Sequence record: NC_071039.1 | DNA length: 64,000 nt | Strand: one strand, 5' to 3' | In this document: positions 1-64,000 of the stretch, in pieces | How positions within the stretch are numbered: position 1 is the first letter of the stretch | How the letters are laid out: every line of letters starts with the position of its first letter | The notes under the pieces: model-generated | The model's database searches: none | Told to the model about the DNA's origin: nothing | The model's input: the letters and a program-made list of their open reading frames with translations, nothing else | Made by a program: the position numbers and the translations under genes

Positions 1-2
1 AT

Positions 3-452
3 GCAAATGCAGATCCACTAGCGCACCGCAAGGTAATCGGGGAAAAAGAGAAAAAAGCTATTGCTCGTAAAATGCGAGTATTGCGACTGAAATATTTTTT
101 CGCCGAATTAAAGGAAAAAATTTGCAGTATTCGTTTTACTAAACATCATCTAATTCATTGGCGAAATACTATGTGGCTCAACGCTGCATTTTTCCTCCGC
201 GGCTTGATAGGGATTATGACCTTCGGCCTAGTTGAGCTAGAACTAACTGGCAAACCGTCTACTTACCGAGCTGTTTCTGCTGCTGTGCTCCGAGAGAACC
301 TAGAGCGACAGCTAGCAGAGACAGAAGCATATAAGTCCGGAGAACAAGTCCTAGTAGGTACTAGTAGTTCGGATTCAAAACGGCAAACAGTTGCCGATGC
401 GAGCGAAGATGAGTTGGACGACTGGCTTAAGCACTTTTCCGGACGCAGCTAA
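3..452 (+). CDS. 5'-truncated hypothetical protein (frame is open from the window edge)
   Basis: The frame of the ORF-track ATG at 72 has no stop back to position 3 (ANADPLAHRKVIGEKEKKAIARK-MRVLRL...). Acidic C-terminus. Followed by a terminator. Confidence 0.7.
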   Translation, partial: ANADPLAHRKVIGEKEKKAIARKMRVLRLKYFFAELKEKICSIRFTKHHLIHWRNTMWLNAAFFLRGLIGIMTFGLVELELTGKPSTYRAVSAAVLRENLERQLAETEAYKSGEQVLVGTSSSDSKRQTVADASEDELDDWLKHFSGRS

Positions 453-467
453 GACCTGCATAGTTGT

Positions 468-497
468 AAAAGGGCACTTGACAAGTGCCCTTTTTTT
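468..497 (+). terminator. Intrinsic terminator, near-perfect palindrome
   Basis: AAAAGGGCACTTG-A-CAAGTGCCCTTTT followed by further T, 15 nt after the stop at 452. Confidence 0.85.
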
Positions 498-507
498 GCC
501 ATATAAT
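478..507 (+). promoter_or_regulatory. sigma70-type promoter overlapping the terminator
   Basis: TTGACA (478-483), 18 nt spacer, TATAAT (502-507), then GGAAAAGGA upstream of ATG 528. Confidence 0.75.
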
Positions 508-527
508 ATAGGAAAAGGAATTTCTAT

Positions 528-824
528 ATGATTAACGGCGATTGGTCTAAATTAACAGATGAAGAATTACAGTCTAGATTGATGAAAGCAAGGGAATATT
601 TAAATCAAGCACATATGGCTGGCCATCATACCTTAATACACAGTGTAGAAATAACACTGGCACAACTAGAAGAAGAATACGAATACAGGATGACCAAGGC
701 ACGTAATGAGCAATTAACAAAAGAAAATATGGCAAAAGGTATAGATCCCCTCGCTCCTATTAATTTAGGTAAAGTATCGGGTGACCCAACTGCATTAGAC
801 CGTATAACAAAAAGGAACAAATAA
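528..824 (+). CDS. hypothetical protein
   Basis: 98 aa ORF with SD; abuts the next gene (TAAATG). Confidence 0.7.
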   Translation: MINGDWSKLTDEELQSRLMKAREYLNQAHMAGHHTLIHSVEITLAQLEEEYEYRMTKARNEQLTKENMAKGIDPLAPINLGKVSGDPTALDRITKRNK

Positions 825-1532
825 ATGTTTGCTGACGTACAAGGGTTTTATTCTTTTAAAAGAAAATTTAAAACACACGTTCTTACTTCTGTATTGAAAG
901 AAACTGAATGGGAAATTATAATTGGATTCGTTCCTGCAAAGGATGCAAGCAACGGAGAAGATTTAATTGATTTTGAAGTTCAAAAAAATATAATAGATTA
1001 CTGGATTTCTAATTACGTAGAAGGCAGTATTATCGTTGATATGAGCGATACTAGAATTTCTATGTTGTATGATATAGCAGAAAATAACATAATAGGTGTT
1101 CCTAGTTTTCCTAAAGATTTAAAAACGCTAGCAATGGTTTTTCATTCTAAGATTTCATCTATAACAGATGGCAAACTATCTATAGGTGACATTATTATAT
1201 CAGACGATAGTAATTTTAGTTACACATTTGGAAAACATATAGATGAAATATACGATCTTCCTACAATAGACGATATGTTTCCTAATGAAGATGAAAAACC
1301 CATATGGGACGTGCCGTGGTGGGATAGGGTTGATGTAGATACATTTGATTATGTTCCTGATTTAGAAAATCGTACATTAGAAGAAGTACAAATGTCTGTT
1401 TGTACAAGACATGTGTTAAATGATATTAACGATAAATTCGAAGCTGCAATAAAAGAAGAATTGGGAATAAATGTAGAAACTGAAGACAATGTTGTAGACA
1501 TAGTTGATGTTTTAAATGAACGACAAATATAA
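825..1532 (+). CDS. hypothetical acidic protein
   Basis: 235 aa ORF, coupled to both neighbours. Confidence 0.75.
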   Translation: MFADVQGFYSFKRKFKTHVLTSVLKETEWEIIIGFVPAKDASNGEDLIDFEVQKNIIDYWISNYVEGSIIVDMSDTRISMLYDIAENNIIGVPSFPKDLKTLAMVFHSKISSITDGKLSIGDIIISDDSNFSYTFGKHIDEIYDLPTIDDMFPNEDEKPIWDVPWWDRVDVDTFDYVPDLENRTLEEVQMSVCTRHVLNDINDKFEAAIKEELGINVETEDNVVDIVDVLNERQI

Positions 1533-2025
1533 TAGAAAAGAAATAACTATATCAACAGGCATAAATATCCTTTTGCAAGGGAACCAGCTGGGAGATCCAC
1601 TCTTTGTTGACAACGAAGACATAAACAAGTATAATATGCACGTAGAACAAGTATTAGGGTTGCATAAACTTAATACGACGAAACACTTAACTTGTTCTGT
1701 TGATGAATTTCATGAAAAAATGTCTTCAGAATGGTTTATGCCACCGGAATTTAAAAATATAGATATAGATTCTTTTATATTAAATTTATGTGACACTGAT
1801 GCACAAAAAGAAAGAGTATTAATGGAACTGAAACTCTTTCAAGAACGCGGTTTATACAATATGCTAAGATTTATGATATATTTTGTATCATATATGAGGG
1901 AAAATTGCCTTATCTGGGGTGTGGGTCGCGGGTCTAGTGTTGCATCTTATGTATTATTTTTAATAGGCGTGCATAAAGTAGATTCACTAAAATATAATTT
2001 AGATATAAAAGAATTTCTAAAATAA
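1516..2025 (+). CDS. short DNA polymerase III alpha (DnaE)-like fragment
   Basis: WGVGRGSSVASYVLFLIGVHKVDSLKYNLDIKEFL matches the DnaE palm motif GxGRGS...LGIT.IDP....L.FERFL; preceded by an R..xEL segment. Only 169 aa. Confidence 0.75.
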   Translation: MNDKYNRKEITISTGINILLQGNQLGDPLFVDNEDINKYNMHVEQVLGLHKLNTTKHLTCSVDEFHEKMSSEWFMPPEFKNIDIDSFILNLCDTDAQKERVLMELKLFQERGLYNMLRFMIYFVSYMRENCLIWGVGRGSSVASYVLFLIGVHKVDSLKYNLDIKEFLK

Positions 2026-2037
2026 AAGGAGTTAATT

Positions 2038-2379
2038 ATGCAAAAAAAATCTAACAATGGCGTATTAGTAGATATGGATTCACTCCGTATTCAAAATGAA
2101 AATGTAGTTGCAGTAGGAAACATGAATGTTAACGCAAAAGGCGACAAGTTAGGTCCAGGCGGCGAAATTATAGAAACTGCTGCCGAGCGAGTTCACAGAT
2201 ACCATTCTGAACATCAAACAGAAACTGCAACAGCTTCTATCAAACCCAATCTAGATGAAGAAGATGAGCACGAAGAAGTAGTACAATCTAAAAAAGTTAC
2301 AAAAGAAAAACGTAAGAAAGAAATTATAGATGACGAAGGGAACATTACTATAACAGAAGATAGTAATAAAGATATTTAA
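2038..2379 (+). CDS. hypothetical protein
   Basis: 113 aa ORF with AGGAG SD. Confidence 0.7.
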   Translation: MQKKSNNGVLVDMDSLRIQNENVVAVGNMNVNAKGDKLGPGGEIIETAAERVHRYHSEHQTETATASIKPNLDEEDEHEEVVQSKKVTKEKRKKEIIDDEGNITITEDSNKDI

Positions 2380-2380
2380 A

Positions 2381-2707
2381 ATGAATATAATACCACTTCA
2401 TAACAACATTATTGTAACTAATTTTAAAAAAGGCGAACGCACTGTAGGCGGTATTATTTTTACAGATGATAACGGTAAGTCACACGGCATCCGCGCTCGG
2501 TGGGCACAAGTATCCCATATAAGAGAAGATCAAAAAGATACATTTGTTGTAGGCCAATGGGTGTTAATTAAGCATGGGCGCTGGTCCCGTCCAGTACACA
2601 CTACAGATCAAAATGTATATTACTGTGCTGAAATAGATTCTATTTTATTGATATCCGATGAAGAGCCAGAAGACAATATAATAGTAGAAACACGAGTTTA
2701 TAATTAA
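2381..2707 (+). CDS. groES: GroES-like co-chaperonin
   Basis: N-terminal IIPLHNNIIV plus mobile-loop RTVGGIIF, VVGQWVLI, and C-terminal EIDSILLI; 108 aa. Confidence 0.8.
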   Translation: MNIIPLHNNIIVTNFKKGERTVGGIIFTDDNGKSHGIRARWAQVSHIREDQKDTFVVGQWVLIKHGRWSRPVHTTDQNVYYCAEIDSILLISDEEPEDNIIVETRVYN

Positions 2708-2720
2708 GGCATAATATCTA

Positions 2721-3650
2721 ATGAAAGAATTATGGACAGAAAAATATCGTCCTAAAAAAGTAGAAGATTACGTATTTACTAGTGAACAGCAAAAGAAGCA
2801 AGTACAAAGTTGGATAGACAATAAAAGTATTGGAAATCTTTTGCTTACTGGTACGCCCGGTGTAGGCAAAACTACTTTAGCTAGGTTACTGTTAAATGAA
2901 TTAGGAGTAATGGATGCCGATTGTCTGTTCATTAACGCATCTAGAGATAACGGTGTAGATTTTATTAGGGACACAGTTAGTGGGTTTGCTTCTACATTAC
3001 CGTTCGGTGATTTTAAATATATTATACTAGACGAGTGTGACCATTTAAGTATAAATGCACAAGCAACACTTCGTGGAATATTAGAGCAATATTCAAATTC
3101 TTGTAGATTTATTCTTACAGGTAATTATCAAAATAAAATCATCCCTGCATTACATAGTCGTTGTCAGAGTTTCCACGTAGAAAAAGTAGATGAAGTTGAA
3201 TTTACTACACGAATGGCGACTATACTTTTAAATGAAGGCATTAGTTTTGAATTAGAAGTGTTAGACGATTTCGTAAAATCTACGTATCCTGATCTTAGAA
3301 AATGCATTAATGTACTTCAACAGAATACAACTAGTGGTGTATTAGAAATACCGCAAGCATCTAGTGTAACAACAGAAGATTATAAGATTAGTGCAATTGC
3401 TCTGTTTAAAAATGGAAAATATTCCGAAGCAAGGCAACTTATATGTAAACAAATACGACAAGAAGAGTATGATGATATGTATAGGTTTATGTATGATAAT
3501 TTAGATCTTTGGGGTGACACTGATGATCAAAAAGATAGTGCAATTCTTATTATTAGAAATGGCTTATCTAAACACTCATTAGTTGCTGATCCGGAAATAA
3601 ACTTATCAGCAACAATTATAGAACTAGAACGAAACAGACGAGGACTTTAA
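2721..3650 (+). CDS. clamp loader ATPase subunit (T4 gp44 / RFC small-subunit family)
   Basis: LWTEKYRP, Walker A GTPGVGKT, INASRDNGVD, Walker B ILDECD, SRC motif (LHSRCQ). Confidence 0.93.
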   Translation: MKELWTEKYRPKKVEDYVFTSEQQKKQVQSWIDNKSIGNLLLTGTPGVGKTTLARLLLNELGVMDADCLFINASRDNGVDFIRDTVSGFASTLPFGDFKYIILDECDHLSINAQATLRGILEQYSNSCRFILTGNYQNKIIPALHSRCQSFHVEKVDEVEFTTRMATILLNEGISFELEVLDDFVKSTYPDLRKCINVLQQNTTSGVLEIPQASSVTTEDYKISAIALFKNGKYSEARQLICKQIRQEEYDDMYRFMYDNLDLWGDTDDQKDSAILIIRNGLSKHSLVADPEINLSATIIELERNRRGL

Positions 3651-3651
3651 C

Positions 3652-4014
3652 ATGGTTTCAACTAAACGAGCATACATTGTACTGACTCATCGATATTCAC
3701 TAAAGAAATACACTAAAGATCAATGGGAAGTAACAGAAGAGTGTTCATTTCTTAATAAATTGCCGAATTCTGTATTGCTTCAATCGTCTGTTATTTTAGA
3801 TGCAAAGGCAGAAACTGTATATAAAAATAGAACAGAAGGCAATGCGTCATATAACGAAATTGCAAAATATGTTGCTGAAAAATATCCCATTCAGTTTGGG
3901 CAATTTTATAGCCTTTTAGGTAAAGAGAATCCGTTTGCAATAAAAGAATCAAATACTGCCAACGAAGAAACTACAGAACCCGAAATTAGCGAGACAGAAT
4001 CTAGTGAGCAATAA
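3652..4014 (+). CDS. hypothetical protein
   Basis: 120 aa ORF in an operon-like arrangement. Confidence 0.65.
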   Translation: MVSTKRAYIVLTHRYSLKKYTKDQWEVTEECSFLNKLPNSVLLQSSVILDAKAETVYKNRTEGNASYNEIAKYVAEKYPIQFGQFYSLLGKENPFAIKESNTANEETTEPEISETESSEQ

Positions 4015-4600
4015 TCTTATACTAGTAGATGTTGATGGTGTACTTTTAAAATGGTATCCCGAATTTTTAAATTTTTTGAAATCTAAAAACCTTATACCGC
4101 AAGATAGTAATATTGTTGCATCTACGTATGATATGGCATCTGACTTAAAATTAGATAAAGATGCTATTAATGAACTTATAACAGAGTTTAATAATTCTAG
4201 TGCAATGCGATATCTGTCTCCCATGGATAACGCAGTAGATGCTATTAATAAATTAAAAGATAAAGGATTTAGTTTTGTTGCTATTAGTAGCTTAAGTGGG
4301 AAAGAACATGCACTAGATAACAGAAAATACAATATCTCTGAAGTATTCGGCAAAGAAGTGTTTGATGAAGTCCACTGCATAGAGCCCGGACTAAGTAAAG
4401 AAGAATTGTTAAAGAAATATTCTAAAGATGCAATTCTCTGGATAGAAGACCATCCGGGTAATGCAGAATTAGGTCATAAACTCGGTATAAGAACTGTTCT
4501 TGCACTTCATCCTCATAATACAAATGTAAAAACTTCTAAAAATATTATAAGGATTGATATAGACAAACTTTGGACCGAAATAGAAAATATTGTAAACTAA
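4004..4600 (+). CDS. HAD-family 5'(3')-deoxyribonucleotidase-like phosphatase
   Basis: Motif I LVDVDGVL, ISS motif II, K..., WIEDHPGN motif IV. Start is GTG. Confidence 0.8.
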   Translation: MSNNLILVDVDGVLLKWYPEFLNFLKSKNLIPQDSNIVASTYDMASDLKLDKDAINELITEFNNSSAMRYLSPMDNAVDAINKLKDKGFSFVAISSLSGKEHALDNRKYNISEVFGKEVFDEVHCIEPGLSKEELLKKYSKDAILWIEDHPGNAELGHKLGIRTVLALHPHNTNVKTSKNIIRIDIDKLWTEIENIVN

Positions 4601-4602
4601 CA

Positions 4603-4636
4603 AAAATAAAACCCTAACTAGTTAGGGTTTTATTTT
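4603..4636. terminator. bidirectional terminator (perfect 34 bp palindrome)
   Basis: AAAATAAAACCCTAACTAGTTAGGGTTTTATTTT between convergent genes. Confidence 0.85.
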
Positions 4637-4654
4637 GGGTTTAATAATTAGACA

Positions 4655-4684
4655 AAATAAAAGGGGCATATGCCCCTTTTATTT
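4655..4684. terminator. bidirectional terminator (perfect palindrome)
   Basis: AAATAAAAGGGGCATATGCCCCTTTTATTT at the phoH stop. Confidence 0.85.
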
Positions 4685-5456
4685 AATTAATGTCCTTATA
4701 CATTTCTAAAATATCTTCAATCAGTGGATGACGTTTAATATCCTTTGAAGTAAATTTAATGACACTTATGTGTTTATTGCCGCCTGCTCTATCGAGTCTT
4801 TCTAAGAAATCTTTTAGTCCATTTACTTCGAAACCCCGATCGTGTTGCTCTATATCGCCAGTAACTATCATTTTACAATTCTCACCTATTCTTGAAAAAA
4901 GCATTTTAGACATGTTAGGCGTTGTATTCTGTATTTCGTCTGCTAATATAACACAATTTTTAAATGTTCTGCCTCTCATATATGCAAGGGGAGCAATTTC
5001 TATAATTTCTTCCATAAGCATTTGTTCTATTTCGACAGGGGAATAATATTCTTTAAACACATCCATTATTGGTATTACCCAAGGAGCCATTTTATCTATT
5101 AGCGTGCCTGGCAAAAAACCGTGTTCTTCGTCAACTGATACTGCTGGCCTAGTAATTACAATCTTATCGCATTTACCTTCTTTATATGCTTTAATTGCAT
5201 ACATAGATGCTAGTAATGTTTTTCCGGATCCCGCAGGACCTGTTGCAAATACAATGTGCTGTGTATCGTCTTCCAACGCGTCTACATATTCTTCTTGTGC
5301 TAAGCTTTTTGGTATTAGCTTAACTTCTTGTTTTCTTTGTATAGATCTTACTTGTTTAGTATTAGTAGACGGCTGAACAACATTGTTAGTTACTAGATGA
5401 AAGGTACTGTTAGGACCTTCGCTTGCTCGAGCTTTGCGCTTATCACGTTGTTTCAA
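4683..5456 (-). CDS. phoH: PhoH-family ATPase
   Basis: LIPKSLAQEEY, GPAGSGKT, ITRPAV, GFLPG, APLAYMRGRTF, DEIQN, GDIEQHD, RHPLI. TTG start with AGGAG SD (5465-5469). Confidence 0.95.
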   Translation of the reverse strand: MKQRDKRKARASEGPNSTFHLVTNNVVQPSTNTKQVRSIQRKQEVKLIPKSLAQEEYVDALEDDTQHIVFATGPAGSGKTLLASMYAIKAYKEGKCDKIVITRPAVSVDEEHGFLPGTLIDKMAPWVIPIMDVFKEYYSPVEIEQMLMEEIIEIAPLAYMRGRTFKNCVILADEIQNTTPNMSKMLFSRIGENCKMIVTGDIEQHDRGFEVNGLKDFLERLDRAGGNKHISVIKFTSKDIKRHPLIEDILEMYKDIN

Positions 5457-5526
5457 AAGTATGACTCCTGGTTAAAATCTTATTTTTAGTGTGATAATAT
5501 GTATAAAGATCTAATCTTTACATTGT

Positions 5527-5534
5527 TATTTATG
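5527..5534 (-). promoter_or_regulatory. candidate T4-like late promoter (CATAAATA)
   Basis: Recurrent (G/C)ATAAATA motif upstream of phoH. Confidence 0.45.
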
Positions 5535-5601
5535 TGTGTTATTATACATTAAGACTTAAGAAAAATCTACATCTAATTTTAAATATTAAGATTAATGTGT
5601 A

Positions 5602-5609
5602 GATAAATA
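5602..5609 (+). promoter_or_regulatory. candidate T4-like late promoter (GATAAATA)
   Basis: Same motif 24 nt upstream of ATG 5633. Confidence 0.5.
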
Positions 5610-5620
5610 TAATATATTAT

Positions 5621-6154
5621 TTGGATAGTAAAATGAACAAACACAATGCAGATACTGCTAGAGAGAATTTAGTTCAAATAGCAGGAAATAATAAAGTATT
5701 AGATATGCTCATAGAATTAGAAAAAACATTAGATAACTGTAATGTTTTTTCTTATGCAAATTGGAATAAAGGAGAATTAGTTGCCGGACCCTTTATTTCT
5801 AGATATTGGGTTACTACTACCTGGATGTACAATGAAAAAGATATGCCAGATCCCGATGCAGGATTGCGTTTACTAAAATACGGTTGCAAAGTAAAGTACG
5901 AAAGGGATGTTTTTTTAGAACCAAAAAAAGTAACAGGTAGACCTGACTACGAAAACCCAGCTACTAAGCAAGCAAAAATAGAAGAATTGCCTATTTGGTT
6001 AGTGACAATAACTATGCCTAGGAAATTTATAGACGAAGCAATAATAGATGGCATGCAGGATTTCTCTAACGTAGATGACATAGATCCTAGTGCAATAGCC
6101 GATGTAGAAGCAGCAGGCGAAAACGGAATAAACGATGTAGATGGAAATCTATAA
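5621..6154 (+). CDS. hypothetical phage protein
   Basis: 177 aa ORF; the ATG at 5633 is a more likely start than TTG 5621. Confidence 0.75.
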   Translation: MDSKMNKHNADTARENLVQIAGNNKVLDMLIELEKTLDNCNVFSYANWNKGELVAGPFISRYWVTTTWMYNEKDMPDPDAGLRLLKYGCKVKYERDVFLEPKKVTGRPDYENPATKQAKIEELPIWLVTITMPRKFIDEAIIDGMQDFSNVDDIDPSAIADVEAAGENGINDVDGNL

Positions 6155-6183
6155 AATTATTCCATATTATAAAGGGGTATATA

Positions 6184-6885
6184 ATGTTAGCTAGACACTC
6201 ATTAAAAGGAACCGTATTACCTATAATTTCGGTGGATGAGTATATGCCTAAATCTGGAACACAGGAAGAAGTTATAGTCATTGCATTCTATACCATTGAC
6301 GAAGACCCTGCGTTTGATTTAGACGATTTTATAGAAAAAAGTTTTATAGAAGTATTAGATGTCGATGTAAGTCCCAATCCCGACGAAAACGGAAATTATT
6401 TAGTATTTGTAGAATTAAAAAGAAAAGCAGGCTTCTTTGAAAAATTTTACAAGATTATAAAAGATGTAGAAAATGTGTCTGGAAAGCAAGACTGGTTAGT
6501 TAAAGCATATCTTTGTAACGAATTACTACCATACAATGACGAAAGACTATTAGATTATATAATATTACTAGATGACGAAGAAGCATCAATAACAGAAAGT
6601 GTAATATCTATGCTTACTGACAGCGATATATCTTCTGCTCACATAGATGATTCTAGAATATACATATCTAATTCTCATAGAACAGTAAGTTTTGAGCCAT
6701 TGTATATAGGCGAAAAAGCATTTAATAGTTTAAAACTAAATGAATGTGCTATAGAACTATCTAATGTAGATAGTAATGTTGCTTTATTATCGGCATTTTT
6801 AGGTAAAAAATGGGAAGTATATAAACTAAACGAATATATAATACTTCAACACCAATCTAAGCAACCTATTATAGCCAAATTATAA
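6184..6885 (+). CDS. hypothetical phage protein
   Basis: 233 aa ORF with AAGGGG SD. Confidence 0.75.
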
Positions 6886-6889
6886 TCAA

Positions 6890-6916
6890 AAAGCACTTAT
6901 TTTCGATAAGTGCTTT
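6890..6916 (+). terminator. hairpin / probable terminator
   Basis: AAAGCACTTAT-TTTCG-ATAAGTGCTTT immediately after the stop at 6885. Confidence 0.6.
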
Positions 6917-6923
6917 AACTATC

Positions 6924-7613
6924 ATGAAGAATTGGCAAACAATCCTTGGCGTATCTGCTAATCCCACAGAAAAACAGATAAAGACTGCATATAGAAAACT
7001 TGCATCAAAATATCATCCTGACAGAAATAAAGATAAAGATGCAGAAAACATGTTTAAACAAGTAAGGGAAGCATACGAATATGCAATAAAATGGATTTCT
7101 ATTAAAACAGAACAATACACAGATACAGTATATATTCCATTAAAATACCAAAATAAAGGCGGCAAATTCAAGACAGCTAATCATAAATTTATTATAGAAA
7201 TTCCGCCACATTTCCCTCATAATTCACAAAAAATAATAATAGTAAACAATTCTATATTATTAGTTACTGTAATATTCATACATGATACATTTTCTATAGC
7301 TCAAAATGGAATAGATGTATATGCAACTATTTCTGTAGAAAGTCTCGACATAATTATGGGCACAGAAATAATAGTTGAGCATCCGTACGGAAATAAGATA
7401 AAAGTAGGTATACCTACATCATTTGTATCTGGATCTAAAATACTAGTGAAGAATAAAGGTATTAAGAATACATATACAGTAAACAATATTTTAGAAACCA
7501 TAACAGGTCATTTGTATATAACTGTCAACATGTTCACAAAAGTTCGTTTGACTAAAAGTAGCGATACTAGTATACTACTAACGTACAAAGCAAAACCATA
7601 CACAATCTCGTAA
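6924..7613 (+). CDS. J-domain co-chaperone (DnaJ/CbpA-like, no zinc finger)
   Basis: ILGVS...[18 protein letters not shown]...[11 protein letters not shown]-domain with HPD; C-terminal DnaJ_C-like segment ([11 protein letters not shown]...TGHLYI). Confidence 0.9.
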
Positions 7614-7622
7614 GGGGTACAC

Positions 7623-9842
7623 ATGGATAGCCAAAAGAAACTGAATACCGTACTTACTGAAGCAAAAAAACTTGCAGTAAGTCACCAACACGAAGCCATT
7701 ACTTCAGATCATGTATTGTATGTTTTATTAGGATACGACGAAGTAAAGGACTGTGTTAAAAACTGCAATGCAGACCCGGATCAATTAACTAAAGCAGTAT
7801 CTGATTTCCTTGTTACCCAGTTAGGAAAATCCCGACACATAACTGATATGAATATTGATATCAGTCCCTCTCTTAGTCGCTGGTGCCAGCAATTGGCAAC
7901 TAAAATTGCATTAGATCCTAACAAAGCAATGACGTATGTCGATATGCTCGATGCACTCATCAAAGACACCAGTTGCAATGCAAGCCAGCTTCTCGCGCAC
8001 TACGGTGTTACTACTGCTGTAGTAACTGAAGCTAAGAAATCTGCAGAAGCAGAATCCCTCATAAAGTCGTTTACTCGCAATCTTAACGACGAAGTATCTG
8101 AGGGCAAAATCGATCCGGTTATCGGCCGGGAAACTGAACTAGAAGAAGTTATCGAAGCCCTCGCCCGCCGGCGAAAAAACAATTGCATTCTTACCGGCAA
8201 AGAAGGTGTGGGTAAGACAGCAATTGCCGAAGGGTTGGCGATGAAAATCGTTAACGGCGAGGTGCCCGAAGCAATTTCTGACAAACAAGTTATTTCACTC
8301 GATATCGGCGCGATGATGGCAGGCACTAAATATCGCGGCGAGTTCGAAGAGCGCATGAAAGCGCTGCTCGACGAACTAAAAGCAATGAAAAATGCCATCG
8401 TCTTCATCGACGAAATACATATGATCATGGGCGCCGGCGCAAGTAATGGTTCGTCAGTAGACGCCGCTAACCTGCTCAAGCCGGAATTAGCAAAAGGAAC
8501 ACTTCGTTGCATAGGCGCAACTACCTACGACGAATATAGTACACACTTCGAAAAAGATCGGGCATTAATGCGCCGGTTCCAAAAAGTGGATGTTCCGCCG
8601 CCTAGTGTAGGCGACACTAAAAAAATAGTTGCCGGACTAAAGCAATATTACGAAGAGTTCCATGGTGTCAAATACGATGTAGGGACTCTAGATCTAGCAG
8701 TCGATTTGACTGAACGATACATCAAAACTCGGCACCAACCCGACAAATCAATCGATGCAATAGACTTAGTCGGCGCCAGAGCTAAATTAGCAGGGATCTC
8801 TACCATTACCGAGCGTATGGTCATAGAAACTGTAGCTAAATTAGCTCATATGCGTCCGGAAATGCTGGATAACACCGAAAACGACACTATTGCTCGTCTA
8901 GAAGGTAACCTCAAACACGATGTGTTTGGGCAAGACGAAGCTATTAACAAGCTCTGCGAAGCAGTAATGGTACACAAAGCAGGACTTCGAGATGCTAATA
9001 AGCCGATCGGTAACTTCTTATTAGTAGGTCCGACCGGTACTGGCAAAACGTTCTTGGCAAAAAAACTATCCCAACATATGGGTATTCCATTAGTGCGGTT
9101 CGATATGTCTGAATACCAAGAACAGCATAGCGTCGCCCGGCTGCTGGGCGCACCGCCCGGATATGTAGGGCACGGGGAAGGTGAAGCCGGCGCCGGGCAG
9201 TTAATCTCTGAGATTGAAAAAAATCCCAACTGCATCTTGTTGCTAGACGAAATCGAAAAAGCACACCCGAAGGTATTTAGTACATTCCTTCAAGTGATGG
9301 ATGACGCCCGGCTAACTTCGTCAACTGGCAAAACTGTATTCTTCGGTAACGTTTTGCTACTAATGACATCTAATTCCGGCGCCGCACAAGCTGCTAAAGC
9401 ATCAATCGGATTTGGAAATAATTTTAACGACGGTGCAATAGATAGCGCAGTTACAAAAGGATTTGCGCCTGAATTCCGGAACAGGCTCGACGGCATTGTT
9501 AAGTTCTCGGCGCTCACTATTAACGAAATGTCTAAGATTGTAGACACTGAGTTTGCTAAAGTGCAAGCAAGTGTACTAGAAAAAGGCGTATCGTTGATCC
9601 TTACCCAAGAAGCACGTCAAAAATTAGCAACAGATGGGTATGATCCTAAGATGGGAGCCCGCCCGCTCGCGAGGCTGTTCCAAGAGAAAGTCAAGTTGCC
9701 GCTGTCAAAGCTGATGCTACTTGGCGATCTTAAAAATGGCGGTCACGCAGAAGTCAGGGTAGTAGCAGACGAAGTTGTAGTTATACAAGCAATTGCCCCT
9801 GCTACTAAAGCTAAAAAGAAAATAGACCAAACTGTAGTTTAA
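7623..9842 (+). CDS. clpA: ClpA-type Hsp100 AAA+ unfoldase
   Basis: Clp N-domain, DPVIGRE, Walker A GKEGVGKT, KYRGEFEER, FIDEIH, second module GPTGTGKT, FDMSEY, GAPPGYVG, LLDEIEKAHP, IGF loop, PEFRNRLD, MGARPL. No ClpB middle domain at this length (739 aa). Confidence 0.93.
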   Translation: MDSQKKLNTVLTEAKKLAVSHQHEAITSDHVLYVLLGYDEVKDCVKNCNADPDQLTKAVSDFLVTQLGKSRHITDMNIDISPSLSRWCQQLATKIALDPNKAMTYVDMLDALIKDTSCNASQLLAHYGVTTAVVTEAKKSAEAESLIKSFTRNLNDEVSEGKIDPVIGRETELEEVIEALARRRKNNCILTGKEGVGKTAIAEGLAMKIVNGEVPEAISDKQVISLDIGAMMAGTKYRGEFEERMKALLDELKAMKNAIVFIDEIHMIMGAGASNGSSVDAANLLKPELAKGTLRCIGATTYDEYSTHFEKDRALMRRFQKVDVPPPSVGDTKKIVAGLKQYYEEFHGVKYDVGTLDLAVDLTERYIKTRHQPDKSIDAIDLVGARAKLAGISTITERMVIETVAKLAHMRPEMLDNTENDTIARLEGNLKHDVFGQDEAINKLCEAVMVHKAGLRDANKPIGNFLLVGPTGTGKTFLAKKLSQHMGIPLVRFDMSEYQEQHSVARLLGAPPGYVGHGEGEAGAGQLISEIEKNPNCILLLDEIEKAHPKVFSTFLQVMDDARLTSSTGKTVFFGNVLLLMTSNSGAAQAAKASIGFGNNFNDGAIDSAVTKGFAPEFRNRLDGIVKFSALTINEMSKIVDTEFAKVQASVLEKGVSLILTQEARQKLATDGYDPKMGARPLARLFQEKVKLPLSKLMLLGDLKNGGHAEVRVVADEVVVIQAIAPATKAKKKIDQTVV

Positions 9843-9852
9843 CACTACTCCT

Positions 9853-9882
9853 AAAAATAGCCCCGAACGGGGCTATTTTTTT
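9853..9882 (+). terminator. intrinsic terminator
   Basis: AAAAATAGCCCC-GAAC-GGGGCTATTTTTTT after the clpA stop. Confidence 0.9.
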
Positions 9883-9929
9883 GACAACAAGTTTCAGTAA
9901 CGTACTAATTCAATACAATTACGTACACT

Positions 9930-9937
9930 GATAAATA
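9930..9937 (+). promoter_or_regulatory. candidate late promoter (GATAAATA) heading the structural block
   Basis: Motif 22 nt upstream of ATG 9960; resembles the T4 late consensus TATAAATA. Confidence 0.6.
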
Positions 9938-9959
9938 CTGCATAATAATAGAGGTCAAA

Positions 9960-10394
9960 ATGAGTATTAGAAAATCTGTATTAATGCTGCAAGGTGCAAG
10001 TTTTGACGGAGAAATGAAAATAGTAGGTGAAAGAGTTAGGGCTGACAACTTTTTCGGTTTTACTGACGGAATTCATACAGTATCTATGTCTTATTATAAT
10101 TTTAAAGGATACTTTATGCTTCAAGGAACTCTATCTATGAATCCAGAAGAGTCGGATTGGTTTAATATAGATGTAACTGAACGAAATAGAAGAACCACTG
10201 TTTTACGTTTCCCCGAAGATCCGGCGCATCCTACAGGCGAGAAAAACGGCGATACCGGTACAAAGGCATTTACTTTTATAGGTAATTTTACTTATCTAAG
10301 AGCAGTTGTATCGTGGGAAGGATATATACCGCCGCCTGTACTTGTAACAAACGAAGATATGGGTAGTGTAGATAAAGTGCTGTTAGCAATGTAA
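9960..10394 (+). CDS. hypothetical protein, probably virion-associated
   Basis: 144 aa, beta-rich, behind a late-type motif and ahead of the fibre genes. Confidence 0.6.
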   Translation: MSIRKSVLMLQGASFDGEMKIVGERVRADNFFGFTDGIHTVSMSYYNFKGYFMLQGTLSMNPEESDWFNIDVTERNRRTTVLRFPEDPAHPTGEKNGDTGTKAFTFIGNFTYLRAVVSWEGYIPPPVLVTNEDMGSVDKVLLAM

Positions 10395-10407
10395 GGTTAA
10401 AAAGAAT

Positions 10408-13400
10408 ATGAGTATACAATCAGGTCCTTCTGTATTAAATCAATTTGTTCCAGATTTTCTGATAGATAGTACACCAACTAATGGTCAATTTTTAGTTTAT
10501 GACGATACTGTCCAGGCATTTGTAAATAGCACAAATCCCAGAATCGTATTAGATTCGTCTAATATATTAGACGGTTCTATAACAATTGATAAACTTGCAA
10601 TATCTGGTAATAAAGTACCTGGATACGTACTAACTATAACTTCCGCAGGCGGAATGGCATTTTTACCAGTACCTGGCAGCGGCAGACAGCTACCTAGTCT
10701 AGGTGAATTACTAGACACAAATATAGTATCTCCTACTGTAACCCAATATCTTAAATGGGACGGTTCTGCATGGGTTAATAGTAATATAACGTTAAATGAT
10801 GTATCAGATGTCTCTGTTATCTCCCCTACAGCTGATGATGTATTAGCATGGGAATCAGGTTCTTGGACAAATAAGAAAATAGATTATACATCACTAACAA
10901 ACAAACCAGATTTGAGTGATGTAGTTAGATCTAGCGAATTGTCATCAGTTGCATTCAGTGGTGATTATAATGATTTAGTAAATATTCCCAGTGCAACTTC
11001 TAATACTATAGTTGGATTAACAGATGTTAACGATACTGCACTACCCAACGGATTCTTGCGCTGGAACGCAAGTGGTGATGAGGTAGAATTTATTACTTCA
11101 ATTTCTGCTACTGTAATAACCGGGTTAGCTCCAGTTGCTACTAGTGGAAATTATAATGACTTATTAGGAAAACCTAATTTGTCAGTGTATCCGCTTAGAA
11201 CTGAATTTTCCACTGTTGCAACCACCGGTAATTATTCTGATTTGAACAATGTGCCTTTGACATTTGCACCAAGTGCGCATACTCACCCGGCTGCACAAAT
11301 CACAGGATTGGCATCTGTAGCTACTAGCAACGATTATAACGATTTAGTTAATAAACCGACTGCAATGGCGCCAACCGCACATACGCATGCTATATCTGAT
11401 ATTATAGGATTGCAAAATTCGCTAGATAGTAAATTGACTGTCAATTTAACTACTAGACTTCCAAAAGATGTTATTTATTTTAACGGCACTTCATGGATAA
11501 ACAAGCAATTATCTTATACTGATATTTCCGGTACTCCTAACTTAGATAACTATGTTACTGATTCAGAATTATCTACTGTTGCTACAACTGGCAGATATTC
11601 TGATTTAATAAATAAACCCGAGTTAGTAGAAAATTTAAACGACTTATTAGACGTAGATGTTTCTTCTAAACAGACAGGGAACGTATTAACCTGGAACGGA
11701 ACAGCATGGGTTGCTAGTGCAATAACACAAGCAAGCATAGATTGGGCTAATATAAGCAATAAACCAAGCGTTTTTAGCCCCGCTGCGCATACACACGACG
11801 TAGTAGACGTACTAGGCCTGCAAAGTTTACTAGACAGCAAACTTGACGCAAATATTGCATTCGACGGCGATTATAATAGTTTAACAAATAAGCCGGGGTT
11901 AATAGATCTTCAAGATACATTTAGTCCTGCTGTACCTAATGGATTCTTACGGTGGAATAATTTAGGTACCTTAGTTGCATATCAAGATTACATATATCCG
12001 CAAGATATTTCAGGATTGTCAGATGTTGCTATATCGGGTCAGTATTCAGATTTATTGGGTACCCCTTCCTTATCGACTGTTGCTATAACCGGGAGTTATA
12101 GCGACTTAATTGATGCGCCGCCTGCGTTTGACGGCGATTATGATAGTTTAACAAATAAACCGTTTATTCCTACTAATTTTGATTTTAAATTTATAGGTTT
12201 GAATGATGTAAGTCCCACAGTTCAGCCCGGTGGCTATTTAAAATGGAACTTAGACGGTTCATTTGTTGTATCGTCAGCAAACATTCCTGCAACAGATGTA
12301 GCAGGATTGTCTGTTGTGTCTACAACCGGACAATATTCAGATTTATTAGGCAAACCGTTATTAGCTACAGTTTCTTCGTCGGGTAGTTATACTGATTTAA
12401 TAAATATTCCTACTGAATTTAATCCAGCCGAACATACCCACAATATAGCAGACGTATCAGGATTACAGGCATCCCTAGACAATAAATTAAATACCTCTGA
12501 TGCATTTAGTGGTGATTATAATGATTTAACCAACGCACCTACTAATAGTTCATATTCATTAGTGGGATTATCAGATACTAATTCTGTACCTGTTGCAAAC
12601 GGATTCTTACGCTGGAATGCATCTGGAAGTAGTGTTGAATATATTCAAACAATTCCTGTAAATGCAATAACTGGATTGGCTCCTGTCGCATCATCTGGCC
12701 AGTATGCAGATTTGCAAGGAACACCGGATTTATCTGACTATGTTTTATCTGTATCATTAGCTGACATAGCTACGACTGGAGAATATTCAGATTTAATAAA
12801 TGCACCCGATTTAAGTGTGTATGCTAATAAAACTGATCTGTCAGATGTAGCTACAACAGGACAATATTCGGATTTGTTGGGTATTCCTACGCAATTTACA
12901 CCGACAGTTCATGTCCATAACGTTTCTCAAATAAGTGGATTAGCTACTGTTGCTACTAGCGGAAGTTATGATGATTTATCTAATAAACCGTCGTTTGCTA
13001 ATGTTGCAACTACAGGCAGCTATGATGATCTAAACAATAAACCATCCATACCTACTAATGGCAGTTTTAGTTTACTTGGGTTAAATGATACAAATAATAC
13101 GCCAGTTGCAGATGGTATATTGCGTTGGAATTCCAGTGCAAATCAGGTAATATATGCAAATACAATCGATGCACAATCTGTTTCTGGATTAGCTACTGTT
13201 GCGACTATAGGTAAACTATCTTCATTAAGTGATGTAGATTTAATAGGGTTGAACCAGAATGAAATATTGCAATGGAACGGTTCTGCATGGGTACCTGTAC
13301 CTTATAATCCTAATCAAATACAAGCTTACATAGAGAGCGGAAATACAAAAGTTTCTACTAACGATATTTTAGATAGCATTGTTCTAACAGCAGGACCTAC

Positions 13401-16400
13401 CACTGGAAATATAATATTCGAGTTAGGAAATACAAATAGCTCAATTATTCTAAATCCAGTTGCTAATAACGTAGATGCTCTTATTTCTTCTACTTCTAGA
13501 ATAAAATTAGATTCATCTACTGGCATATCATTAGGTAATATAAGTTATCCAATGACCGACGGTACAGTTGGGCAAGCAGTAGTTACAAATGGAGCTGGCC
13601 AACTATCGTTTGAAACGGTAGTTAAACCCTCTCAATTGGCTACAGTTGCTACTAGTGGAAATTATAATGACTTAACTAATAAACCTACATTAGTAACTGA
13701 ACTAAACGGACTTGCTGACGTTCGTATGCGTGATACTAATGGAAATTATTTAGCACAACCAGAGGATGTGTTAACATATTCTAACGGAATATGGCAAGCA
13801 CGACCGAACACTAGTTCTTCTTTTATAGGTTTAAGCGATACCCAAAATATAACATTGCCAGAAGATAGGGCTAATGCATACTTACGTTGGGATACTACTG
13901 GAAATCTAATTATATACGAAGATAGTATTTCTGCAAGCGTAATTGCCGGATTAGCAGAAGTAGCAACCACAGGAGATTTGCACGATTTAATAAATGTAAA
14001 TGTAAATTTACCTGATATGAACAATCCAGCTACACAAGCTGTTTGGGGTTTAATATGGGATCGTCAGAATCAACGTTGGATAAATTACAATTTACGTAAT
14101 ATAGCAGGTTCGGGTGGATCTACAGTAGTAGCATTGAATGACTTAACTGATGTTACTCTTACTTTCCCTGTAGTTGACGGTAATGTTCTTAGAGCAACTG
14201 TGCAACCAGACAATAGTATTGTTTGGCAGAACAAACAACTATCTTATAGTGACTTAACTGGAACTATAAGTATGAGTCTGTTGCAATTAACTGATACTAG
14301 TTCATCTGCTGTACCTAATGGATTCTTGCGGTGGGATTCATCGGGTAGCACAGTTCAGTATATTACTACAATAAGTACAAATGATATAACTGGGTTAGCT
14401 CCGGTTGCTACCAGTGGAAATTATAATGACTTATCTAATAAACCTGCTATACCGGCATCAATTAACGATTTAGCAGATGTTAATACCGTTAATCCTGTTC
14501 CTACAAACGGATATGTATTAACATGGGATAGTAGTTCGAATAATTGGATTGCAAAAGAACCTGCAACTAACCCATCTGGTAGTACAGCCCTAGCTGATCT
14601 AACAGATGTATCTCTATCTGATCTAGCTGCTAGTGATGTTTTAAAATACAACGGCACTACATGGGTAAACGAACCAGTTACGTATTCTGAATTAACAGAT
14701 TTACCTACATTTGCGTTAGTTGCATTCAGTGGTGATTATAATGATTTAACTAATAAGCCATCGGGATCTACTACATCTATACTAGATCTAACTGACACTG
14801 CAGATACTGCACTACCCAACGGATTCTTGCGCTGGAACGCAAGCGGTGATGAGGTTTTATATCAATCATCTATTGATGTTTCTGATATAATAGGATTATC
14901 CGGTGTAGCTATAAGTGGTGATTATAACGATTTATCCAATAAACCGGAAAATAATTCGTATTATTTTAGAAAGTTAGCTGACGCAGGAAATCCGCAGCCT
15001 AATACATTTATAAAATATCCTGCGTTTACTATTCCGCCCGGTAGTGATATAGACGATGTTAATCCTATACTCGAATATGTAAGTAGCATAAATGCACTAA
15101 CTGACATAGATAACCTAGCTCCGGTTGCTACTAACGGAATACTAGGAAGTTTAGTAGACGTAAATCTAAATTCAGTAGAAGACGGACAAGTTCTTACTTA
15201 TGATGCTGTAACAAATAGCTGGATAAACAAAAATAGTTCAGGATCGCCGGTAGTAACTTCGTGGACAAAGATAAATGGCAACTATACTGTAACTGGCTCA
15301 GAATATTTATTGGTAGATACGACTTCTGCTAGTGTAACAATTACTCTGCCTGTTGCCCCTACCGAAAATATGGTAATTCGTATTGCTGATTGGAAAGGTA
15401 CATTTAGAACAAATAGTTGCGTAGTGAATACCAATGGCATGCCTTTAATGGGTGCTAGCATGGATAACACACTAACTATTCAGAACCAAAATGCAAGTAT
15501 AGAGTTAACATTTGTAGACACAACGTACGGTTGGAAAATAACAGATGGTATAGGTGAGATATCTAAACAAAACATTCCAGTTACGAACTGGCGTACTGTG
15601 GATTCATCTAGCACTCCTGCTATGCTAATAGCTCAACCGGGCGAAGCAATTTATGTTAATACCAACAATGGTGCAGTAACTGTTAAATTACCGACAGGAG
15701 CAAGTGTTAACGCTGTTGTCAGAATAGCTGACTTGTTAGGTACTTACGATAAAGCAAGTTGCTTTGTAGATGGCAACGGCAACCCAATAATGGGTAAAAA
15801 CGAAATATTAGAAATTGCAAACGAAAATGCTTCTATAGAATTTACATACGTCGATTCGGTAGTCGGGTGGAAAGTAACAGACGGCATAGGTGAGTTAGGT
15901 AGAAAAACTGATATTGCATCTGATTCGGATATAATAGTTTATGTAGCTACAGACGGTAACGACACTACAGGAAGTGGAACCGAAGAATCTCCATTTGCTA
16001 CATTAAATGCTGCTTTCCTTAGTCTAGATGGCAAATTTGTAAATAGTTCTGCAGAAATTATAGTTCGTGTTGCAGAAGGTGTCTACGAACCTACCAATCC
16101 TGTTGCGTTTAGTCACATTCAGGGAATGAATGTAAAACTTATAGGCGAATTGCCCCAAGCAAGTAGTTCATTCACTGTTACTAATATAACCAATGATGCA
16201 GGATTGGCAAAAGTAACAATGCAACTTTCTTCTGTCAGTGACTACGAAGTAGGGGACATTATAAAGATTACGTCGGCAGCAACTATGTTAGAATGTGTTG
16301 AAATTATAACAGCAATAAACACAGGATCTAATACTTTAGAGATAGTAATTCCTAATAGTGTATTAGCCGATGTATCTGACTATACTGGGTACACCGGAAC

Positions 16401-17118
16401 TATATCTAAATTCACTACAGTATTTAAAAATACAAACATGTATGTAGCTGGCGGATATTCGTTAGGTTTCATAGATAACATAGCGTTAGTAGACGATACT
16501 GGATTAGGAACTGCACTTACTGTAGGAAGAACATATACCACAGGTATATATGATGGACCTGCGTATGTTGGTTTAGGTGCAAACTTTGCAGTATATGGAT
16601 ACGAAACTGCAATACAATCTATACCGGGTTCCAGTGTAGTATTGGCAGGAAATCTATGCAGGCAAGCAGGCGCTGCAATCCGTGCAGACGGTTCTATATT
16701 GTCATTTAATGCCGGACAATCTGTTTATATTGCAAACCAAGCACAAGATGGTATTGTGTTAAAACACGGAAGTAAACTAATACACAACGACGATGCTAGT
16801 CAATCGTTTGTATTTGTGATATTCAATAATATCAAATCCGGCACAATCCTGTCGTTAGATACAAGTATATCTACTGCTAATTTTGAAGTTAAAAACTCAG
16901 AAGGCATAATGATAGCTGCAACCAGACATAGTACAGTTGATGCTAGATCAGCTATTGTATCTGGAACAATAACGGGCGATTTAGAAGTAAATGCAACAGG
17001 CATGTCTGTAATCAGCATAAACGAACCTGCAGACAGTACAGATATACCATTAGCAGTTGTTTGTAATCCTGCTTATGGATCTAATATAGAATTACAAAAA
17101 GGTTACATAGGATTATAA
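10408..17118 (+). CDS. very long repeat-rich tail fibre / virion fibre protein
   Basis: 2236 aa. Many V(A)T(S/T)G.Y.DL.NKP, L.GL.DT....NGFLRWN and HTH...I.GL repeats. Two tandem xDT...xTxxLP...RIAD..G..NG.PxMG modules like those at the N-terminus of T4 gp34. Beta-rich C-terminal domain. Confidence 0.75.
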   Translation: MSIQSGPSVLNQFVPDFLIDSTPTNGQFLVYDDTVQAFVNSTNPRIVLDSSNILDGSITIDKLAISGNKVPGYVLTITSAGGMAFLPVPGSGRQLPSLGELLDTNIVSPTVTQYLKWDGSAWVNSNITLNDVSDVSVISPTADDVLAWESGSWTNKKIDYTSLTNKPDLSDVVRSSELSSVAFSGDYNDLVNIPSATSNTIVGLTDVNDTALPNGFLRWNASGDEVEFITSISATVITGLAPVATSGNYNDLLGKPNLSVYPLRTEFSTVATTGNYSDLNNVPLTFAPSAHTHPAAQITGLASVATSNDYNDLVNKPTAMAPTAHTHAISDIIGLQNSLDSKLTVNLTTRLPKDVIYFNGTSWINKQLSYTDISGTPNLDNYVTDSELSTVATTGRYSDLINKPELVENLNDLLDVDVSSKQTGNVLTWNGTAWVASAITQASIDWANISNKPSVFSPAAHTHDVVDVLGLQSLLDSKLDANIAFDGDYNSLTNKPGLIDLQDTFSPAVPNGFLRWNNLGTLVAYQDYIYPQDISGLSDVAISGQYSDLLGTPSLSTVAITGSYSDLIDAPPAFDGDYDSLTNKPFIPTNFDFKFIGLNDVSPTVQPGGYLKWNLDGSFVVSSANIPATDVAGLSVVSTTGQYSDLLGKPLLATVSSSGSYTDLINIPTEFNPAEHTHNIADVSGLQASLDNKLNTSDAFSGDYNDLTNAPTNSSYSLVGLSDTNSVPVANGFLRWNASGSSVEYIQTIPVNAITGLAPVASSGQYADLQGTPDLSDYVLSVSLADIATTGEYSDLINAPDLSVYANKTDLSDVATTGQYSDLLGIPTQFTPTVHVHNVSQISGLATVATSGSYDDLSNKPSFANVATTGSYDDLNNKPSIPTNGSFSLLGLNDTNNTPVADGILRWNSSANQVIYANTIDAQSVSGLATVATIGKLSSLSDVDLIGLNQNEILQWNGSAWVPVPYNPNQIQAYIESGNTKVSTNDILDSIVLTAGPTTGNIIFELGNTNSSIILNPVANNVDALISSTSRIKLDSSTGISLGNISYPMTDGTVGQAVVTNGAGQLSFETVVKPSQLATVATSGNYNDLTNKPTLVTELNGLADVRMRDTNGNYLAQPEDVLTYSNGIWQARPNTSSSFIGLSDTQNITLPEDRANAYLRWDTTGNLIIYEDSISASVIAGLAEVATTGDLHDLINVNVNLPDMNNPATQAVWGLIWDRQNQRWINYNLRNIAGSGGSTVVALNDLTDVTLTFPVVDGNVLRATVQPDNSIVWQNKQLSYSDLTGTISMSLLQLTDTSSSAVPNGFLRWDSSGSTVQYITTISTNDITGLAPVATSGNYNDLSNKPAIPASINDLADVNTVNPVPTNGYVLTWDSSSNNWIAKEPATNPSGSTALADLTDVSLSDLAASDVLKYNGTTWVNEPVTYSELTDLPTFALVAFSGDYNDLTNKPSGSTTSILDLTDTADTALPNGFLRWNASGDEVLYQSSIDVSDIIGLSGVAISGDYNDLSNKPENNSYYFRKLADAGNPQPNTFIKYPAFTIPPGSDIDDVNPILEYVSSINALTDIDNLAPVATNGILGSLVDVNLNSVEDGQVLTYDAVTNSWINKNSSGSPVVTSWTKINGNYTVTGSEYLLVDTTSASVTITLPVAPTENMVIRIADWKGTFRTNSCVVNTNGMPLMGASMDNTLTIQNQNASIELTFVDTTYGWKITDGIGEISKQNIPVTNWRTVDSSSTPAMLIAQPGEAIYVNTNNGAVTVKLPTGASVNAVVRIADLLGTYDKASCFVDGNGNPIMGKNEILEIANENASIEFTYVDSVVGWKVTDGIGELGRKTDIASDSDIIVYVATDGNDTTGSGTEESPFATLNAAFLSLDGKFVNSSAEIIVRVAEGVYEPTNPVAFSHIQGMNVKLIGELPQASSSFTVTNITNDAGLAKVTMQLSSVSDYEVGDIIKITSAATMLECVEIITAINTGSNTLEIVIPNSVLADVSDYTGYTGTISKFTTVFKNTNMYVAGGYSLGFIDNIALVDDTGLGTALTVGRTYTTGIYDGPAYVGLGANFAVYGYETAIQSIPGSSVVLAGNLCRQAGAAIRADGSILSFNAGQSVYIANQAQDGIVLKHGSKLIHNDDASQSFVFVIFNNIKSGTILSLDTSISTANFEVKNSEGIMIAATRHSTVDARSAIVSGTITGDLEVNATGMSVISINEPADSTDIPLAVVCNPAYGSNIELQKGYIGL

Positions 17119-17119
17119 T

Positions 17120-17506
17120 ATGTCTAATTTAAATGATTATTTCGGCGGAACATCTAATAGCACTGGGAGTTATCCCAGTGCTATTCCTGCAAAAAGAATT
17201 AATACTTCTGCAACTACTATTACATCTGGCGAAACTAGAGACTTTATTTTAGGAGTATCATCGGGTGCTGTGTTATTCCTCGCTGTCTCTACAATAATAG
17301 GTAACCAAACAGACACATACGAACTTTATATAAAAATAGGATCTAATATAGTAATAGATTTCGAAACAATAACTGGTAATTTTAATACAAATCAACCTGC
17401 ATTTTTATTAGGTTCGGGTACAGCAACCCTTACAGTACATAATACATCTGCAACAGATATGATGTTTAGTTCAAACACATATTTTGCACCAATATCTCTT
17501 AGTTAA
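17120..17506 (+). CDS. small fibre-associated protein
   Basis: 128 aa, coupled to the fibre gene; N-terminus MSNLNDYFG is shared with the next gene. Confidence 0.6.
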   Translation: MSNLNDYFGGTSNSTGSYPSAIPAKRINTSATTITSGETRDFILGVSSGAVLFLAVSTIIGNQTDTYELYIKIGSNIVIDFETITGNFNTNQPAFLLGSGTATLTVHNTSATDMMFSSNTYFAPISLS

Positions 17507-17532
17507 TAAAAGGGCTTAAAAGCCCTTTTATT
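17505..17532. terminator. bidirectional terminator
   Basis: AATAAAAGGGCT-TAAA-AGCCCTTTTATT. Confidence 0.85.
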
Positions 17533-17621
17533 ATATTTTACCTATGTTAAAATACTACTAAAATCTGGTAAATATTGTGATAACAATATAATAGATTTTA
17601 GCTAAGTGTAAAAGGAAACAT

Positions 17622-20600
17622 ATGTCTAATTTAAATGATTTTTTTGGATCAAGTGGATCAGAAGGCGGGGGAGCCGAAGTTAAAAGACTAGACGACTTAG
17701 TAGACGTTTCTGTAGCTAGTCCAACTAACGGTCAAACCCTTGTTTTTGACAACACAGGCTGGGTAAACAGAAAACTTAGCTACAATGATTTATCTAATCT
17801 TCCGTCTATATCAAACACATTAAGTGGATTAGATGATGTAGACACTGCCGGTACTATAGCCGGATATGTATTACAATTTAACGGAATAAAATGGGTAGGT
17901 ATGCCTGCCAGTAGTTCCATTTCGTTAGACGATTTATCTAATGTTGCTATTACAGCACCCTCAATAAACCAAACACTGCTATTTAATGGATCAACATGGT
18001 ATAACGGATCTGTAGATTTTAATAATTTAATAAACACACCCGTTATTCCTACACAGTTAGGCGATTTGTCAGATGTTTCTGTCAGTGCTTCTACTCAAGA
18101 AGGAAGTGTACTAGTTTTTAGAACAGGACAATGGATCGGTTCTGTAATAAATTACAACGATTTGTCAAATACTCCCACAATACCGCAAAACAATTCATTT
18201 ACATTCTTAGGTTTATCTGACACCAATGATATACCCGAAGCAAATGGATTCTTAAAATGGAACAATTTAAGTACAGAAATAGAATATGTTACTTCAATTC
18301 CTTCATCTGCCATATCAGGATTGGCTAATGTTGCAACAACCGGTTTATTATCCAATTTAGTAGATGTGAATGTCAATGGTGTATCTAATGGCCAGGTTCT
18401 AACATATAATTCCTCTTCTAGCACATGGGTTCCTACTACACCATCAACTGGCGGCGGAGTAAGCGATCCTACTGCTATTTTTAGTACAGACGGTAATACA
18501 TATATTAATACTGAAGAGTTAGTAGACGAGCTAGTTTTAAAAACCGGACCTAGTTCTGGAAATGTAAATATCATTCTTGGCGGCGGAGGGAAGATTGTCG
18601 TCGAAGGTCAATCTCCGGAAATAATATCGGAAACTAGTTTAAAATTAACAGGTAGCAATTTATATTTAAATGAATTGTCTTGGCCTACAACTGACGGAAC
18701 TAGCGGTCAAGTTTTAGCTACAGACGGAAACGGAAATCTCTCATTTATAACAGTATCGTCTGGTGGAACTACTATACTTATAAACTGGCGCGGCGAATGG
18801 GAAGAAACTAGTTATAATATAAACGACGCTGTAAGTTATGCTGGTTCTAGTTATATATGTGTTGCTGAAGTAGCTGGCGGCGATATTTCTGTTCCGCCTA
18901 GCAATACAAACTTAAATTGGAATATACTAGCACTAAAAGGTGAAGACGGATCATTCTTTACTTATACGGGAACTTATGATTCTAATACTGAATATGTAGA
19001 TAAAGATGTAGTTTATTATAACGGTTCATCTTATGTAGTGTTAGACGGGCAAGGACCTATTACAGGAATCACCCCCACTGACCAATCTAAATGGGGTATA
19101 TTAGCGTTAGCTGGTTCTGGAGGAACAGGCAGTGGTTTTACTTACAAAAATGAATATAATAATTCGGAAACTTATCAAGACCAAGACGTTGTTAGTTATG
19201 GAGGATCTTCATACATTGTTAGTCCTGGCAACGGTCCTGTTACTGGTATTTTGCCTACCGATTCTTCTATTTGGGGTATTATTGCACTCAAGGGTCAAGA
19301 CGGGTCTGGAACAGGTAACCAGTCGCTTGAAGATTTAACTGATGTATCTAGTGCCACTCCTACTTCAGGGAATGTGTTAGTAGCTAACGGGTCATCATGG
19401 TCTTCTTCTAAGTTATCATATAGTCAACTCCAAGGTCTACCCACTTTATCTGTAGTTGCTACTTCTGGTAGTTATAATGACTTATTAGATAAACCTTCTA
19501 ATACAGGAACATTTATTGGATTATCAGATACTGATACTCCTTCCCTACCGAATGGATTTTTAAAATGGAATGCACAAGGAACATCTATATCTTATGTACA
19601 ATCAATATCTTCAGAATCTATTTCTGGTTTGGCTACTGTTGCTACTACCGGTGATTATAGCGATTTAACTAATACACCTAACATACCAGTTGTGCTAGAC
19701 GACTTGACCGATGTGAATTTAGTTACACCTCCTGTAACAGGACAAGCTTTAGTATACAACGGTACGTATTGGTTGGCAGGCAATGCCGGAAGTGGTTCTA
19801 GCACACTAGCATCATTAACTGACGTTAACTTAACTACTCCTACCAACAATCAAGTATTATCGTATGACAATACACAAAATTTGTGGATTAATACACAAAT
19901 CGATTATGATGATATTTTAAATACACCTAGTATACCCGTAAATAATAGCTTTAGCTTGGTTGGGTTGAACGACACGGATAATTCTGCTATTCCGAACGCA
20001 TTCTTAAAATGGAACTCAACTGGGAATTCAGTAGAATATGTTCAGTCTATTTCTGCTAGTAGTATAACAGGATTATCTACTGTTGCTACAACTGGAGACT
20101 ACAACGACTTAACTAATTTACCTTCTATTCCAGAAAATATAAGTGATTTAAATGACGTAGATACATCTACTGCACCTACCGATGGTCAAATACTCATATA
20201 TAGTGCAGCACTAGGAAAATGGATTCCTGGTGATCAAAGCGGTACTAGTCCGTCTCCAGGTGGCTTCCCCGGCGAATGGTTAAAAATCAATTATACCCCC
20301 GGCAACTTAATAGGTACAATCGAGTGTTCGCCTAATATATCATACACTATAGTAGATAATGTTGCAAATAATAATCTTACTTTAGATTTAGTATTTGCAA
20401 ATAGACCATACCCGCCTGCCGGATGGATGTGGTATGGTTACTTAGTAACACAAGGCAGATATGTATTAAAAATGCAAGATACTACTAGTCATCCGCATAC
20501 GTTAGAGCTTACAACTACTGAAAATCCATTTGGGACAGGAACTGGAAAATTATCAGGATTCCAGTGCAGGGTATCAACTACTGGAGCCCAAAGTTATGGT

Positions 20601-20642
20601 CCTCTTCAGCCTACGCATGCATATGTGATATTTGGGTGGTAA
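17622..20642 (+). CDS. second repeat-rich fibre protein
   Basis: 1006 aa. Same L.DL.DV, NGFLKWN and ATTG.Y.DL repeats as 10408-17118, plus three (W/Y)xGxY/W...Y...DxVxYxGSSY modules resembling carbohydrate-binding repeats. Confidence 0.72.
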   Translation: MSNLNDFFGSSGSEGGGAEVKRLDDLVDVSVASPTNGQTLVFDNTGWVNRKLSYNDLSNLPSISNTLSGLDDVDTAGTIAGYVLQFNGIKWVGMPASSSISLDDLSNVAITAPSINQTLLFNGSTWYNGSVDFNNLINTPVIPTQLGDLSDVSVSASTQEGSVLVFRTGQWIGSVINYNDLSNTPTIPQNNSFTFLGLSDTNDIPEANGFLKWNNLSTEIEYVTSIPSSAISGLANVATTGLLSNLVDVNVNGVSNGQVLTYNSSSSTWVPTTPSTGGGVSDPTAIFSTDGNTYINTEELVDELVLKTGPSSGNVNIILGGGGKIVVEGQSPEIISETSLKLTGSNLYLNELSWPTTDGTSGQVLATDGNGNLSFITVSSGGTTILINWRGEWEETSYNINDAVSYAGSSYICVAEVAGGDISVPPSNTNLNWNILALKGEDGSFFTYTGTYDSNTEYVDKDVVYYNGSSYVVLDGQGPITGITPTDQSKWGILALAGSGGTGSGFTYKNEYNNSETYQDQDVVSYGGSSYIVSPGNGPVTGILPTDSSIWGIIALKGQDGSGTGNQSLEDLTDVSSATPTSGNVLVANGSSWSSSKLSYSQLQGLPTLSVVATSGSYNDLLDKPSNTGTFIGLSDTDTPSLPNGFLKWNAQGTSISYVQSISSESISGLATVATTGDYSDLTNTPNIPVVLDDLTDVNLVTPPVTGQALVYNGTYWLAGNAGSGSSTLASLTDVNLTTPTNNQVLSYDNTQNLWINTQIDYDDILNTPSIPVNNSFSLVGLNDTDNSAIPNAFLKWNSTGNSVEYVQSISASSITGLSTVATTGDYNDLTNLPSIPENISDLNDVDTSTAPTDGQILIYSAALGKWIPGDQSGTSPSPGGFPGEWLKINYTPGNLIGTIECSPNISYTIVDNVANNNLTLDLVFANRPYPPAGWMWYGYLVTQGRYVLKMQDTTSHPHTLELTTTENPFGTGTGKLSGFQCRVSTTGAQSYGPLQPTHAYVIFGW

Positions 20643-20645
20643 TAT

Positions 20646-22619
20646 ATGATTTTATCTATACCTAATAAAGTAATTCAACTGAATATACAATCAGCAGTTG
20701 GTAAAGACTATTGGCCGTACAATCAAGGTGACGAATTCTGGGAAAACGGAAGTTCTCCCAGATTTTATACATGGATTATATCTGCAACCGTTATTCCACA
20801 GTTTCATAGTTACGAAAACACAAGAGAACCGTATACCTATAACGGTTTAGATTTAAATGTAGGGGATTGGATATCTAATACTGATATACCGCAAGCTTTT
20901 GAAATCATTTCTATAACTGAAAAAACAGAAACATCATTAGTTGCAATAATTAGAGATACATTTAGGTATAATACATTTTCTGCAATTTCACAAGATGGAT
21001 TAATAAGTCCCCAATTAGGTAATAATATATTATTCACTCTTAGTGTAGATGGAATGCCATTATTAGATCCATTACCGGCTTCTATAAACAAATATGGTTT
21101 TGTTTCATCGTTAGATAGTAGATTTAGAAAAGAAAAGAAAAATGAAATATTACAATTATACAAAGAAAATAACGGATTTATAAAAGGCGATATATTATCT
21201 TTAGATCCTGCAGCAGGATACATCTTATCAGACAATAACATTACTCATAAAATTTTAGGGACAGTATACAGTTCGGGGCCGGGTCCAAATGATTTCATAG
21301 TTTCTCCTGTAAATGTTTTTAGTAAAAACTATCAAGCATCTGTATTAGGCCAAATCGGTGACACTTTATATATTTCTGATACAGATCCCGGAAAGTTAAC
21401 AACCGAAAATACGGGTGTTCCTGCATATGTAAAAATAACAAATGCAATACAAGGAACATCTATTACAACAAAAAGCACAGATAATATGACAATTGTTGTA
21501 GGAAACACATTTTCTCTAAATAATTCTAACATAGTTATACCTTCTACTAATATTCAAGATCTCGTAAATAGAATTAATACATTTACTATTGATACAGGAA
21601 TAGAAAGCTCTTTGCAGTTGGCACCTACTAGTTGTGTGTCAAATACAGCTGATATGGCATTCGGTGGTATATTCGTTGGTATAACTCCGCCGGGTTCAGC
21701 AAAAATAAACAATGTTGAAATAATATTCAATGGCGACACCGCTAGCCCAGGTCAATGGGGTGAAGCAAATGATGTTGCTATAGCCATTAATAATGCAAAC
21801 ATACCTGGCATAGTAGCAATAGCAGAGAATGGGCAAGTTACATTAACTAATACGTTAGGAACAGAGATAGTTATAGAAAATATAAGTAATGAAAGTTTTG
21901 GTTCTCCTATAGCAGGTCCAAATTCTGCAACCGGCTTGCCGTTATACACACCTGCTGCAACTAATAGTTTTATGAAATTTGTTAGTTTAACAGGCACCGG
22001 AATAATATTTAAAAATATATTAGGAAATCCAATAGACGAACTCGGTTTACTATCTAACGAAAATGGAATGCCTGCATATGTTATGTCAGTTGCTAACGGC
22101 ATAAGAACGGCAGACACGTATGTAGTAGCAAATATATCTGCAAGAGATGCATTAACTCCGTTAACGGGCGATCAAGCATATGTAATTGACGGAATGTTGC
22201 CAAACGGATCCAAGGCAGGTGAATGGGCACTATATTTATGGAACGGAAATAGTTGGATAAAAACAGCCGATGAAGATTCTGCAAAAACAGATGCAAGTTC
22301 TATAGAACTAGAAATACAATATAATTCCTTAGAAGCTGTTACTATAGGAAAAATGAGTAATAATTCTAAAGTTACACAAATATCTATTACTGTAGAAGAA
22401 ATATTCAGTAACGAAAATGCAACATTGTCTATAGGAACAGATATTAATAATACAGACATACTAATGAGTTCTGATTTTATAGATTTAACTGTAGAAGACA
22501 CTTATTTTATAACACCCAATGTATATTTCGATTCTGGAACCGATACAGAAATTGTAGCTTATTTGGATAGTAACGGTTCTACTACCGGACGAGTAAAGAT
22601 AATTGTATCATACACATAA
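20646..22619 (+). CDS. virion structural protein (uncharacterised)
   Basis: 657 aa, beta-rich, inside the structural operon. Confidence 0.6.
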   Translation: MILSIPNKVIQLNIQSAVGKDYWPYNQGDEFWENGSSPRFYTWIISATVIPQFHSYENTREPYTYNGLDLNVGDWISNTDIPQAFEIISITEKTETSLVAIIRDTFRYNTFSAISQDGLISPQLGNNILFTLSVDGMPLLDPLPASINKYGFVSSLDSRFRKEKKNEILQLYKENNGFIKGDILSLDPAAGYILSDNNITHKILGTVYSSGPGPNDFIVSPVNVFSKNYQASVLGQIGDTLYISDTDPGKLTTENTGVPAYVKITNAIQGTSITTKSTDNMTIVVGNTFSLNNSNIVIPSTNIQDLVNRINTFTIDTGIESSLQLAPTSCVSNTADMAFGGIFVGITPPGSAKINNVEIIFNGDTASPGQWGEANDVAIAINNANIPGIVAIAENGQVTLTNTLGTEIVIENISNESFGSPIAGPNSATGLPLYTPAATNSFMKFVSLTGTGIIFKNILGNPIDELGLLSNENGMPAYVMSVANGIRTADTYVVANISARDALTPLTGDQAYVIDGMLPNGSKAGEWALYLWNGNSWIKTADEDSAKTDASSIELEIQYNSLEAVTIGKMSNNSKVTQISITVEEIFSNENATLSIGTDINNTDILMSSDFIDLTVEDTYFITPNVYFDSGTDTEIVAYLDSNGSTTGRVKIIVSYT

Positions 22620-22647
22620 GACAGGTAAATATCTTTATTAACACGGA

Positions 22648-23292
22648 TTGTATAAAATGATAAAAAGTTTTCTTCTTAGTGCTGTATCTAATGTTTTACA
22701 GTTTGGAAAAAAAGGTGGAAAAATAACATATACGCCTGAAACATCTAGTTTTAAAATAGAAACAGATAACGATGTACTATGTCCGATTGCTGTTGGACCT
22801 GCAAGTACATCCACTCATGCTGTCCCTAAAAGTTATGTAGACGGAAGAACTACAAAATATACAATGCAAGATGACAAAACAGTCTCCGGATCCACATTAA
22901 GTGCAATAACAGAGTTTACTAGTATATCATTAGAAGCAAATACAACATATTCATACACATTATTATTGTTATATTCTTCTGACAATACTGCTGCCGGCAT
23001 AAAATATCAATTAATGACAAATGGATCATTAACTAGATCTTTTTCTAGTGTAGAAAATGCAAAAACAGGAACAGCATCAACACTTGTAAACGGTTTTGTT
23101 TTAGGAGCAAGTGCAACTATTACAGTAACTACAGTTGCCATTGCAAATAACTTGTATAATGTTTGGGTTCAAGGTTTTATAGAAAATTCTGGAGGATCAC
23201 CAGACACATTAACTATATCTCTTGCTTCGTCGTCATCTAGCGCGTCGTGTTCTGCATACGCAGGTTCCCAGTTGATTATGACTAGATTATAA
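22648..23292 (+). CDS. virion structural protein (uncharacterised)
   Basis: 214 aa. N-terminal IKSF...QFGKKGG motif shared with the next gene. Start probably ATG 22657. Confidence 0.6.
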   Translation: MYKMIKSFLLSAVSNVLQFGKKGGKITYTPETSSFKIETDNDVLCPIAVGPASTSTHAVPKSYVDGRTTKYTMQDDKTVSGSTLSAITEFTSISLEANTTYSYTLLLLYSSDNTAAGIKYQLMTNGSLTRSFSSVENAKTGTASTLVNGFVLGASATITVTTVAIANNLYNVWVQGFIENSGGSPDTLTISLASSSSSASCSAYAGSQLIMTRL

Positions 23293-23358
23293 TATTAGTA
23301 AGTAAAAATACAAAAATACCGATAAATAACAGTATAATATATTGAAGGACTAACAATA

Positions 23359-26043
23359 ATGGCTATTAAAAATTTTAGTATAAGTGGCATCGGACGCGAT
23401 GTCCAGCTAGGCAAAAAAGGCGGCCGCCTCTCTTTTACAAGCGGTGTATTTGCATTCACTAGCGACCTGGGCGGTACTAACTATGCACCCGTTATAGGCG
23501 GAACACCCCTACAACCAGAACATTTAGCAACTAAAGCATATGTAGATTCTATAAGCGGCGGAATAAAACCACTCCAAAGTGTTTCAGTTTCTACACAACA
23601 GTCATATACTGTAGACGGTAATAATACTAATCCGGGAACAGGTGCAACTTGGGCTGCCGGTGTATTTAGTGATTTCCCCAGAACAGTAGACGGACATGTA
23701 CTGGAAATGGGAAGTCGTGTTTTAGTTAGACTAGAAGGTATAACTATAACAGGTGACACACCTACTGTCAACGATGCTGGCGCAGCTAGAAACGGTATTT
23801 ATATTGTTACTAACGTAGACACGGAAAACAATACAGTTACATTAGACAGGGCACCAGATTCGGACGAAGATAATGAGTTTATATTTGGCTCATATGTTCT
23901 TGTAGAAAACGGTACTTCTGCAGGCGACGGTTATACTTTAACTGCACAATACGGTGGTTCAGAAGTTACTCCTCCTAACCAGATGAACGTTGATCCGCAA
24001 TTCTGGGTAAAATACACTTCTGCAGGCGCAACATATACTGCTGGCGCTGGCCTAGCGTTGTCGGATAATGAATTTTCGTTAAGTATTCCTACTTTATCGG
24101 ATTTTACAGGCACTGCTGCTGATACATTATCTCTAGCAGTATCTAACGGTACAACTAATAATAAATTAACAGTAAATAAATTATTTACTGATTTAGGAGT
24201 TGTTACTGCGTTAGGACAAACCGACGGTGTTATAATAAAATCTGGTTCTAGCTATGTAAGTAGAACTATAGTTGCAGATACTACTGGCAATAAATTAGGT
24301 ATTGCTGTATCTAATACAGACGGTTCTGCAGGAAATATAACAGTAGGGTTAGATGTAAATGGATTGACTGCCGTTTCCTCTGCACTAAACGATACTGATG
24401 TCCTCCCAATATACGATGGAACTAGTAACAAAAAGGTTTCTATAAGCCAATTAGCTGCCGAATTTACATCTGGTTTTTCTTCTAATAGTATCTCTCAATT
24501 AGATAGTTCTGTTGTAGTAACAGACACAGGATCTAACGGTACAATTACCTTCACTGCCGATAATACTGCTGTTGCTACTATTACTTCTGCAGGTCTTACT
24601 TCGTCTAATTTAACTGCAAGTAACTTAACTAGCGGAAGAATAGTACTGGCAGGAACTTCCGGTCATTTAGAAGATAACTCTGCTCTTACTTTTTCTGCAG
24701 GTATACTGAATGTAGGATCACTGACTGTAGATAGTGCTACTAGTACAATTTCTACAACAGAAACAAACGGAAACATAATTATTGCGCCAAACGGTACAGG
24801 CGAAGTAGTAATACAAGGCAATGGTAATGCAGAAATAAGTGCAGAACTAGGTGAACAACTAAGTCTACGCGGTGACGGTGTTATTATAGGAAACACTGCA
24901 AACACAGTAGACTATATTACTGCAACAGAAACTAATACTATATTCTATTCTACATTAGCAAATAATATAGCTATTGCCGGTGCTGCTGCGAGTTCAAACC
25001 CGTCTATTACTGCATTAGGTTCAGATACAAACTTAGGCCTAAACTTAGGAGTAAAAGGCACAGGAAAAATTGTTGTTACCGGCGTAACTGCATCTGCATA
25101 TTCTTCTGGTTTAACTGACGCATCGTTAGTTAACAAACTATATGTAGATACTGCTGTTTCGAGTGCTTCTAGCAACATAACAGCACTACAAACAGAAGTA
25201 AATGCCATAGAGACATCTGTGGGATTAAACACTGACGGAACTCTTTCTGCATATACCGGAACAAACTATTTAGACTCTGCAACTAGTATAAGACAGGCTA
25301 CTACTTTACTTGACGCACAAGTAAAAACTAATGCAGACGATATATTAGATAAAGCAGATCAAACCGAAGTAGATGCCATAGAGACTGCTGTTGGCTTAGG
25401 AACAGATGGCACACTAGCACCTTATACTGGAACAAATTATTTAAATTCTGCAACTAGTATAAAACAAGCAACTATTTTGCTAGATACACAAATAAAGTCC
25501 AACGAAGACGATATAGCACTAAAAGCCAACCAAACAGAAGTAGATGCTATAGAAACAGGCGCCGGGCTCAATACAGATGGTACTTATACTGCCGATGCAA
25601 CTACTAACTATATAACTACTGCTACAAGTTTAGCTAATGCAGACAAGTTATTAGATGCACAGATTAAAATTAATACCGATGCTATTGCACAACTGGGTTC
25701 TGCTGCAGGTTCAGTTCGTACTGTAAAATTAGAAAATATTCCGTTTGATACTGATAGTTCGACTCCCATAATAGAAGGCACCGATCTGCCTGCAAATGGC
25801 ATTATTATCAATAGTATAATATTTAAAGTAAATACTGCTGCTGATACTGCTGCCTGGGCTACTGTAACTCATAACTCAGTTACATTAGCATCAGACACAA
25901 CTAATGATCCGGAGGTAGCTGGATTATATCAAGTTGACGTGTTCTCTAATTCAGTCGCCGGACAAGATATTACTCTAACTATAGCTGCGCATGGTGCAAG
26001 TACAGGTACTGTTACTGTATTACTCCAGTATACAATTCTATAA
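23359..26043 (+). CDS. large virion structural / fibre-like protein
   Basis: 894 aa. HLATKAYVD motif, NGIY.V...RA.D module, three 57 aa internal repeats; GATAAATA at 23321-23328 upstream. Confidence 0.65.
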   Translation: MAIKNFSISGIGRDVQLGKKGGRLSFTSGVFAFTSDLGGTNYAPVIGGTPLQPEHLATKAYVDSISGGIKPLQSVSVSTQQSYTVDGNNTNPGTGATWAAGVFSDFPRTVDGHVLEMGSRVLVRLEGITITGDTPTVNDAGAARNGIYIVTNVDTENNTVTLDRAPDSDEDNEFIFGSYVLVENGTSAGDGYTLTAQYGGSEVTPPNQMNVDPQFWVKYTSAGATYTAGAGLALSDNEFSLSIPTLSDFTGTAADTLSLAVSNGTTNNKLTVNKLFTDLGVVTALGQTDGVIIKSGSSYVSRTIVADTTGNKLGIAVSNTDGSAGNITVGLDVNGLTAVSSALNDTDVLPIYDGTSNKKVSISQLAAEFTSGFSSNSISQLDSSVVVTDTGSNGTITFTADNTAVATITSAGLTSSNLTASNLTSGRIVLAGTSGHLEDNSALTFSAGILNVGSLTVDSATSTISTTETNGNIIIAPNGTGEVVIQGNGNAEISAELGEQLSLRGDGVIIGNTANTVDYITATETNTIFYSTLANNIAIAGAAASSNPSITALGSDTNLGLNLGVKGTGKIVVTGVTASAYSSGLTDASLVNKLYVDTAVSSASSNITALQTEVNAIETSVGLNTDGTLSAYTGTNYLDSATSIRQATTLLDAQVKTNADDILDKADQTEVDAIETAVGLGTDGTLAPYTGTNYLNSATSIKQATILLDTQIKSNEDDIALKANQTEVDAIETGAGLNTDGTYTADATTNYITTATSLANADKLLDAQIKINTDAIAQLGSAAGSVRTVKLENIPFDTDSSTPIIEGTDLPANGIIINSIIFKVNTAADTAAWATVTHNSVTLASDTTNDPEVAGLYQVDVFSNSVAGQDITLTIAAHGASTGTVTVLLQYTIL
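25195..25700 (+). repeat. three in-frame 171 bp (57 aa) repeats
   Basis: GAAGTA(A/G)ATGC(C/T)ATAGA starts at 25195, 25366 and 25537; protein EV(N/D)AIETxxGLxTDGT...TNY..xATS...A..LLDxQxKxN. Confidence 0.8.
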
Positions 26044-26056
26044 GTTGTTTTAAATT

Positions 26057-26084
26057 AAATAAAGGGCCCTAGGGCCCTTTATTT
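26057..26084. terminator. bidirectional terminator (perfect palindrome)
   Basis: AAATAAAGGGCCCTAGGGCCCTTTATTT. Confidence 0.85.
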
Positions 26085-26200
26085 ATGTATAAACAGAGCA
26101 GATCACAAAACACAATAAACTCATAAATACTTTCGTATAGTAAAATACTATGCACAGGAGTTCCTGCTCGGAGTAGAAGCTCCGAGCAAGGGGTTCTTTC

Positions 26201-26542
26201 GTGAGGAAACAAAAAATGTCAGAGAACACTAAACCCCTAACTTCAGACAAAATGCTTAATTGGAAACCGCTGGCGGCATTAGTCTACTTGTTTATCTGCG
26301 TTATGGATTTTGTTGTTATGCCGGTCCTAGTCCATCAATACAACAAAGAAATGTTATCTAAAATTTCTAATTTATCTGAACAAAATCTTGTTCTAGAAAA
26401 AACAGAAGTTTTAAAATTACAGAAATGGGAACCATTAACATTACAAAACGCAGGGTTGTTTCATATTGCATTTGGCACTATAATAACAGGTGCGGCAGTG
26501 TTTGGCGAAATTAGACAACGTACCAAATCATCTGGCTCTTAA
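26201..26542 (+). CDS. holin-like membrane protein (GTA 3TM-holin-like), possible dual start
   Basis: NWKPLAALVYLFICVMDFVVMP...WEPLTLQNAGLFHIAFGTIITGAAVFG; two hydrophobic segments. GTG 26201 and ATG 26216 each have an SD-like element. Confidence 0.6.
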   Translation: MRKQKMSENTKPLTSDKMLNWKPLAALVYLFICVMDFVVMPVLVHQYNKEMLSKISNLSEQNLVLEKTEVLKLQKWEPLTLQNAGLFHIAFGTIITGAAVFGEIRQRTKSSGS

Positions 26543-26709
26543 AATGAACAATACATACACAGTTTTAACCATTCGGGGTTTTGGTAGAACTTAAATAGAA
26601 TACCCAAGCCCAGACCAGGCTTAAGTATTTTTAATTAATAGCTGACAGTCACACATAACATTGTATCACATATGGCTACTTGGTGCAAGAATACAAGTCG
26701 GAATTTGTT

Positions 26710-26736
26710 AGCTGACCCGTTTGGGTCAGCTCTTTT
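26710..26736 (+). terminator. intrinsic terminator
   Basis: AGCTGACCC-GTTT-GGGTCAGCT-CTTTT. Confidence 0.75.
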
Positions 26737-26749
26737 ATTGGATTAGACA

Positions 26750-27322
26750 ATGAGCATACTTACCTCTATATTAAATAATACTTTGAATTCAGTAGTGTTT
26801 GTTTATGGTAGAATGAATCCCCCTACAATAGGGCACGGAAAAGTTATATCAGAAATGCTAAAGATAGCAAAAGAATATAATGCTGCGCATTGTGTGTTTT
26901 TGTCTCATTCTTCTGGAAATAAAAAAAATCCATTACTTTGGGAAGAAAAAGTATCATATATGAAAATGTTTTTTCCTGGGGTAAATATTAACGAATCTAA
27001 AATAAATAATCCGTTTTCTGCGTTAGATTTACTTTCAAAAAAATATAAACATGTAACCTTTATTGCAGGAAGTGATAGATTAGAAGATTACAAGAGAAAT
27101 ATGCCTGCATATGCAAAAAATATAGGCATAGAATTAGACATAATATCGTCTGGTAATAGACTAGAAGAGAGTACCTCTATAGAAGGTGTAAGTGCATCTA
27201 AAGCAAGAAAATTAGTCTTAGAAAACAACTTTGAACTATTTTCTGAATTAATACCATCTAACGATATAGCAGAAAAAAGAAATTTATTTTTGCTGCTTCA
27301 AACTAGATTAATGGATAAGTAA
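26750..27322 (+). CDS. class I (HIGH) nucleotidyltransferase / cytidyltransferase-like
   Basis: YGRMNPPTIGH, KNPL, AGSDR and VSASKAR motifs. Confidence 0.82.
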   Translation: MSILTSILNNTLNSVVFVYGRMNPPTIGHGKVISEMLKIAKEYNAAHCVFLSHSSGNKKNPLLWEEKVSYMKMFFPGVNINESKINNPFSALDLLSKKYKHVTFIAGSDRLEDYKRNMPAYAKNIGIELDIISSGNRLEESTSIEGVSASKARKLVLENNFELFSELIPSNDIAEKRNLFLLLQTRLMDK

Positions 27323-27324
27323 AT

Positions 27325-28272
27325 ATGTTGAAAATAAAAGGAAGTCCATCCGTAGGCAAAATATCAGCAACAATTAATAGACCGTTTTTAACTAAAACCT
27401 TAGTTACTACGATGCCACAGAACATTGCAAATTTTACTGCAGGGTACGGAGGTGGAATGTTGCATATATTCGGAGGCGAAGCTGTTCCTAGTGTGGGCCA
27501 AATACAAATATATAGACGATACAATATAGCAACTAATACGTGGTTAAGTCCTAGCGGAAACATAGGAGCCTGGGCATGGGGAGGCGGTGGCTATTACAAT
27601 GGAAGTTTTTGGGCGCTGTGTGGTTCTAACAATGGATATAATACTTCGTATTTTCAGATAAACCCTTCCACTGCAACAGGTACACGATATACAGATATGG
27701 CTGGCGGTTCTAGAGGACAAGGAAGAACCGCATCAGTAGATAATCTAAACGTATTTGTTATAGGGGGTATTGGGCAAAATAATATAACAAATGCATTGTG
27801 TTATAGATTTAATGCTAGTACAAGAGCATGGACAGTAAGAACAAGTATGCCATCGCCAAGAAATGGTCATACGATAGGATCGTATAACGGGAAAATATAT
27901 GTACTAGGAGGCTGGAACGAAACCTCAAACAATCTTTCAGACGTTCTAGAATACAACATATCTACTAATACGTGGACAACTTTACCCACTACAATTCCGG
28001 GAGCACCTTCTAGCTGGTTCGGTGGGTTTGTATATAAACAATATGCTGTATACGGCGCGTCATCTTCTTCTAATACGCTTTTATTTAAAATATTAGATTT
28101 AAATAAAATGACATGGGAAATTTTAGATACCGGGTTGCCTCGCCGCTGGTCTGCAGAATATGTAGTTACAGAAACCGGTGTATATATGATAGGCGGTAGT
28201 AGTTCTTATCCTGGCGCTGCCAACTATTTTACTGCCCCCAGATATAACGAAATATATTTCTTTAAAGGTTAA
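27325..28272 (+). CDS. Kelch-repeat beta-propeller protein
   Basis: Repeated LHIFGG, VFVIGG, IYVLGG and VYMIGG with ...YN..TNTW blades. Confidence 0.85.
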   Translation: MLKIKGSPSVGKISATINRPFLTKTLVTTMPQNIANFTAGYGGGMLHIFGGEAVPSVGQIQIYRRYNIATNTWLSPSGNIGAWAWGGGGYYNGSFWALCGSNNGYNTSYFQINPSTATGTRYTDMAGGSRGQGRTASVDNLNVFVIGGIGQNNITNALCYRFNASTRAWTVRTSMPSPRNGHTIGSYNGKIYVLGGWNETSNNLSDVLEYNISTNTWTTLPTTIPGAPSSWFGGFVYKQYAVYGASSSSNTLLFKILDLNKMTWEILDTGLPRRWSAEYVVTETGVYMIGGSSSYPGAANYFTAPRYNEIYFFKG

Positions 28273-28274
28273 AC

Positions 28275-30185
28275 ATGAAATTAGGAAAATTTATTCATAA
28301 CGGAAATTTACATATAAAATATAGACCGGCGCCGTTAGTCGATGTAGGTCCTGTCCTACAATATAAATTTCTAGCAAATGAACCATTAGACGAAGCAACA
28401 GAATCGATGTCAATTTCGTCTGGCACAGTTTCTATACAAAATAGTTCGATGTATACTTCTGGTAGCACAGTAAACAATTATTTCTATAGAAAGTTACCTA
28501 GTATACTTAAAAATACCAAATTTACAATAGAACTAACAATAAGGTCAGAAGGCGAAATTCCGTCTACTAGTAATATAATAGGTACATGGAATTCATCTAA
28601 CGAATTTTGGTTGTTATCTGTAATTAACAACAATTTAGTATTTCAATGGAATAATGGAACTGCCACTGCCGGTACTAGACAAGTATTTACATTTAGTAAT
28701 GTACAAGTACCTTCAGACCAAGACGTTCATTTAGCTGTATGCAGAGATGACACCATGTTATATGGATTTGTAAATGGACAACTAGCAGGTTCGTTTGAAG
28801 TGTCATTTGCAGGACATACTAATGTTGTATCGGGGTCTATATTCTCTACAAGAAGCATGGCCACCACAAATAACTATTTTAATGGATATAGAAAAAATAT
28901 TAGAATAGTAAATGACAAGGCATTATATGTTGCACCATTCACACTAGCTAGCGTAACTATGGCTGATGTAAAGCCAGACTACTATACCCCGGAAGATGCT
29001 AGCTTAGTAGTAGGTCAAATAACATGTAAACGAAATTCATTGTTCCAAGAAACTATGAATACTCCTACTTTACTACTTACAGGTTTATCTAATTCTACAA
29101 CAGGACGATTTGTAACAACTACTAATAATACTTCTGGCTTCCAATTTTCTCCTGTAACAAATTGGCAATCGGGTGATTACACAATAGAATTATATATAAA
29201 CTTATCTACAGTAGGCGCCGGCGGCGCCATACTAATAGGTCAATGGACATCTTCGGGTGGCACCGACATCGGATGGTCTATTTCTATGCAACAAAACGGA
29301 AGCGTCAGGCATTTCTATTCCACTGACGGATTATACGACCAAGCAAACGGTAACTCTGGAGTATTGCAAGCACCTAATGGTACTTTAGTATTAAACAAAG
29401 ATACCCATGTATGTGCAATGCGGAAAAATGGGGTAATAGGATTATTTGTAGACGGTGTTAGACTAGCCCAAGTAAACGAGGCAAGGCCATTATGGAATAG
29501 TCAAATACCCATTAGAAACACATGGACTGCGCCAGCAGATGGATATGCATTAGCAGAACGCTGGAATATAAGATGTATTTCTAAAGCAATGTATGATATA
29601 GACGGTTTCGTTCCGCCGGTTCGTTTACCTACATTTCCTAATTTATTAACAAATACAGGTAGTTATTCGCGCTCTGCATTGTCTGGTACAACTACTACAG
29701 CAGATACAATGGGAAATATTATACAATTTAATTCCTCCGGGCAAACATCCGGCGGTGGCTACCAAAAATATTTTATATATGGTTCTAAAAAAGTAGAAAT
29801 AATAGGAAATACCATATCTTCGGATTCAACACAACAAATGAGATATGGTTTAACAAACACAACTCCTACCACATTTGCAGAGTCAGAATCTGATTTTAAT
29901 TCCGGTACATTCCCATATGCGTATGCCGATAGAATTAACAGTGTCATTCAAATAGTTAAACAAGGTAGTGTTATAGGTAGTTTGCCTCATTCTACTGCCA
30001 ACCATACCTTTAAAATAACATATGATTTCGAAAATAATCAGTTTACTTATGAAGTTACTTCTGGCACTGCACAAGGACAATCTGTTACTACAAGTCTAGA
30101 TTCTACAATAACACAGAATACTAAGTTTGCAGTATGTGGGACCAAATCTAATATACAAATAACTTCTGTAAAAATACAACAATAA
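28275..30185 (+). CDS. LamG/concanavalin A-like lectin-domain protein
   Basis: Two FTIEL/YTIEL...HLAVCRD/HVCAMRK...FV(N/D)G segments; 636 aa. Confidence 0.7.
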   Translation: MKLGKFIHNGNLHIKYRPAPLVDVGPVLQYKFLANEPLDEATESMSISSGTVSIQNSSMYTSGSTVNNYFYRKLPSILKNTKFTIELTIRSEGEIPSTSNIIGTWNSSNEFWLLSVINNNLVFQWNNGTATAGTRQVFTFSNVQVPSDQDVHLAVCRDDTMLYGFVNGQLAGSFEVSFAGHTNVVSGSIFSTRSMATTNNYFNGYRKNIRIVNDKALYVAPFTLASVTMADVKPDYYTPEDASLVVGQITCKRNSLFQETMNTPTLLLTGLSNSTTGRFVTTTNNTSGFQFSPVTNWQSGDYTIELYINLSTVGAGGAILIGQWTSSGGTDIGWSISMQQNGSVRHFYSTDGLYDQANGNSGVLQAPNGTLVLNKDTHVCAMRKNGVIGLFVDGVRLAQVNEARPLWNSQIPIRNTWTAPADGYALAERWNIRCISKAMYDIDGFVPPVRLPTFPNLLTNTGSYSRSALSGTTTTADTMGNIIQFNSSGQTSGGGYQKYFIYGSKKVEIIGNTISSDSTQQMRYGLTNTTPTTFAESESDFNSGTFPYAYADRINSVIQIVKQGSVIGSLPHSTANHTFKITYDFENNQFTYEVTSGTAQGQSVTTSLDSTITQNTKFAVCGTKSNIQITSVKIQQ

Positions 30186-30210
30186 GTCCTTTAAATTAGG
30201 AAAAATTTCA

Positions 30211-30239
30211 TTGACTAACTCCGTTTACACTAGTATAAT
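30211..30239 (+). promoter_or_regulatory. sigma70-type promoter
   Basis: TTGACT-N17-TATAAT. Confidence 0.8.
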
Positions 30240-30265
30240 ATATGCAATGTTTAACGGAGTTAACA

Positions 30266-30541
30266 ATGACTGACATTAATCCAAATTCTCGCCACTACTC
30301 TGCTGAAGACGTCCGGCGAATTAAACAGTTAGTTTCTGAAGGCATGCAAGTCATGCAAGAAATTGAAGATTTAAAAACCGGACTAGCAGAAACAGTTAAA
30401 GCAATTGCAGAAGAAGTAAATGTTAAGCCTTCCCAGCTTAATAAAGTTATTAAAATCGCACATAAACGTTCTTTAAACGAAGAACTAGATAAGATTAACG
30501 AAGTAGAAGAGATTCTAGACGCAATTAAAGAAGGTCGTTAA
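30266..30541 (+). CDS. T4 DsbA-like / GapR-like double-stranded DNA-binding protein
   Basis: Helical pattern IKQLVSEG...IEDLK...VKAIAEEVNVKPSQLNKVIKIAHK resembles T4 DsbA. ATG 30266 with GGAG SD preferred over 30242. Confidence 0.55.
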   Translation: MTDINPNSRHYSAEDVRRIKQLVSEGMQVMQEIEDLKTGLAETVKAIAEEVNVKPSQLNKVIKIAHKRSLNEELDKINEVEEILDAIKEGR

Positions 30542-30553
30542 TATTTTCAAAAC

Positions 30554-30578
30554 AAGCCGTGCTTTTGCGCGGCTTTTT
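30554..30578 (+). terminator. intrinsic terminator
   Basis: AAGCCGTGC-TTTT-GCGCGGCTTTTT. Confidence 0.75.
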
Positions 30579-30594
30579 ATTTTGTAGGACAATT

Positions 30595-33006
30595 ATGTAC
30601 ATCGATATTTTCGAAGATAAGAAAAATGAAATACTTCTAGTTGCAGAACGATCTGCAGGCAAACGAATATACAAACAATACCCTATAGATCATACATATT
30701 ACATATTAGATGCAAACGGACCGTATAAAGATATATTCGGTAATAATGCTAAAGCCATTAAGCCATCTAGCATAAATGAAAAAATGACTCAAATGAAAAT
30801 GCTAGATTTTTCGCAAACGTGCGAAATAGACGTCAGGCCAGAATTTAGATGCTTGGAAGTAAACTATAAGAATGCACCTATGCCAAATTTGCATGTTGCA
30901 TTCTTCGATATCGAGACCGCGTTTGATCAAAAACGCGGTTATGCCGACCCGGCTGATCCTTTTAATCCCATTATATCAATATCTGTATATTTGCAATGGA
31001 TGCAGCAAATGGTTTGCTTAGCATTAGCACCGGAGACTATATTACCAGAAGATGCACAACGCATAGCATCAGAAGTAGGCGAAACAATTATATGTAAAAA
31101 TGAAAAAGAAATGCTAAGTATGTTTATTGACTTAGTAGAAGATGCAGATATTTTATCAGGTTGGAACTCAGAACGTTTCGATATTCCTTATACTTTTAAC
31201 AGAATTGTAAAATTATTAGGTAAGAATGAACTAAGAAAATTATGCCTTTGGAATCTTATGCCCAAGAAGCGCAATATTGAACAAGAAGGCGGCAGTAGTT
31301 TTGTTACATTCGAAACGTTTGGTAGAATACATTTAGATTATCTTCAATTATATAAAAAATATAATTACGAAGAACGTCATAGTTACTCGTTAGATTCTAT
31401 TTCGGAAATCGAACTAGGTGAACGAAAAGTTCCATACAACGGAACATTAGACAAACTTTATAAATATGATTTTAAAAAGTTTTTAGAATATAACATTCAG
31501 GATACTCGACTCCTAGATAAGTTAGATAGAAAATTAAAATATATAGATCTAGCTTCCACCATTGCACATAGTAATTGCATTCCTATCCCTACTGTTATGG
31601 GTGCAGTAGCTACAACCGAACAAGCAATTATAATCGAAGCACATAATAACGGCATGGTAGTGCCATCTAGGCAACGTTTTAAAAATAATGATACACTTAA
31701 AGCTGCGGGCGGTTGGGTAGCATATCCTAAAGTAGGACTGCATAGAGATATTGGCTCCAGTGACTTAAATTCTCTGTATCCTTCTGTGTTAAGGGCACTA
31801 AACATGAGCCCAGAAACTATTGTAGGACAAGTTCGGTTAACACTTACTAACCCTGCAATCGAAGAATGGTGTGCAAAAGGCGGAACAAAACATACATTTG
31901 CTGCATGGTGGAACGATAGGTTTACCACTTTAGAAATGGAATATGTGTTAAACAAAGACAGGGGTACTATATTAACGTTAGATATGGCAGACGGGCGTTC
32001 GTTTGAACTGTCAGGTGCCGAAATATACGAATTAGTATTCAACAGTGGTCAGAATTGGCATATCAGTGCTAACGGAACTATATTTACACAAGACAGAGCA
32101 GGTGTAATTCCGTTACTACTTACAAGATGGTATGCAGAACGTAAAGGGATGCAGAAAATTGCATCAGATTATAATTCTTTAGATAAAGAACACCATAGCG
32201 ACAAAACTGTATTTTTAGAAGATAAATCAGTATTAGATGGAATATGCGTAGGCGAAGTTGAATTAGCAGACCATTATAATATTAATGATGTATATGTTGC
32301 AGCTACATTAAAAAATCTTGTCGAATCAAAAAATTGGCAAGAAGTAGCAATATATATGAAAAAGTATGGACTAGAAGTGTCGTCTGACAATTCAATTGTT
32401 ATGTCAGATTCCCATATGCAAAACGAATATTACGAATATTGGGATAAAGCCCAGTTAGTTCGTAAAATTGGATTAAACAGCTTATATGGCGGACTACTTA
32501 ACGAACATTCTAGATTCTACGATAAAAGACTAGGACAGAGTACTACACTTACTGGGCGCTGTATCACTAGACATATGGCTTCTAAAACAAACGAAATGTT
32601 TACTGGCATTTACGATCATGAAGGCGATTGTGTAATTTATGGCGATACAGATAGTGTAGATGGATCAACTATCCTAAATACTTCTCTAGGTAAAATAACT
32701 ATAGAAGAATTGTTTAATGTGTCTGACAAGCATGTAGTTCATGCAGAAAAAGAATTTGCTTCGAATGAAGATGTTATGGTAATGTCGTGGGACAATTCTG
32801 CAAAACAACCATATATGGGGCATATAAACTATGTGTACCGCCACGAAGTAGAAAAAGAGCTATTCGAAATAGAAGACAACAGCGGAAATAAAGTTATAGT
32901 AACCGAAGATCATTCTATTATGGTTATACGTAACGCAGAACTTCTAGAGGTTAAACCCACAGATTTAACAGATAGTGATATAATATTATCTATTGTATAT
33001 GAATAA
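30595..33006 (+). CDS. family B DNA polymerase, N-terminal half, fused to split-intein N part
   Basis: Exo I FFDIET, Exo II SGWNSERFDIPY, Exo III YNIQD, motif A DLNSLYPS, motif B KIGLNSLYG, motif C YGDTD, then the sequence turns into an intein N-half and stops. ATG 30595 (TAGGA SD) preferred over GTG 30559. Confidence 0.95.
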   Translation: MYIDIFEDKKNEILLVAERSAGKRIYKQYPIDHTYYILDANGPYKDIFGNNAKAIKPSSINEKMTQMKMLDFSQTCEIDVRPEFRCLEVNYKNAPMPNLHVAFFDIETAFDQKRGYADPADPFNPIISISVYLQWMQQMVCLALAPETILPEDAQRIASEVGETIICKNEKEMLSMFIDLVEDADILSGWNSERFDIPYTFNRIVKLLGKNELRKLCLWNLMPKKRNIEQEGGSSFVTFETFGRIHLDYLQLYKKYNYEERHSYSLDSISEIELGERKVPYNGTLDKLYKYDFKKFLEYNIQDTRLLDKLDRKLKYIDLASTIAHSNCIPIPTVMGAVATTEQAIIIEAHNNGMVVPSRQRFKNNDTLKAAGGWVAYPKVGLHRDIGSSDLNSLYPSVLRALNMSPETIVGQVRLTLTNPAIEEWCAKGGTKHTFAAWWNDRFTTLEMEYVLNKDRGTILTLDMADGRSFELSGAEIYELVFNSGQNWHISANGTIFTQDRAGVIPLLLTRWYAERKGMQKIASDYNSLDKEHHSDKTVFLEDKSVLDGICVGEVELADHYNINDVYVAATLKNLVESKNWQEVAIYMKKYGLEVSSDNSIVMSDSHMQNEYYEYWDKAQLVRKIGLNSLYGGLLNEHSRFYDKRLGQSTTLTGRCITRHMASKTNEMFTGIYDHEGDCVIYGDTDSVDGSTILNTSLGKITIEELFNVSDKHVVHAEKEFASNEDVMVMSWDNSAKQPYMGHINYVYRHEVEKELFEIEDNSGNKVIVTEDHSIMVIRNAELLEVKPTDLTDSDIILSIVYE
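32653..33003 (+). mobile_element. split intein N-fragment (117 aa)
   Basis: Starts SVDGSTIL directly after YGDTD (block A), KITIEELF, and block B VIVTEDHSIMV, followed by the stop codon. Confidence 0.9.
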
Positions 33007-34681
33007 AGAATATTATCAGTCATACGCAAAAGAATTAAAAAAGAATAATAAGAAAGAATACAATCGTATTCTTTCTTTGTATGAGCCTGTATTCGATAAA
33101 TGGGTTGCATTTAAGTATTATATAAAAGGAATATCGCCGCCTGTATGTAAAGAATGTGGTAATAGAATAACTGTTTCGGCAAAACAAGCAGAATATCACA
33201 CAGAATGCAAATATAATAAACACAAGTATTCATTTGATAAATTTATAAAATGCATAGATGATGACCAATACATATATTGTGTGTGGAATGGATATATTTC
33301 AACATCTGACAATATAACATACAGATGCACTAAACACGGCATAATTGTTCAAAAACTTAGTTCTAGACTAAAAGGTCACAAATGCCAAAAATGTTCAGCT
33401 GAGCGTAAAGTAAGTCTAGATAACTTTAATAACTGGAAAACGCAGTGTTCTAAAATACATAATAATTTTTATGATTATTCTGTATCTACTGATTTTACAT
33501 TCTTAACAAAAGATGTATCTATTAAATGTCCAATACATGGAATATTTAAACAAAAAGCAAACGTCCATCAATCAGGTCACGGTTGTAAACAATGCTCGTT
33601 CGAAGCCATCGGTCATAGATTATCATATGACACAGATTCTTTTATAGAAAGAAGTAACAATGTTCATAATAATTTTTATGACTATACCAAAACTATATAC
33701 ACTAACATTAGAGATAAAGTTATTATAACATGTCCGATACACGGCGACTTTAATCAGATAGCATATTATCATACTGCCGGACACGGTTGTCAGAAATGCG
33801 ATTTAGATAAAGTAGCAGAAACTACCTATAGATCTAAGGCAGAAATAGAAATATTTGATTTAGTTAAATCTTATTGCTCAGATACAATTCATTCATACAA
33901 TAAATTCGGGTTCGAATTAGACATATATGTTCCTAGTAAAAATCTTGCAATAGAATATAATGGACTTTATTGGCATTCTTCTAAACATATAGAAACTGAT
34001 CAAAAGTATAAAACATACCATCTTGATAAAACCACTACATGTGAACATAATAATATCCAATTATTACACATTTTCGACAACGAATGGCATACTAAAAAAG
34101 ATATATGGATCTCGGTAATAAAAAATAAACTAGGTTTATCTAATAAAATATATGCAAGAAAAACAGAAATTAAAGAAGTTAATTTCGATGATGCAAAACA
34201 ATTCGCCGAAACGAATCATTTGCAGGGTCATGCACAATTTCGGCATGCATACGGACTGTATTATTTAGATCAATTAGTTTCTTTATTAACAATTGCAAAG
34301 CCCAGGTTTAATAAAAATGCAAACTGGGAAATAGTAAGATTTTGTAACCTAAATAACATAAGTGTAATAGGTGGGTTTTCTAAATTATTAAAGGTAGTTT
34401 CTTGTAATTTTACAGGCAAGATAGTATCATATGCAAATAGGCGCTGGTCCGCAGGAAACGTTTATGAAAAAAACGGATTTGCCAAAACTTCAATAATAGC
34501 TCCTGGATTTTATTATACTGACTTCAAAGATACATATAATAGATTATCTTTCTCTAAAGACAAGGCAAAAGTTAAATTAAAAAATTATAATAATTCAGTT
34601 AGCGTAGTAGAAAATATTTACGCAAACGGATATGGCAGGATTTGGGATTCAGGAAATATTGTTTATACAAAGGATTTATAA
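32999..34681 (+). CDS. free-standing homing-type endonuclease (Zn-finger repeats + Vsr/EDxHD-like nuclease + GNAT-like tail)
   Basis: CxxHG...GHxCxxC repeats, SKAEIEI...ELDIYVP...AIEYNGLYWH, then IYARK...HLQG...WEIVRFC...GGFSKLL...SYANRRWSAGNVY. ATG 32999 overlaps the end of polB-N (track start TTG 32993). Confidence 0.85.
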   Translation: MNKEYYQSYAKELKKNNKKEYNRILSLYEPVFDKWVAFKYYIKGISPPVCKECGNRITVSAKQAEYHTECKYNKHKYSFDKFIKCIDDDQYIYCVWNGYISTSDNITYRCTKHGIIVQKLSSRLKGHKCQKCSAERKVSLDNFNNWKTQCSKIHNNFYDYSVSTDFTFLTKDVSIKCPIHGIFKQKANVHQSGHGCKQCSFEAIGHRLSYDTDSFIERSNNVHNNFYDYTKTIYTNIRDKVIITCPIHGDFNQIAYYHTAGHGCQKCDLDKVAETTYRSKAEIEIFDLVKSYCSDTIHSYNKFGFELDIYVPSKNLAIEYNGLYWHSSKHIETDQKYKTYHLDKTTTCEHNNIQLLHIFDNEWHTKKDIWISVIKNKLGLSNKIYARKTEIKEVNFDDAKQFAETNHLQGHAQFRHAYGLYYLDQLVSLLTIAKPRFNKNANWEIVRFCNLNNISVIGGFSKLLKVVSCNFTGKIVSYANRRWSAGNVYEKNGFAKTSIIAPGFYYTDFKDTYNRLSFSKDKAKVKLKNYNNSVSVVENIYANGYGRIWDSGNIVYTKDL

Positions 34682-34936
34682 ATGCATAATCTAACAAAAC
34701 ACCTTTTAGGTGTATTTTCTGCAAAAACAGAAGACGAAGAATATAACAGTGCAAAAAGAGCGTTAGAAGAATTAAACAAAAATATAAAAGAAAGAGATCC
34801 TAATAAATTTAATGTGTCTTTAGGAAAGGTATCTAAAGTAACTAATTTAGGAAAAAAGAAACAATATGTATACGATATAGGGATGAAAAATCCCGATAAT
34901 CCGTATTTCTTTGGAAATAATATATTAGTTCACAAT
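34682..34936 (+). mobile_element. split intein C-fragment (85 aa)
   Basis: KVSKVTNLG...YVYDIGM (block F) and FFGNNILVHN (block G), followed by S-CYF, which restores polymerase motif C (YGDTD|SCYF). Confidence 0.9.
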
Positions 34937-35821
34937 TCTTGCTATTTTACTGCATGGCCTGCAGTAAAAGACCTTGTAGAATCTGGTGAAATGGAATGGG
35001 ATAAAGATACTGTCATTAAATTATACGACAACGTTTCGTCACAAGTAAGTGATACATTTCCAGAATTTTTAAAACAAACATTTAACGTTCCATATAAAAA
35101 CTCAGAAGGTGTTATTAAGTCAGGTAGGGAAATTGTAGCTACTTCTGGTCTTTTTATTAAAAAGAAACGTTATGCTGCTATGATGTATGATAAAGAAGGT
35201 ACTAGATACGACGACGAAAACAGCCCAGGAAAAGTAAAAGCAATGGGTTTAGACTTACGTCGGTCAGATACGCCTAAATTTGTCCAAACATTCCTTATGG
35301 AAATTCTAGTTATGGTGCTAACACATAAAACAGAAGATGAAGTAATAGAATATATTAGAGAATTTAAAAAAGAATTTAATAAAATGAAACCGTGGGAAAA
35401 GGGAATGCCAAAAGGCGTCAACGGTATCAGTACATATGAAGATAAATTAGAAGAACACATGAATAAAAAGTTAGCAGGAAGAGAGTCTAGAATCACTGTC
35501 CCCGGTCACGTGTCTGCTGCGATGAATTGGAATAAACTAAAGCTTATCAATAAAGACCTACATACTCCTAAAATCTCAGATGGTCAAAAATGTGTTGTTT
35601 GTTATTTAAAAGAAACAGCAGACAATCATTTCACTAGTATAGCATATCCTGTAGATGAATTGCACTTACCAGAATGGTTTACGTCTTTGCCATTTGATGA
35701 AGATTTAATGAGAGAAAAAGTAGTAGATAACAAAGTTAAGAACCTTTTAGGTATTCTAAAATGGGATTTTAGTAAAACAGAAGAAGCTGCTGCACACTTC
35801 GATTCGCTGTTTGGTTGGTAA
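34682..35821 (+). CDS. split-intein C part fused to family B DNA polymerase, C-terminal half
   Basis: After HN: SCYF, KKKRYA, KAMGLDLRRSDTP, ITVPGHVSA. Own SD AAGGA at 34670-34674. Confidence 0.95.
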   Translation: MHNLTKHLLGVFSAKTEDEEYNSAKRALEELNKNIKERDPNKFNVSLGKVSKVTNLGKKKQYVYDIGMKNPDNPYFFGNNILVHNSCYFTAWPAVKDLVESGEMEWDKDTVIKLYDNVSSQVSDTFPEFLKQTFNVPYKNSEGVIKSGREIVATSGLFIKKKRYAAMMYDKEGTRYDDENSPGKVKAMGLDLRRSDTPKFVQTFLMEILVMVLTHKTEDEVIEYIREFKKEFNKMKPWEKGMPKGVNGISTYEDKLEEHMNKKLAGRESRITVPGHVSAAMNWNKLKLINKDLHTPKISDGQKCVVCYLKETADNHFTSIAYPVDELHLPEWFTSLPFDEDLMREKVVDNKVKNLLGILKWDFSKTEEAAAHFDSLFGW

Positions 35822-35843
35822 TCAAAAACTATACTTTGTACAC

Positions 35844-35872
35844 TTGCATTATGAAAATATTTAATGTATAAT
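35844..35872 (+). promoter_or_regulatory. sigma70-type promoter
   Basis: TTGCAT-N17-TATAAT. Confidence 0.7.
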
Positions 35873-35901
35873 TCACACACATCTTAGGAGAATAATAAGT
35901 A

Positions 35902-36648
35902 ATGATTGTAGACAATTTAAAGGACGTAGTTCGTAACACTCACGGTTTGGGTTTTATAGATACTGTTAAAATTATCGGTTCTGTAAATGAAACTAAATTA
36001 GAAGCTATGTCAACTAATAAAACTGTAGTTATGTACGGTTCTTTAAAAAAATCCATTCCGGGGTTAGACGATACTGTAGGTTTAAGTAGAATGTCTGTAC
36101 TGAGCGGTATGTTAAATTTCCCACCATATTCGGGAGATGATGCCGAAGTTTCTATTAAGAAACAAGAACGTAACGGTGAAGAAATTCCTGCAGAAATTGT
36201 ATTTTCTTCTTCGACGGGTCATAAATCGTCGTACCGGTTTATGGCACGAGATACAGTAGACGAAGTGCTAAAAGTTCCGCCGTTTAGAGGAGTTGTGTGG
36301 GATATAGTTATTCAACCTACTAAGCAAGCGATGAAAGATCTTCAATATTTTAGTGCTGTATTGGGTTCTTATGAATCTAACTTTTTAGTTAAAGTAACAG
36401 ACGGTGTTTTAGAATTCCACATAGGTACCGGTGCTACTAGCGACCGTACTGTTGTACCATTTGCAAAAGATGTCAAGAGCACATTACGCAATAACTGGTC
36501 CTGGCCATTACCGGAAGTGTTAGCAATTCTAAAAAACGCAGATAGTGGCAAATGTACTATGTCTATTTCTAGTCAGGGTGCATTGATGATCGAACTCGAC
36601 ACTGGGCTAATAGAAGTTCAATATATTCTTCCTGCAAAAAGTGCATAA
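35902..36648 (+). CDS. probable sliding clamp (gp45-like)
   Basis: 248 aa, clamp-sized, two-domain alpha/beta pattern, C-terminal YILPA, directly after polB; the clamp loader is also in the window. Confidence 0.6.
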   Translation: MIVDNLKDVVRNTHGLGFIDTVKIIGSVNETKLEAMSTNKTVVMYGSLKKSIPGLDDTVGLSRMSVLSGMLNFPPYSGDDAEVSIKKQERNGEEIPAEIVFSSSTGHKSSYRFMARDTVDEVLKVPPFRGVVWDIVIQPTKQAMKDLQYFSAVLGSYESNFLVKVTDGVLEFHIGTGATSDRTVVPFAKDVKSTLRNNWSWPLPEVLAILKNADSGKCTMSISSQGALMIELDTGLIEVQYILPAKSA

Positions 36649-36651
36649 ATA

Positions 36652-36912
36652 ATGATCTTACCTGCTCGTAAATTAGTTAAATTGCAATACTATATTGTAC
36701 AGGAATCTTACAATTCTATAGGTAGACCAATAACTACAGTTACTCTTGTATACAGAAAATATATATTTTTTACAAAGAAAGAAAAAATTATATTCGAGCG
36801 TATTAAGAAAACAGACAATTTGTATTATAAACAAGAATCCGAAAAAGAGTTGTGTGAACAACTAAGTGTATGGGCAAAAAGAACATTAAAAATATATGAT
36901 ATAGGGCAATAA
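36652..36912 (+). CDS. hypothetical protein
   Basis: 86 aa ORF followed by the hairpin ATAGGGCAAT-A-ATTGCCCTAT (36901-36921). Confidence 0.55.
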   Translation: MILPARKLVKLQYYIVQESYNSIGRPITTVTLVYRKYIFFTKKEKIIFERIKKTDNLYYKQESEKELCEQLSVWAKRTLKIYDIGQ

Positions 36913-36984
36913 TTGCCCTATATTTTTCATTTATAAATGAATTAACCTAAATACATATGCACTAAAGAATAATTAAGGAATATA

Positions 36985-38607
36985 ATGAAAAATTTATCAA
37001 ACAGTCAAAAAGATTATGCGATCTATTTGCCTGCAATTAGTGGGTTTTACACAAAACAATTAGACAGTTCTATTAACGATCCGTCTACAAGAAAAATACC
37101 TAGCTTTCCTAATGGATATAATACTCTTAATTTTTTAGATCCATCTAGCGATACTTTCTTTTACGGGTATGGGTTATATTCTGCAGGCCATGCAGAACTG
37201 TCTTTATCTAGAACTGATGCAAAAGAATGGATGATCCAAGCCAGGGACAAAACACAAACAACAGTTATTGCAGATTCAGGTGGTTTCCAGGTAGCTACTG
37301 GTGTAATTAAATTAAACTGGGATGATTTTAAAGGAGCTAGCGGAGATAAAATAAGAAATGAAATTTTAAAATGGTGTGAACATACCGCCGACTGGTCAAT
37401 GACACTAGATGTTCCTGCGTTTGCTGCTACTCCTCCGTACAGTTCAAAAACCGGTCTTAATAAATTCGAAGATACATTAGATTATTCTCTTCATAATTTA
37501 CATTATTACATGAAGAACAGAACTCCTGGCGCAACTAAATTCCTTAGTGTATTATCAGGATCAGATGTAGATACATCTAAAATTTGGTACGACAACGTAA
37601 AAGCATTTAGTGACCCTGCTAAAGTAGTAGAAATGGGATATCCAGCTAGTCATACACTCGAAGGGTATGCATTTGCTGGTATAAACATGAGAAATATGTA
37701 TTGTGCTCTTTCTCGATTCTTAGATCTAATAGATGATAATATTATTTCAGATAAAAACTGGATACACTTTCTTGGACTAGGAAGGACTGATTGGGCTTGT
37801 TTCTTAACATCTATTCAGCGAAATATAAGAAAACATTATAATCCCAATATTAACATAAGTTTTGACGCAGCTTCTCCGTTTGTTTCTGTGGCATACGGTC
37901 TTGCATATAACTATAATTATTTTAATCCCAAACGGTGGGGATATAATATGGATTCTGCCCCAGACAGTAGAGAGTTTAGTGATAAAGATATTCCTATGCC
38001 GTTTATGAGTCCTATTATGGAAAAATTATCATTAAAAGACATATGTCCATATCACAATGGTTATGGTATAATAAATGGTGTTAAAAATGCAAACTTTACA
38101 AAAGAAGATGTAGAAACTGCTCTTAAAGAAGGAAAAGATGCAGAATACGTGCCGCCGAGCGCAAATAAAAATGGTAAAGTAGGTAAAACCAGTTGGGATT
38201 CACTTAGTTACTTATTAATAATGAATCATAATGTTTACAATCATATAGCTGCAATCCAAGAATCTAATAGATTAGTCGATATAGAACGGTTGCGAGTTAA
38301 AGTAGATTACCGAGATTGGACTAGAGATAAAAAGAAAGGTACTATAGAAGTAAGTAATCACGTCCCTAGTTCGATTTTATATTTTGACCATTTCGTAGAA
38401 GTATTGCTAGATCCGAGTACTCCTAATAAGCGACAATTACTAGAAGATTATAGACCTATGCTAGACAGCATTAGTTTCGGTAATTATAACTCAAACTCAT
38501 TTAATAGTCTTTTTGATGTAGATGCTACTGCAATTGAAGATGAAAATAAGTTTGCAGACATAAACGACGAAAAACTAACTGAATTAGAACAAGGATTAGA
38601 CAATTAA
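36985..38607 (+). CDS. tRNA-guanine transglycosylase-fold protein, probable DNA 7-deazaguanine transglycosylase (DpdA-like)
   Basis: IADSGGFQ, MTLDVP, HFLGLG and SFDAASP motifs of the TGT fold; 540 aa; clustered with QueE-like and QueD-like genes. Confidence 0.82.
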   Translation: MKNLSNSQKDYAIYLPAISGFYTKQLDSSINDPSTRKIPSFPNGYNTLNFLDPSSDTFFYGYGLYSAGHAELSLSRTDAKEWMIQARDKTQTTVIADSGGFQVATGVIKLNWDDFKGASGDKIRNEILKWCEHTADWSMTLDVPAFAATPPYSSKTGLNKFEDTLDYSLHNLHYYMKNRTPGATKFLSVLSGSDVDTSKIWYDNVKAFSDPAKVVEMGYPASHTLEGYAFAGINMRNMYCALSRFLDLIDDNIISDKNWIHFLGLGRTDWACFLTSIQRNIRKHYNPNINISFDAASPFVSVAYGLAYNYNYFNPKRWGYNMDSAPDSREFSDKDIPMPFMSPIMEKLSLKDICPYHNGYGIINGVKNANFTKEDVETALKEGKDAEYVPPSANKNGKVGKTSWDSLSYLLIMNHNVYNHIAAIQESNRLVDIERLRVKVDYRDWTRDKKKGTIEVSNHVPSSILYFDHFVEVLLDPSTPNKRQLLEDYRPMLDSISFGNYNSNSFNSLFDVDATAIEDENKFADINDEKLTELEQGLDN

Positions 38608-39668
38608 TGAAAGTTATAATAATCCCCATCGAATCAATAGAAACTCGGTATACGTCAGAATGGAATATGTTTCTTAAACCGCAACTAGAAAAGTATATAG
38701 ACGAATCCGGTCTCGATGCAGAAATAGTTCAAATTGATGTAAACTATGTTGACGAAGGCACCTCTGCGGGCGCCTTCCTTAACTTTGCAAATACAAACAT
38801 ATTCAAAAGCAATCAATTCATTAAATTAGCAAGTATAATAGAAACTTTAAACGATAACGATGTTGTTCTTTATACAGACGCATGGAATCCCACAGTAGTT
38901 CAACTAAATTACATGCGATCGTTAATGAATAAAAAATTTAAAATAATGGGGTTGTGGCACGCCGGTTCGTATGATCCGCATGATTTTTTAGGAAGGCACT
39001 TTGATAAAAATTGGTCATATGAATTTGAAAGATCATTATATAATATATATGATGTAAATTTCTATGCAACTAATTTTAGTAAAGATCTCATGATAGATAA
39101 CCTTTTTGGTAAAACAGCTAACGTAAACAGACACGATATAGTAGGTTGGCCAATGGAATATTTAGTTGACCAACTTACACCTTCTACTAACAAGACAGAT
39201 ACTATATTATTTCCTCATCGAATTTCTCCGGAAAAACAACCAAATATATTTAAAAAATTAAGATCATTACTTCCTAACTACGAGTTTGTTTTTGCACAAG
39301 AAACTAAATTGTCAAAGGCAGAATATCATACACTTCTTAAACGTTCTAAAATTGTCTTTTCGGCTTCGTTGCAGGAAACATTGGGTATAGGTTTCTACGA
39401 AGGTGCATTAGTCGGTGCAATTCCGTTATTGCCTGACCGATTGTCTTATAAAGAAATGACAGAAAATGTAAAAAACAGAAATTTGTATGTATATCCAAAT
39501 GAATGGACTATTTCGGAAAATCTAGCAGACCTAAAAAATTTAGTTACCCTAATAGATTATACTATGCGTAATTATAATTTTATAGTAGAAGAAATGAAAC
39601 TTAATTTACTGCCCGAATTAAACAAATATTATAACGGAACAGAGTTGTATAAAAGAATTTTAAAATAA
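38607..39668 (+). CDS. GT-B glycosyltransferase (GT4-like)
   Basis: FPHRISPEKQP...FSASLQETLGIGFYEGALVGAIPLLP...SYKE (EX7E-type motif); TAATG overlap with the dpdA-like gene. Confidence 0.8.
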   Translation: MKVIIIPIESIETRYTSEWNMFLKPQLEKYIDESGLDAEIVQIDVNYVDEGTSAGAFLNFANTNIFKSNQFIKLASIIETLNDNDVVLYTDAWNPTVVQLNYMRSLMNKKFKIMGLWHAGSYDPHDFLGRHFDKNWSYEFERSLYNIYDVNFYATNFSKDLMIDNLFGKTANVNRHDIVGWPMEYLVDQLTPSTNKTDTILFPHRISPEKQPNIFKKLRSLLPNYEFVFAQETKLSKAEYHTLLKRSKIVFSASLQETLGIGFYEGALVGAIPLLPDRLSYKEMTENVKNRNLYVYPNEWTISENLADLKNLVTLIDYTMRNYNFIVEEMKLNLLPELNKYYNGTELYKRILK

Positions 39669-39752
39669 TTTCCATTTAATATTCTGCATACAATTTACAT
39701 TTTAATACGAAAACATTATAATATTACAAAATTAAAAATAAGGATTATTTTT

Positions 39753-40130
39753 ATGGGAATTAAACGATGGATCGAAGTTCCTTTTCAAAAAGAAGGAATT
39801 CACATGTACCCTGGTGCAGATAACAACCCTGCACTAGCTACAAATGATTGGAAAGATGTATCTTTTTTAGGATATCCTCATTTTCATTATTTTTATTTTA
39901 CTGTTAAAATTGAAGTTTTTCATAATGAACGAGATATCGAATTTATTCAATTTAGACGGTTCTTAGAAAGACTGTATAGTGAATCTCTGCTAAAACTAGA
40001 TGGTAAATCTTGTGAAACTATGGCAGAAGAATTATATGAACAAATTAACATTGTATATCCTAACAGGGACGTTGTGATTACAGTGGCAGAAGACAATATT
40101 AATAAAGCTGTTTTAGAATTTTTCAAATAA
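39753..40130 (+). CDS. QueD/PTPS-like T-fold protein
   Basis: EGIH, PHFHYF (HxH), DIEF and SCETMAEELY resemble 6-pyruvoyl-tetrahydropterin synthase family signatures; 125 aa. Confidence 0.6.
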   Translation: MGIKRWIEVPFQKEGIHMYPGADNNPALATNDWKDVSFLGYPHFHYFYFTVKIEVFHNERDIEFIQFRRFLERLYSESLLKLDGKSCETMAEELYEQINIVYPNRDVVITVAEDNINKAVLEFFK

Positions 40131-40144
40131 GCAAGGATGCTATT

Positions 40145-40405
40145 ATGTATAATAAACAACTGTCAGGAATATATACTACTACAACGATAAACTCTATGCC
40201 AGCTAGCTACTCCGGTTTAACGGATCTAGGCATGTATGATACAGAACTTTCGGTATTGAGGAAAAAGATAGAACAGATAGAAAAAATGTTGTGTATGTTA
40301 GAAGTAGATAAATTACTTTCAGAAAAATATCCTGCATTAAAATCTGCATATGACGAATACGAAGTCATATTATCTATCATAAACGGTACGGAGAAAAAAG
40401 AGTAA
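40145..40405 (+). CDS. hypothetical protein
   Basis: 86 aa; C-terminal KYPALKSAYDEY. Confidence 0.6.
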   Translation: MYNKQLSGIYTTTTINSMPASYSGLTDLGMYDTELSVLRKKIEQIEKMLCMLEVDKLLSEKYPALKSAYDEYEVILSIINGTEKKE

Positions 40406-40924
40406 ATGGCAATGCGTGTCATTATTACTGGTTGTAACGGTTATGTTGGTAAAACAGTAAGCAAATACTATTATACATTAGGATATAATGTAGTGGGATT
40501 TGATTTAATTAATTCAAAAAATAGTTACATAACTAATTTTTATCAAACTAGCTATGCATCTAGTATCGCAGAAGATATAATACTCGAGTCTGATGCAGAC
40601 ACGCTTATTCATTGTGCTGTAGAAAAAAGCAATACATTACAACAACATTTCTACCACAATAGTATTCAATTTATAAACTTATTATCAGTATTAAAAAATA
40701 CTTCTATAAAAGAAATAATAGTATTTAGAAATAAAAGTGCAGAAAATAATGATGCCCTTTTAAAACTCTCTAATAACACTAATAAAGACTATTTAGAAGA
40801 ATTTTCTAAATCGACAGGAATTAATTCAAAAATATATAATTTGTTAGATAAGAATAATGAACAACACATTATAGAATTAGTACAACCGTATTTAGAATTA
40901 AGTAAACACTTTTATATATTTTAA
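40406..40924 (+). CDS. truncated/degenerate NAD-dependent epimerase (SDR)-like protein
   Basis: RVIITGCNGYVG Rossmann motif, VVGFD, LIHCA. Only 172 aa and no evident YxxxK. Confidence 0.6.
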   Translation: MAMRVIITGCNGYVGKTVSKYYYTLGYNVVGFDLINSKNSYITNFYQTSYASSIAEDIILESDADTLIHCAVEKSNTLQQHFYHNSIQFINLLSVLKNTSIKEIIVFRNKSAENNDALLKLSNNTNKDYLEEFSKSTGINSKIYNLLDKNNEQHIIELVQPYLELSKHFYIF

Positions 40925-40935
40925 GGAGATATTAT

Positions 40936-41370
40936 ATGTACGATAAAAATTTTGTATCAATGGATCAAATGCCAGTTATTGTCAGTGACTTGGTTAGTGA
41001 AATAGACGAAGCAGGAATTTCTCCTAAAGTTATTATTGCTATTAGCAAAGGTGGACTAATTCCTGCCACTATGATTAGCTATTATTATGATTGCCCTATT
41101 GTAACATACGATCCGGTAGAAGATTGTTTTAGTACAAATAATGATATAAGTTCTGAATGCATTATCGTAGATGATGTTATCGATACAGGCAATACTGTAA
41201 ATTCTGTTATTTCTTTGTTAGAAGACGAATTCTTTTTTACAAAAGAAGACATTAGTAAAATTAGAGTAGCATCAATATTTGCAACAAGAAATAATACAAT
41301 TGTAGATTTTTATCATGACGAAATAAGTTACCATGATTCGGTAAGTTTTGAATTTAAACAATTTATTTAA
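40936..41370 (+). CDS. type I phosphoribosyltransferase (xanthine/guanine PRT-like)
   Basis: IAISKGGLIPA and IIVDDVIDTGNT (PRPP-binding loop). Confidence 0.85.
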   Translation: MYDKNFVSMDQMPVIVSDLVSEIDEAGISPKVIIAISKGGLIPATMISYYYDCPIVTYDPVEDCFSTNNDISSECIIVDDVIDTGNTVNSVISLLEDEFFFTKEDISKIRVASIFATRNNTIVDFYHDEISYHDSVSFEFKQFI

Positions 41371-41440
41371 TATAAAGTTATTCTTTACTTTTAGTATGAT
41401 TGCGTTTATAATGTATATTATAAAATAAAGCGGATTATGT

Positions 41441-42313
41441 ATGAAACACAGATATACTGAAAAGTTTTTCTCAGTCCAGGGAGAAAGCCTACATACCGGA
41501 AAACTATGCACTTGGCTTAGATTTTTCGGATGTTCGTTGCAATGTAGGGGCTTTGGACAAAAAGAACCTGGAAATCCCGAAACATGGGTAGAACAACGAC
41601 CGGATTTAATAGATGTAACAAACATTACAGATTATAAACAATTACCGACTCCTAAGTATGGATGTGATTCAGACTATTCTGTATTTGCTAAATTTAAACA
41701 TCTTGCAACAGAAGTCGATCCTGTTGTAGTTGCAAATGAAATAAAACAATTAATTCCTAGTAAAACATTTGGTAAAAAAATAGGTCATGTATTTACGGGC
41801 GGAGAACCGTTAGTAAACCAAGAATCTATAGTAGATATAGTAAATTATTGGATAGATACTAATGATTATCCTGCATGGATAGGAATAGAAACAAATACAA
41901 CTAGACCGTTAGAAAAATGCTTAATCGATTTAGTTAACAGATGTAAATCGATTGGTGTGCAATTTTATTTTTCTATGTCACCCAAACTACTTCATGTAGC
42001 AGGTGAACAACCCAAACGAGCTATCCATATAAATTTAATGAAGGAATATATAGATATTGCACCGGATAGCTATCTAAAATTTGTAGTAAATGAAGATCAG
42101 CGATCGTGGGATCAAGCAAAAAGTATAGTAGACACATTAAATGCTGACGGGTATTTACCAGATGTGTGGGTTATGCCAGTCGGAGGCATTTATTCCCAAC
42201 AAACAGACCCAGTAATTGGAAGACTTGCAGATAAAGCTATCTTCGAATACGAATGGAATGTTAGTTTACGTGTTCACGTATTAACCTGGGGTGACGATCA
42301 ACTAGGTAGGTAA
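41441..42313 (+). CDS. queE: 7-carboxy-7-deazaguanine synthase (radical SAM)
   Basis: EKFFSVQGE, RFFGCSLQCRGF...GCDSDYS, FTGGEP, IETN, SMSPK, LKFVV, VMPVG, SLRVH. Confidence 0.9.
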   Translation: MKHRYTEKFFSVQGESLHTGKLCTWLRFFGCSLQCRGFGQKEPGNPETWVEQRPDLIDVTNITDYKQLPTPKYGCDSDYSVFAKFKHLATEVDPVVVANEIKQLIPSKTFGKKIGHVFTGGEPLVNQESIVDIVNYWIDTNDYPAWIGIETNTTRPLEKCLIDLVNRCKSIGVQFYFSMSPKLLHVAGEQPKRAIHINLMKEYIDIAPDSYLKFVVNEDQRSWDQAKSIVDTLNADGYLPDVWVMPVGGIYSQQTDPVIGRLADKAIFEYEWNVSLRVHVLTWGDDQLGR

Positions 42314-42317
42314 AACC

Positions 42318-42737
42318 ATGAACCGTATTATCCTTTCTGTAGTGTTTAGTTTAATATCGTCGTATGCAGTATGCGGAGAAAATAAATCCTATATAAATCC
42401 GCATCTTCATGGAAAATGCGTCGGGATGGTTACTAAACTGTCTGAATATGCAAATACCGAAGTATTAACTTTAAAATTGTATAATATAGGTCAGGTACTT
42501 CATGCATACGGCAAATACACTGCACTAAAATCGAATAATGCAGATACAGCACTGTATGATCAAGGATTAGTTGACGGAAGAGAAACAGTTTCTAAAAATA
42601 TAGAAAATAACAATTTTAATGTTTTAGTAAAATATTATGAAGATAATTGTCTAGAAATATTTTACAAATCTGCAGACTGGTTATATCATAATAACATACA
42701 TCAGTTCAATAAATTAACGGATATTTTTAATAAATGA
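42318..42737 (+). CDS. hypothetical protein with signal peptide-like N-terminus
   Basis: MNRIILSVVFSLISSYAVCG hydrophobic leader. Confidence 0.6.
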   Translation: MNRIILSVVFSLISSYAVCGENKSYINPHLHGKCVGMVTKLSEYANTEVLTLKLYNIGQVLHAYGKYTALKSNNADTALYDQGLVDGRETVSKNIENNNFNVLVKYYEDNCLEIFYKSADWLYHNNIHQFNKLTDIFNK

Positions 42738-43345
42738 AAAAAAGATTATTTCCATTTTGGTTATGGCCATATAGCTGGGGATTACCTGCTAAACAGAAAG
42801 CTATTGCAAAAGCAGAGTATTATCTCGAAGGAGAAGAATTAGATAGGGAATTAGTAGCACTATCGAATACAACAAGCAAAGCCAAAGAAATTGAATTGTT
42901 ACATATTGATTTTAAATATGGTAAAATAACAGAATACGAATACGATGTTGCTTTAGCTAAAACTCAATACGATCCGGGTCTAGCTTTAGACTTAAAATTA
43001 GCTGATATAGATTTAAAGCATCATAAAATAAATGAAAGGGAACATAGCAAACGAATTGCTACCTTAAGAAAGTTACCTTGGGTAGATATAATAAAGATAG
43101 GCTTGTCTTCTTCTGATATTTCGACAGGAGAAATGGAATTAGACTGGAATGAATATTTTATAGAAGAATTGCACGAATACGGATATGTAGGTAGGACTGA
43201 CGAAGAAGTAGTAAATTTATGGTTATCTACTTTATGTAAAAATATCGCATTAGACGAATTCGGAGGAATGGGATCTGTAGACGATCTTTCAGAAGATAAT
43301 GACAAAATAGATAGCAAAGAAAACTATAAAAGGGAAGTTAAGTAA
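42734..43345 (+). CDS. hypothetical phage protein
   Basis: 203 aa, overlapping starts and stops with both neighbours. Confidence 0.75.
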   Translation: MKKRLFPFWLWPYSWGLPAKQKAIAKAEYYLEGEELDRELVALSNTTSKAKEIELLHIDFKYGKITEYEYDVALAKTQYDPGLALDLKLADIDLKHHKINEREHSKRIATLRKLPWVDIIKIGLSSSDISTGEMELDWNEYFIEELHEYGYVGRTDEEVVNLWLSTLCKNIALDEFGGMGSVDDLSEDNDKIDSKENYKREVK

Positions 43346-44331
43346 TGTCTAAAACTTATATTTTAATCGATACATTCAACATGTTTCATAGAGCAAAACA
43401 TGTAATCAGGTCCTCCTCGTTAGATGAAAAAGTAGGCATGTGTCTTCATGTAATGTTTAACAGTATACGCAAAGTATACAGAGACCATTCTGCAGATCAT
43501 GCTGTGTTTTGCATAGAAGGCAAATCTTGGCGGAAGGACTTTTATAAAGAATATAAGTTCAACCGAACAGCAGCTAGAATGGCAAGAACAGAAGCTGAAA
43601 TCGAAGAAGATGCTGCTTTAATGGAAGCATATAACGATTTAATTACATTCATTAATGATAAAACAAATTCTAGCGTACTACATCACCATAAAGCAGAAGC
43701 AGATGATATGATAGCTACTTGGATTCAAAATAATCCAAATGATAATCATATTATTGTTAGTTCAGACAGCGATTTTTTCCAGCTATTAGCACCTAACGTT
43801 AAAATATATAATGGAATTACAGAACAACTAATTACATTAGAAGGTTTCTTTGATAATAAAGGCAAACCTGTAATTGATAATAAAACAAAGAAACCAAAAG
43901 TGGCTCCTGATCCTAAATGGTTATTATTTGAAAAATGCATTAGGGGAGATAAATCTGATTTTATTTTTGCGGCGTACCCGGGTGCAAGAGAAACTAGTTC
44001 TAAAAATAAAGTAGGCATGCGTGAAGTATTTGCCGATATGGATAATAAAGGTTACGCATGGAATAATTTTATGTTGACAAAAATTACAGATTCTGCTGGT
44101 AATGAATTTGTTGTTCACGATAAGTACGAATTTAACAAAACACTAATTGACTTAACTTGTCAGCCAGATGATCTAAAAACAGAATTTAAAACAGTCACAG
44201 ATGTAGCTCGTAATAAACCGCCCGTATCTAACGTAGGCATCCATTTTTTAAAATTCTGTAATAGATGGGCACTAGAGCAAATCTCTAAATATCCAGACGA
44301 ATTTGCAAAACTTCTTAATGCTAAACCATAA
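43345..44331 (+). CDS. rnh: T4 RNase H-like 5'-3' exonuclease / flap endonuclease
   Basis: ILIDTFNMFHR, WRKDFYKEYKFNR, EADD, SSDSDFFQL, GDKSD. Confidence 0.9.
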   Translation: MSKTYILIDTFNMFHRAKHVIRSSSLDEKVGMCLHVMFNSIRKVYRDHSADHAVFCIEGKSWRKDFYKEYKFNRTAARMARTEAEIEEDAALMEAYNDLITFINDKTNSSVLHHHKAEADDMIATWIQNNPNDNHIIVSSDSDFFQLLAPNVKIYNGITEQLITLEGFFDNKGKPVIDNKTKKPKVAPDPKWLLFEKCIRGDKSDFIFAAYPGARETSSKNKVGMREVFADMDNKGYAWNNFMLTKITDSAGNEFVVHDKYEFNKTLIDLTCQPDDLKTEFKTVTDVARNKPPVSNVGIHFLKFCNRWALEQISKYPDEFAKLLNAKP

Positions 44332-44333
44332 TT

Positions 44334-44792
44334 ATGAAATTAAAATCATTATCTGAAACTTCGTGGATTGTGTTAGACAACCAGGGCGATAAAGTAGGTA
44401 TACTTACTAGAACCAAAGAAAAGCTCAATCTAATGACTCCCGGCGGATCTATGTTATTCGATACGCAAGATGATGCAAATACATTCTTCGGTGAAGATAT
44501 ATTTAGTAATATAGTATATGTTAGCAAAACAGAAGAAGTGTTCGAATTAGATGGATGGCCAGTATCTACCGCTAACCCTGTTAAGGCACAATCAGTAAAT
44601 AATCTTCCTTGTTACACTAAAACAGAGGGAGGAAAATCAATACACTGTGCCGGATATTATAGTATTAAATTTCCTGGATCATATATAAACAGTTTTTGTC
44701 CTAAACTTTCTACATTAGAAAAATACGAGTTTAGTGGACCTTTCAAAACTGAACTCGAAGCAAGAGCAACAACCAGTATTAATAAAAAATAA
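44334..44792 (+). CDS. hypothetical phage protein
   Basis: 152 aa ORF in operon. Confidence 0.7.
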   Translation: MKLKSLSETSWIVLDNQGDKVGILTRTKEKLNLMTPGGSMLFDTQDDANTFFGEDIFSNIVYVSKTEEVFELDGWPVSTANPVKAQSVNNLPCYTKTEGGKSIHCAGYYSIKFPGSYINSFCPKLSTLEKYEFSGPFKTELEARATTSINKK

Positions 44793-44803
44793 GGAAAATA
44801 AAA

Positions 44804-45094
44804 ATGCTCGATAACTATGAACTATTAGCAAAACAAGAATTAGAATCTATGTATAAAAACGTAGTATATGATTTAGGTGCCGACATTCCCACGACATTCT
44901 TTAATATTAAGTTATCCGAGCACATAGTTCCTAACTCAGAAGCAAATAGAACATTTATAAACAAATATACTAACTTAGTGCATGGTGAATGTATGGAATT
45001 AGTTTGGTATAGGGCAGTTTGTACAACAGATTCCAAAACAAATAATCTAGTTGTATTAAAATTAGAACGTTGCAGTTCTTATCAGGAAATTTAA
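44804..45094 (+). CDS. hypothetical protein
   Basis: 96 aa ORF with AAGGA SD. Confidence 0.6.
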   Translation: MLDNYELLAKQELESMYKNVVYDLGADIPTTFFNIKLSEHIVPNSEANRTFINKYTNLVHGECMELVWYRAVCTTDSKTNNLVVLKLERCSSYQEI

Positions 45095-45096
45095 TT

Positions 45097-45642
45097 ATGA
45101 ACAGAAGAAGTTATGATCCCGATTTGTTTAAACAAATAGAAGAAGACGTAGACTGTTATGTGTTTAAACACGAAATATTTAAAGATATCTATTTGTTTAT
45201 GGATGGTTGGGGTCAAAGTCACAGAACAAACGGTCCTGCTCTTATAATTCCTAATATATGCGAAGTTTGGTATAATCATGGAAAGATACACAGGGATAAC
45301 GGTCCTGCATTTTTTGAAATTACAAAAGACAATGAAGTTAGATATTGTTGGGTTTTAGATAACAATATAATTTCATGCAAGGATCAATACGATAACGTAT
45401 TAGGCACAGAAGCATATGGTGCTTGGGTAGAAGCAACATTAATAAATCATCCTAATTTTTTGGTATTTAATACTAACTATGTAACTCATGATTATGTATC
45501 TACTGCAAAGAATAAGTATATGCTCGGAGCTACTGATATGAAAGAAGATAATTCTAAATGGGCACAGTTGGGTTCGCAACACGATATATATAAAAATTTT
45601 AAACCAATTTGGATGTCGGAAGAAGAATGGATCAATAGCTAA
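45097..45642 (+). CDS. hypothetical protein with two HRxxGPA repeats
   Basis: HRTNGPALI...WYNHGKIHRDNGPA. ATG 45097 preferred over track start 45070. Confidence 0.65.
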   Translation: MNRRSYDPDLFKQIEEDVDCYVFKHEIFKDIYLFMDGWGQSHRTNGPALIIPNICEVWYNHGKIHRDNGPAFFEITKDNEVRYCWVLDNNIISCKDQYDNVLGTEAYGAWVEATLINHPNFLVFNTNYVTHDYVSTAKNKYMLGATDMKEDNSKWAQLGSQHDIYKNFKPIWMSEEEWINS

Positions 45643-45644
45643 TA

Positions 45645-45845
45645 ATGACGTTAGTAGTATTGTACATAATAATCCAATCTATTTTAGTAGGTATACTGCA
45701 TCATTTAGCTATAAGAAATCTTGTATTAAAAGAAAATTGGTTATGTGTATTTATACTATCGACTATATTATGGATATTATGGCCTATAGGTTATCTAATA
45801 TCATGTATATACGCAATGTATATTAAATATAAAAACCCTGTATAG
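45645..45845 (+). CDS. small membrane protein
   Basis: 66 aa with two hydrophobic segments. Confidence 0.55.
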   Translation: MTLVVLYIIIQSILVGILHHLAIRNLVLKENWLCVFILSTILWILWPIGYLISCIYAMYIKYKNPV

Positions 45846-45861
45846 TCTATACAGGGTTTTT
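45831..45861. terminator. bidirectional terminator
   Basis: AAAAACCCTGTATAG-T-CTATACAGGGTTTTT. Confidence 0.85.
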
Positions 45862-45921
45862 ATATACCCAGTAAATTATAAAATCAGATAAATAATACGA
45901 TGGCTATTACTGGAGATATAT

Positions 45922-46215
45922 ATGGCACGTCCAAAACCTACTATCCTTGTTGAACATGTAGATCCAAAAACATATAAATCTGAGCAAATACTCGAAGCTG
46001 AAGCTGTGTTTGCTGTATTTTATAAAGGCGAGCCTATCAATATACGGTCACAGAGTGCATTGATAGATTATGCTCCTAAATATAAGAAATCTACATTTGT
46101 TAACCCGGGCCATGCACTTAATTTGGCTGAACGTTTAAATGAAATGTTTAAATGCACTGACTTTACTGTTCATAAATTAATTGCAGGAGAAAAATACACC
46201 GGTGAAGAATACTAA
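45922..46215 (+). CDS. hypothetical phage protein
   Basis: 97 aa, GGAG SD, GATAAATA at 45887-45894 upstream. Confidence 0.75.
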   Translation: MARPKPTILVEHVDPKTYKSEQILEAEAVFAVFYKGEPINIRSQSALIDYAPKYKKSTFVNPGHALNLAERLNEMFKCTDFTVHKLIAGEKYTGEEY

Positions 46216-46552
46216 GCTTAGAGATTCAATTTTCTCTTATTTAAGAGAAAATAACGAATCTTTAACTGAGTTAACAGATATAGAACTTAATCGTTTTATA
46301 TTTGCACACCCTTCTAGTTTTAGACTGTCGTATGATGGTCTAAAACTATTTTCAAAACTATTCACTTCTTATACCTACCATATAGATTTTAAAATAACTT
46401 TCAGACAAAGATTGCTATTAGGTAGGCATCTAAAATTTCCTTATTATTTTAGTGATAAAAGATTAATATTGTTTTCATACGACGATTCTTTATATTTAAA
46501 TTTAATAGGCGATATAAAACTCTGGTTAGAATCGTTCGAACATAGTGTTTGA
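46181..46552 (+). CDS. hypothetical protein
   Basis: ORF overlapping the previous gene; the real start may be GTG 46202. Confidence 0.65.
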   Translation: MQEKNTPVKNTKLRDSIFSYLRENNESLTELTDIELNRFIFAHPSSFRLSYDGLKLFSKLFTSYTYHIDFKITFRQRLLLGRHLKFPYYFSDKRLILFSYDDSLYLNLIGDIKLWLESFEHSV

Positions 46553-46577
46553 CATATTTTAAATACTTTTATAAAAT
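46549..46577 (+). promoter_or_regulatory. sigma70-type promoter
   Basis: TTGACA-N17-TAAAAT upstream of ATG 46607. Confidence 0.7.
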
Positions 46578-46606
46578 TACAGTATATAAAGTGCTGTAAA
46601 ATTGTC

Positions 46607-46981
46607 ATGAAAAAATCTAAATCTATCACTAGAGCCGAAAACAAAAAACATCAACAATATATAACTAATATGAAATTAGGTGGCAATCCTAATAAGTACG
46701 GTAAATCTAATACTTATAAAAAACCTAATATAGAACTAAGTCCTAGTATACCTGCATGGGCTACTACACTATCAGAATACAAAAGCATAGAAACAAATAA
46801 ACCTATAAACAATGCTATTCCAGTCAAATATGAAGACGAATTTGCAATAAGAGAAGAAATTGCATTAAAAGAAAAAGAACGTAAAAAACAATTTGTTGCA
46901 GTAGCTTACAACAAGGGCGGATATGTATATTTAGGTGAAAATCCACCCGATGAAATTGTTAAATCAATTGGCAAAAAGTAA
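46607..46981 (+). CDS. basic hypothetical protein
   Basis: 124 aa; C-terminal AYNKGGYVYL. Confidence 0.7.
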   Translation: MKKSKSITRAENKKHQQYITNMKLGGNPNKYGKSNTYKKPNIELSPSIPAWATTLSEYKSIETNKPINNAIPVKYEDEFAIREEIALKEKERKKQFVAVAYNKGGYVYLGENPPDEIVKSIGKK

Positions 46982-46991
46982 AGGAACATTT

Positions 46992-47300
46992 ATGTTCTGC
47001 ACACTACTAAACTTCTTTAAAAAAGATGTAAAGGTATATGCTGTAGTGGTACTTGCTCCTGGCTTAATTTGTTATCTAAGCAAGTTAAATAATTTCGATT
47101 TAAAGATGGCAACAAGAATTTCTGGTTCAAAATATAAATTAGACGAAAAATTAATCGAAATAATTACTAAAGAAGATGCCATATTAAAAATGATATCGGG
47201 AGAAATTACTAAAGATGGTAAAAACTATGTTCGCTTTGTAGAAATACCAGATCGTCTTAGACAAGTATTAAAATACCATTACATCGCAAATGTGATTTAA
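46992..47300 (+). CDS. hypothetical protein
   Basis: ATG 46992 with AAGGA SD, inside track ORF 46935-47300. Confidence 0.55.
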   Translation: MFCTLLNFFKKDVKVYAVVVLAPGLICYLSKLNNFDLKMATRISGSKYKLDEKLIEIITKEDAILKMISGEITKDGKNYVRFVEIPDRLRQVLKYHYIANVI

Positions 47301-47338
47301 TAGAAAAATATCTAAAAAGGAACACGAATAGTATAAAA

Positions 47339-47875
47339 ATGAAATATTACACTAAATGGTTTTTAATGACACACAGAAATAAAATGTATGATTTTAAGAA
47401 TCTATCATTTTATATATTACTAGTAGGAAATGTAGTTTTTAATCCTATTATAGCGAGTTTCTTAATTATTCTCAAAATAATGCAATTATTGCAAAATAAA
47501 CCAGAATATTTAGATACTATCCCTGTGCTTAATGAAGTATTTTATATGTTTGTTGCTGAGTTAGTTTCTATATCTTATCGGTTTATAAATAAAACACCCG
47601 ATTATGAAATATTTCATTCTTCGTTTAACAAAAGAAAACCAAAACAACATAAAAATAATACATGTAAAAAAAGAAATGATCGCTGTATCGGGGAAGAAAC
47701 AATTAGCAATAAAAGATCATCATTTTATAATACAGGTGTTAAACTATATAAAGACAGCAAAGATAAAAGAAAACGATATGCTTATCCTAGGCAATCCGGT
47801 CCGCTGAGCCCCTGCTGGTATCCTACATTTAGACTTCCTAAATATTTTAAGAGAAAAAAGAAAAAAGGGCTATAA
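47339..47875 (+). CDS. hypothetical protein (hydrophobic N-terminus, basic C-terminus)
   Basis: 178 aa ORF ending in the terminator AAAAAGGGC-TATAATT-GCCCTTTTT (about 47863-47887). Confidence 0.45.
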   Translation: MKYYTKWFLMTHRNKMYDFKNLSFYILLVGNVVFNPIIASFLIILKIMQLLQNKPEYLDTIPVLNEVFYMFVAELVSISYRFINKTPDYEIFHSSFNKRKPKQHKNNTCKKRNDRCIGEETISNKRSSFYNTGVKLYKDSKDKRKRYAYPRQSGPLSPCWYPTFRLPKYFKRKKKKGL

Positions 47876-48077
47876 TTGCCCTTTTTTAATGATTAAAAAA
47901 TTACGTTTTACTATGTTGACTAACTATATAGTTATTTGCTTTAATAACATCCTGCTTTGCAAAACAACAAATAATAGCATTCATAAAAATTGTTAATTAT
48001 GTGTTGTTTTAAAAGCTACAAGCTGTAAAATGTAGGTGTTAAACAGCAAAACATATTCAACCACAGAGGCATTATAG

Positions 48078-49193
48078 ATGGCTAAAAAAGAAAACATCGT
48101 AGAAACGTATCTTCGTCCGACGGAGTGTGCTGCAATTATCCGCGGCATGTTCAAGGCGAAGCGTCCTGTGTTCCTCTGGGGTCCGCCGGGGGTAGGCAAG
48201 TCGGATATCATCGCCCAGTTGGGTTTCGAGGCTGACCGGCCGGTCATCGACATGCGTCTGATCCTCATGGATCCCACTGATATTAAGGGCATTCCGTACT
48301 ACGATCCGAAAACCAATACCATGCGCTGGGCTATTCCGTCCGATCTTCCGCAACCCGGCGAAACTACCCTGGACAACGCCATCCTGTTCCTGGACGAAAT
48401 GAACTCGGCGCCGGCGAGCGTGCAGGGCGCTGCGTATCAGCTCATCCTGAACCGTGCTATCGGTTCGTATAAGCTGCCCGATGGCGTCGACATTGTCGCT
48501 GCTGGTAACCGCGATACCGACAAGGGCGTTACTTATCGTATGCCTAGTCCGTTGGCCAACCGTTTCGTTCACTTGCAGATCGAAACCAACTTCGAGGACT
48601 GGCAGCAGTGGGCGCTTAACAACACGGTACACCCGGATGTAGTTGGCTACCTCACCCAGCACAAGCAGAACCTGTTCTGCTTCGATCCCCAAGATCGTAG
48701 CAAGGCGTTTGCTACTCCGCGAGCTTGGAAGTTCGTGTCCGACATCCTCCAACTCGCAGGAATCAACAAGGACCATCTGCTACGTGCGACTATCGCAGGA
48801 ACCGTCGGCGAAAGTCACAGCTACTCCTTCATGCAGCACATGAAGTATGCTTCGCAGCTTCCGAAGCCGGAAGATGTACTAACCGGCCGGGTAACCGATC
48901 TCAAAGTCGAAGAGATCAGTGCTCGTTACTCGCTCGTGGTCAGTATGTGCTACACTCTAAAAGAGTGGCTGGCTGACGTAGCTGACGCCGACAAAAAGTA
49001 CACTACCGAGGATTGGCACAAGTCGGTAAACTTGTTCTTCGAGTACATGATGAACAACTTTGCCCAAGAAATGGTCATCCTCGGCGCGCGTACTGCGTTG
49101 CGCGAATACCAACTGCCGATCAACAGAAAGTTGATCCCTTGCTTCACTAAGTTCTTCCAAGAGTACGGCAAGTTTATTGTCGACTCGAACTAA
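48078..49193 (+). CDS. MoxR-type AAA+ ATPase
   Basis: Walker A GPPGVGKS, IDMRL...DPTDIKG, Walker B LFLDEMN, AAGNR, PLANRF, TPRAW. Markedly GC-richer than its flanks. Confidence 0.9.
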   Translation: MAKKENIVETYLRPTECAAIIRGMFKAKRPVFLWGPPGVGKSDIIAQLGFEADRPVIDMRLILMDPTDIKGIPYYDPKTNTMRWAIPSDLPQPGETTLDNAILFLDEMNSAPASVQGAAYQLILNRAIGSYKLPDGVDIVAAGNRDTDKGVTYRMPSPLANRFVHLQIETNFEDWQQWALNNTVHPDVVGYLTQHKQNLFCFDPQDRSKAFATPRAWKFVSDILQLAGINKDHLLRATIAGTVGESHSYSFMQHMKYASQLPKPEDVLTGRVTDLKVEEISARYSLVVSMCYTLKEWLADVADADKKYTTEDWHKSVNLFFEYMMNNFAQEMVILGARTALREYQLPINRKLIPCFTKFFQEYGKFIVDSN

Positions 49194-49201
49194 GTAAGGG
49201 C

Positions 49202-49234
49202 AAAATAAAAGGGGCTTAAAGCCCCTTTTATTTT
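49202..49234. terminator. bidirectional terminator
   Basis: AAAATAAAAGGGGCT-TAA-AGCCCCTTTTATTTT. Confidence 0.85.
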
Positions 49235-49262
49235 ATATATTCATAGGATACAGAATTATAGA

Positions 49263-49718
49263 ATGAGAACACTAACTTCATCTTTGTTTGTCATTATAAT
49301 GACATTAGTAAATATCCTTTCTGTAATATATATGTATGTTACTAATGTGCCATTAATTTATATGCTTGTTGCAGTTCCTAATCAGTGTGTTATATCATTA
49401 ATTTCTTGTGTATACAGAAAAATCATAGCAGAATTTTTTTATATAAAGAGATTTAGTTTTTATAAACTAGAAGTCGTTTTAGACAAGCAAAGAGGGAGCT
49501 CAACAAAATATATTTTAAAATTAAATGTATTAGGTGAAACATATTATTACGATTTTCATGACAATCCTTTTTGCTGTCTTCCTATTTATGCGAATTTCTA
49601 TACTAATTCAGAATCATTGGCACTTAACACATTCCAAAGGTATGAAGACCAAGCTGAGCTATATAAAAAGAGCAGCGCCATTACTACTGTAATAAAATCT
49701 AGTAAAGGTACTAAGTAG
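49263..49718 (+). CDS. membrane-anchored hypothetical protein
   Basis: Two N-terminal hydrophobic helices followed by a soluble domain. Confidence 0.6.
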   Translation: MRTLTSSLFVIIMTLVNILSVIYMYVTNVPLIYMLVAVPNQCVISLISCVYRKIIAEFFYIKRFSFYKLEVVLDKQRGSSTKYILKLNVLGETYYYDFHDNPFCCLPIYANFYTNSESLALNTFQRYEDQAELYKKSSAITTVIKSSKGTK

Positions 49719-49719
49719 T

Positions 49720-50178
49720 ATGAGACTTCCGTTCAGTAACATATGTTTAATATTAGTACCTTTATTTGCTGTATTGATTACTATATGTATTATTCTAGAA
49801 TACCAAGAACATGTCGTACTGGCACTAGTAATAATACCTTTAATAGTATGTGTACTGTCTGTCAGTATATGCGGGATTGCGATATTGTTTTATTTGATGA
49901 TTCTCTGCGAAATATCTGAAAATAAATATTTTACTTCATTCGAAATAGAAGCTATAAAAAGAAAAGGTAAACCTACATTATATTTTATAAAAAAGATATG
50001 GCTGTCCGAAATATTTTATTTTAATATAAAACAAAATAGATTTTCTATAAGAAGACATATACATAGTTCGTATGATTCATTAGAAAAAGCACTAAAAGAA
50101 ATAGAACATATATATAAACAATACACAGAGACAGAATATAATAAAGTTGTGTTTAAAAAAGGAAAAAAATTAATATGA
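49720..50178 (+). CDS. membrane-anchored hypothetical protein, paralogue of the previous gene
   Basis: Same layout; similar F.(L/I)E...K.G....Y.(L/I)K...L.E..Y....N.F pattern. Confidence 0.6.
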   Translation: MRLPFSNICLILVPLFAVLITICIILEYQEHVVLALVIIPLIVCVLSVSICGIAILFYLMILCEISENKYFTSFEIEAIKRKGKPTLYFIKKIWLSEIFYFNIKQNRFSIRRHIHSSYDSLEKALKEIEHIYKQYTETEYNKVVFKKGKKLI

Positions 50179-50528
50179 TCGTCAGCGAGATTATATATTC
50201 TATTTTCATAGCTGCATTAATAACAGTTATGACTATACTATATATAAGTCTCAGAATAATAACATGTAAGATATTAAATAAGTCATTAAAGATTTCAGCT
50301 AATGTAATTATATATGGTACCTCTAATATAGAATATGTATATATTCCTGAAATAAAATATAAATTTCTTTCTTTTAAAATAACACATTCTGGTTTAGTTA
50401 TGTTTGACAAAGAGTTTGGATTTAGGACACTAAACGATGCTATAAATGCATTAAATATGTATGTAGACACCGATATTATAAAAATAGTATATAAAAAGGT
50501 ACCCACATTTTATACTTGGCACGAATAA
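50175..50528 (+). CDS. membrane-anchored hypothetical protein
   Basis: N-terminal transmembrane segment; overlaps both neighbours. Confidence 0.55.
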   Translation: MIVSEIIYSIFIAALITVMTILYISLRIITCKILNKSLKISANVIIYGTSNIEYVYIPEIKYKFLSFKITHSGLVMFDKEFGFRTLNDAINALNMYVDTDIIKIVYKKVPTFYTWHE

Positions 50529-52024
50529 TGGATAATTTTGATATAGAATTAAAAGAACTCATAAAAAATACAAATCCTAACGCATTAGGAAATGTAGTAA
50601 AAAGTAAAAAAGAAATATATGAGGAATTAGTTCGTCGAACTAATTCCTTTCTTCGTGACGACGTTTCTGTAACAGAAAGGATTCATATATACTTAAATCC
50701 GGCTGATAATGTTTACTGTAAGTATGATAACAAACGGACACTAAAGCGAAATAAAGATACAAAACAAACCCAATACGGATTTTGCGGAAATAAAAGTAAA
50801 TGTAAATGTCATATGGAATGGTCTTTAAAAAATCATCCAGGCATGACACAATCCGGAAAAGAAAGTATGAAAACAAAGAGGATAAAAACTTGGATAGAAA
50901 AATACGGTGTCGATAATCCATCTAAGTCAAAAGATATTATTGCAAAACAGCAATTAAGTAAAAAACATATAAAGCCAGATCATAGAGCTATAAAGGAGTT
51001 GGGATATAAAAAAGTAGTAGAACGACTTTCTAATATACTCACCCCTACGTTTAGTATAGACGAGTACGAAGGGTGCTTTAGAAAAAATGTGTATGACTGG
51101 GTATGCAATGCATGCGGAAATATAGTTATCGGACACGTAGATTATGGGTCTACTCCGAGGTGCAATGTTTGTAATCCTATAACAAAGTCTGCCGGCGAGA
51201 ATGAAATATCTAACTATATAGTATCGCTAGGATTTGATGTGATTAACAATGACCGAACTATATTATCTAACAAAGAATTAGATATAGTAATTAAAGGTAC
51301 AAACATAGCAATAGAATATAATGGTTGTTATTGGCATTCTACAAAACACAGAAAAAAATCATATCATGTAGATAAATTTATAGAATGCAGAGATAAAGGA
51401 ATAAAGTTAATACAAATTTTAGATGTAGATTGGATATCAAAACAAGACATAATAAAATCAAGGTTAAAATCTATTTTAGGTTGTAGTGATAGAATATATG
51501 CAAGGAATACAACTATAAAAGAAATAACATTTAACGAATCTTTAACTTTTTTAGAAGAAACTCACATCCAAGGTTCTTGTCAATCATCTGTAAGACTAGG
51601 TCTATACGACAGTGAGAATATGTTAGTAGCAGTAATGACATTTGGGAAATCTAGATATACAAAAGAGGAATATGAATTACTTAGATATGCTAGCAAAAAT
51701 ACTGTTGTAGGAGGAGCCAGCAAACTTCTTAAATATTTCATAAAAACATATTCCCCTAAATCTATTATTACATATGCAGATAGGTGTTGGTCAGATGGAA
51801 ATTTATATAAACAACTCGGGTTTACAAATGTAACCAAGAATGACAGAAATACAGGATATTGGTATATAAAAGACAACATAAAATATCATAGATCTAATTT
51901 CATAAAATCTAAGATTTCTAATAAAAATAATTTACATCTAAGCGAATCAGAAATAATGGATAGTTTAGGTTATTTAAAATATTACGATTGCGGCAATTAC
52001 AAATATACATTGCAGGTACGCTAG
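50528..52024 (+). CDS. free-standing homing-type endonuclease (Vsr/EDxHD-like nuclease + GNAT-like tail), homologue of 32999-34681
   Basis: Cys clusters, KYGVDNPSKS, SAGENEI...ELDIVI...AIEYNGCYWH, IYARN...HIQG...YELLRYA...GGASKLL...TYADRCWSDGNLY. ATG 50528 via TAATG overlap (track TTG 50516). Confidence 0.85.
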   Translation: MDNFDIELKELIKNTNPNALGNVVKSKKEIYEELVRRTNSFLRDDVSVTERIHIYLNPADNVYCKYDNKRTLKRNKDTKQTQYGFCGNKSKCKCHMEWSLKNHPGMTQSGKESMKTKRIKTWIEKYGVDNPSKSKDIIAKQQLSKKHIKPDHRAIKELGYKKVVERLSNILTPTFSIDEYEGCFRKNVYDWVCNACGNIVIGHVDYGSTPRCNVCNPITKSAGENEISNYIVSLGFDVINNDRTILSNKELDIVIKGTNIAIEYNGCYWHSTKHRKKSYHVDKFIECRDKGIKLIQILDVDWISKQDIIKSRLKSILGCSDRIYARNTTIKEITFNESLTFLEETHIQGSCQSSVRLGLYDSENMLVAVMTFGKSRYTKEEYELLRYASKNTVVGGASKLLKYFIKTYSPKSIITYADRCWSDGNLYKQLGFTNVTKNDRNTGYWYIKDNIKYHRSNFIKSKISNKNNLHLSESEIMDSLGYLKYYDCGNYKYTLQVR

Positions 52025-52038
52025 CATAATGTTATACT
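52010..52038 (+). promoter_or_regulatory. sigma70-type promoter
   Basis: TTGCAG-N17-TATACT; the -35 lies inside the last codons of the endonuclease gene. Confidence 0.6.
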
Positions 52039-52079
52039 TGTAACGTAACACAAAACATATCATTTTAACGGAGCATTAT

Positions 52080-53264
52080 ATGTCCACTAAAACCCTAGAA
52101 GAACGCATCATCCGCGCCCGTGTTCAGTTGCTGTTGAACCATCCGTTTTTCGGGACCTTGGCGCTGCGCCTTAAACTAGTCGAGGCGAACGACTGGTGCC
52201 CTACTGCCGGTACTGATGGACGCCATCTTTATTATAATACCAAGTTCCTCGAAGACTTGGACGATAAGGAACTTATCTTCCTCATCGGTCATGAGGTAAT
52301 GCACGTCGTCTACGACCACATGGGACGGCGTGGCAGCAGAGAGCCTAAACTGTGGAACTGTGCTGCCGACTTTGTTATCAACCTCGAATTGCACGATATG
52401 AAAATCGGCAAGCTTATCCACCGTCCGGGTACTTGCGAGCCGTGCTTTGATGAAAAGTACCGCGGAATGTCCGCTGACCAGATCTATGAACTAATTAAGA
52501 AAGATCCGTCACTAAAAGATAAAGATAGCTTCGACGTTCACCTCGAACCCGGTGGTGCCGGGAATGAAGACGGCGATGCTTCTGGCAAATCCGGTCCTAT
52601 CCCTATGTCTGCAGATGAGCAAGCTGCTCTTCGGGACGAGATCACTGAAGCTGTTCTTCAGGCTGCTAAAGCTGCTGGTGTCGGCAACACTCCGGCAGGT
52701 GTGCGTCAGATGATCAGTGACATCACTGAACCTAAACTAGATTGGCGCGAATTGCTAAACCAGACTATTCCGTCGCACATTAAATCCGACTATATGTGGA
52801 CTCGTCCGTCGCGGAAGAGTTGGGGAACTGGTGCGACTCTGCCGGGTCAGATTGTTGATGACAAAATCGATGTTATCCTGGCACTAGACGCCTCTGGTTC
52901 GATTAGCTCTTCTCAGCTAAGGGATTTCTTAGGAGAAGTGTTAGGAATTATGGAACAGTTTAGTGACTTTTCCATACAAGTGCTAACGTTTGATACTAGA
53001 GTGTATGAATTCCGAAAATATACTCCCGACAATGCAGACGAAATCTATGAGTATCCCCTTAAAGGCGGCGGCGGCACCGATTTTGTGGCTGTGTTTAACT
53101 TCCTTAAAGATACGCTCACTGAACCGCCGCATCAGTTAGTATTCTTCACTGACATGGAAGTGTATGACTACGGCGATCCTAACTATTGCGATACTGTGTT
53201 TATAAACCACGGTCGCAAAGGTGTAACTGCACCGTTTGGCATCACCATCGACTACGACGAATAA
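52080..53264 (+). CDS. zincin-like metallopeptidase domain + VWA domain protein (DUF2201-like), MoxR partner
   Basis: AGTDG...YN..F, HEVMH (HExxH), WNCAADFVIN, VWA MIDAS LDASGS, TFDT, GGGGTDF, FFTDM. GC-rich like the AAA gene. Confidence 0.87.
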   Translation: MSTKTLEERIIRARVQLLLNHPFFGTLALRLKLVEANDWCPTAGTDGRHLYYNTKFLEDLDDKELIFLIGHEVMHVVYDHMGRRGSREPKLWNCAADFVINLELHDMKIGKLIHRPGTCEPCFDEKYRGMSADQIYELIKKDPSLKDKDSFDVHLEPGGAGNEDGDASGKSGPIPMSADEQAALRDEITEAVLQAAKAAGVGNTPAGVRQMISDITEPKLDWRELLNQTIPSHIKSDYMWTRPSRKSWGTGATLPGQIVDDKIDVILALDASGSISSSQLRDFLGEVLGIMEQFSDFSIQVLTFDTRVYEFRKYTPDNADEIYEYPLKGGGGTDFVAVFNFLKDTLTEPPHQLVFFTDMEVYDYGDPNYCDTVFINHGRKGVTAPFGITIDYDE

Positions 53265-53275
53265 TCGTAGGTTAA

Positions 53276-53309
53276 AACAAAAAAGGGGCTTATAAGCCCC
53301 TTTTTTGTT
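53276..53309. terminator. bidirectional terminator (perfect 34 bp palindrome)
   Basis: AACAAAAAAGGGGCTTATAAGCCCCTTTTTTGTT. Confidence 0.88.
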
Positions 53310-53363
53310 GACTAGTTTTAACTACTTAAAGCGCTGTAGCATAGCTGTACATAAGCGCTAAAT

Positions 53364-53451
53364 TAGCGCAAATTTGCGTGTTTTTATGCGTTACAATACA
53401 TAGCTAATACTACGCATGCAAAACGCGCTATAGCGCAAATTTGCGTGTTTT
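53364..53451. repeat. 21 bp direct repeat pair with 12 bp palindromic core
   Basis: TAGCGCAAATTTGCGTGTTTT at 53364-53384 and 53431-53451; core CGCAAATTTGCG. Confidence 0.85.
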
Positions 53452-53545
53452 AAGCACATCTACTATGCTTTTTATTTTGCATTGTATTTAATGCACAGGG
53501 ACAGTATTGTATGCTTGTTTGTGTCATATAAGACAATAAAATGTT

Positions 53546-53788
53546 ATGTTACATTATCTTCCAGTTATACTATTCGTTTATGTTATAGGAAACATATTAT
53601 CATTGTTTTTATACAATGTAGTATCATACAGCACACTATTTCCATATAGTATGTTACACAAACAAAACCACAAGAAAACTCTGTTTCATAAATTTATAAA
53701 AATGTGGTGGTTTTCCTACTTAAACATTATTGTACTCAGTTGTGCTTGCATATATGTAATAGGCAAAAAATATATAAAGAGAATTTGA
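53546..53788 (+). CDS. small membrane protein
   Basis: 80 aa with two hydrophobic segments; followed by a hairpin terminator at about 53845-53875. Confidence 0.5.
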   Translation: MLHYLPVILFVYVIGNILSLFLYNVVSYSTLFPYSMLHKQNHKKTLFHKFIKMWWFSYLNIIVLSCACIYVIGKKYIKRI

Positions 53789-53880
53789 AATATTATAAAG
53801 ATTTTATTAAGATTATGATAAATTTAATATAGAACTAATTTACAAAATAAAAGGGCTTAACGCCCTTTTATTTTAATCAA

Positions 53881-54201
53881 TTATTCTATTTTTGCATGAA
53901 TAGTACATAGCATATTGTGATATGCTTCCTGGTATTCAGATTCTAGTTTAATCATATCTAAGTAGATAAAAATAGCCTCTATTTTGCCTAACTTAGACAA
54001 CCGTTCATCTTTTTTGCTCTTAATTAGATTTCCTATAAACTGTCTGTCAAATTTATTAACAGAACCGTTTTCACAAATAACTTCTACATAATCTACATAA
54101 GAAAGATGTAAATCGTCTAAGCTTATGCTAGGCAGAAATTCTTCTATATCAAACGAAATCCCCTCCTGTTCGGGGAGTTTTTTAAGATAGATTTTGGCCA
54201 T
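53881..54201 (-). CDS. hypothetical protein
   Basis: 106 aa with GGAG SD. Confidence 0.65.
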   Translation of the reverse strand: MAKIYLKKLPEQEGISFDIEEFLPSISLDDLHLSYVDYVEVICENGSVNKFDRQFIGNLIKSKKDERLSKLGKIEAIFIYLDMIKLESEYQEAYHNMLCTIHAKIE

Positions 54202-54368
54202 ATATGCTACTCCGTTCTATGCATATAGATATTTAGCAATTATACAAAAATGCATAGTTTTAATAGCACACACAAACACGATGCAGCGTATTAGTTAGTT
54301 TTATTACCAAGCAAAATTGTGCATTTTTTGCCCAAAAAAAACAGCCCTAGCTAGGGCTGTTTTGTTAG

Positions 54369-54608
54369 TTAAAGCTTTTCTAAAACAAGTGTTAGCGCAT
54401 CTTCTCCTATATTAAAGTGTTGTGTCGCACTAACATGACAAAACTTGCCATATATATCTAATGCAGATATTACAACATCTTCAATAACTTTTTCTATCAT
54501 TTCACTAGTATCTTTACATCTACATTTTAGTGTAATGTTATCCATAGTTTCTTCAATGGATATAATATTAATGCCCTTTACTTCTAAAGCTTCTTTTATT
54601 TCTTGCAT
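54369..54608 (-). CDS. hypothetical protein
   Basis: ATG 54608 coupled to the stop at 54610; terminator AAAACAGCCCTAGCTAGGGCTGTTTT just downstream. Confidence 0.6.
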   Translation of the reverse strand: MQEIKEALEVKGINIISIEETMDNITLKCRCKDTSEMIEKVIEDVVISALDIYGKFCHVSATQHFNIGEDALTLVLEKL

Positions 54609-54609
54609 T

Positions 54610-55350
54610 TTACTCCGCGCGAGTGGAATCGCGCTCAAGTTTTTGAGAAACCTTAAGTTCTAATTCCTCAACGGCCTTAGCTTTGCTTTCTTCTAGTAAA
54701 GCTCTAGCCTTTTCTTCTTCTCGTTTCTGCCTAGCTTCCCTGCGCTTTTCCTTACGTTTTTCTAGGCGCTCTTTGTAACGTTCTTCTAGTTCTTCTTCTG
54801 TAAGTTCACGCTGACGACCCGGAGCTGGTTTTAGTTCAGGACATAAAGAATATGCAAGCTCTAACTTTGCATCAGCCTCTTCTTTAAGTAACCGTGCTTG
54901 AACTATAAGACCTTCTGCTCGTTGTTTATCAGTAATAGATTCTTCAACTACAGGTACTGATGCGGTTTCTGTATGTACAGGGTCGGCACCTGCTAATGCA
55001 GCTTCACGTATCTGAGAATTAATAAGTTCTAAAGCAACATTAGTACCTGGGTACGGTTGCATAAAAACCTGTCTAACTTCCACTTTGCGTAAAAAAGACC
55101 GATCGTGCATTGTACGAAGTGCAGGCAATCCGTCACCTAAAAGTTTATTATTTAGGACAGTATACAAATCGACAGAATTTTGTCCTTCTCTACTTTCAAC
55201 TATAGTTTTTAGGTTATCTTGGTACATGTCTGGTAGTCTATCTATTTCAACTACTAAACAATGAGTAGGATCATCGGGTAATTCCCGGAACACGACATAC
55301 ACACGTGTTCCGGTATTAGCGATTTTCCCTATGTGGCGCTTAAGACTCAT
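54610..55350 (-). CDS. hypothetical phage protein with charged coiled-coil C-terminus
   Basis: 246 aa with GGAG SD. Confidence 0.75.
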   Translation of the reverse strand: MSLKRHIGKIANTGTRVYVVFRELPDDPTHCLVVEIDRLPDMYQDNLKTIVESREGQNSVDLYTVLNNKLLGDGLPALRTMHDRSFLRKVEVRQVFMQPYPGTNVALELINSQIREAALAGADPVHTETASVPVVEESITDKQRAEGLIVQARLLKEEADAKLELAYSLCPELKPAPGRQRELTEEELEERYKERLEKRKEKRREARQKREEEKARALLEESKAKAVEELELKVSQKLERDSTRAE

Positions 55351-55367
55351 TAGGAAATCTCCGTGTA

Positions 55368-55670
55368 TTATTTGGCTTCAGTTTCAGCTTCTTGCTCTTC
55401 TTGTTTAGGTTCAATTGCTGATACAAAAGATTTAACTTTACTAAACACTCCACCGACGCTAGCCATTTCTTCTGCGCGGAATGCTCCGCGTTGGCATGCA
55501 ACATCAACTATGGTTAGTAAATCTTTAATGTCTTGTACACCTAGACGAGGTTCTTCGCTTGCTTGTTCAGTCATATTCTCTTGATCTACAACTTCTTTTT
55601 CTACAACTTCTTTTTCTACAACTTCTTTTTCTACAACTTCTTTTTCTACAGCTTTAGCTTTCTTAGCCAT
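55368..55670 (-). CDS. hypothetical phage protein with VEKEV repeats
   Basis: 100 aa; C-terminal core DL..IVDVACQRGAFRAEE..SVG. Confidence 0.75.
   Translation of the reverse strand: MAKKAKAVEKEVVEKEVVEKEVVEKEVVDQENMTEQASEEPRLGVQDIKDLLTIVDVACQRGAFRAEEMASVGGVFSKVKSFVSAIEPKQEEQEAETEAK
55586..55650. repeat. 15 bp tandem repeat, 4.3 copies
   Basis: CTACAACTTCTTTTT x4 plus CTACA; in frame. Confidence 0.95.
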
Positions 55671-56265
55671 TTAACATTTCTCCGTAATTGTGTGTCGGGC
55701 TCGATTCAATTTCTGATATACATTTTTTATCAGTAATAATTATTAAGTTTGAATCCCACGGCAAATAAAATTTCCAATCACTATCTCTTATTAAAATAGG
55801 TAATTGTTGCCTACGAGAAACAAGTTCATAATAAGTAGGTCTATGTGGCATTTTAATGGGAATAATATTCTTGTTATCGCCTTTTTTGTTATTACAAACT
55901 TTACATGCAGTGCATATATTAGTCCAATTTGTCTTACCACCGTATCTCTTAGGTAAAACATGATCAAGTGTTAGTTGTTTAACAGGAAACGTTCTAAAAC
56001 AAAACTGACACTGATAGTTATCCCTTAAATATACGTTGTTTCTGGAAAACTTTGTTTTATGATTCCATTTAATGTATTCAGTTGACATTACAATAGACGG
56101 AACCTTCATAGTAATACTGGGAGAATTAACTTCCCAATTGTCGTAATTTTTTAAAATTTCGACCTTGCCAAGCGATACTAATTTAATACTAGTTTGCCAG
56201 TCTACAACAGATAATGGTAACATGCATAACGGATTACCGTCTTTGTCAAGTATCAAAGTATCCAT
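55663..56265 (-). CDS. HNH endonuclease (McrA-like)
   Basis: RNNVYLRDNYQCQFC...LTLDHVLPKRYGGKTNWTNICTACKVCNNKKG. Confidence 0.92.
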   Translation of the reverse strand: MDTLILDKDGNPLCMLPLSVVDWQTSIKLVSLGKVEILKNYDNWEVNSPSITMKVPSIVMSTEYIKWNHKTKFSRNNVYLRDNYQCQFCFRTFPVKQLTLDHVLPKRYGGKTNWTNICTACKVCNNKKGDNKNIIPIKMPHRPTYYELVSRRQQLPILIRDSDWKFYLPWDSNLIIITDKKCISEIESSPTHNYGEMLNG

Positions 56266-56292
56266 TTATAAACTACACAGTTATTTATCTTT

Positions 56293-56520
56293 TTATTTCA
56301 TGTATTTCTTTAATTCTTCCGGAAAACCTTTTAATGTTACAAACACTTGATCTTCCTGTTTTTCGAAATCAATGTTATAAAAAATTTCATTTTTTGCAGG
56401 TTGTATTTCTTCTAAAATAGTATACTTTCCATCACAATTAGAGTCTAGCCATACACCTAAGTAAAGCTTAAATACCTCTCCTAACCCGTTAGCAGATCGT
56501 TGTACACTAAACCTAGTCAT
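56293..56520 (-). CDS. hypothetical protein
   Basis: ATG 56520 coupled to the upstream stop (track start 56535). Confidence 0.55.
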   Translation of the reverse strand: MTRFSVQRSANGLGEVFKLYLGVWLDSNCDGKYTILEEIQPAKNEIFYNIDFEKQEDQVFVTLKGFPEELKKYMK

Positions 56521-56521
56521 A

Positions 56522-56770
56522 TTAACAAAATCCACTTAATATTCCTGGGTCTACATATTGTGAAAAGTATACAGTAGATCTACCATCTTGTATTTTTATA
56601 TACCAAGGATATTTTATATTGGTACTAATAACTGCAATGAGTTTTTCTACTTCATCCTTAGAAATATGAACTACATATTTGTTATAAAGTAAATTAGAAT
56701 ATAGAGTAGTGCCTTTTAATGAATAAAATTCGTCTTCTGTTAATCTATATTCCCGTGTGACAGAAATCAT
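56522..56770 (-). CDS. hypothetical protein
   Basis: 82 aa, AGGAG SD, GATAAATA (56794-56801, minus strand) upstream. Confidence 0.6.
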   Translation of the reverse strand: MISVTREYRLTEDEFYSLKGTTLYSNLLYNKYVVHISKDEVEKLIAVISTNIKYPWYIKIQDGRSTVYFSQYVDPGILSGFC

Positions 56771-56854
56771 ATACGTTTCTCCTTTTATTAAAGTATTTAT
56801 CTACGTATATATTTCCTAAGAAGGGAAACAACGCCTTCCCTAGCTAGTGTGCAT

Positions 56855-56883
56855 ATTATATAACAGCATATTACCGTTGTCAA
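56855..56883 (-). promoter_or_regulatory. sigma70-type promoter
   Basis: Minus-strand TTGACA-N17-TATAAT. Confidence 0.75.
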
Positions 56884-56890
56884 TATATTT

Positions 56891-57316
56891 TTAACTAGTC
56901 TTTGTCAGAAGGTAAGTATGTTCATTATTGGTATTTTTGTTTGACTGTATTGTGTAACCATATTGAGTAGCCATTTTTGTTGCGAGTCTATTGTATAATT
57001 TAACTCTAGATGGCTCGGATAGATCGGCAGTAAAATATATTTGGTTAGGTTTTAATTCAGAAATAGCACGTTTGGTAATATCTAATATAGTAGAGAATAC
57101 TTTAAATTCATTGCCAGTTCCGGTGACCGCAGCATCATAATAATAATCGTCAACATCAACTTCCTTTGCAGTAAACGATATTAATAGTCTTCCATTAACC
57201 ATAGTTTCTATGACTCTGTATTTCATATTACCAACAATAAAATATGCATTAACGGTTCCATTAGTGTTGGTATACTGATATTTTTCAATCTGATCGAATA
57301 GTTCAAATAAGTGCAT
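56891..57316 (-). CDS. hypothetical protein, possible head-internal protein
   Basis: N-terminus MHLFELF; GATAAATA (57339-57346, minus strand) upstream; TGTGNEFKVFSTI...SRVKLYNRL core. Confidence 0.65.
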   Translation of the reverse strand: MHLFELFDQIEKYQYTNTNGTVNAYFIVGNMKYRVIETMVNGRLLISFTAKEVDVDDYYYDAAVTGTGNEFKVFSTILDITKRAISELKPNQIYFTADLSEPSRVKLYNRLATKMATQYGYTIQSNKNTNNEHTYLLTKTS

Positions 57317-57387
57317 AAAAAATAGTCCTTAATATGGATATTTATCTTATATATAAATTAAAAGGGGAATTAAATTCCCCTTTAGCA

Positions 57388-58134
57388 TTACTTACCTTTT
57401 CTTACCAAAATTGACATACAATGTGCTAATTCGTCATAGTAATTTGGAAATAATTGCTTTACTTTTTTATGAAAACTCATAGGCATTGTTTTATTTTTAT
57501 CTGCTATATAGTAATATTCGGGATCAACTTTCATTAATCTAATAGCATCAGTGCCAGTTAATTGCATTTTATTTAATAATGTTTCAGTTTCCCTAGATTT
57601 AGGCAATTTATTATTACATATTTCAGATATTACAAGGCAAGGTTTAATGTTATCTATATTGTTATTTGCTACAAATTCGATAAATTTTGTTCTAAACGAA
57701 ATTTTAAATAATTGTTCAGGAATAGGTGTATTATATACTATTGAGTTTAAATCTAAATCTGTTAATATTTTTGCCATACGTTTTATACAGTCTTTAGAAT
57801 TATAATAAATTACACGATAGTATGGAGTATTATGCCATACTTGTATATACTTCATTAACACTTTGGGGTGAATACTAACAATAGTTTTTAACCGCTCGGT
57901 TGGAATAACATCACCGAATGTGTGTATATGTCTAGCAACAAACTTGTCTGACATTTTAGAAACTAATCTAGTTTTTGCTGCTGTAGATGCATCTACAGCA
58001 GCATGATACAGTAGTTCGTCGTCATTAGAATAATTATTCTCTATTAGTTTTACGATGTTATGTTTTTTGCAATTATACGTATTTAATAAGATTTCTTTCA
58101 AATCTTCTTTTTCTATATAAATTTTGTTATTCAT
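57388..58134 (-). CDS. hypothetical helical protein (paralogue family)
   Basis: 248 aa; C-terminal SFHKKVKQLFPNY...RKGK. Confidence 0.65.
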   Translation of the reverse strand: MNNKIYIEKEDLKEILLNTYNCKKHNIVKLIENNYSNDDELLYHAAVDASTAAKTRLVSKMSDKFVARHIHTFGDVIPTERLKTIVSIHPKVLMKYIQVWHNTPYYRVIYYNSKDCIKRMAKILTDLDLNSIVYNTPIPEQLFKISFRTKFIEFVANNNIDNIKPCLVISEICNNKLPKSRETETLLNKMQLTGTDAIRLMKVDPEYYYIADKNKTMPMSFHKKVKQLFPNYYDELAHCMSILVRKGK

Positions 58135-59086
58135 TTGTTTTTCTTTTTCCTTTGCCTGTAGATAAAATATACATAAAATATTCTTCGTTATTTTTTAATT
58201 CGGGATACATCTTAAACATTTCTGACCAACTAGTTTTTGTTAATTTTTCGAGATGCTTAGGTACTATAGGCTTAAAGGTTGTCGTATATTTCTTAGCAAA
58301 TGCTACTAGGTTAGCACCTGTAAACGGAGTGCCGTGTACAAATTCTTTAGAAGAAAGTTCATCCGATATATCGTTTTCGTTAATTTCAAAAAAGTTAACA
58401 ACATTGTATACATCAGATTTAGAAATGTACCTATTTTTTATTATATCGTTTTTTATTGTATCTAAAGTAAATATTTGCTTAAGATCGTTTACTGTATCTA
58501 AAGCATATTTAGGACACAATTTATTAGACTTATTAAAGTCAGATACTGTATGTTTAAATGCTGGCGGCAAGTGGTAATAATACGAAAATGTATTATAAGT
58601 AAATACAAGATTTGCCATACTACACAGACGTTTAATATGTTTATCTATTACACTGGCATATAATTTATCATAATTTTTATATGTTTTTAAATTATGTAAA
58701 TCAGACACATCTATTTTATTTAAACACAGCATCAATGGAATACAGTCACTGTACCTAGCTGCCACATTATTTACAATAGGTTTACTGTTGAATTTAGATT
58801 TAAACTCATTAATTATTTTTTCATTAAACAAAATAGAAATGTCTTTTATAAGAAATTCATGCAATGCTCTGCATAACCCATCAAACTGTGTACTATTCTT
58901 AAATGCATAAAGACTAGTAGATAAACTATCATTGTTAAAAAACGATGATAATGCATGGTGTGCATCTGATGAATGCGCTAGCGGTATGTCATATCTAATA
59001 GAACTTTCTAATATATATTCTATATCGTTTCGTTCTACCGAATTCCAGTCAATTTGCGATAACATTTGTGATACTGATTTTTTCAT
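58127..59086 (-). CDS. hypothetical helical protein (paralogue family)
   Basis: 319 aa; C-terminal SWSEMFKMYPEL...GKGKRK. Confidence 0.65.
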   Translation of the reverse strand: MKKSVSQMLSQIDWNSVERNDIEYILESSIRYDIPLAHSSDAHHALSSFFNNDSLSTSLYAFKNSTQFDGLCRALHEFLIKDISILFNEKIINEFKSKFNSKPIVNNVAARYSDCIPLMLCLNKIDVSDLHNLKTYKNYDKLYASVIDKHIKRLCSMANLVFTYNTFSYYYHLPPAFKHTVSDFNKSNKLCPKYALDTVNDLKQIFTLDTIKNDIIKNRYISKSDVYNVVNFFEINENDISDELSSKEFVHGTPFTGANLVAFAKKYTTTFKPIVPKHLEKLTKTSWSEMFKMYPELKNNEEYFMYILSTGKGKRKTNE

Positions 59087-59979
59087 TAGTTTCGGGGACC
59101 TTTAAGTTTTGCTAGTACATGTTGTTCTGACCCAGCCAAATGAGGGAAGATCTTTATAAGTTTGTTCCAGTACGAATACGGCAAAAAATCGAGATTTATA
59201 TAATCTAAATATTTTATAGAATTACTATGCAACCTATTCCTCGAAAGTATAGTCAATATATGTCGTCCTGCTATATAAGACCAATCTATATTTTTAAGAA
59301 ATGTAATACAACTGTCAGTAGACATTGTCTGACCATTTGCTTTATGCATATAGAATAGCGAAGACATCCTTTCAAAAAGAAACCAGTGATATTGTTTATT
59401 TTTAGAAATAGTATCAAACCCTACAAATTTTACATATTCTTCAAAAACAGAATATCTTTTACTACAAAAAAAATTAAATACTGTTTTATCCAACAAAACG
59501 TTATGTCGTTTTAATTCTTTTAAAATAAGTCTTACTATGTTTAAATCAGGTAAAGATTGTATGGTACACAATTGCGTTATTATATCTTTAGATAATGCTT
59601 TTCTCGGTTTTAAATTCTTTAAAACAACATAAAATAATTTATGACATGTTATAGGAACTTTCATAGGAAACATTGAATTTGAAAATTTTCCAATACATTG
59701 CCTGACAAGATATAAATCTTCTTTACTTATAGATCTGTTATATTCACTAATAGAAGATGAATAATTACTTGATATAAAGTTTACTAATTTGGGACTTTTA
59801 ATTTCCATAAGAACATTCAATACAGTAGCATTGAACGGTATATATTCAACATCAATAGAATTACAGACTGCAATTAGTGCATCTTTAGCTGAATTATTAG
59901 CAATTGTTATTTCTTTATTTTTTCTAAATTTAATGAAATATTCTAATTCACTTAAAGCTTTAATGTAACTAATATCCAT
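59086..59979 (-). CDS. hypothetical helical protein (paralogue family)
   Basis: 297 aa; C-terminal YWNKLIKIFPHL...KLKGPR. Confidence 0.65.
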   Translation of the reverse strand: MDISYIKALSELEYFIKFRKNKEITIANNSAKDALIAVCNSIDVEYIPFNATVLNVLMEIKSPKLVNFISSNYSSSISEYNRSISKEDLYLVRQCIGKFSNSMFPMKVPITCHKLFYVVLKNLKPRKALSKDIITQLCTIQSLPDLNIVRLILKELKRHNVLLDKTVFNFFCSKRYSVFEEYVKFVGFDTISKNKQYHWFLFERMSSLFYMHKANGQTMSTDSCITFLKNIDWSYIAGRHILTILSRNRLHSNSIKYLDYINLDFLPYSYWNKLIKIFPHLAGSEQHVLAKLKGPRN

Positions 59980-60005
59980 ACATATACCGTAAAAATTTTT
60001 ACCAT

Positions 60006-60034
60006 ACTATAAAATATGTATATTCAATAGTCAA
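60006..60034 (-). promoter_or_regulatory. sigma70-type promoter for the minus-strand operon
   Basis: Minus-strand TTGACT-N17-TATAGT. Confidence 0.7.
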
Positions 60035-60068
60035 CTGTGTTTGGTAACAAAATGTGGTAATTAGGCAC

Positions 60069-60097
60069 TTGACATTGGTATTGTCTTTTAGTAAACT
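60069..60097 (+). promoter_or_regulatory. sigma70-type promoter driving the ORF-free structured region
   Basis: TTGACA (60069-60074), 17 nt spacer, TAAACT (60092-60097). Confidence 0.75.
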
Positions 60098-60103
60098 GTG
60101 CGC

Positions 60104-60852
60104 TTGCGTAAGAAATGTATATACGATAGTGCTATATGTATATACAGACAAGTGGCTCTGTTCCATTATTGGATATTGGTAGTAGAAACTATCCCCATCG
60201 TGCTGTTATTGTAGTTCCGATAGTGTCGGGTTAACGTTTTAACAGTTATTTAAATTATGATTTTGGGTGCCACAGAGATTGTACTTACTAAAAGGACTTA
60301 GTAAGAACCGCATATAATCTCGAAACTTGTGTAGGATGTTGGTCTAACCACGGCATAGAATATATGCCTCAACTACTACACGGAAAGGATGATGCTCTGG
60401 TCGAAACAGAGTTTCTATAAATCTTTCAGTATAGATTCCGTATGGCTGAAAGTTGAAACACCAACATCAATAGACTATAGTTTTTGTTAGTGTGGCTATA
60501 GTTTATTCCGGCATTGAAAGTATATACAGTGATGCGAGACAGTAAGCATTAGTAGCAACTGTATATATGAGTAAGAGGATGCGTTTACAATGAGGAATTA
60601 CCTATCGGTGCCCGCCTCAGGGATTGCACTTCCCAACGTACACTAAACTTCGTACCATACCGAAACATAAGTTTCTGTTATTACGATTTCCTTCCCAAAC
60701 GGGGAGGAAATCTTCTCCGCCCGAATATCATAAGATCAAAAGCATTAATAATTAATATATAAAATTCGTTTAATTAGTTATTAAGTATATGAGTTGTAGT
60801 TTACGAAAACGAATATACTTAATAACTACCAGTGAAGCTTGCTTCGCTGTTT
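60104..60852 (+). ncRNA. candidate large structured non-coding RNA (about 750 nt), family unknown
   Basis: No ORF of 60 aa or more in any frame; visibly GC-richer than the AT-rich stretch that follows; many local and long-range helices; promoter in front and hairpin plus TTT at the end. Boundaries approximate. Confidence 0.6.
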
Positions 60853-60944
60853 AAAATTGCAATTTGTATTTTCAATTTTATATTTCGAAATGTGTTTTTG
60901 AAAATCAATCTATAAAATATAATTTTAAATATTATTTTTAAATG

Positions 60945-61031
60945 TCATTTTGTGATTTTAATTTAAAATACTATTTCATAATTTAAAATGGAAATATATT
61001 AAACAATATCATTTTGTGATTTTAATTTAAA
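60945..61031. repeat. 23 bp direct repeat pair in an extremely AT-rich region
   Basis: TCATTTTGTGATTTTAATTTAAA at 60945-60967 and 61009-61031. Confidence 0.85.
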
Positions 61032-61082
61032 CAATTCCATATAAAACTATTTTGTCTATTTCTTTTATAATCTTAAAGTCAT

Positions 61083-61110
61083 TAAAAACCCTACGTTTGT
61101 AGGGTTTTTA
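61083..61110. terminator. bidirectional terminator
   Basis: TAAAAACCCTAC-GTTT-GTAGGGTTTTTA. Confidence 0.8.
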
Positions 61111-61788
61111 TTTGATTATATTGTATTCGGTTCAAGACATTTAGATTATTATAATTAATAATATCTGTATGATAATTTTATTTTATAGAAATACATTTAC
61201 TAATTACATTTATCAATGAATGGTTATTTTCTTTATATTTAATGCGTCTCAGGGTATATAGCAAATATGATAAATCAAGACACATAATATATTGTGTCTA
61301 TATTTTTAATTTCATTAATCTACATAATTGTTTATTAATGTATACAGTTATATACGTTATGTTGTAATAACAAACTAAATTATATAGAGAATACACATTA
61401 AATTCTGTTTTGTGTCGAATCGACATTACATATATCATTATGTATTGATATTTGCTGTATATAAAAATAGTTAATTATTATGTGCTTTAGAAGAACTCCA
61501 TTATAATTAGTTTTCTGTGTCATATTCAAATGATGAAAAACATAATTCTTTCATCTATTTTTATTAAATGTTATTCAAGATTTATAATATAATTTTATAA
61601 TGTTTGCAATTTATGACACAAGCTATTTTAATAGAATTATACTATTCAAAGTTTTGACTTATTTTGTGTGTAAACGACAAAAATAGGCATATATAAAAAG
61701 CACACCTGTTTCCTGTATGAAACAAAATAGTATTTTATTAAAAATAGTGTATAGTAGTAAAAAACATCATTAATCATGCACGCAATTT

Positions 61789-62010
61789 ATGGCAAACGTA
61801 ATTAAAGAACTTCATCCTATTAAAGGATATTGCATAGTTGTGCGTCATCCAGGCGATACTAGATTTAGCTGGGTATCGCTAGATAATCAATATATTTTGG
61901 TAGACAATCCAGTATTTTTAAATGATGAATTTGACAATTGTAAAAACGAATGGCCAGATGCTGAAATAAAAATAGTAGAAGTGTATGTTGTCCCGGAGAA
62001 GGTGTTATGA
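61789..62010 (+). CDS. small hypothetical protein
   Basis: 73 aa; paralogous to the next ORF. Confidence 0.6.
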   Translation: MANVIKELHPIKGYCIVVRHPGDTRFSWVSLDNQYILVDNPVFLNDEFDNCKNEWPDAEIKIVEVYVVPEKVL

Positions 62011-62225
62011 ATGCTATATCCAAAATATCTCCGTCTAAATGTTACACTGTCGTAGTTACAGATAATAATTGGAAATCATGCACGTGGATAAATTATAATG
62101 ATTCTCCGGTTGTAGAATATGATATTTCTAAAATATCATCTATATTGGAATCTTGTAAGAAAAAGTTTGGCGATAGTAATGTAAAAGTAATGGAAATATA
62201 TTTAGTACCGGAAAACTTTTTATGA
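62007..62225 (+). CDS. small hypothetical protein
   Basis: 72 aa; shares P.K.Y..VV...W...CK...D..(I/V)K(I/V).E(V/I)Y.VPE with the previous ORF. Confidence 0.6.
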   Translation: MNAISKISPSKCYTVVVTDNNWKSCTWINYNDSPVVEYDISKISSILESCKKKFGDSNVKVMEIYLVPENFL

Positions 62226-62431
62226 AAATTCGTTATATATTACTATTAATATTATCAGACTTACAAACACTAGTAAAGGTACAGGCATTTTTATTTGCAT
62301 TGCTTCCCTGTGTTATTTTGTTTCTTCCTGCATCGTTCTTTATTACATTAGTTATAACAATTGCCATAGTATGGATAATAAGTTTACTATCTTATTTGCT
62401 TATTAATAAACTGATACAAACGAGGAGCTAA
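62222..62431 (+). CDS. small membrane protein
   Basis: 69 aa, hydrophobic. Confidence 0.5.
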   Translation: MKIRYILLLILSDLQTLVKVQAFLFALLPCVILFLPASFFITLVITIAIVWIISLLSYLLINKLIQTRS

Positions 62432-62433
62432 AA

Positions 62434-62631
62434 ATGGCAGGTCTAAGAAAATGCATTGATGAATTCTGCAAAGGATGCATTTATGATCCTGAGTCTACCG
62501 GTAGTTGGCGCCAACAAGTAGAAAATTGTAGTGCTAAATCATGCGAACTATGGGAAGTTCGACCTGTTTCGGTAGGAACTAAACAAGAAAGAATTATTGC
62601 AAAACAAAAAAGTTCACAAGAACTTGCGTAA
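62434..62631 (+). CDS. small Cys-rich (putative Zn-binding) protein
   Basis: FCKGC...C..KSC.LW..RP; AGGAG SD. Confidence 0.65.
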   Translation: MAGLRKCIDEFCKGCIYDPESTGSWRQQVENCSAKSCELWEVRPVSVGTKQERIIAKQKSSQELA

Positions 62632-62667
62632 GACAGCTAACCAACCTAACTCTAGGTTAACCCTAGG

Positions 62668-62696
62668 TTGACTCATTTGTTGGATAGCACTATACT
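62668..62696 (+). promoter_or_regulatory. sigma70-type promoter
   Basis: TTGACT-N17-TATACT. Confidence 0.8.
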
Positions 62697-62734
62697 TGTA
62701 GCATGTTTAAAAAACATAGCTAGGAGTAGCATTT

Positions 62735-63889
62735 ATGAGTCAGATGTACGTAACTATCACTAACGGAATGTACCGTAACCAGCAAGTAAACGGCACATTC
62801 CTTTTACTTGAAGATGTGAAAGTTACTGGGTCGGGAAAACGAGTTATTAACGTATTAGGCGCATTGCCGGAATGGTCTCAACATAAATGTAGAGTTACAC
62901 TCGGTAATGACGCAACAGTACAGTATTCGAACGAACAAGGAGAGGTTTTAGATTTGCCTAATGTTATACGTCCGTTTGTGGGCGAAAATAATAATAATGT
63001 TCCTGCATCTAGTCGCGGTACAGTGTATGAAGGCACCGCAGTAGAAATTGACTACGAAAAGCAATACCAACAACTAGAATCCGAAAACGATGCAATGAAT
63101 CGTATCAAACGGACCTTTGAGATTGTAAATGAACTAACAGAAGCTGCCGCAGCAGGCGAAATCCGTTCTATGATCATCTCCGGTCCTCCCGGAATCGGAA
63201 AAAGTTTCGGTGTAGAAGAAACACTAAACAGGTGTTTCTTGTTGGATAAAATTAAAGATAATAAAGAACCGTTTGAGATCGTAAAGGGCGCTGCAAGTGC
63301 AATTGGTGTTTACCAAAAGCTTTACGAATTTAAAGATAAAGGTAAAATCCTTATTTTCGATGATTGCGACCGCGTACTATTTGACGAAGATAGTCTAAAT
63401 CTCCTTAAAGGTGCATTAGATACTACTAAGCGTAGAACTATTTACTGGCTTAGTGAGTCCCGTGTTTTAAAAGAAAATGATATTCCACCTAAATTCGATT
63501 TCGAAGGTAGTGTAATTTTCCTTACTAACCTTAACTTCGAGGATACAAAGTCCCGAATCGGAAGGCACCTAGAAGCAATTATGTCCCGGTGTCATTATTT
63601 AGACATGGAAATTAGTAGTACGAGAGACCAGATCCTTCGTATTAAACAAGTTGTGCGCGACGGGATGCTTAGTAAATATGAATTTAATAACGGAGAAGAT
63701 GAAGAAATCCTAGAATACATCATCGATAATCAGAATGATCTGCGAGAACTTAGCTTGCGTATGGTAATTAAAATTGCCGATCTGATTAAATTCAAAAAAG
63801 ATGGTTGGCGAGAATATGCAGAGACAACTGTACTGAAACGGAATGCAAAATTCCGGCGGCTGTATAACGAAAAGTACAGTGATATTTAA
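62735..63889 (+). CDS. AAA+ ATPase of unknown function
   Basis: Walker A SGPPGIGKS, Walker B LIFDDCD, FLTN, IMSRC, LRELSLR. Confidence 0.85.
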   Translation: MSQMYVTITNGMYRNQQVNGTFLLLEDVKVTGSGKRVINVLGALPEWSQHKCRVTLGNDATVQYSNEQGEVLDLPNVIRPFVGENNNNVPASSRGTVYEGTAVEIDYEKQYQQLESENDAMNRIKRTFEIVNELTEAAAAGEIRSMIISGPPGIGKSFGVEETLNRCFLLDKIKDNKEPFEIVKGAASAIGVYQKLYEFKDKGKILIFDDCDRVLFDEDSLNLLKGALDTTKRRTIYWLSESRVLKENDIPPKFDFEGSVIFLTNLNFEDTKSRIGRHLEAIMSRCHYLDMEISSTRDQILRIKQVVRDGMLSKYEFNNGEDEEILEYIIDNQNDLRELSLRMVIKIADLIKFKKDGWREYAETTVLKRNAKFRRLYNEKYSDI

Positions 63890-63897
63890 TACACAAT

Positions 63898-63919
63898 AAA
63901 GTAGCAAGGATGCTACTTT
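63898..63919 (+). terminator. probable terminator
   Basis: AAAGTAGCA-AGGA-TGCTACTTT after the stop at 63889. Confidence 0.6.
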
Positions 63920-64000
63920 CCGGAGATACGGTATGAATCATTGTGTTAGGTTTGCTTTTTTAGATAGAAATATAAAAAGTTCTATAACAACGTTTATAGT

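Follow-up and report, generated by a model that had tools for sequence, protein, structure and literature searches.

The 64-kb stretch of DNA analysed here (the window) comes from the Pseudomonas jumbo phage vB_PaeM_PA5oct and contains a DNA polymerase B gene that is divided between two open reading frames, polB-N and polB-C, with an endonuclease ORF lying between them (Table 1). No intein is annotated in the PA5oct record, where the middle ORF is labelled 'putative Hef-like homing endonuclease'. The N-extein comprises the exonuclease domain and the polymerase motifs up to VIYGDTD, which carries the motif C aspartates, and motif C is completed by the C-extein, which opens with SCYF (Ser+1 codon, 34937-34939). 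A preliminary description of this locus had polB-N ending in YGDTD and a 117-aa intein N-half with a stop at 33006, an endonuclease ORF of ~560 aa, and a polB-C with its own Shine-Dalgarno sequence, an 85-aa intein C-half and an SCYF junction, such that the joined exteins restore YGDTDSCYF. All of these features were found, and the coordinates and sequence agree.

Relative to polB-N, the endonuclease ORF lies in the +1 frame, and its start overlaps the 3' end of polB-N by 8 nt (ATGAATAA); no obvious Shine-Dalgarno sequence was seen at its start. For polB-N, ATG 30595 is the preferred start and GTG 30559 is unlikely, since the latter sits within the terminator-like hairpin upstream. The same hairpin explains weak Rfam Leu_leader matches in its vicinity. 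An Rfam cmscan of both strands of positions 29500-37000 (E≤1) gave no group I or group II intron, the only matches being weak leader and sRNA ones at this terminator. The palindrome within the endonuclease ORF is possibly an expression-control hairpin.

Table 1. Features of the divided polB locus of PA5oct.
Feature	Position	Strand	Basis or remark
Terminator-like hairpin and T-run	30554..30575	+	Between DsbA-like gene (30242-30541) and polB-N start
polB-N	30595-33006	+	Start ATG 30595, stop TAA 33004-33006
polB-N extein, 686 aa	30595..32652	+	Pfam DNA_pol_B_exo1 and DNA_pol_B; PHROG 262 'DNA polymerase', E 9.8e-143
IntN, 117 aa	32653-33003, then TAA 33004-33006	+	Starts SVDGSTIL; intein HMMs, PDB 9HTH match
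Endonuclease ORF	32999-34681	+	ATG 32999 (560 aa) or TTG 32993 (562 aa)
Perfect palindrome, 12-bp stem	33050..33077		50 nt into endonuclease ORF
Three DUF723-type zinc ribbon repeats (C..HG.F.Q....H..G.GC..C), residues ~100-270	33296..33808	+	Pfam DUF723
Vsr-like/EDxHD nuclease domain, residues ~272-365	33812..34093	+	Family profile against PDB 3R3P
Predicted GNAT-fold, phage-Mu-Mom-like domain, residues ~380-560	34136..34678	+	AF2 model, pLDDT 92.5; Foldseek
Shine-Dalgarno AAGGA of polB-C	34670-34674	+	7 nt 5' of ATG, within 3' end of endonuclease ORF
polB-C	34682-35821	+	ATG abuts endonuclease stop directly (TAAATG)
IntC, 85 aa	34682-34936	+	Ends YVYDIGMKNPDNPYFFGNNILVHN
IntC N-terminal extension, residues 1-42 (MHNLTKHLL...)	34682..34807	+	Comparison with P0153/P0172/P0182 and other split C-halves
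IntC core, residues 43-85	34808..34936	+	Lysine-rich strand, block F, block G; Pfam Intein_splicing, 8CPO/9HTH
PolB C-extein, 294 aa and stop	34937..35821	+	Pfam DNA_pol_B; PHROG 1918/262

IntN begins with Ser1 (32653-32655) and contains an NX motif, R63-H64 (YVYRH; H64 at 32842-32844), and the block B (N3) T-x-x-H sequence as T84-E85-D86-H87 (32902-32913). The IntC core contains block F (V63-Y64-D65) and block G (H84-N85); the block F histidine that is frequent in inteins is absent from IntC (NPDNPYFF), as it is from several relatives. Neither half contains a cysteine, the nearest one being at extein position +2. In alignment with contiguous relatives, the split falls where homing endonucleases are inserted (between N4 and C2/F), with the halves on two ORFs: IntN terminates after DIILSIVYE, and the core of IntC begins ahead of the strand preceding VYD. 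The 42-aa extension of IntC, which makes it twice the usual length, is the counterpart of the interlobe linker of contiguous relatives. IntN has 23 acidic (D/E) and 9 basic (K/R) residues for a net charge of −14, and the last 45 residues of IntC include 7 K and 2 D, so that counts previously made by hand proved exact. The charge complementarity had been regarded as typical of trans-splicing pairs. It is present in PA5oct, but it is not diagnostic within the family, since a like charge distribution is seen in contiguous relatives, and among split relatives some have it reversed or lack it.

A search with intein HMMs, which the preliminary description had called for, placed IntN above the cut-offs of both Pfam Intein_splicing (PF14890; 37.0 bits against 35.8, E 3.7e-9) and NCBIfam TIGR01445 intein_Nterm (31.4 bits against 24.5), and IntC matched positions 100-155 of the Pfam profile at 22.2 bits, below the cut-off (E 1.3e-4). 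Among solved structures, the best match of IntN is the Aes123 PolB1 intein (9HTH, E 8.6e-12), and IntC matches the PolB16 intein (8CPO, E 0.0045) and 9HTH (E 0.11). An alignment of 18 inteins (11 split loci, Aes123, PTm1 and 5 contiguous) has Ser1, the NX histidine, the T..H of block B, VYD and the final Asn invariant throughout, and PA5oct has them all; the NX histidine is preceded by R or K in 18/18, and the penultimate residue is His in 17/18. The NX motif, a His after Arg or Lys, is specific to Ser1 inteins and its role has been described (PMC10189870). On these residues and model matches, the PA5oct pair can be assigned from its sequence to the class-1 (HINT) cysteine-less Ser1/Ser+1 inteins and, by insertion site and split point, appears to fit the naturally split phage PolB inteins of the Aes123 PolB1 type.

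The whole region is matched end to end, at 98.3–100% identity, in 11 independently sequenced Wroclawvirus genomes, and a codon-by-codon comparison of 7 of them found all three ORFs intact. Variable codons in the latter were counted as synonymous-only or amino-acid-changing, giving 60 and 9, respectively, in the N-extein, 17 and 4 (all 4 conservative) in IntN, 47 and 26 in the endonuclease, and 24 and 0 in the C-extein. The region is under purifying selection. An assembly artefact, which had been entertained as an explanation for the stops, is ruled out by the 11 independent genomes, by the intact ORFs in all 7 genomes compared codon by codon, and by many metagenomic contigs with the same polB-N/endonuclease/polB-C layout.

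PA5oct polB is a fractured gene as defined by Dassa et al. 2009. We propose, at a probability of about 0.88, that the two genes encode halves of a class-1 intein split within motif C, that the polymerase is assembled by protein trans-splicing and that the endonuclease gene between the halves serves as the mobility engine. Translation would yield two polypeptides, each with one intein half, and the acidic IntN and the lysine-rich IntC core would bind each other to form one HINT domain. An N-to-O acyl shift at Ser1, aided by T84 and H87 of block B and the Ser1-specific NX H64, would then be followed by attack of Ser+1 on the resulting ester, by cyclisation of IntC Asn85, aided by His84, and by an O-to-N shift to give a polymerase of 980 aa with an intact YGDTDSCYF. 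The claim of the preliminary description that the polymerase is assembled only in this way goes further and needs qualification. The trans-splicing reading, which had also been put forward in the preliminary description, is well supported by validated homologues and by residue conservation, and the PA5oct IntN/IntC pair itself probably splices. No spliced product, junction peptide, in vivo or other splicing data for the PA5oct or MIJ3 pair were found in the literature, and the polymerase goes unmentioned in the PA5oct omics paper. According to Iyer et al. 2021, the jumbo phages of their group 2.2, for example Atu_ph07, Lak and PTm1, also have a second Pol III alpha, which is minimal and split.

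The middle ORF has full-length matches to PHROG 559/3339 and more than 5,000 homologues. Its zinc ribbons, which have invariant columns at C110, H113, C129 and C132, at C177, H180, C196 and C199, and at C245, H248, C264 and C267, are presumed to bind DNA; DUF723 domains occur in phage homing endonucleases (Barth et al. 2023). The single sequence gave no PDB match, but the family profile matched the homing endonuclease I-Bth0305I (3R3P) at profile positions 271-363 (E 1.5e-6), which supports the earlier suggestion that a free-standing Vsr-like/EDxHD endonuclease lies between the halves. The composite EDxHD motif of I-Bth0305I consists of E170, D196, N208, H213 and D222 (Taylor et al. 2011; PMC3239194). 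In the HMM alignment, the first four correspond to E282, D308, N321 and H326 of the homologous PA5oct domain, which are invariant or conserved, whereas the D222 column is an invariant His (H341) in the PA5oct subfamily. The PA5oct protein also differs from I-Bth0305I in having DUF723 zinc ribbons rather than NUMODs and an additional C-terminal domain. From its structural model, this domain is predicted to adopt a GNAT fold, with Mom of phage Mu as its nearest counterpart: the top Foldseek match is Mom (8BV8; E 3.5e-6, probability 1.0, TM (target) 0.52–0.55), followed by many GNATs. It also has a profile match to 2BSW (E 0.025) and a conserved V.GGFSKLLK stretch. The label HNH endonuclease, applied to the MIJ3 counterpart (orf154) in PMC6892783 and to PHROG 559, was rejected, there being no HNH match in Pfam (E≤0.1) or NCBIfam. 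Elsewhere in the window, at 50516-52024, there is a free-standing paralogue that shares both the nuclease and the GNAT modules.

We propose that the middle ORF would spread the whole cassette of IntN, endonuclease and IntC to co-infecting relatives whose polB allele is empty, and we infer that the PA5oct enzyme cuts polB. Relatives with an intact polB, which the preliminary description suggested looking for, do exist: the best 120 metagenomic PolB-C homologues include 84 split C-halves, 7 with a contiguous intein and 25 without an intein. On the C-extein tree the states are intermixed, which takes at least 33 changes, and some exteins of identical sequence are found both with and without the intein. 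Between loci L025 and L026, 99.8% identity begins exactly at the first C-extein codon, a sharp boundary at the splice junction, and a single genus includes both the fractured polB of KP13-7 and the intact one of K64-1. Current homing is not visible within Wroclawvirus because the cassette is fixed in 11/11 genomes. Fixation notwithstanding, the endonuclease gene is under purifying selection, which favours an alternative in which the ORF is primarily a restriction/modification-like weapon in one polypeptide, its Mom-like domain marking phage DNA and its REase-fold domain attacking host or superinfecting DNA, with its position in the intein incidental. Iyer et al. 2021 propose such a role for the jumbo-phage Mom-REase fusions that they describe in group 2, and both the C-terminal domain and the free-standing paralogue are in keeping with it. 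We consider this alternative unlikely. In the diverged metagenomic phages L009, L011, L012 and L014, the slot between IntN and IntC of polB is filled by the same ORF family, and at other loci it holds a different Vsr-type endonuclease or none, as would be expected if homing endonucleases occupy it. Hef-type phage endonucleases have been assigned to the EDxHD homing family (PMC3239194). Homing and weapon roles are not mutually exclusive.

It is considerably less probable that the halves no longer splice and that the intein persists as a non-covalent dimerisation module holding two polymerase subunits together. There are precedents for divided enzymes without an intein, including the split gp43 of T4-like phages 44RR/25 and the split NrdA of Aeh1, which is joined through interaction domains (both cited in Dassa 2009; see also PMC3045599), and in the relatives Atu_ph07, L010, L016 and L026 polB is broken at other sites without an intein. 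However, all of the splicing-chemistry residues are retained in PA5oct and conserved across the 18 relatives, IntN shows few substitutions among 7 genomes, all of them conservative, homologous inteins splice efficiently, and an unspliced HINT domain of ~200 aa would occupy the catalytic centre since the break is within motif C. Hardly any weight can be given to an assembly error, or to removal or bypass of the interruption in the nucleic acid by a group I/II intron, by recoding or by readthrough, with a contiguous polymerase or maxi-intein as the product. Group I introns can occur in T4-like polB genes (Dassa 2009), and the endonuclease ORF shares its frame with polB-C and is only one TAA away from it, so that readthrough would yield an endonuclease-IntC-PolB fusion. 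However, this frame relation is not kept in relatives (L011 differs), the frames of polB-N and the endonuclease ORF are different, the break is flanked by complete intein halves, no intron family was found at E≤1, and the 7 independent genomes checked have an identical ORF structure, with 11 matching end to end.

Trans-splicing of the PA5oct halves would conform to what is known of related inteins, although the claim that they form a new Ser/Ser pair does not stand, as the same element was already described in the sister phage MIJ3 in 2019 and the Ser1/Ser+1 DTD^S family is established. The report on vB_PaeM_MIJ3 goes through the split PolB intein block by block, listing A, N2, B, N4, F and G, and sets it against the mini-intein of SCTP-2 (Imam et al. 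2019, Front Microbiol, PMC6892783). MIJ3 and PA5oct are 98.8% identical in DNA over the region, with 99.1% identity in IntN and 100% in PolB-C protein. The cysteine-less Ser1/Ser+1 split PolB inteins at DTD^S that have been studied biochemically are Aes123 PolB1, CP21 PolB1, LCGC14 PolB2, GOM-OPS-1 PolB2 and PolB16, and the DTD^S junction is common to PA5oct, Aes123, PTm1, CP21, LCGC14 and PolB16.

The intein of Aes123, a T4-like Aeromonas phage (GenBank JN377899), trans-splices in vitro (Mootz/Pietrokovski work; PDB 9HTH). Like that of PA5oct, it is cysteine-less, has Ser1/Ser+1, Asp-1 and the NX histidine, and is divided where an endonuclease would be inserted; the gene order, N-intein subunit, putative VSR endonuclease and C-intein subunit, is also the same, as it is in Tenacibaculum phage PTm1. 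Aes123 IntN has 120 aa, compared with 117 in PA5oct (identity ~39%), but its IntC has only 39 aa and lacks the 42-aa extension, and the charge polarity is opposite (IntN +8 and IntC −11 in Aes123; −14 and +4 in PA5oct). Its endonuclease is shorter (353 aa), with helical repeats and a C-terminal Vsr domain and no DUF723 or GNAT domain, and its polB carries a further upstream split (gp43A/gp43B1). The CP21, LCGC14 and GOM-OPS-1 inteins, which were found in a Campylobacter phage and in metagenomes of marine sediment, are cysteine-less and typically split, have DTD^S junctions and trans-splice in vitro (2025; PMC12707363). Their IntN sequences are 38–42% identical to that of PA5oct and their IntC halves have 39–46 aa compared with 85, and LCGC14 shares the signatures YVYRHKVSK, EYV.DI and PYFFGN.ILVHN with PA5oct. 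The fractured genes of Dassa et al. 2009 are gp41, NrdA, NrdJ, IMPDH, DnaE, ligase and terminase, and PolB is not listed. They resemble PA5oct polB in their charge-segregated halves and in the break between N4 and C2. Most of these fractured-gene inteins use Cys.

The PolB mini-intein of Salicola phage SCTP-2 is of the same lineage (INYIYRH, VIVTEDHSIM and YVYDVGMKN..FFGNNIL). It is contiguous (163 aa) and has no endonuclease, whereas the PA5oct intein is split around an endonuclease gene. The insertion site of the SCTP-2 intein lies two codons further upstream (YGD^TDS), and this intein has Thr+1 and a penultimate Lys instead of His. No mention of the two-codon offset was found in the passages of PMC6892783 examined. 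The present analysis adds to the description of the element that its middle ORF has a DUF723, EDxHD/Vsr-like and Mom/GNAT-like architecture and is not HNH, that related inteins are inserted two codons upstream, at YGD^TDS, and that the charge polarity of its halves is opposite to that of Aes123.

Segment 30500-35900 is identical (100%, megablast) to Pseudomonas phage vB_PaeM_PA5oct MK797984.1, in which record coordinates equal window coordinates plus 186000, and it is matched end to end at 98.3-99.1% by the genomes of nine other Wroclawvirus phages (ten additional records, one being the RefSeq copy of PA5oct). The PA5oct record labels the three genes 'DNA polymerase', 'putative Hef-like homing endonuclease' and 'DNA polymerase' and has no intein annotation, and the PA5oct omics paper, searched for polymerase, endonuclease and intein, mentions none of these. 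The ORF layout and junctions given in the preliminary description are borne out, as is the Shine-Dalgarno sequence it assigned to polB-C. The GTG at 30559 is not a credible start for polB-N because it lies inside a terminator-like hairpin. A scan for sigma-70-type promoters gave 39 sites versus 30.9 ± 6.0 in shuffled sequences, and no inference was drawn from it. The synteny of polB with a DsbA-like gene, a ∼248-aa protein and a ∼520-aa protein is conserved on the contigs of several diverged metagenomic relatives. PolB as the sole replicative polymerase was considered within the window; an additional minimal split Pol III alpha is reported for group 2.2 jumbo phages (Iyer et al. 2021), a group that may include PA5oct.

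Features of the PA5oct polB region (window coordinates) and positions of compared loci (coordinates of each locus)
Feature	Coordinates	Strand	Remarks
DsbA-like transcription-regulator gene	30242-30541		upstream of polB
Terminator-like hairpin	30554-30575		contains upstream GTG 30559
polB-N	ATG 30595 to TAA 33004-33006	+	ORF map
N-extein	ends at 32652	+	end VIYGDTD
IntN	32653-33003	+	117 aa, SVDGSTIL...TEDH...SIVYE
Middle ORF (putative endonuclease)	ATG 32999 to 34681	+	+1 frame relative to polB-N; 8-nt overlap with polB-N (ATGAATAA)
Perfect 12-bp-stem palindrome (AAGAAAGAATACGATTGTATTCTTTCTT)	33050-33077		50 nt inside the endonuclease ORF
Mom/GNAT-like C-terminal domain	34136-34678		∼180 residues (∼380-560); from Foldseek on AlphaFold model
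AAGGA	7 nt upstream of polB-C ATG	+	
polB-C	from ATG 34682	+	directly abuts middle-ORF stop; ORF map
IntC	from 34682	+	85 aa, last residues LVHN
IntC extension	34682-34807		residues 1-42, MHNLTKHLL...
C-extein	from 34937	+	start SCYF
∼248-aa protein	35902-36648		downstream of polB; PHROG 12062, function unassigned by PHROG; 'structural protein' by MS in PA5oct record
∼520-540-aa protein	36985-38607		downstream of polB; without family match
Free-standing endonuclease paralogue	50516-52024	+	502 aa, PHROG 3339
394-aa ORF	52080-53264		beside paralogue; PHROG 1314
KP13-7 fractured polB (OP617745)	L003 2194-6957		three ORFs, all annotated 'hypothetical protein'; upstream site
SCTP-2	L006 3703-6972		upstream site
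Atu_ph07	L007 3919-6888		polB split at different site, neither intein nor endonuclease
L010	L010 3957-7990		middle slot empty, intein halves on adjacent ORFs; polB in three pieces
L011	L011 2889-8176		upstream site
L015	L015 4483-8017		middle slot empty, intein halves on adjacent ORFs
L016	L016 4204-8122		196-aa ORF of other kind in middle slot; polB in three pieces

Judged by its sequence, the element composed of IntN and IntC is an intein. With IntN, IntC and the exteins searched as separate pieces, IntN scored above the cut-offs of Pfam Intein_splicing (37.0 bits, cut-off 35.8) and NCBIfam intein_Nterm (31.4, cut-off 24.5), and the start of polB-C matched the Pfam model with 22.2 bits over profile positions 100-155. 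The solved structure closest to IntN is that of the Aes123 PolB1 intein (9HTH, E 8.6e-12), followed by archaeal TFIIB, PI-PkoII and RadA inteins; IntC matched the PolB16 intein (8CPO, E 0.0045) and 9HTH. The length and LVHN end previously given for IntC stand, but the canonical IntC is restricted to residues 43-85 (core, 34808-34936). The preceding residues extend the fragment beyond what Aes123-type IntC contains; their counterpart is the inter-lobe linker of contiguous 189-202-aa relatives (P0153, P0172 and P0182), and many split relatives preserve them as an h-LT-x-LL helix. In an alignment of 18 sequences (PA5oct, KP13-7, nine metagenomic split loci, Aes123, PTm1 and five contiguous relatives), Ser1, the NX histidine, the T..H of block B, a KP pair, the VYD of block F and the terminal Asn are invariant, the NX histidine is always preceded by R or K, and a penultimate His is present in 17. 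PA5oct keeps every conserved position (S1, R63-H64 and T84/H87 in IntN; D65, H84 and N85 in IntC), and neither half contains cysteine. The NX histidine is a signature of Ser1 inteins (Hoffmann et al. 2023, PMC10189870). PA5oct IntN is ∼38-42% identical to LCGC14, Aes123 and CP21, the values for LCGC14 and CP21 being approximate because these sequences were taken from an OCR'd supplement. We propose, with a probability of about 0.88, that the PA5oct halves constitute a working split intein that splices in trans and belongs to a mobile cassette in a fractured gene.

RNA splicing is rejected as an alternative, with no intron found in 29500-37000 (Rfam, E≤1). Fusion of the reading frames by readthrough or frameshifting draws on the fact that the endonuclease ORF and polB-C are in one frame in PA5oct, but it is rejected as a conserved mechanism because this relation is absent in the metagenomic locus L011 and polB-N lies in a different frame. 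Trans-splicing of a maintained element also agrees with the pattern of variation, assessed by counting variable codons that are synonymous only or amino-acid-changing in seven Wroclawvirus genomes. The respective counts were 60 and 9 in the N-extein, 17 and 4 in IntN (I/V, N/S, A/T and D/E), 1 and 1 in IntC, 24 and 0 in the C-extein and 47 and 26 in the endonuclease, and all three ORFs were intact in 7 of 7 genomes. Hence purifying selection acts on the polymerase and the intein and, less tightly, on the endonuclease, which argues against a pseudogene or decaying element.

The opposite charges of the two halves had been put forward as typical of trans-splicing pairs. The residue counts hold exactly: IntN contains 23 acidic and 9 basic residues, and 7 K and 2 D lie within the final 45 residues of IntC. 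The net charge is −14 in IntN and +4 in IntC, with +5 on the first strand of its core. However, charge complementarity is not diagnostic of a split intein in this PolB intein family, because contiguous relatives such as P0187 and P0153 share the PA5oct pattern and some split relatives do not (−1/−10 in L015 and −10/−2 in L010). The polarity is reversed in Aes123 (+8/−11) and PTm1 (+8/−14), which suggests that PA5oct-type halves may be naturally orthogonal to the Aes123-derived CL/CLm tools; the PA5oct intein could therefore reasonably be considered for a cysteine-less ligation pair orthogonal to them.

Mobility of the cassette is indicated by its distribution. A protein search with PolB-C, using a length window that leaves out full-length polymerases, gave 2341 matches, and the best 120 of these include 84 split C-halves (IntC of 42-124 aa; 74 with HN|S and 10 with HN|TDS), 7 contiguous inteins at DTD^S and 25 intein-less proteins. 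Relatives with an intact polB, which the preliminary description had proposed looking for, occur: in the genus Alcyoneusvirus, K64-1 (L027) encodes its 1000-aa polymerase without interruption, and the polB of its congener KP13-7 is fractured. The tblastn matches of Yen9-04, Vibrio 2.275.O and ph0011 that seemed to reach into IntC are contiguous intein-less polymerases with an intact YGDTDSVYF. The slot between the halves varies in content, holding a PA5oct-type endonuclease of 535-579 aa in L009, L011, L012 and L014. In L008, L013, L025 and Klebsiella phage KP13-7 it holds a Vsr endonuclease of the Aes123 type, with a length of roughly 290-340 aa; in KP13-7, a 325-aa enzyme separates an 842-aa N part (IntN 124 aa) from a 404-aa C part (IntC 122 aa). 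The four intein states are interleaved on a C-extein tree with at least 33 changes (FastTree; a quick tree, indicative only), and some C-exteins are identical between intein-bearing and intein-less alleles. The split allele L025 and the intein-less allele L026 are 99.8% identical over 1988 bp beginning exactly at the first C-extein codon. Identity falls to 79% over the ∼190 bp that precede DTD and is 100% farther upstream. The L026 polB is itself split, ∼130 codons upstream, by another endonuclease of 291 aa, which has an N-terminal part resembling NUMOD3 and a Vsr-like motif, LVELDGEFWH, and the stretch of low identity is the one between this site and the cassette site. Such a mosaic is the pattern expected from exchange of a nuclease-driven cassette.

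Two adjacent insertion sites are in use. PA5oct and most other alleles carry the intein at YGDTD^S (Ser+1), and clearly homologous inteins occupy YGD^TDS (Thr+1), two codons upstream, in SCTP-2 (contiguous), KP13-7, L011 and nine other metagenomic alleles; among the best 120 of 2341 matches this is the site in 10 of the 84 split alleles. On the quick C-extein tree the two site types are found in alternation among close relatives. The intein lineage may have moved several times between the sites, which, if true, would be a rare documented case of intein site shift. Invasion of the adjacent sites by two sub-lineages is at least as likely as repeated sliding, because IntC sequences differ between such neighbours (for example, P0226 and P0230).

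The only Pfam match of the middle ORF is DUF723, and a PDB search with the whole single sequence returned only a spurious TPR match. A 47-member family alignment was needed to reveal the nuclease: it contains three to four zinc-ribbon repeats, invariant S279, E282, D308, E319, H326 and H341, and then a conserved C-terminal domain, and its profile matched I-Bth0305I (3R3P, E 1.5e-6). In the profile alignment, E282, D308, N321 and H326 fall on E170, D196, N208 and H213 of I-Bth0305I, with invariant H341 in the D222 column. The best Foldseek match of the AlphaFold model (pLDDT 92.5) is phage Mu Mom (8BV8, E 3.5e-6), which pairs with the C-terminal ∼180 residues; numerous GNAT acetyltransferases rank after it. 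The GNAT domain dominates this search and no Vsr domain is among the best 50 matches of the full model, so the nuclease assignment rests on the profile match. The HNH label in the record of phage MIJ3, in the MIJ3 paper and in PHROG 559 is unsupported because no HNH model in Pfam or NCBIfam matches, and is rejected in favour of EDxHD, a family defined by Taylor et al. 2011 (PMC3239194) that includes Hef-type phage endonucleases. The palindrome near the start of the ORF recalls the hairpins near endonuclease starts that Dassa et al. reported in fractured genes. The free-standing paralogue in the window is 37.5% identical to the polB endonuclease over residues 272-557 (E 5.6e-44), a stretch that takes in the Vsr-like nuclease domain and the Mom/GNAT-like C-terminal domain. 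It has a different N-terminal part and is flanked by small membrane-protein-like ORFs and the 394-aa ORF.

As an element and as a kind, the split intein is real and correctly read but already known, and its description as a new Ser/Ser pair does not hold. The same element was reported for MIJ3 in 2019: Imam et al. 2019 (PMC6892783) list blocks A (SVDGSTILNTSL), N2, B (NKVIVTEDHSIMV), N4, F (VYDIGMKNPDNPYFF) and G (GNNILVHNS), identical to those of the window, and set them beside the mini-intein of Salicola phage SCTP-2. MIJ3 IntN is 99.1% and PolB-C 100% identical to PA5oct. The kind is known from the Aes123 PolB1 family and from Dassa et al. 2009, who defined the fractured-gene layout and the Vsr-like endonuclease family. 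In Aes123 (JN377899) gp43B1 'includes putative N-intein', a 'putative VSR endonuclease' follows and gp43B2 'includes putative C-intein'; Tenacibaculum phage PTm1 has the same gene order. In T4-like Aeromonas phages the Aes123 intein occurs naturally as two fragments (120 + 39 aa); it lacks cysteine, is preceded by Asp at −1 and undergoes trans-splicing in vitro. Splicing was also demonstrated for CP21 PolB1, LCGC14 PolB2 and GOM-OPS-1 PolB2, all with DTD|S junctions. Little is therefore at stake, since fractured phage genes with split inteins are published and biochemically characterized, including the particular case of a phage PolB that carries a Ser/Ser split intein in its motif C beside a Vsr-like endonuclease.

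Iyer et al. 2021 had already described group 2 jumbo phages in which a Mom domain is fused to an REase-fold nuclease and interpreted the two as a restriction-plus-modification pair. For the middle ORF this reading may compete with or complement a homing role; no mention was found of such fusions within a split intein. It is doubtful, though conceivable, that the PA5oct-type middle ORF is a self-immunising homing endonuclease and that, separately, the intein lineage shifted its site several times. The Mom-like GNAT domain would modify adenines of the phage's own DNA, and cutting by the EDxHD nuclease would then be confined to those polB alleles of co-infecting relatives that are unmodified. Such a cassette would work as an exclusion weapon as well as a homing element; this, if true, would account for an endonuclease that is intact and under purifying selection although the cassette is fixed in the clade.

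The remaining value of the PA5oct split intein is practical and incremental. PA5oct, MIJ3 and nine further cultured phages provide a natively cysteine-free, typically split intein, and annotation would gain where the PA5oct GenBank record lacks the intein and related records mislabel the endonuclease as HNH. The environmental relatives span split alleles with two endonuclease types, split alleles without endonuclease, contiguous and empty alleles and two adjacent sites, and could serve the study of how fractured genes originate and decay.

Follow-up and report, generated by a model that had tools for sequence, protein, structure and literature searches.

A compact gene cluster of the Pseudomonas jumbo phage PA5oct raises the question whether this phage makes a 7-deazaguanine for its DNA, how such a base would be inserted, and which part a glycosyltransferase encoded in the same cluster would play. 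The window, a stretch of 64,000 nucleotides from sequence record NC_071039.1, belongs to PA5oct, and the segment with the cluster is 100% identical to positions 222985-228313 of MK797984.1. All open reading frames described there in the initial annotation, from gp168 to gp162, are real and lie on the + strand (Table 1). Its proposal of a 7-deazaguanine DNA-modification cluster is supported by the pathway genes and by a candidate enzyme with a TGT fold. In our view the cluster is likely to be the core of a phage-encoded pathway replacing DNA guanine with a 7-deazaguanine, which is the best explanation of the data. A published restriction panel of ten enzymes on PA5oct DNA suggests modified guanine (PMC12191111). 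Judged from these ten enzymes, some G-containing sites appear to be cut, and the modification would therefore be partial or tolerated by some enzymes.

The module adjoins replication genes. In PA5oct polB is interrupted by a gene for a Hef-like homing endonuclease (32993-34681); of 85 related loci, about 80 carry polB ahead of the TGT-like gene. The sliding clamp gene is present in 82 of the 85 and stands directly 5' of the TGT-like gene in relatives. On the other side, gp160 and the RNaseH gene (gp159) form the conserved border and are probably outside the chemistry. A terminator-like hairpin separates gp169 from the cluster. Promoter-like matches occur at chance level across the whole region, which makes the one behind the glycosyltransferase (GT) gene a weak lead. 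The order polB, clamp, TGT-like gene, f175 (a gene family), DpdL, GT, FolE, phosphoribosyltransferase (PRTase) and QueE recurs in marine viral contigs and the same gene set, in part, in the phages ACP17, X1 and Phosso. Of the 41 related loci that extend 5 kb or more downstream, 40 have DpdL and 40 have GT; where at least 9.5 kb is available, QueE was found in 28, PRTase in 24 and FolE in 21 of 32 loci. The combination of deazaguanine genes with a GT partner is common in uncultured marine phages.

Translational coupling of the transglycosylase and GT genes by TAATG had also been proposed. The one-base TAA/ATG overlap at 38605-38609 is real, but it is no evidence of a functional tie. Since overlapping or abutting junctions are common in this part of the genome (7 of 19), the overlap carries little weight alone.

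Table 1 Features of the PA5oct locus (positions in the window)
Feature	Position	Strand	Remark
gp177, cytidylyltransferase-like	26750..27322	+	Pfam match below cut-off
polB, family-B DNA polymerase	30559..35821	+	from annotation; conserved upstream anchor of module
gp170, sliding clamp, PCNA-like	35902..36648	+	PAC2 annotation; phrog_12062
Terminator-like hairpin, 12-bp stem then T run	36898..36924	+	consensus match only
gp168, TGT-fold protein, 540 aa	36985..38607	+	candidate DNA guanine transglycosylase
gp167, GT4-type GT-B glycosyltransferase, 353 aa	38607..39668	+	E257-x7-E265
Promoter-like site TTTACA-17-TATAAT	39694..39722	+	gap between GT and DpdL genes
gp166, DpdL-family T-fold protein, QueD paralogue, 125 aa	39753..40130	+	
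gp165, 86 aa, no assigned function	40145..40405	+	kept in 3 of 85 loci
gp164, truncated SDR, 172 aa	40406..40924	+	Rossmann half only
gp163, type I purine phosphoribosyltransferase, 144 aa	40936..41370	+	
gp162, divergent QueE, radical SAM CDG synthase, 290 aa	41441..42313	+	
gp161, gp160 and RNaseH/FEN (gp159)	42318..44331	+	downstream of QueE

Precursor genes and the predicted base

By tblastn and annotation the window was confirmed to be free of QueC, QueF, Gat and FolE genes. A search of the whole genome for folE and queC, as had been suggested, yielded the former: a FolE gene (gp231) and two true QueD genes (gp230 and gp226, PTPS matches at 2e-30 and 1.6e-21) are located outside the window, at a distance of 55 kb upstream, while QueC is absent from the complete PA5oct genome. 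The host-supplied precursor considered earlier is not needed, as PA5oct carries its own FolE and two canonical QueD. The QueE gene was correctly recognised: gp162 matches the QueE-like PHROG at 6.6e-49, and QueE models are matched by 25 of 25 family members, the best value of the family against five such models being 4.4e-22 and all scores lying below the curated cut-offs. Of its cluster cysteines, C75 is near-invariant and the other two, C31 and C35, are invariant; a TGGEP motif is present. From well-supported homology, gp231, gp230/gp226 and gp162 would convert GTP to 7-carboxy-7-deazaguanine (CDG). Without QueC the pathway would therefore stop before preQ0.

The gene first read as QueD-like indeed encodes a protein with the QueD fold, but it belongs to DpdL. 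Its T-fold model (pLDDT 91.9) has a beta-beta-alpha-alpha-beta-beta topology; the top 24 PDB matches are all QueD/PTPS, and E. coli QueD aligns with a TM score of 0.70-0.73. The zinc-binding triad H17/H43/H45 is invariant in the family. As QueD sensu stricto gp166 was rejected, since Leu stands where the catalytic Cys of CxxxHGH belongs. In the gp166 family this motif is replaced by the DpdL signature LxxxHRHxF (consensus FLGxPHRHIFHF); PA5oct has L39-GYP-H-F-H-Y-F, with F for the near-invariant R of HRH and thus the form LxxxH-x-HxF. Homology by hhalign extends to DpdL of Cellulophaga phage phiST (CGPG_00067; 99.1%, E 1.2e-18) and of ACP17 (100%, E 2.4e-50).

For DpdL of dDG phages, decarboxylation of CDG has been proposed; phiST and ACP17 DpdL, when expressed heterologously with their own DpdA, gave no dDG (Cui et al. 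2023, PMC10516641). By analogy gp166 is proposed as a putative CDG decarboxylase, which would form 7-deazaguanine as suggested for phiST. The gene set of PA5oct (FolE, two QueD, QueE and DpdL, no QueC) is the one which Cui et al. tie to DpdL phages (PMC10516641). With DpdL present, FolE and QueD encoded and QueC absent, the predicted base is therefore a phage-made 7-deazaguanine (or CDG). Instead of the CDG proposed in the initial annotation, 7-deazaguanine is the base now expected in DNA by analogy with phiST.

The glycosyltransferase and its place in the module

The assignment of gp167 to the GT-B glycosyltransferases is supported at family level. The C-terminal domain Glycos_transf_1 (PF00534) is matched by 19 of 35 homologues (best 1e-10), gp167 itself reaching 19 bits, below the cut-off of 26.4. 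Furthermore, a PDB search with the family profile leads to the GT4 enzymes PglH/WlaC and GlgM, and the second glutamate of the motif given in Table 1, E265, is invariant in the family. That the gene is a genuine member of the conserved module is also evident from the relatives. GT and DpdL are jointly present in 40 loci and jointly absent in three, with f175 (gp121 in PA5oct) in 39 of the 40; the distribution of GT follows that of DpdL and f175 rather than that of the TGT-like gene. In most relatives GT stands after DpdL and not after the transglycosylase gene, and in ACP17, X1 and Phosso it adjoins DpdA or DpdL. Three GT homologues that are abundant in marine data, chosen independently, all lie inside the module. 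The recurring synteny and the co-occurrence with DpdL place GT in the pathway, and since GT, f175 and DpdL are present or absent together, they would belong to the same tailoring branch and may form a sub-module. In this sub-module gp167 would most likely add a sugar to the deazaguanine, either to the free base before insertion or to the base in DNA, and might yield a new sugar-bearing DNA base, a putative glycosylated deazaguanine.

A modest chance is left to a different role, in which gp167 leaves deazaguanine and DNA alone; it would glycosylate a protein, some other base or a lipid or cell-envelope precursor, its gene being a mere passenger of the replication module. Sugars or lipids are the usual substrates of GT4 enzymes, among them the best solved matches named above, and 7-deazaguanine offers no obvious hydroxyl acceptor for a glycosyltransferase. 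In addition, phiST has dDG without any GT (PMC10516641), and a distant homologue in Xanthomonas phage PhiXhv-12 is found among amino-sugar genes in the absence of deazaguanine genes. Against this role speak the perfect co-occurrence of GT and DpdL, the position next to DpdL or DpdA in four separate lineages and the lack of GT in Vibrio phage 2.275.O, a gp168-family member of the QueC/QueF branch. Moreover, there is the GT4-type precedent of HuiG, for which transfer of GlcNAc to N2 of a 7-deazapurine is proposed (PMC7439116).

Two further genes may concern sugars. The SDR-like gene gp164 has an Epimerase domain (6e-7) and GxxGxxG at residues 9-15, but consists of the Rossmann half alone; the substrate-binding C-terminal half is missing (172 aa compared with 312-328 aa in relatives) and the catalytic YxxxK motif was not found. 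It is probably the remnant of an NAD-dependent sugar epimerase/dehydratase. In 15 related loci a gene of the gp177 type precedes the module by 5-9 kb; its product is possibly a sugar-activating enzyme.

Proposed insertion into DNA

As judged from sequence and fold model, gp168 is the best candidate for the DNA transglycosylase of the cluster. The claim of a TGT-fold gene with DSGGFQ is borne out by the AF2 model, a TIM-barrel TGT fold (pLDDT 87.9), and by the motif at residues 97-102. Each of the six best Foldseek matches in the PDB is a TGT/QTRT enzyme (E 7e-5 to 1.4e-2, probability 0.98 or higher), and a Motura 'tRNA guanine transglycosylase' (1.4e-10) is found among viral ones. No sequence match of gp168 was obtained in Pfam, PHROG or PDB; at the gathering threshold of PF01702 gp168 is unmatched and just 2 of 53 family members match, at E 0.0058. 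The phiST DpdA3 (CGPG_00065) is reached by Foldseek (E 5.7e-3, probability 1.0) and by hhalign (63.7% over 84 columns), but not by BLAST.

Among 53 diverse members D97, S98 and G100 of DSGGFQ, a motif aligning with E. coli D89, and D294 in 'SFDAASP' are invariant, and D142 in 'TLDVP' is near-invariant. These three Asp are in register with E. coli Tgt (hhalign 83%) and with ACP17 DpdA, to which gp168 is related by hhalign (96.9%, E 1.9e-10) and HMM (2e-12), with only 22% identity in pairwise BLAST. We take D97 to be the general acid/base, D294 the nucleophile (E. coli D264, 'FDC') and D142 the residue of base recognition (E. coli D143). Strict conservation of the triad in over 1000 representatives speaks for transglycosylase activity. 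The TGT zinc site CxCxxC...H is absent from gp168, which has four Cys in all; the only conserved Cys and His in its close family are H69, H261, C272, C354, H415 and H420. About 200 C-terminal residues extend beyond Tgt/QTRT1. Placed among the DpdA subfamilies, as had been recommended, gp168 falls into a separate DpdA-like branch distinct from the ACP17 type, and by its sequence it is the founder of a large, long and so far unnamed branch of the TGT/DpdA superfamily. A homologue adjoins QueF, YhhQ, QueC, Gat and FolE in Vibrio phage 2.275.O, a phage without DpdA according to a 2019 listing. By analogy, gp168 would act after replication and put 7-deazaguanine in the place of guanine in double-stranded phage DNA.

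The purine PRTase gene was rightly identified: gp163 matches Pribosyltran (PF00156) at 2e-11, with 43.9 bits against a cut-off of 26.3, and contains the PRPP loop VDDVIDTGNT. Its nearest solved structures are purine PRTases, the best being Sulfolobus GpT-2 (2.4e-6). The suggested recycling of excised guanine, via GMP to GTP for FolE, is possible; by analogy with TubE, gp163 could just as well make a deazapurine nucleotide. The latter would allow a route before replication, in which a TubE-like PRTase couples PRPP with CDG or 7-deazaguanine, kinases of phage or host and the phage RNR provide a 7-deaza-dGTP analogue for the polymerase, and the TGT-like protein is secondary, e.g. in proofreading or salvage. 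TubE, using CDG and PRPP, sets the precedent (PMC6112128), PA5oct encodes RNR and dNMP kinase, the module sits among replication genes, and the PRTase is conserved, with an adjoining HIT nucleotide-handling protein in marine relatives. This route is nevertheless improbable: the ACP17 and X1 clusters contain DpdA, GT, DpdL and QueE and, in the stretches examined, no annotated PRTase, gp163 is nearest to ordinary 6-oxopurine PRTases, the Asp triad points to an active transglycosylase, and the restriction pattern suggests site-dependent and not total replacement. Finally, it is highly improbable that gp168 serves phage or host tRNAs, the DNA being modified by other means: its nearest solved structures are tRNA enzymes and the 12 tRNA genes of PA5oct include tRNA-Asn, but queuosine-completing genes and the canonical zinc subdomain motif are missing, gp168 is homologous to ACP17 DpdA and matches phiST DpdA3 in fold, its place behind polB and clamp is constant, and the modification signal comes from virion DNA.

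Comparison with known systems

With Tgt/QTRT1 gp168 shares the fold and the acid/base, base-binding and nucleophile Asp; it differs by its DNA-replication gene context and by the lack of a Pfam TGT match at threshold and of the zinc motif. The DpdA1/DpdA2 systems (9g, CAjan) resemble the proposed pathway in that a TGT-family enzyme, supplied by FolE, QueD and QueE, replaces guanine after replication. However, those for preQ0, G+ and preQ1 need QueC (and QueF, Gat-QueC or ArcS), none of which PA5oct has, and their DpdA proteins have no detectable sequence similarity to gp168. For gp163 the parallel, by description, is TubE of tubercidin synthesis, likewise a type I PRTase, whose gene accompanies those of FolE, QueD and QueE; TubE serves secondary metabolism and not DNA modification. 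HuiG of huimycin synthesis is, like gp167, a GT-B/GT4-type enzyme, its proposed acceptor being the 2-amino group of a 7-deazapurine. The T4 alpha- and beta-glucosyltransferases are GT-B enzymes glycosylating a modified DNA base, but their acceptors are hydroxymethyl groups on cytosine. No sequence relation of gp167 to HuiG or the T4 enzymes was detectable; the gp167 sequence has no match in the PDB, which includes the T4 enzymes.

The dDG system of phiST likewise combines FolE, QueD, QueE and DpdL without QueC and has a TGT-superfamily protein beside DpdL (PMC10516641). In contrast to PA5oct, its DpdA3 (259 aa) is only marginally similar to gp168, GT, f175 and PRTase are all absent, and all G is replaced, whereas PA5oct DNA is apparently cut by some G-site enzymes. 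The closest cultured parallel is Acidovorax phage ACP17, whose cluster comprises QueD, FolE, gp122, DpdA (gp123), gp124, DpdL (gp125) and QueE. In the accessible part of the ACP17 paper, GT and f175 are not discussed and DNA modification is not reported. ACP17 DpdA (424 aa, phrog_10773) and gp168 are members of different branches, and the cluster has no annotated PRTase in the stretch examined. Both phages share the order DpdA, GT, DpdL, QueE, and in ACP17 an f175 homologue lies upstream and the DpdA and GT genes overlap by 4 nt.

Gene layout of the cluster

The seven co-directional ORFs gp168 to gp162 (RefSeq numbering; window position = record position - 186,000) were confirmed by an ORF check, and ten sister phages of PA5oct are 98.6-99.2 % identical over this region. 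The TAATG overlap between gp168 and gp167 is real, since the final A of the gp168 stop codon TAA is also the first base of the gp167 ATG. However, translational coupling as a sign of a functional link had to be discarded as uninformative: the overlap is ordinary here because among 19 gene junctions of this genome stretch 7 overlap or abut, and a one-base overlap is repeated at gp160/RNaseH. Promoter-like matches are at chance level (52 seen, 45.9 expected).

The product of gp167 is a GT4-type glycosyltransferase (GT), assigned at the family level, gp163 is a purine-type phosphoribosyltransferase (PRTase) and gp162 is a divergent QueE, solid at the family level. gp165 is poorly conserved. Only the NAD-binding (Rossmann) half of a sugar epimerase/dehydratase is encoded by gp164, which lacks YxxxK; relatives have a full-length epimerase/dehydratase at this place, and the half-gene is kept at ~99 % identity among PA5oct-like phages. 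Downstream of the cluster gp161, not conserved among related loci, is possibly secreted or a lipoprotein, because its hydrophobic, signal-like start ends in Cys19-Gly.

Coordinates of the cluster and of features in and outside the window
Feature	Position	Remark
Cluster gp168-gp162	window 36985-42313 (+)	Pseudomonas jumbo phage vB_PaeM_PA5oct (PA5oct), MK797984.1 222985-228313, 100 % identity
Terminator-like hairpin	window 36898-36924	strong; just 5' of the cluster
Sigma-70-like sites	window 39694-39722, 41384-41412	near-consensus; two larger intergenic gaps within the cluster
Family-B DNA polymerase	window 30559-35821	interrupted by a Hef-like homing endonuclease ORF (562 aa), giving parts of 815 and 379 aa
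gp170	window 35902-36648	labelled 'structural protein' in PA5oct, MS-detected in virions; PCNA-like sliding clamp in the PAC2 record
gp164	window 40406-40924
gp161	window 42318-42737	N-terminal signal-peptide-like hydrophobic stretch
GC-rich islands	window 8001-10000, 48001-50000, 52001-54000	0.41-0.45, background ~0.33; the latter two coincide with ATPase gp149 and homing/HNH endonuclease genes gp145, gp144
FolE gp231, QueD gp230 and gp226	record 168-172 kb	outside the window
f175 of PA5oct, gp121	record 252640-253146 (PA5oct locus L012:24640-25146)	outside the window
f175, metagenomic example	L095:12426-12953
PAPS-reductase-family (PP-loop) protein, Xanthomonas phage X1	L098:5332-5865	177 aa; between FolE and GT
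2OG-Fe(II) oxygenases, marine module	L101:7989-8597, 11855-12496
HIT-family protein, marine module	L101:13750-14172

The TGT-fold protein gp168 and the DpdL protein gp166

The tie of gp168 (540 aa, DSGGFQ at residues 97-102) to the tRNA-guanine transglycosylases (TGT) and DpdA came only from fold comparison and profile-profile alignment; neither the protein alone nor its family profiles gave a match in Pfam, NCBIfam, PHROGs, PADLOC or PDB sequences. The family is large and unannotated (>1600 clusters at 90 % identity, 1020 representatives at 50 %), and its members have mostly 500-600 aa, many of them encoded on 100-400 kb contigs. An AlphaFold model with 37 homologues as input is confident (pLDDT 87.9, pTM 0.88), and its best six PDB matches are all tRNA-guanine transglycosylases, followed by generic TIM barrels with far weaker scores. 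Among viral models it matches the homologue from Vibrio phage 2.275.O, a protein labelled 'tRNA guanine transglycosylase' in Achromobacter phage Motura (1.4e-10), another of Vibrio phage nt-1 (1.1e-8) and DpdA3 of phiST (5.7e-3, probability 1.0). Profile alignment with E. coli Tgt (83 %, E 8.4e-6) places D97, D142 and D294 on the aspartates of DSGGFQ, FDEC and MFDC, which we take to serve in TGT as general acid/base, in base binding and as covalent nucleophile, respectively. The invariant residues in 53 diverse relatives include D97, S98, G100, H261, G264 and D294, and D142 is near-invariant; the canonical TGT zinc motif is missing from gp168.

Furthermore, the gp168 family is homologous (hhalign 96.9 %, E 1.9e-10) to a protein of Acidovorax phage ACP17 which has been treated as DpdA (Cui et al. 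2023). Pairwise BLAST separates two branches, PA5oct/marine/Phosso/Vibrio and ACP17/X1, with phiST DpdA3 remote from both. Vibrio phage 2.275.O had been listed with pathway genes but without DpdA (Hutinet et al. 2019).

Profiles of gp166 showed no link to PTPS and no match to the PA5oct QueD proteins or to PDB sequences; its relation came from the fold and from comparison with phiST DpdL. The model (pLDDT 91.9) has a T-fold topology, and its best 24 PDB matches are all QueD/PTPS. DpdL is a QueD paralogue with CxxxHGH changed to LxxxHRHxF, which occurs in phages with DpdA, FolE, QueD and QueE, without QueC, and is proposed to decarboxylate 7-carboxy-7-deazaguanine (CDG) to 7-deazaguanine (Cui et al. 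2023). The LxxxHRHxF signature is carried exactly by the gp166 family, and gp166 aligns over its full length with phiST DpdL (99.1 %, E 1.2e-18) and ACP17 gp125 (100 %, E 2.4e-50). By its predicted fold, signature and these alignments gp166 is assigned as a DpdL and not as a QueD; the initial annotation had called the gene QueD-like.

Gene order in related loci

The comparison covered 80 viral-contig, three metagenome and two phage loci with relatives of gp168, the recurrent order being polB - clamp - TGT-like - f175 - DpdL - GT - (epimerase) - FolE - PRTase - QueE - gp160 - RNaseH. The polymerase of relatives is a single ORF (881-983 aa), and gp170 is always the neighbour of polB and the TGT-like gene. 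Among loci whose downstream sequence extends for at least 5 kb, DpdL and GT are each present in 40 of 41; where at least 9.5 kb are available, QueE is found in 28, PRTase in 24 and FolE in 21 of 32.

The family f175 (~175 aa) has no match in Pfam, PHROGs or by PDB profile. In 75 of 83 metagenomic loci it lies directly 3' of the TGT-like gene; its ACP17 member is gp122, and that of PA5oct has moved ~25 kb away. With family HMMs, GT and DpdL were detected together in 40 loci, f175 alongside in 39 of these, and both were jointly absent in three. These three are informative: Vibrio phage 2.275.O has the QueC/QueF/Gat branch instead, one contig has QueE immediately 3' of the TGT-like gene, and the third is the TGT-like gene of Sinorhizobium phage Phosso, which stands apart from Phosso's own DpdL-GT-FolE-QueE block. 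Phosso possesses two polymerase-clamp-type blocks, the DpdL-GT-FolE-QueE genes following a second polB-clamp pair and the TGT-like gene lying in the other block (clamp-like, then primase/helicase). Two candidates were rejected, gene 469 of 2.275.O as a GT homologue (dissimilar to gp167, weak amidoligase match) and a 177-aa 'glycosylase' of Phosso as f175 (backed by neither BLAST nor HMM).

The order is f175 - DpdA - GT - DpdL - QueE in ACP17 and GT - TGT - DpdL - QueE in X1, and the module also contains each of three independently chosen, very abundant GT homologues of marine origin. A more distant homologue, in PhiXhv-12, has an amino-sugar gene context. The evidence for a functional link lies in synteny and not in translational coupling; GT and f175 fall within the branch of DpdL, and f175 is a core member of the pathway.

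Some lineages carry further genes. The PP-loop protein of X1 might serve that lineage as an amidating enzyme, QueC-like or of another type. The 2OG-Fe(II) oxygenases of the marine module could create a hydroxyl acceptor for the GT there; neither these nor the HIT protein is present in PA5oct.

Proposed pathway and the role of the glycosyltransferase

The whole-genome annotation of PA5oct was read and the genome searched with QueC, QueF, Gat and YhhQ of Vibrio phage 2.275.O. The initial annotation had proposed looking for folE and queC in the remaining genome: FolE (gp231, GTP_cyclohydroI 1.5e-59) was found together with two canonical QueD proteins, whereas QueC, QueF and Gat turned up in neither the annotation nor the search. 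The PP-loop protein gp064 was rejected as a hidden QueC, being of the TilS type (ATP_bind_3 1.7e-36) with no QueC match. PA5oct encodes FolE, two QueD and QueE and can therefore make CDG unaided, and presumably 7-deazaguanine with DpdL. The initial reading was partly right, with DpdL in place of QueD, FolE and QueD located elsewhere in the genome, and synteny in place of coupling.

In the best supported mechanism FolE, QueD and QueE would form CDG, DpdL would tailor it, by analogy to 7-deazaguanine, and gp168 would swap guanine of replicated DNA for the tailored base. For the PRTase either guanine recycling or a TubE-like action is possible. The 7-deazaguanine modifications known in DNA shield phages against restriction. 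For PA5oct, signs of modified G in the DNA and restriction by END nucleases were described in a 2025 preprint (PMC12191111); one END nuclease with an Ogg1-like (8-oxoguanine glycosylase) sensor domain targeted only modified-G phages. The only pathway proteins mentioned there are QueE and a PTPS; a transglycosylase, DpdL or GT is not among them (PMC12191111). No paper naming DpdA, DpdL or GT in PA5oct was found in the literature covered (Cui et al. 2023 without supplementary data).

A candidate transglycosylase and DpdL are now assigned to a cultured phage studied for therapy. The module with its constant GT and f175 is common in marine viral metagenomes, and PA5oct therefore makes a widespread uncultured pathway directly testable. 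DpdL and DpdA alone, expressed in E. coli, gave no dDG, the 7-deazaguanine nucleoside of phiST DNA; missing partner proteins may explain this failure.

A new DNA base is a realistic prospect. Placing a sugar on the deazaguanine is the likeliest single role of GT and f175, but less likely than not; 7-deazaguanine lacks a hydroxyl group, and in phiST no GT is required. It is somewhat unlikely that PA5oct and highly abundant uncultured large phages of marine origin carry a sugar-bearing 7-deazaguanine in DNA, made by a new long DpdA-like transglycosylase and the DpdL-GT4-f175 tailoring trio, with DpdL being more than a decarboxylase. No glycosylated deazaguanine in DNA was found in the literature; of the eight 7-deazaguanine derivatives and five DpdA subfamilies known so far none, to our knowledge, involves a sugar. 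As far as we know, such a base would be the first case of a glycosylated purine among DNA hypermodifications. A precedent for such a role of gp167 has been proposed for huimycin, in which a GT4-type enzyme would glycosylate N2 of a 7-deazapurine.

Follow-up and report, generated by a model that had tools for sequence, protein, structure and literature searches.

Evidence for a Family of Three Large Structured Non-Coding RNAs in the Pseudomonas Jumbo Phage PA5oct

The genome of Pseudomonas phage vB_PaeM_PA5oct contains three diverged copies of one RNA gene, which very probably represent a genuine new family of functional structured RNAs of 0.75–1.2 kb with an unknown mechanism. Copy A was found in the window, the 64,000-nucleotide stretch of DNA analyzed here (record coordinate = window + 186000), and copies B and C lie elsewhere in the same genome. 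The tool results support the conclusion that base pairing and a few single-stranded motifs are under selection, without any reading frame. We propose that copy A, which comprises the annotated transcript ncRNA004 and its promoter, is a gene in its own right whose product is a folded non-coding RNA. Judged as a whole, including the decoy mechanism described below, we consider this explanation somewhat probable.

Transcript and promoter of copy A

An initial annotation, made from the sequence alone, had predicted an undescribed structured non-coding RNA in a jumbo phage, expressed from its own promoter by the host RNA polymerase. The source is indeed a jumbo phage, which its authors proposed as a model jumbo phage and phage-therapy candidate (PMC7318152). 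GenBank entry MK797984.1 lists a “putative lncRNA”, ncRNA004 (EST35_0353), at record positions 246116..246734 of the + strand (window 60116-60734), and the interval 60069-60852 contains this annotation completely and on the same strand. The non-coding transcript is thus real and already known, whereas its structure, its paralogues, and its status as a family are not described in the searchable literature; only for these does the term “undescribed” hold.

ncRNA004 had been delimited by RNA-seq coverage in the absence of an ORF (Lood et al. 2020, PMC7318152). Its annotation consists of coordinates and read shares only, with the remark “lacking ... known promoters” and without structure or paralogues (PMC7318152). 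The share of phage reads peaks early in infection at 0.08%, followed by 0.03% in the middle and 0.02% in the late phase (PMC7318152, Table 1); this low reported abundance counts against our explanation. The annotated 3′ end at 60734 falls before the last two conserved hairpins, P11 and P12 (Table 1).

The predicted promoter is present and constitutes the best σ70 match on the + strand between 59800 and 61900, with agreement at 10/12 positions in a promoter scan. Transcription of PA5oct depends on the host RNA polymerase and is rifampicin-sensitive, and TTGAC/TATAATA promoters have been described for this phage (PMC7318152). A σ70-type promoter at copy A fits this dependence, as expected for expression by the host enzyme.

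Coding potential

No ORF of 60 aa or more is present inside 60069-60852, in agreement with the initial annotation. The longest ORFs at the locus comprise 55 and 43 aa, the former on the − strand at 59999-60166, where it overlaps the start of the interval, and 10-19 stops occur per frame. Several other genome records nevertheless imply protein genes, either one that has decayed or a group of very small ones: CDSs of 30-50 aa were called by other annotators at this locus and also over B and C, and the GC content of 0.36 resembles that of coding DNA. Against this stand not only the stops, but also the substitutions observed in Wroclawvirus orthologues, which in every small ORF of the locus are non-synonymous or stop-creating. 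These small ORFs have no Pfam or PHROG match, and the “ORF” starting at the shared AUG at 60255 extends over 14, 7, and 50 codons in the paralogues, as read from their sequences. Conservation of the locus equals that of codon positions 1 and 2 in strength, but follows no frame. A protein-coding function is hardly credible in light of these data.

Folding energy

The + strand of 60100-60852 folds with a minimum free energy (MFE) of −224.1 kcal/mol, compared with −172.4 ± 6.0 kcal/mol for dinucleotide shuffles (z −8.6), which bears out the predicted excess of structure. The − strand fold reaches z −6.75. In 250-nt tiles, three in a row reach z −2.8, −4.7, and −5.9, the background of the window being −1.2 ± 1.7; outside locus A, a small number of single tiles lie lower still. 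The GC content is 0.35-0.40 at the locus versus 0.16-0.27 in its flanks. We did not rely on the single-sequence MFE structure because its long-range helices are broken by natural variants.

Paralogues of copy A

Profile HMM and covariance model searches identified exactly three paralogues in PA5oct (blastn E 1e-25; nhmmer E 4e-32). A covariance model of the 5′ core scores them at 160, 156, and 142 bits and does not exceed 17.5 bits elsewhere in the genome; neither nhmmer nor the covariance model revealed further copies or kinship with ncRNA001-003. At the equivalent place, copies B and C carry a TTGACA-17-TATAAT promoter, which in C matches 12/12 positions with an extended TG and in B was read from the sequence. 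Their transcription is inferred from these promoters, and for C also from the small CDS calls; neither copy is annotated as an ncRNA.

All copies share a common layout: a promoter and a 5′ hairpin, an invariant core of several helices, variable hairpins at the periphery, and further hairpins on the 3′ side. Since homology between them runs from the promoter to the terminal hairpin, the conserved unit is a gene. Perfectly conserved blocks of 26-34 bp are found between copies that are otherwise ~50% identical, and such invariant blocks alternate with hairpins that occupy the same positions in A, B, and C but differ in sequence. Because invariant blocks flank a diverged hairpin, we favor selection over gene conversion as the cause of this pattern.

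No protein neighbors are shared or paralogous across the three loci, and the AAA domain of gp359 is the only Pfam domain in the neighboring genes. As a synteny marker, gp359 was rejected: it is a widespread NrdC.10-like ATPase. The neighbor gp352 is an ORFan restricted to Wroclawvirus among 5.8 billion proteins and in a phage tblastn search.

Table 1. Location of the three copies and element map of copy A (window coordinates unless marked as record)
Element	Position	Strand	Remarks
Copy A	60069-60852	+	ncRNA004
Copy B	record ~12832-13600		in long terminal repeat; unannotated
Copy C	record ~75798-77030		under tiny CDS calls
σ70-type promoter, TTGACA-17 nt-TAAACT	60069..60097	+	TTGACA 60069-74; TAAACT 60092-97; promoter scan
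5′ leader hairpin, UGUAUAUAC/GUAUAUACA	60116..60145	+	A-specific sequence; leaders of B and C hold other hairpins
Conserved 5′ core	60152..60273	+	closed by helix Pa (60152-56/60269-73); RNAalifold and pair counts
P1a	60162-65/60170-73	+	inside 5′ core
P1b	60178-83/60188-93	+	inside 5′ core
Pb, CCCA/UGGG	60194-97/60264-67	+	inside 5′ core
P2	60202-08/60240-46	+	inside 5′ core; inner hairpin 60216-20/60226-30
Two blocks same in all three copies	60170-60203 and 60245-60270	+	5′ core
P3	60275..60321	+	outer helix 60275-83/60313-21, inner 60284-91/60298-305; paralogue comparison
P3 apical loop, AAGGAC	60292-97	+	GGA in this loop in A, B, and C
Junction GAAAC	60322..60326	+	GAAAC in B, GAAGU in C
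P4, UUGUGUAG/CUACACGG	60327..60383	+	around A-specific hairpin GGCAUA/UAUGCC
Conserved AAAGGAUG junction, then P5	60384..60412	+	GCUCUG 60394-99/CAGAGU 60407-12, loop GUCGAAA
P6, CUUUCAG/CUGAAAG	60423..60452	+	16-nt loop; hairpins here in B and C too
Conserved ACCAAC	60460..60465	+	partner not conserved in position
P7, then conserved UUCCGG	60469..60511	+	60469-82/60494-507; UUCCGG 60506-11
P8, GUAUAUACAGU.../...ACUGUAUAUAU	60520..60568	+	RNAalifold
P9, UGAGG ... CCCGCCUCA	60591..60619	+	UGAG(G)...CCCCGC(C)UC motif in all copies
P10, 12-bp G+C-rich hairpin	60685..60712	+	other sequences in B (UAUUUCUCCCG/CGGGAGAAUAU) and C (GCAUCUACCCC/GGGGUAGAUGU)
P11, 16-bp A+U hairpin	60775..60828	+	32-nt apical part identical in copy C
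P12, terminal hairpin CAGUGAAG-CUUG-CUUCGCUG, then UUU	60830..60852	+	weak as terminator

Covariation between the copies

Nearly all stems of the initial annotation were recovered where they had been placed. Comparison with the paralogues supports GAGATTGTA/TATAATCTC with CTTACTAA/TTAGTAAG, GTGTAG/CTACAC, GCTCTG/CAGAGT, GACTATAG/CTATAGTT, TGAGG/CCTCA, the 12-bp hairpin, the 16-bp stem, and the terminal hairpin, but not the two long-range pairings. CCGATAG/CTATCGG does not appear as a conserved pairing, and its 5′ arm sits in the covarying local hairpin P2i. In the suggested pseudoknot arm GATGTTGGT/ACCAACATC, ACCAAC is conserved while its partner is not conserved in position.

When the helices of the three copies were aligned by hand, compensatory double changes appeared in 60/80 pair columns. 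Within a copy, 234/240 pairs are canonical, compared with 259/480 when the 5′ strand of one copy is combined with the 3′ strand of another. In each copy, the four intervals delimited by anchors are closed by helices (combined p 3.6e-15, with anchors chosen post hoc). For the 5′ core, 99.6% of the cells in alignment A2 are paired versus 35-57% with a slid partner, and four pairs are changed on both sides. The outer helix of P2, for example, reads CUGUU/AACAG, CCCAC/GUGGG, and CCUUU/AAAGG in the three copies, and that of P3 reads GAGAUUGUA/UAUAAUCUC in A, GUAUAGUC/GACUAUGC in B, and GAACAC/GUGUUC in C. The P4 interval is filled by helices of different sequence, 12 bp long in B and 8 bp in C. P7 begins 5 nt past ACCAAC and ends at UUCCGG in each copy, and consists of UAGACU.../...AGUUUA in A, CAUUGAUGU/ACAUCGAUG in B, and CCGCAG/CUGCGG in C. 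A profile of the P5 region with its preceding junction matches only the three copies (E 6e-9 to 1.5e-7).

A lack of covarying homologues had been named as an outcome that would refute the RNA. Such homologues exist as the two diverged paralogues in the same genome. None was found outside the genus in the searched collections, so that the covariation depends on three lineages only. Ten copy A orthologues alone contain no compensatory pair; this alignment is too shallow.

These observations bear on the idea that A, B, and C are a repeated DNA element, i.e., a regulatory region, a homing endonuclease site, or a selfish repeat, that is transcribed incidentally and whose hairpins matter in DNA. The perfect conservation of the 26-34 bp blocks, the presence of several homing endonuclease genes in the phage, and the low abundance of ncRNA004 would all be compatible with this. 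However, pairing within each copy is kept by compensatory changes, the aligned helices include nine G-U but no A-C pairs, and the + strand fold is more stable than that of the − strand for A, B, and C. Moreover, the extent of the homology identifies a gene as the unit, and neither terminal inverted repeats nor target duplications were noticed on reading the sequence, without a systematic search. We regard a DNA element as very unlikely.

Constraint within the genus

In ten Wroclawvirus genomes, 2.8% of the columns at locus A are variable, compared with 9.9% of the four-fold sites of the flanking genes (Fisher p 9e-7) and 11.2% of the adjacent spacer (p 2e-10). Among the 22 polymorphic sites of copy A, about eight are wobble-paired and one breaks a pair, the rest being unpaired (tally by eye). 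U60330G disrupts one pair of P4, the variants at 60436, 60441, and 60445 all fall into the P6 loop, pairs are retained as G-U at 60526 and 60532 in P8, and the variant at 60619 retains pairing in P9. The body of copy B is far less variable than its flanks, and for copy C the identity between members of the genus is 99.6-99.7%.

The spacer downstream of A raises the question of a cis-acting replication element, in which the transcript would enter A+T-rich DNA and prime or activate an origin, as in T4 R-loop origins, the T7 primary origin, or ColE1 RNA II; A, B, and C would then each mark an origin. The DNA that follows copy A is the richest in A+T of the whole genome (GC 0.176-0.198; 936 nt at GC 0.198), the cumulative GC skew has local minima at A and at C, and an RNase H gene is present in the phage. 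As a terminator, P12 is weak and failed the terminator scan; the terminal hairpins of B and C lack a U run. Yet the A+T-rich spacer is hypervariable, only 120-150 nt separate B or C from the next gene, and the skew minima coincide with gene-strand switches. In addition, ~20 RNA helices spread over 750 nt have been kept by selection, although a primer would have no need of them. We consider an origin function improbable.

Searches for relatives

In agreement with the initial failure to assign a family, no Rfam model matched anywhere in the window at gathering score, and on A, B, and C nothing but terminator-like noise appeared at E up to 10. A tRNA/tmRNA scan with ARAGORN detected neither in the window. 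No match outside the genus came up in blastn searches of phages, plasmids, and E. coli genomes. Exact and degenerate seeds were scanned against IMG/VR (six patterns), metagenomes, and GTDB genomes and gave none or chance matches only, but these scans need exact words and have little power for distant homologues. Sequences antisense to the RNAs occur in the rest of the phage genome only as short hits at chance level.

The lack of Rfam matches also concerns the hypothesis that the RNA is a machine in itself, either a ribozyme or a multimer made of RNA alone like ROOL or GOLLD, with the invariant core as catalytic or assembly center and the palindromes CCGG (in UUCCGG) and UUUAAA (in the 60245-70 block) linking molecules. 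Both catalysis and oligomerization are hypothetical here. A length of 0.75-1.2 kb with many helices and a multi-way junction would suit such a machine, as would a primary sequence that is invariant between copies otherwise ~50% identical, the phage origin, and the absence of a protein partner encoded in cis. Nevertheless, no ribozyme, intron, ROOL, or GOLLD model of Rfam matches A, B, or C at E up to 10, and on reading the sequence we found few GNRA loops and no recognizable receptor motif. An RNA machine thus remains an unlikely possibility.

Group I and II introns were rejected: every locus is situated between genes and begins at its own promoter, and no Rfam intron matched.

Proposed function

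For the stand-alone RNA gene, we propose a function in trans as scaffold or decoy. A protein or ribonucleoprotein partner would be offered the invariant single-stranded elements of the conserved core: AAAGGA, which resembles a Shine-Dalgarno sequence and is present twice (in or beside the P3 hairpin and in the P4/P5 junction), GAAAC, and ACCAAC. The best candidate partner would be a host GGA-binding translational regulator, e.g., RsmA or RsmN, with the 30S subunit or Hfq as alternatives. Each copy contains exactly two AAAGGA motifs (z 5), while the ~10 GGA in the 750 nt of A (counted by eye) are near the expectation from base composition. Only two GGA per 0.75-1.2 kb are conserved, far fewer than in Csr/Rsm sponge RNAs, which counts against a decoy. 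RsmY/Z, CrcZ, and 6S gave no Rfam match. Because of the low abundance, the few GGA, the missing Rfam match, the lack of a common neighboring partner gene, and the restriction to three lineages, the mechanism is a guess; without binding data, the decoy is weakly supported and we hold it with low confidence.

It is also conceivable, although doubtful, that these RNAs are the first members of a class of large phage RNAs built around a complex tertiary core that is conserved. Such RNAs would act on their own or with host machinery, as a new ribozyme, as an RNA-only assembly, or by capturing a global host regulator or the ribosome early in infection. If this is true, the three copies may differ in specificity through their variable arms.

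Irrespective of mechanism, PA5oct has kept three copies with a host-type promoter, and the RNA is constrained as strongly as protein sequence is. The paralogues provide independent evidence for the fold and a consensus for covariance models, mutant design, and partner searches, which folding of a single genome cannot offer. They also correct the annotation: several records call small proteins over A, B, and C, and B and C are not annotated as RNAs.

Comparison with known RNAs

The phi29 pRNA is a phage-encoded structured non-coding RNA that is transcribed from an early promoter by the host polymerase and acts as RNA. The PA5oct RNA is likewise phage-encoded, non-coding, structured, and preceded by a host-type promoter. 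However, the phi29 pRNA is single-copy, has only ~120-174 nt, and belongs to the packaging motor, whereas no link to packaging exists for the PA5oct RNAs.

Csr/Rsm sponges (CsrB, RsmY, RsmZ) contain about seven to twenty motifs in 120-350 nt. The PA5oct RNAs resemble them in presenting GGA (AAGGA/AGGAU) in a hairpin loop and a single-stranded junction of A, B, and C, at conserved positions and with covarying stems. They differ in carrying only two conserved motifs in 750-1200 nt and a larger invariant core that a sponge does not need, and they match none of the RsmY, RsmZ, and CsrB models of Rfam.

Bacteria and phages have few large RNAs in which many helices are conserved, and those with solved roles include ribozymes, ribonucleoprotein cores, and elaborate assemblies. 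Like GOLLD and ROOL, the PA5oct RNAs are large (~600 nt or more), highly structured, phage-borne, and of unknown function, without an obligate neighboring protein gene. In contrast, A, B, and C do not match the Rfam models of these two families at E up to 10. GOLLD and ROOL are often adjacent to tRNAs, whereas the PA5oct RNAs are not next to the tRNA cluster of the phage, at record 267558-271782. What further sets the PA5oct RNAs apart from both families is their occurrence as three paralogues per genome and, as far as is known, in one phage genus only.

Transcription and source of the locus

The window is 100% identical to Pseudomonas phage vB_PaeM_PA5oct (MK797984.1), a Wroclawvirus jumbo phage of 287 kb, with record coordinates equal to window coordinates + 186000. 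The locus under study (copy A) occurs in ten further records at 98.5-100% identity, and together these come from ten different Wroclawvirus genomes. For PA5oct, four regions with transcription but no plausible ORF have been listed, and one of them, ncRNA004, lies at copy A and accounts for 0.08, 0.03 and 0.02% of the phage reads at 5, 15 and 25 min (PMC7318152), a low abundance. Based on these read shares and the RNA-Seq annotation in GenBank, a + strand transcript at copy A is already published, while its fold, relatives and role are not. The initial annotation had called the RNA undescribed, which does not hold for the transcript; the family, its three-copy organization, its promoters and its covariation-supported fold, however, are absent from Rfam 15, the PA5oct paper and our full-text literature searches.

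PA5oct is reported to depend on the host RNA polymerase, with TTGAC/TATAATA promoters, and its ORF-less transcribed regions are said to lack known promoters (PMC7318152). The promoter proposed for copy A is present and represents the best + strand match in its neighborhood. The annotated 3' end of ncRNA004 (60734) lies upstream of the conserved hairpins P11 and P12. Since P12 is no canonical terminator in any of the three copies described below, and the first strong terminator follows only further downstream, the stable species may be processed. All features are compiled in the table.

Features of copy A, its paralogues and their common fold (window positions unless marked as record; helices P with positions in copy A; pairings in the order A; B; C)
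Feature	Position	Sequence or pairing	Remarks
ncRNA004 (EST35_0353)	record 246116..246734 = window 60116-60734		'putative lncRNA', + strand; GenBank, 'annotation based on RNA-Seq data'
Copy B	unannotated ~910-nt gap, long terminal repeat of PA5oct		sequence match to copy A
Copy C	record ~75985-77011		under three tiny annotated CDS; nhmmer, collinear pieces, best E 4e-32
Promoter, copy A	60069-60097	TTGACA-17-TAAACT	score 10/12
Promoter, copy B		TTGACA-17-TATAAT	read from sequence
Promoter, copy C		TTGACA-17-TATAAT with extended TG	score 12/12
Blocks identical in A, B and C	60170-60203 (34 nt), 60245-60270 (26 nt)
Pa	60152-56 / 60269-73	GUGGC/GCCAC; CAGC/GCUG; GCAGC/GCUGC
P1a, P1b, Pb	inside invariant blocks
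P2	60202-46	outer: CUGUU/AACAG; CCCAC/GUGGG; CCUUU/AAAGG
P3	60275-60321	outer: GAGAUUGUA/UAUAAUCUC; GUAUAGUC/GACUAUGC; GAACAC/GUGUUC	then GAAAC junction
P4	60327-83		then AAAGGAUG junction
P5	60394-60412
P6	60423-52		then ACCAAC
P7	60469-60507	UAGACU../..AGUUUA; CAUUGAUGU/ACAUCGAUG; CCGCAG/CUGCGG	then UUCCGG
P8	after UUCCGG, before P9
P9	60591-619
P10	60685-712
P11	60775-828
P12	60830-49
Terminator-like hairpin, strong	61083-61110	12-bp stem, A run on 5' side, T run on 3' side	looks bidirectional; first canonical/strong terminator downstream of copy A
Recurrences of copy B 3'-linker word	record ~27520-27550, 30466-30491, 31347-31367

Folding potential of copy A

As expected from the initial annotation, the region contains no ORF of at least 60 aa (10-19 stops in every frame), and all stems listed there can be found at the coordinates given. 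In the comparison with dinucleotide shuffles that it had named as a test, the + strand of 60100-60852 reaches -224.1 kcal/mol versus -172.4 +/- 6.0 (z -8.6), and the - strand a z of -6.75. When the window was scanned in 250-nt tiles, the background z was -1.2 +/- 1.7 and the three tiles of the region had values of -2.8, -4.7 and -5.9. Lower values occur in a few isolated tiles outside the region, so it is the run of stable tiles rather than one extreme value that marks the locus. GC content is 0.35-0.40 at copy A versus 0.16-0.27 in the flanks. Rfam returned no match at gathering score over the whole window and, with E values up to 10 allowed, only terminator-like noise; a tRNA/tmRNA scan found none.

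Tiles 47850-48099, 46100-46349, 4600-4849 and 49100-49349 have z values of -6 to -8, below every tile of copy A; the first covers the 200 nt that separate gp334 from gp335, and the other three are located within or beside coding sequence.

Selection on the RNA body

In an alignment of the ten Wroclawvirus genomes over 6.9 kb, 2.8% of the columns of the RNA body (60100-60734) are variable, compared with 9.9% of the four-fold degenerate sites in flanking genes (Fisher p 9e-7) and 11.2% of the adjacent A+T-rich spacer (p 2e-10). At codon positions 1 and 2 the figure is 2.4%, so constraint on the body is approximately equal to that on positions which determine amino acids. This constraint is not that of a protein. 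The substitutions in each of the small ORFs of copy A are non-synonymous, a 33-codon ORF at 60389 has gained a stop in four genomes, and the small-ORF products matched no family in Pfam or PHROG; a coding function is scarcely credible. Several records, including Cassandra, Ettore, Deifobo, Paride and PAC2, carry CDS calls of 30-55 aa over copies A, B and C, and EST35_0143-0145 are such calls over copy C (record 75920-76516). Judging from the homologous frames, which are of unequal length between the paralogues and have accumulated stops, these calls are probably spurious.

The ten genomes alone are insufficient to establish a fold, since RNAalifold found no compensatory pair in this shallow set and the single-sequence minimum free energy structure has long-range helices broken by natural variants.

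Two paralogues of copy A in PA5oct

Homologues that covary with copy A, another test named initially, were found within the same genome. Record 12897-13024 in copy B matches window 60148-60270 with 79% identity over 128 nt (E 1e-25), and overall identity between A and B is ~52% and very uneven. Searches of the 287 kb with profile HMMs and with a covariance model for the 5' core recover exactly three loci, with covariance scores of 160, 156 and 142 bits and at most 17.5 bits for everything else. No Wroclawvirus genome lacks any of the three copies (B at 97.6-98.4%, C at 99.6-99.7% identity), and the body of copy B is much less variable than its flanks. GC content is 0.36 in all three bodies versus 0.333 genome-wide. 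Folding of the + strand gave z values of -8.0 to -9.8 against shuffles and exceeded the - strand in stability every time. Rfam searches with copies B and C returned nothing, and no protein family is common to the neighborhoods of all three loci. Transcription of copies B and C is inferred only.

By these models, which match only copies A, B and C, ncRNA001-003 are unrelated to the family; ncRNA003 differs in both sequence and core structure. The latter is given as 103065..103668 in GenBank and 103065...103368 in Table 1 of PMC7318152, and, as copies A and C, it comes directly after a block of minus-strand genes, where the GC skew has a local minimum. The 3' linker of copy B contains an A+T-rich word of ~20-26 nt (record 13492-13517) that recurs at three other long-terminal-repeat sites on both strands.

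A common fold supported by covariation

In addition to the identical blocks, the copies share the words AAAGGAUG..GCUCUGGU.GAAA, ACCAAC, UUCCGG and UGAG(G)...CCCCGC(C)UC. The intervals between these anchors are unalignable in sequence, yet each folds into a hairpin, with the closing helix directly next to the anchors. In an alignment made by hand from the helix bases, 60 of 80 pair columns hold two standard pairs differing on both sides. Within copies 234/240 pairs are canonical, versus 259/480 when 5' and 3' strands of different copies are combined, and the helices contain nine G-U and no A-C pairs. Because this alignment was hand-made, we added a helix-independent test, in which four intervals were set solely by conserved words and the closing helix was compared with shuffles of the same interval: helices of 5-12 bp resulted in 12/12 cases (each p 0.0002-0.056, combined p 3.6e-15). 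For the 5' core aligned by MAFFT, RNAalifold and pair counting gave 99.6% paired cells and four pairs changed on both sides, versus 35-57% and 0-1 with slid partners. The polymorphisms of copy A become intelligible under this fold: in a manual tally, ~8 keep their pair via wobble, the P6 loop contains three, the others lie in loops or linkers, and only U60330G disrupts a pair, in P4.

Most stems of the initial annotation are thereby confirmed as conserved structure, with two exceptions. The long-range pairing CCGATAG/CTATCGG is not conserved, its 5' arm being part of the covarying inner hairpin of P2; nor is the pseudoknot arm GATGTTGGT/ACCAACATC, for which ACCAAC is kept but no partner is conserved in position.

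Taken together, we are highly confident that copies A, B and C form a family of genes encoding a large structured RNA. Tolerance of G-U pairs, absence of A-C pairs and the strand asymmetry of folding indicate RNA, and specifically that of the + strand. Homology begins at the promoter and stops at the terminal hairpin, and thus the duplicated unit is a gene; that the copies are merely a repeat at the DNA level is very improbable, and neither terminal inverted repeats nor target duplications were noticed on reading the sequence, without a systematic search. The invariant blocks stand on either side of the P2 hairpin, which has itself diverged; this pattern speaks for selection, rather than gene conversion, as what keeps the blocks identical.

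DNA around copy A and relatives outside the genus

The 936-nt spacer following copy A (60853-61788) is the A+T-richest DNA of the 287-kb genome (GC 0.198; 0.176 in the richest 500 nt). It is hypervariable (11% variable columns plus indels in ten genomes), coincides with a local minimum in cumulative GC skew, and could represent an unwinding element, an origin or DNA in decay. This spacer directly after copy A, and the position of copies A and C at such minima, would suit a cis-acting origin transcript; copies B and C, however, lack an A+T-rich spacer of this kind, the skew minima coincide with gene-strand switches, and we regard this explanation as improbable.

Within the spacer, a 24-nt direct repeat, ATCATTTTGTGATTTTAATTTAAA, occurs at 60944-60967 and 61008-61031, 64 nt apart; it looks like an iteron or operator, without functional data. 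The motif TGTATATWCRATAGT is found three times (60017-60032, 60116-60131 and 60210-60225; spacing 99 and 94 nt). Its first copy overlaps a leftward promoter-like sequence, TTGACT-17-TATAGT (60034-60006), ahead of gp352, and the motif may serve the divergent promoters as a common regulator site.

Outside the genus, blastn against phages, plasmids and E. coli genomes found nothing beyond Wroclawvirus, and searching IMG/VR, metagenomes and GTDB genomes for exact words yielded either no match or chance matches. Two neighbors were rejected as synteny markers: the divergently transcribed gp352 is an ORFan found only in Wroclawvirus, and gp359 is a widespread T4 NrdC.10-like ATPase. The annotation of gp359 (62735-63889) as 'thioredoxin' looks wrong; its product has an AAA ATPase domain and is homologous to T4 NrdC.10 (~30% identity over 95% of its length, hundreds of T4-like phages).

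Possible mechanisms and comparison with known RNAs

The mechanism of the family is not established. Our leading guess, a tentative one that is unlikely to be correct as it stands, is a trans-acting scaffold or decoy that would display AAAGGA motifs. Shine-Dalgarno-like GGA motifs are recognized by CsrA/RsmA-type regulators and the 30S subunit. AAAGGA occurs exactly twice per copy (z 5), once in the P4/P5 junction of every copy and once in P3. The P3 motif is apical in A and C; in B it occupies the internal loop, and AGGAUA is found in the apical loop instead. A dimer could make use of two such sites. This decoy guess is weakened by comparison with Csr/Rsm sponges: two motifs per 0.75-1.2 kb are sparse for a sponge, the family does not match Rsm/Csr models, and the large invariant core remains unexplained. 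Alternatively, the RNA could be a ribozyme or build an RNA-only assembly in the manner of ROOL or GOLLD, which we consider doubtful. Among known systems, we place the three copies with the large structured RNAs that phages encode and whose function is unknown, as a new family of this kind with a transcript that was already known.
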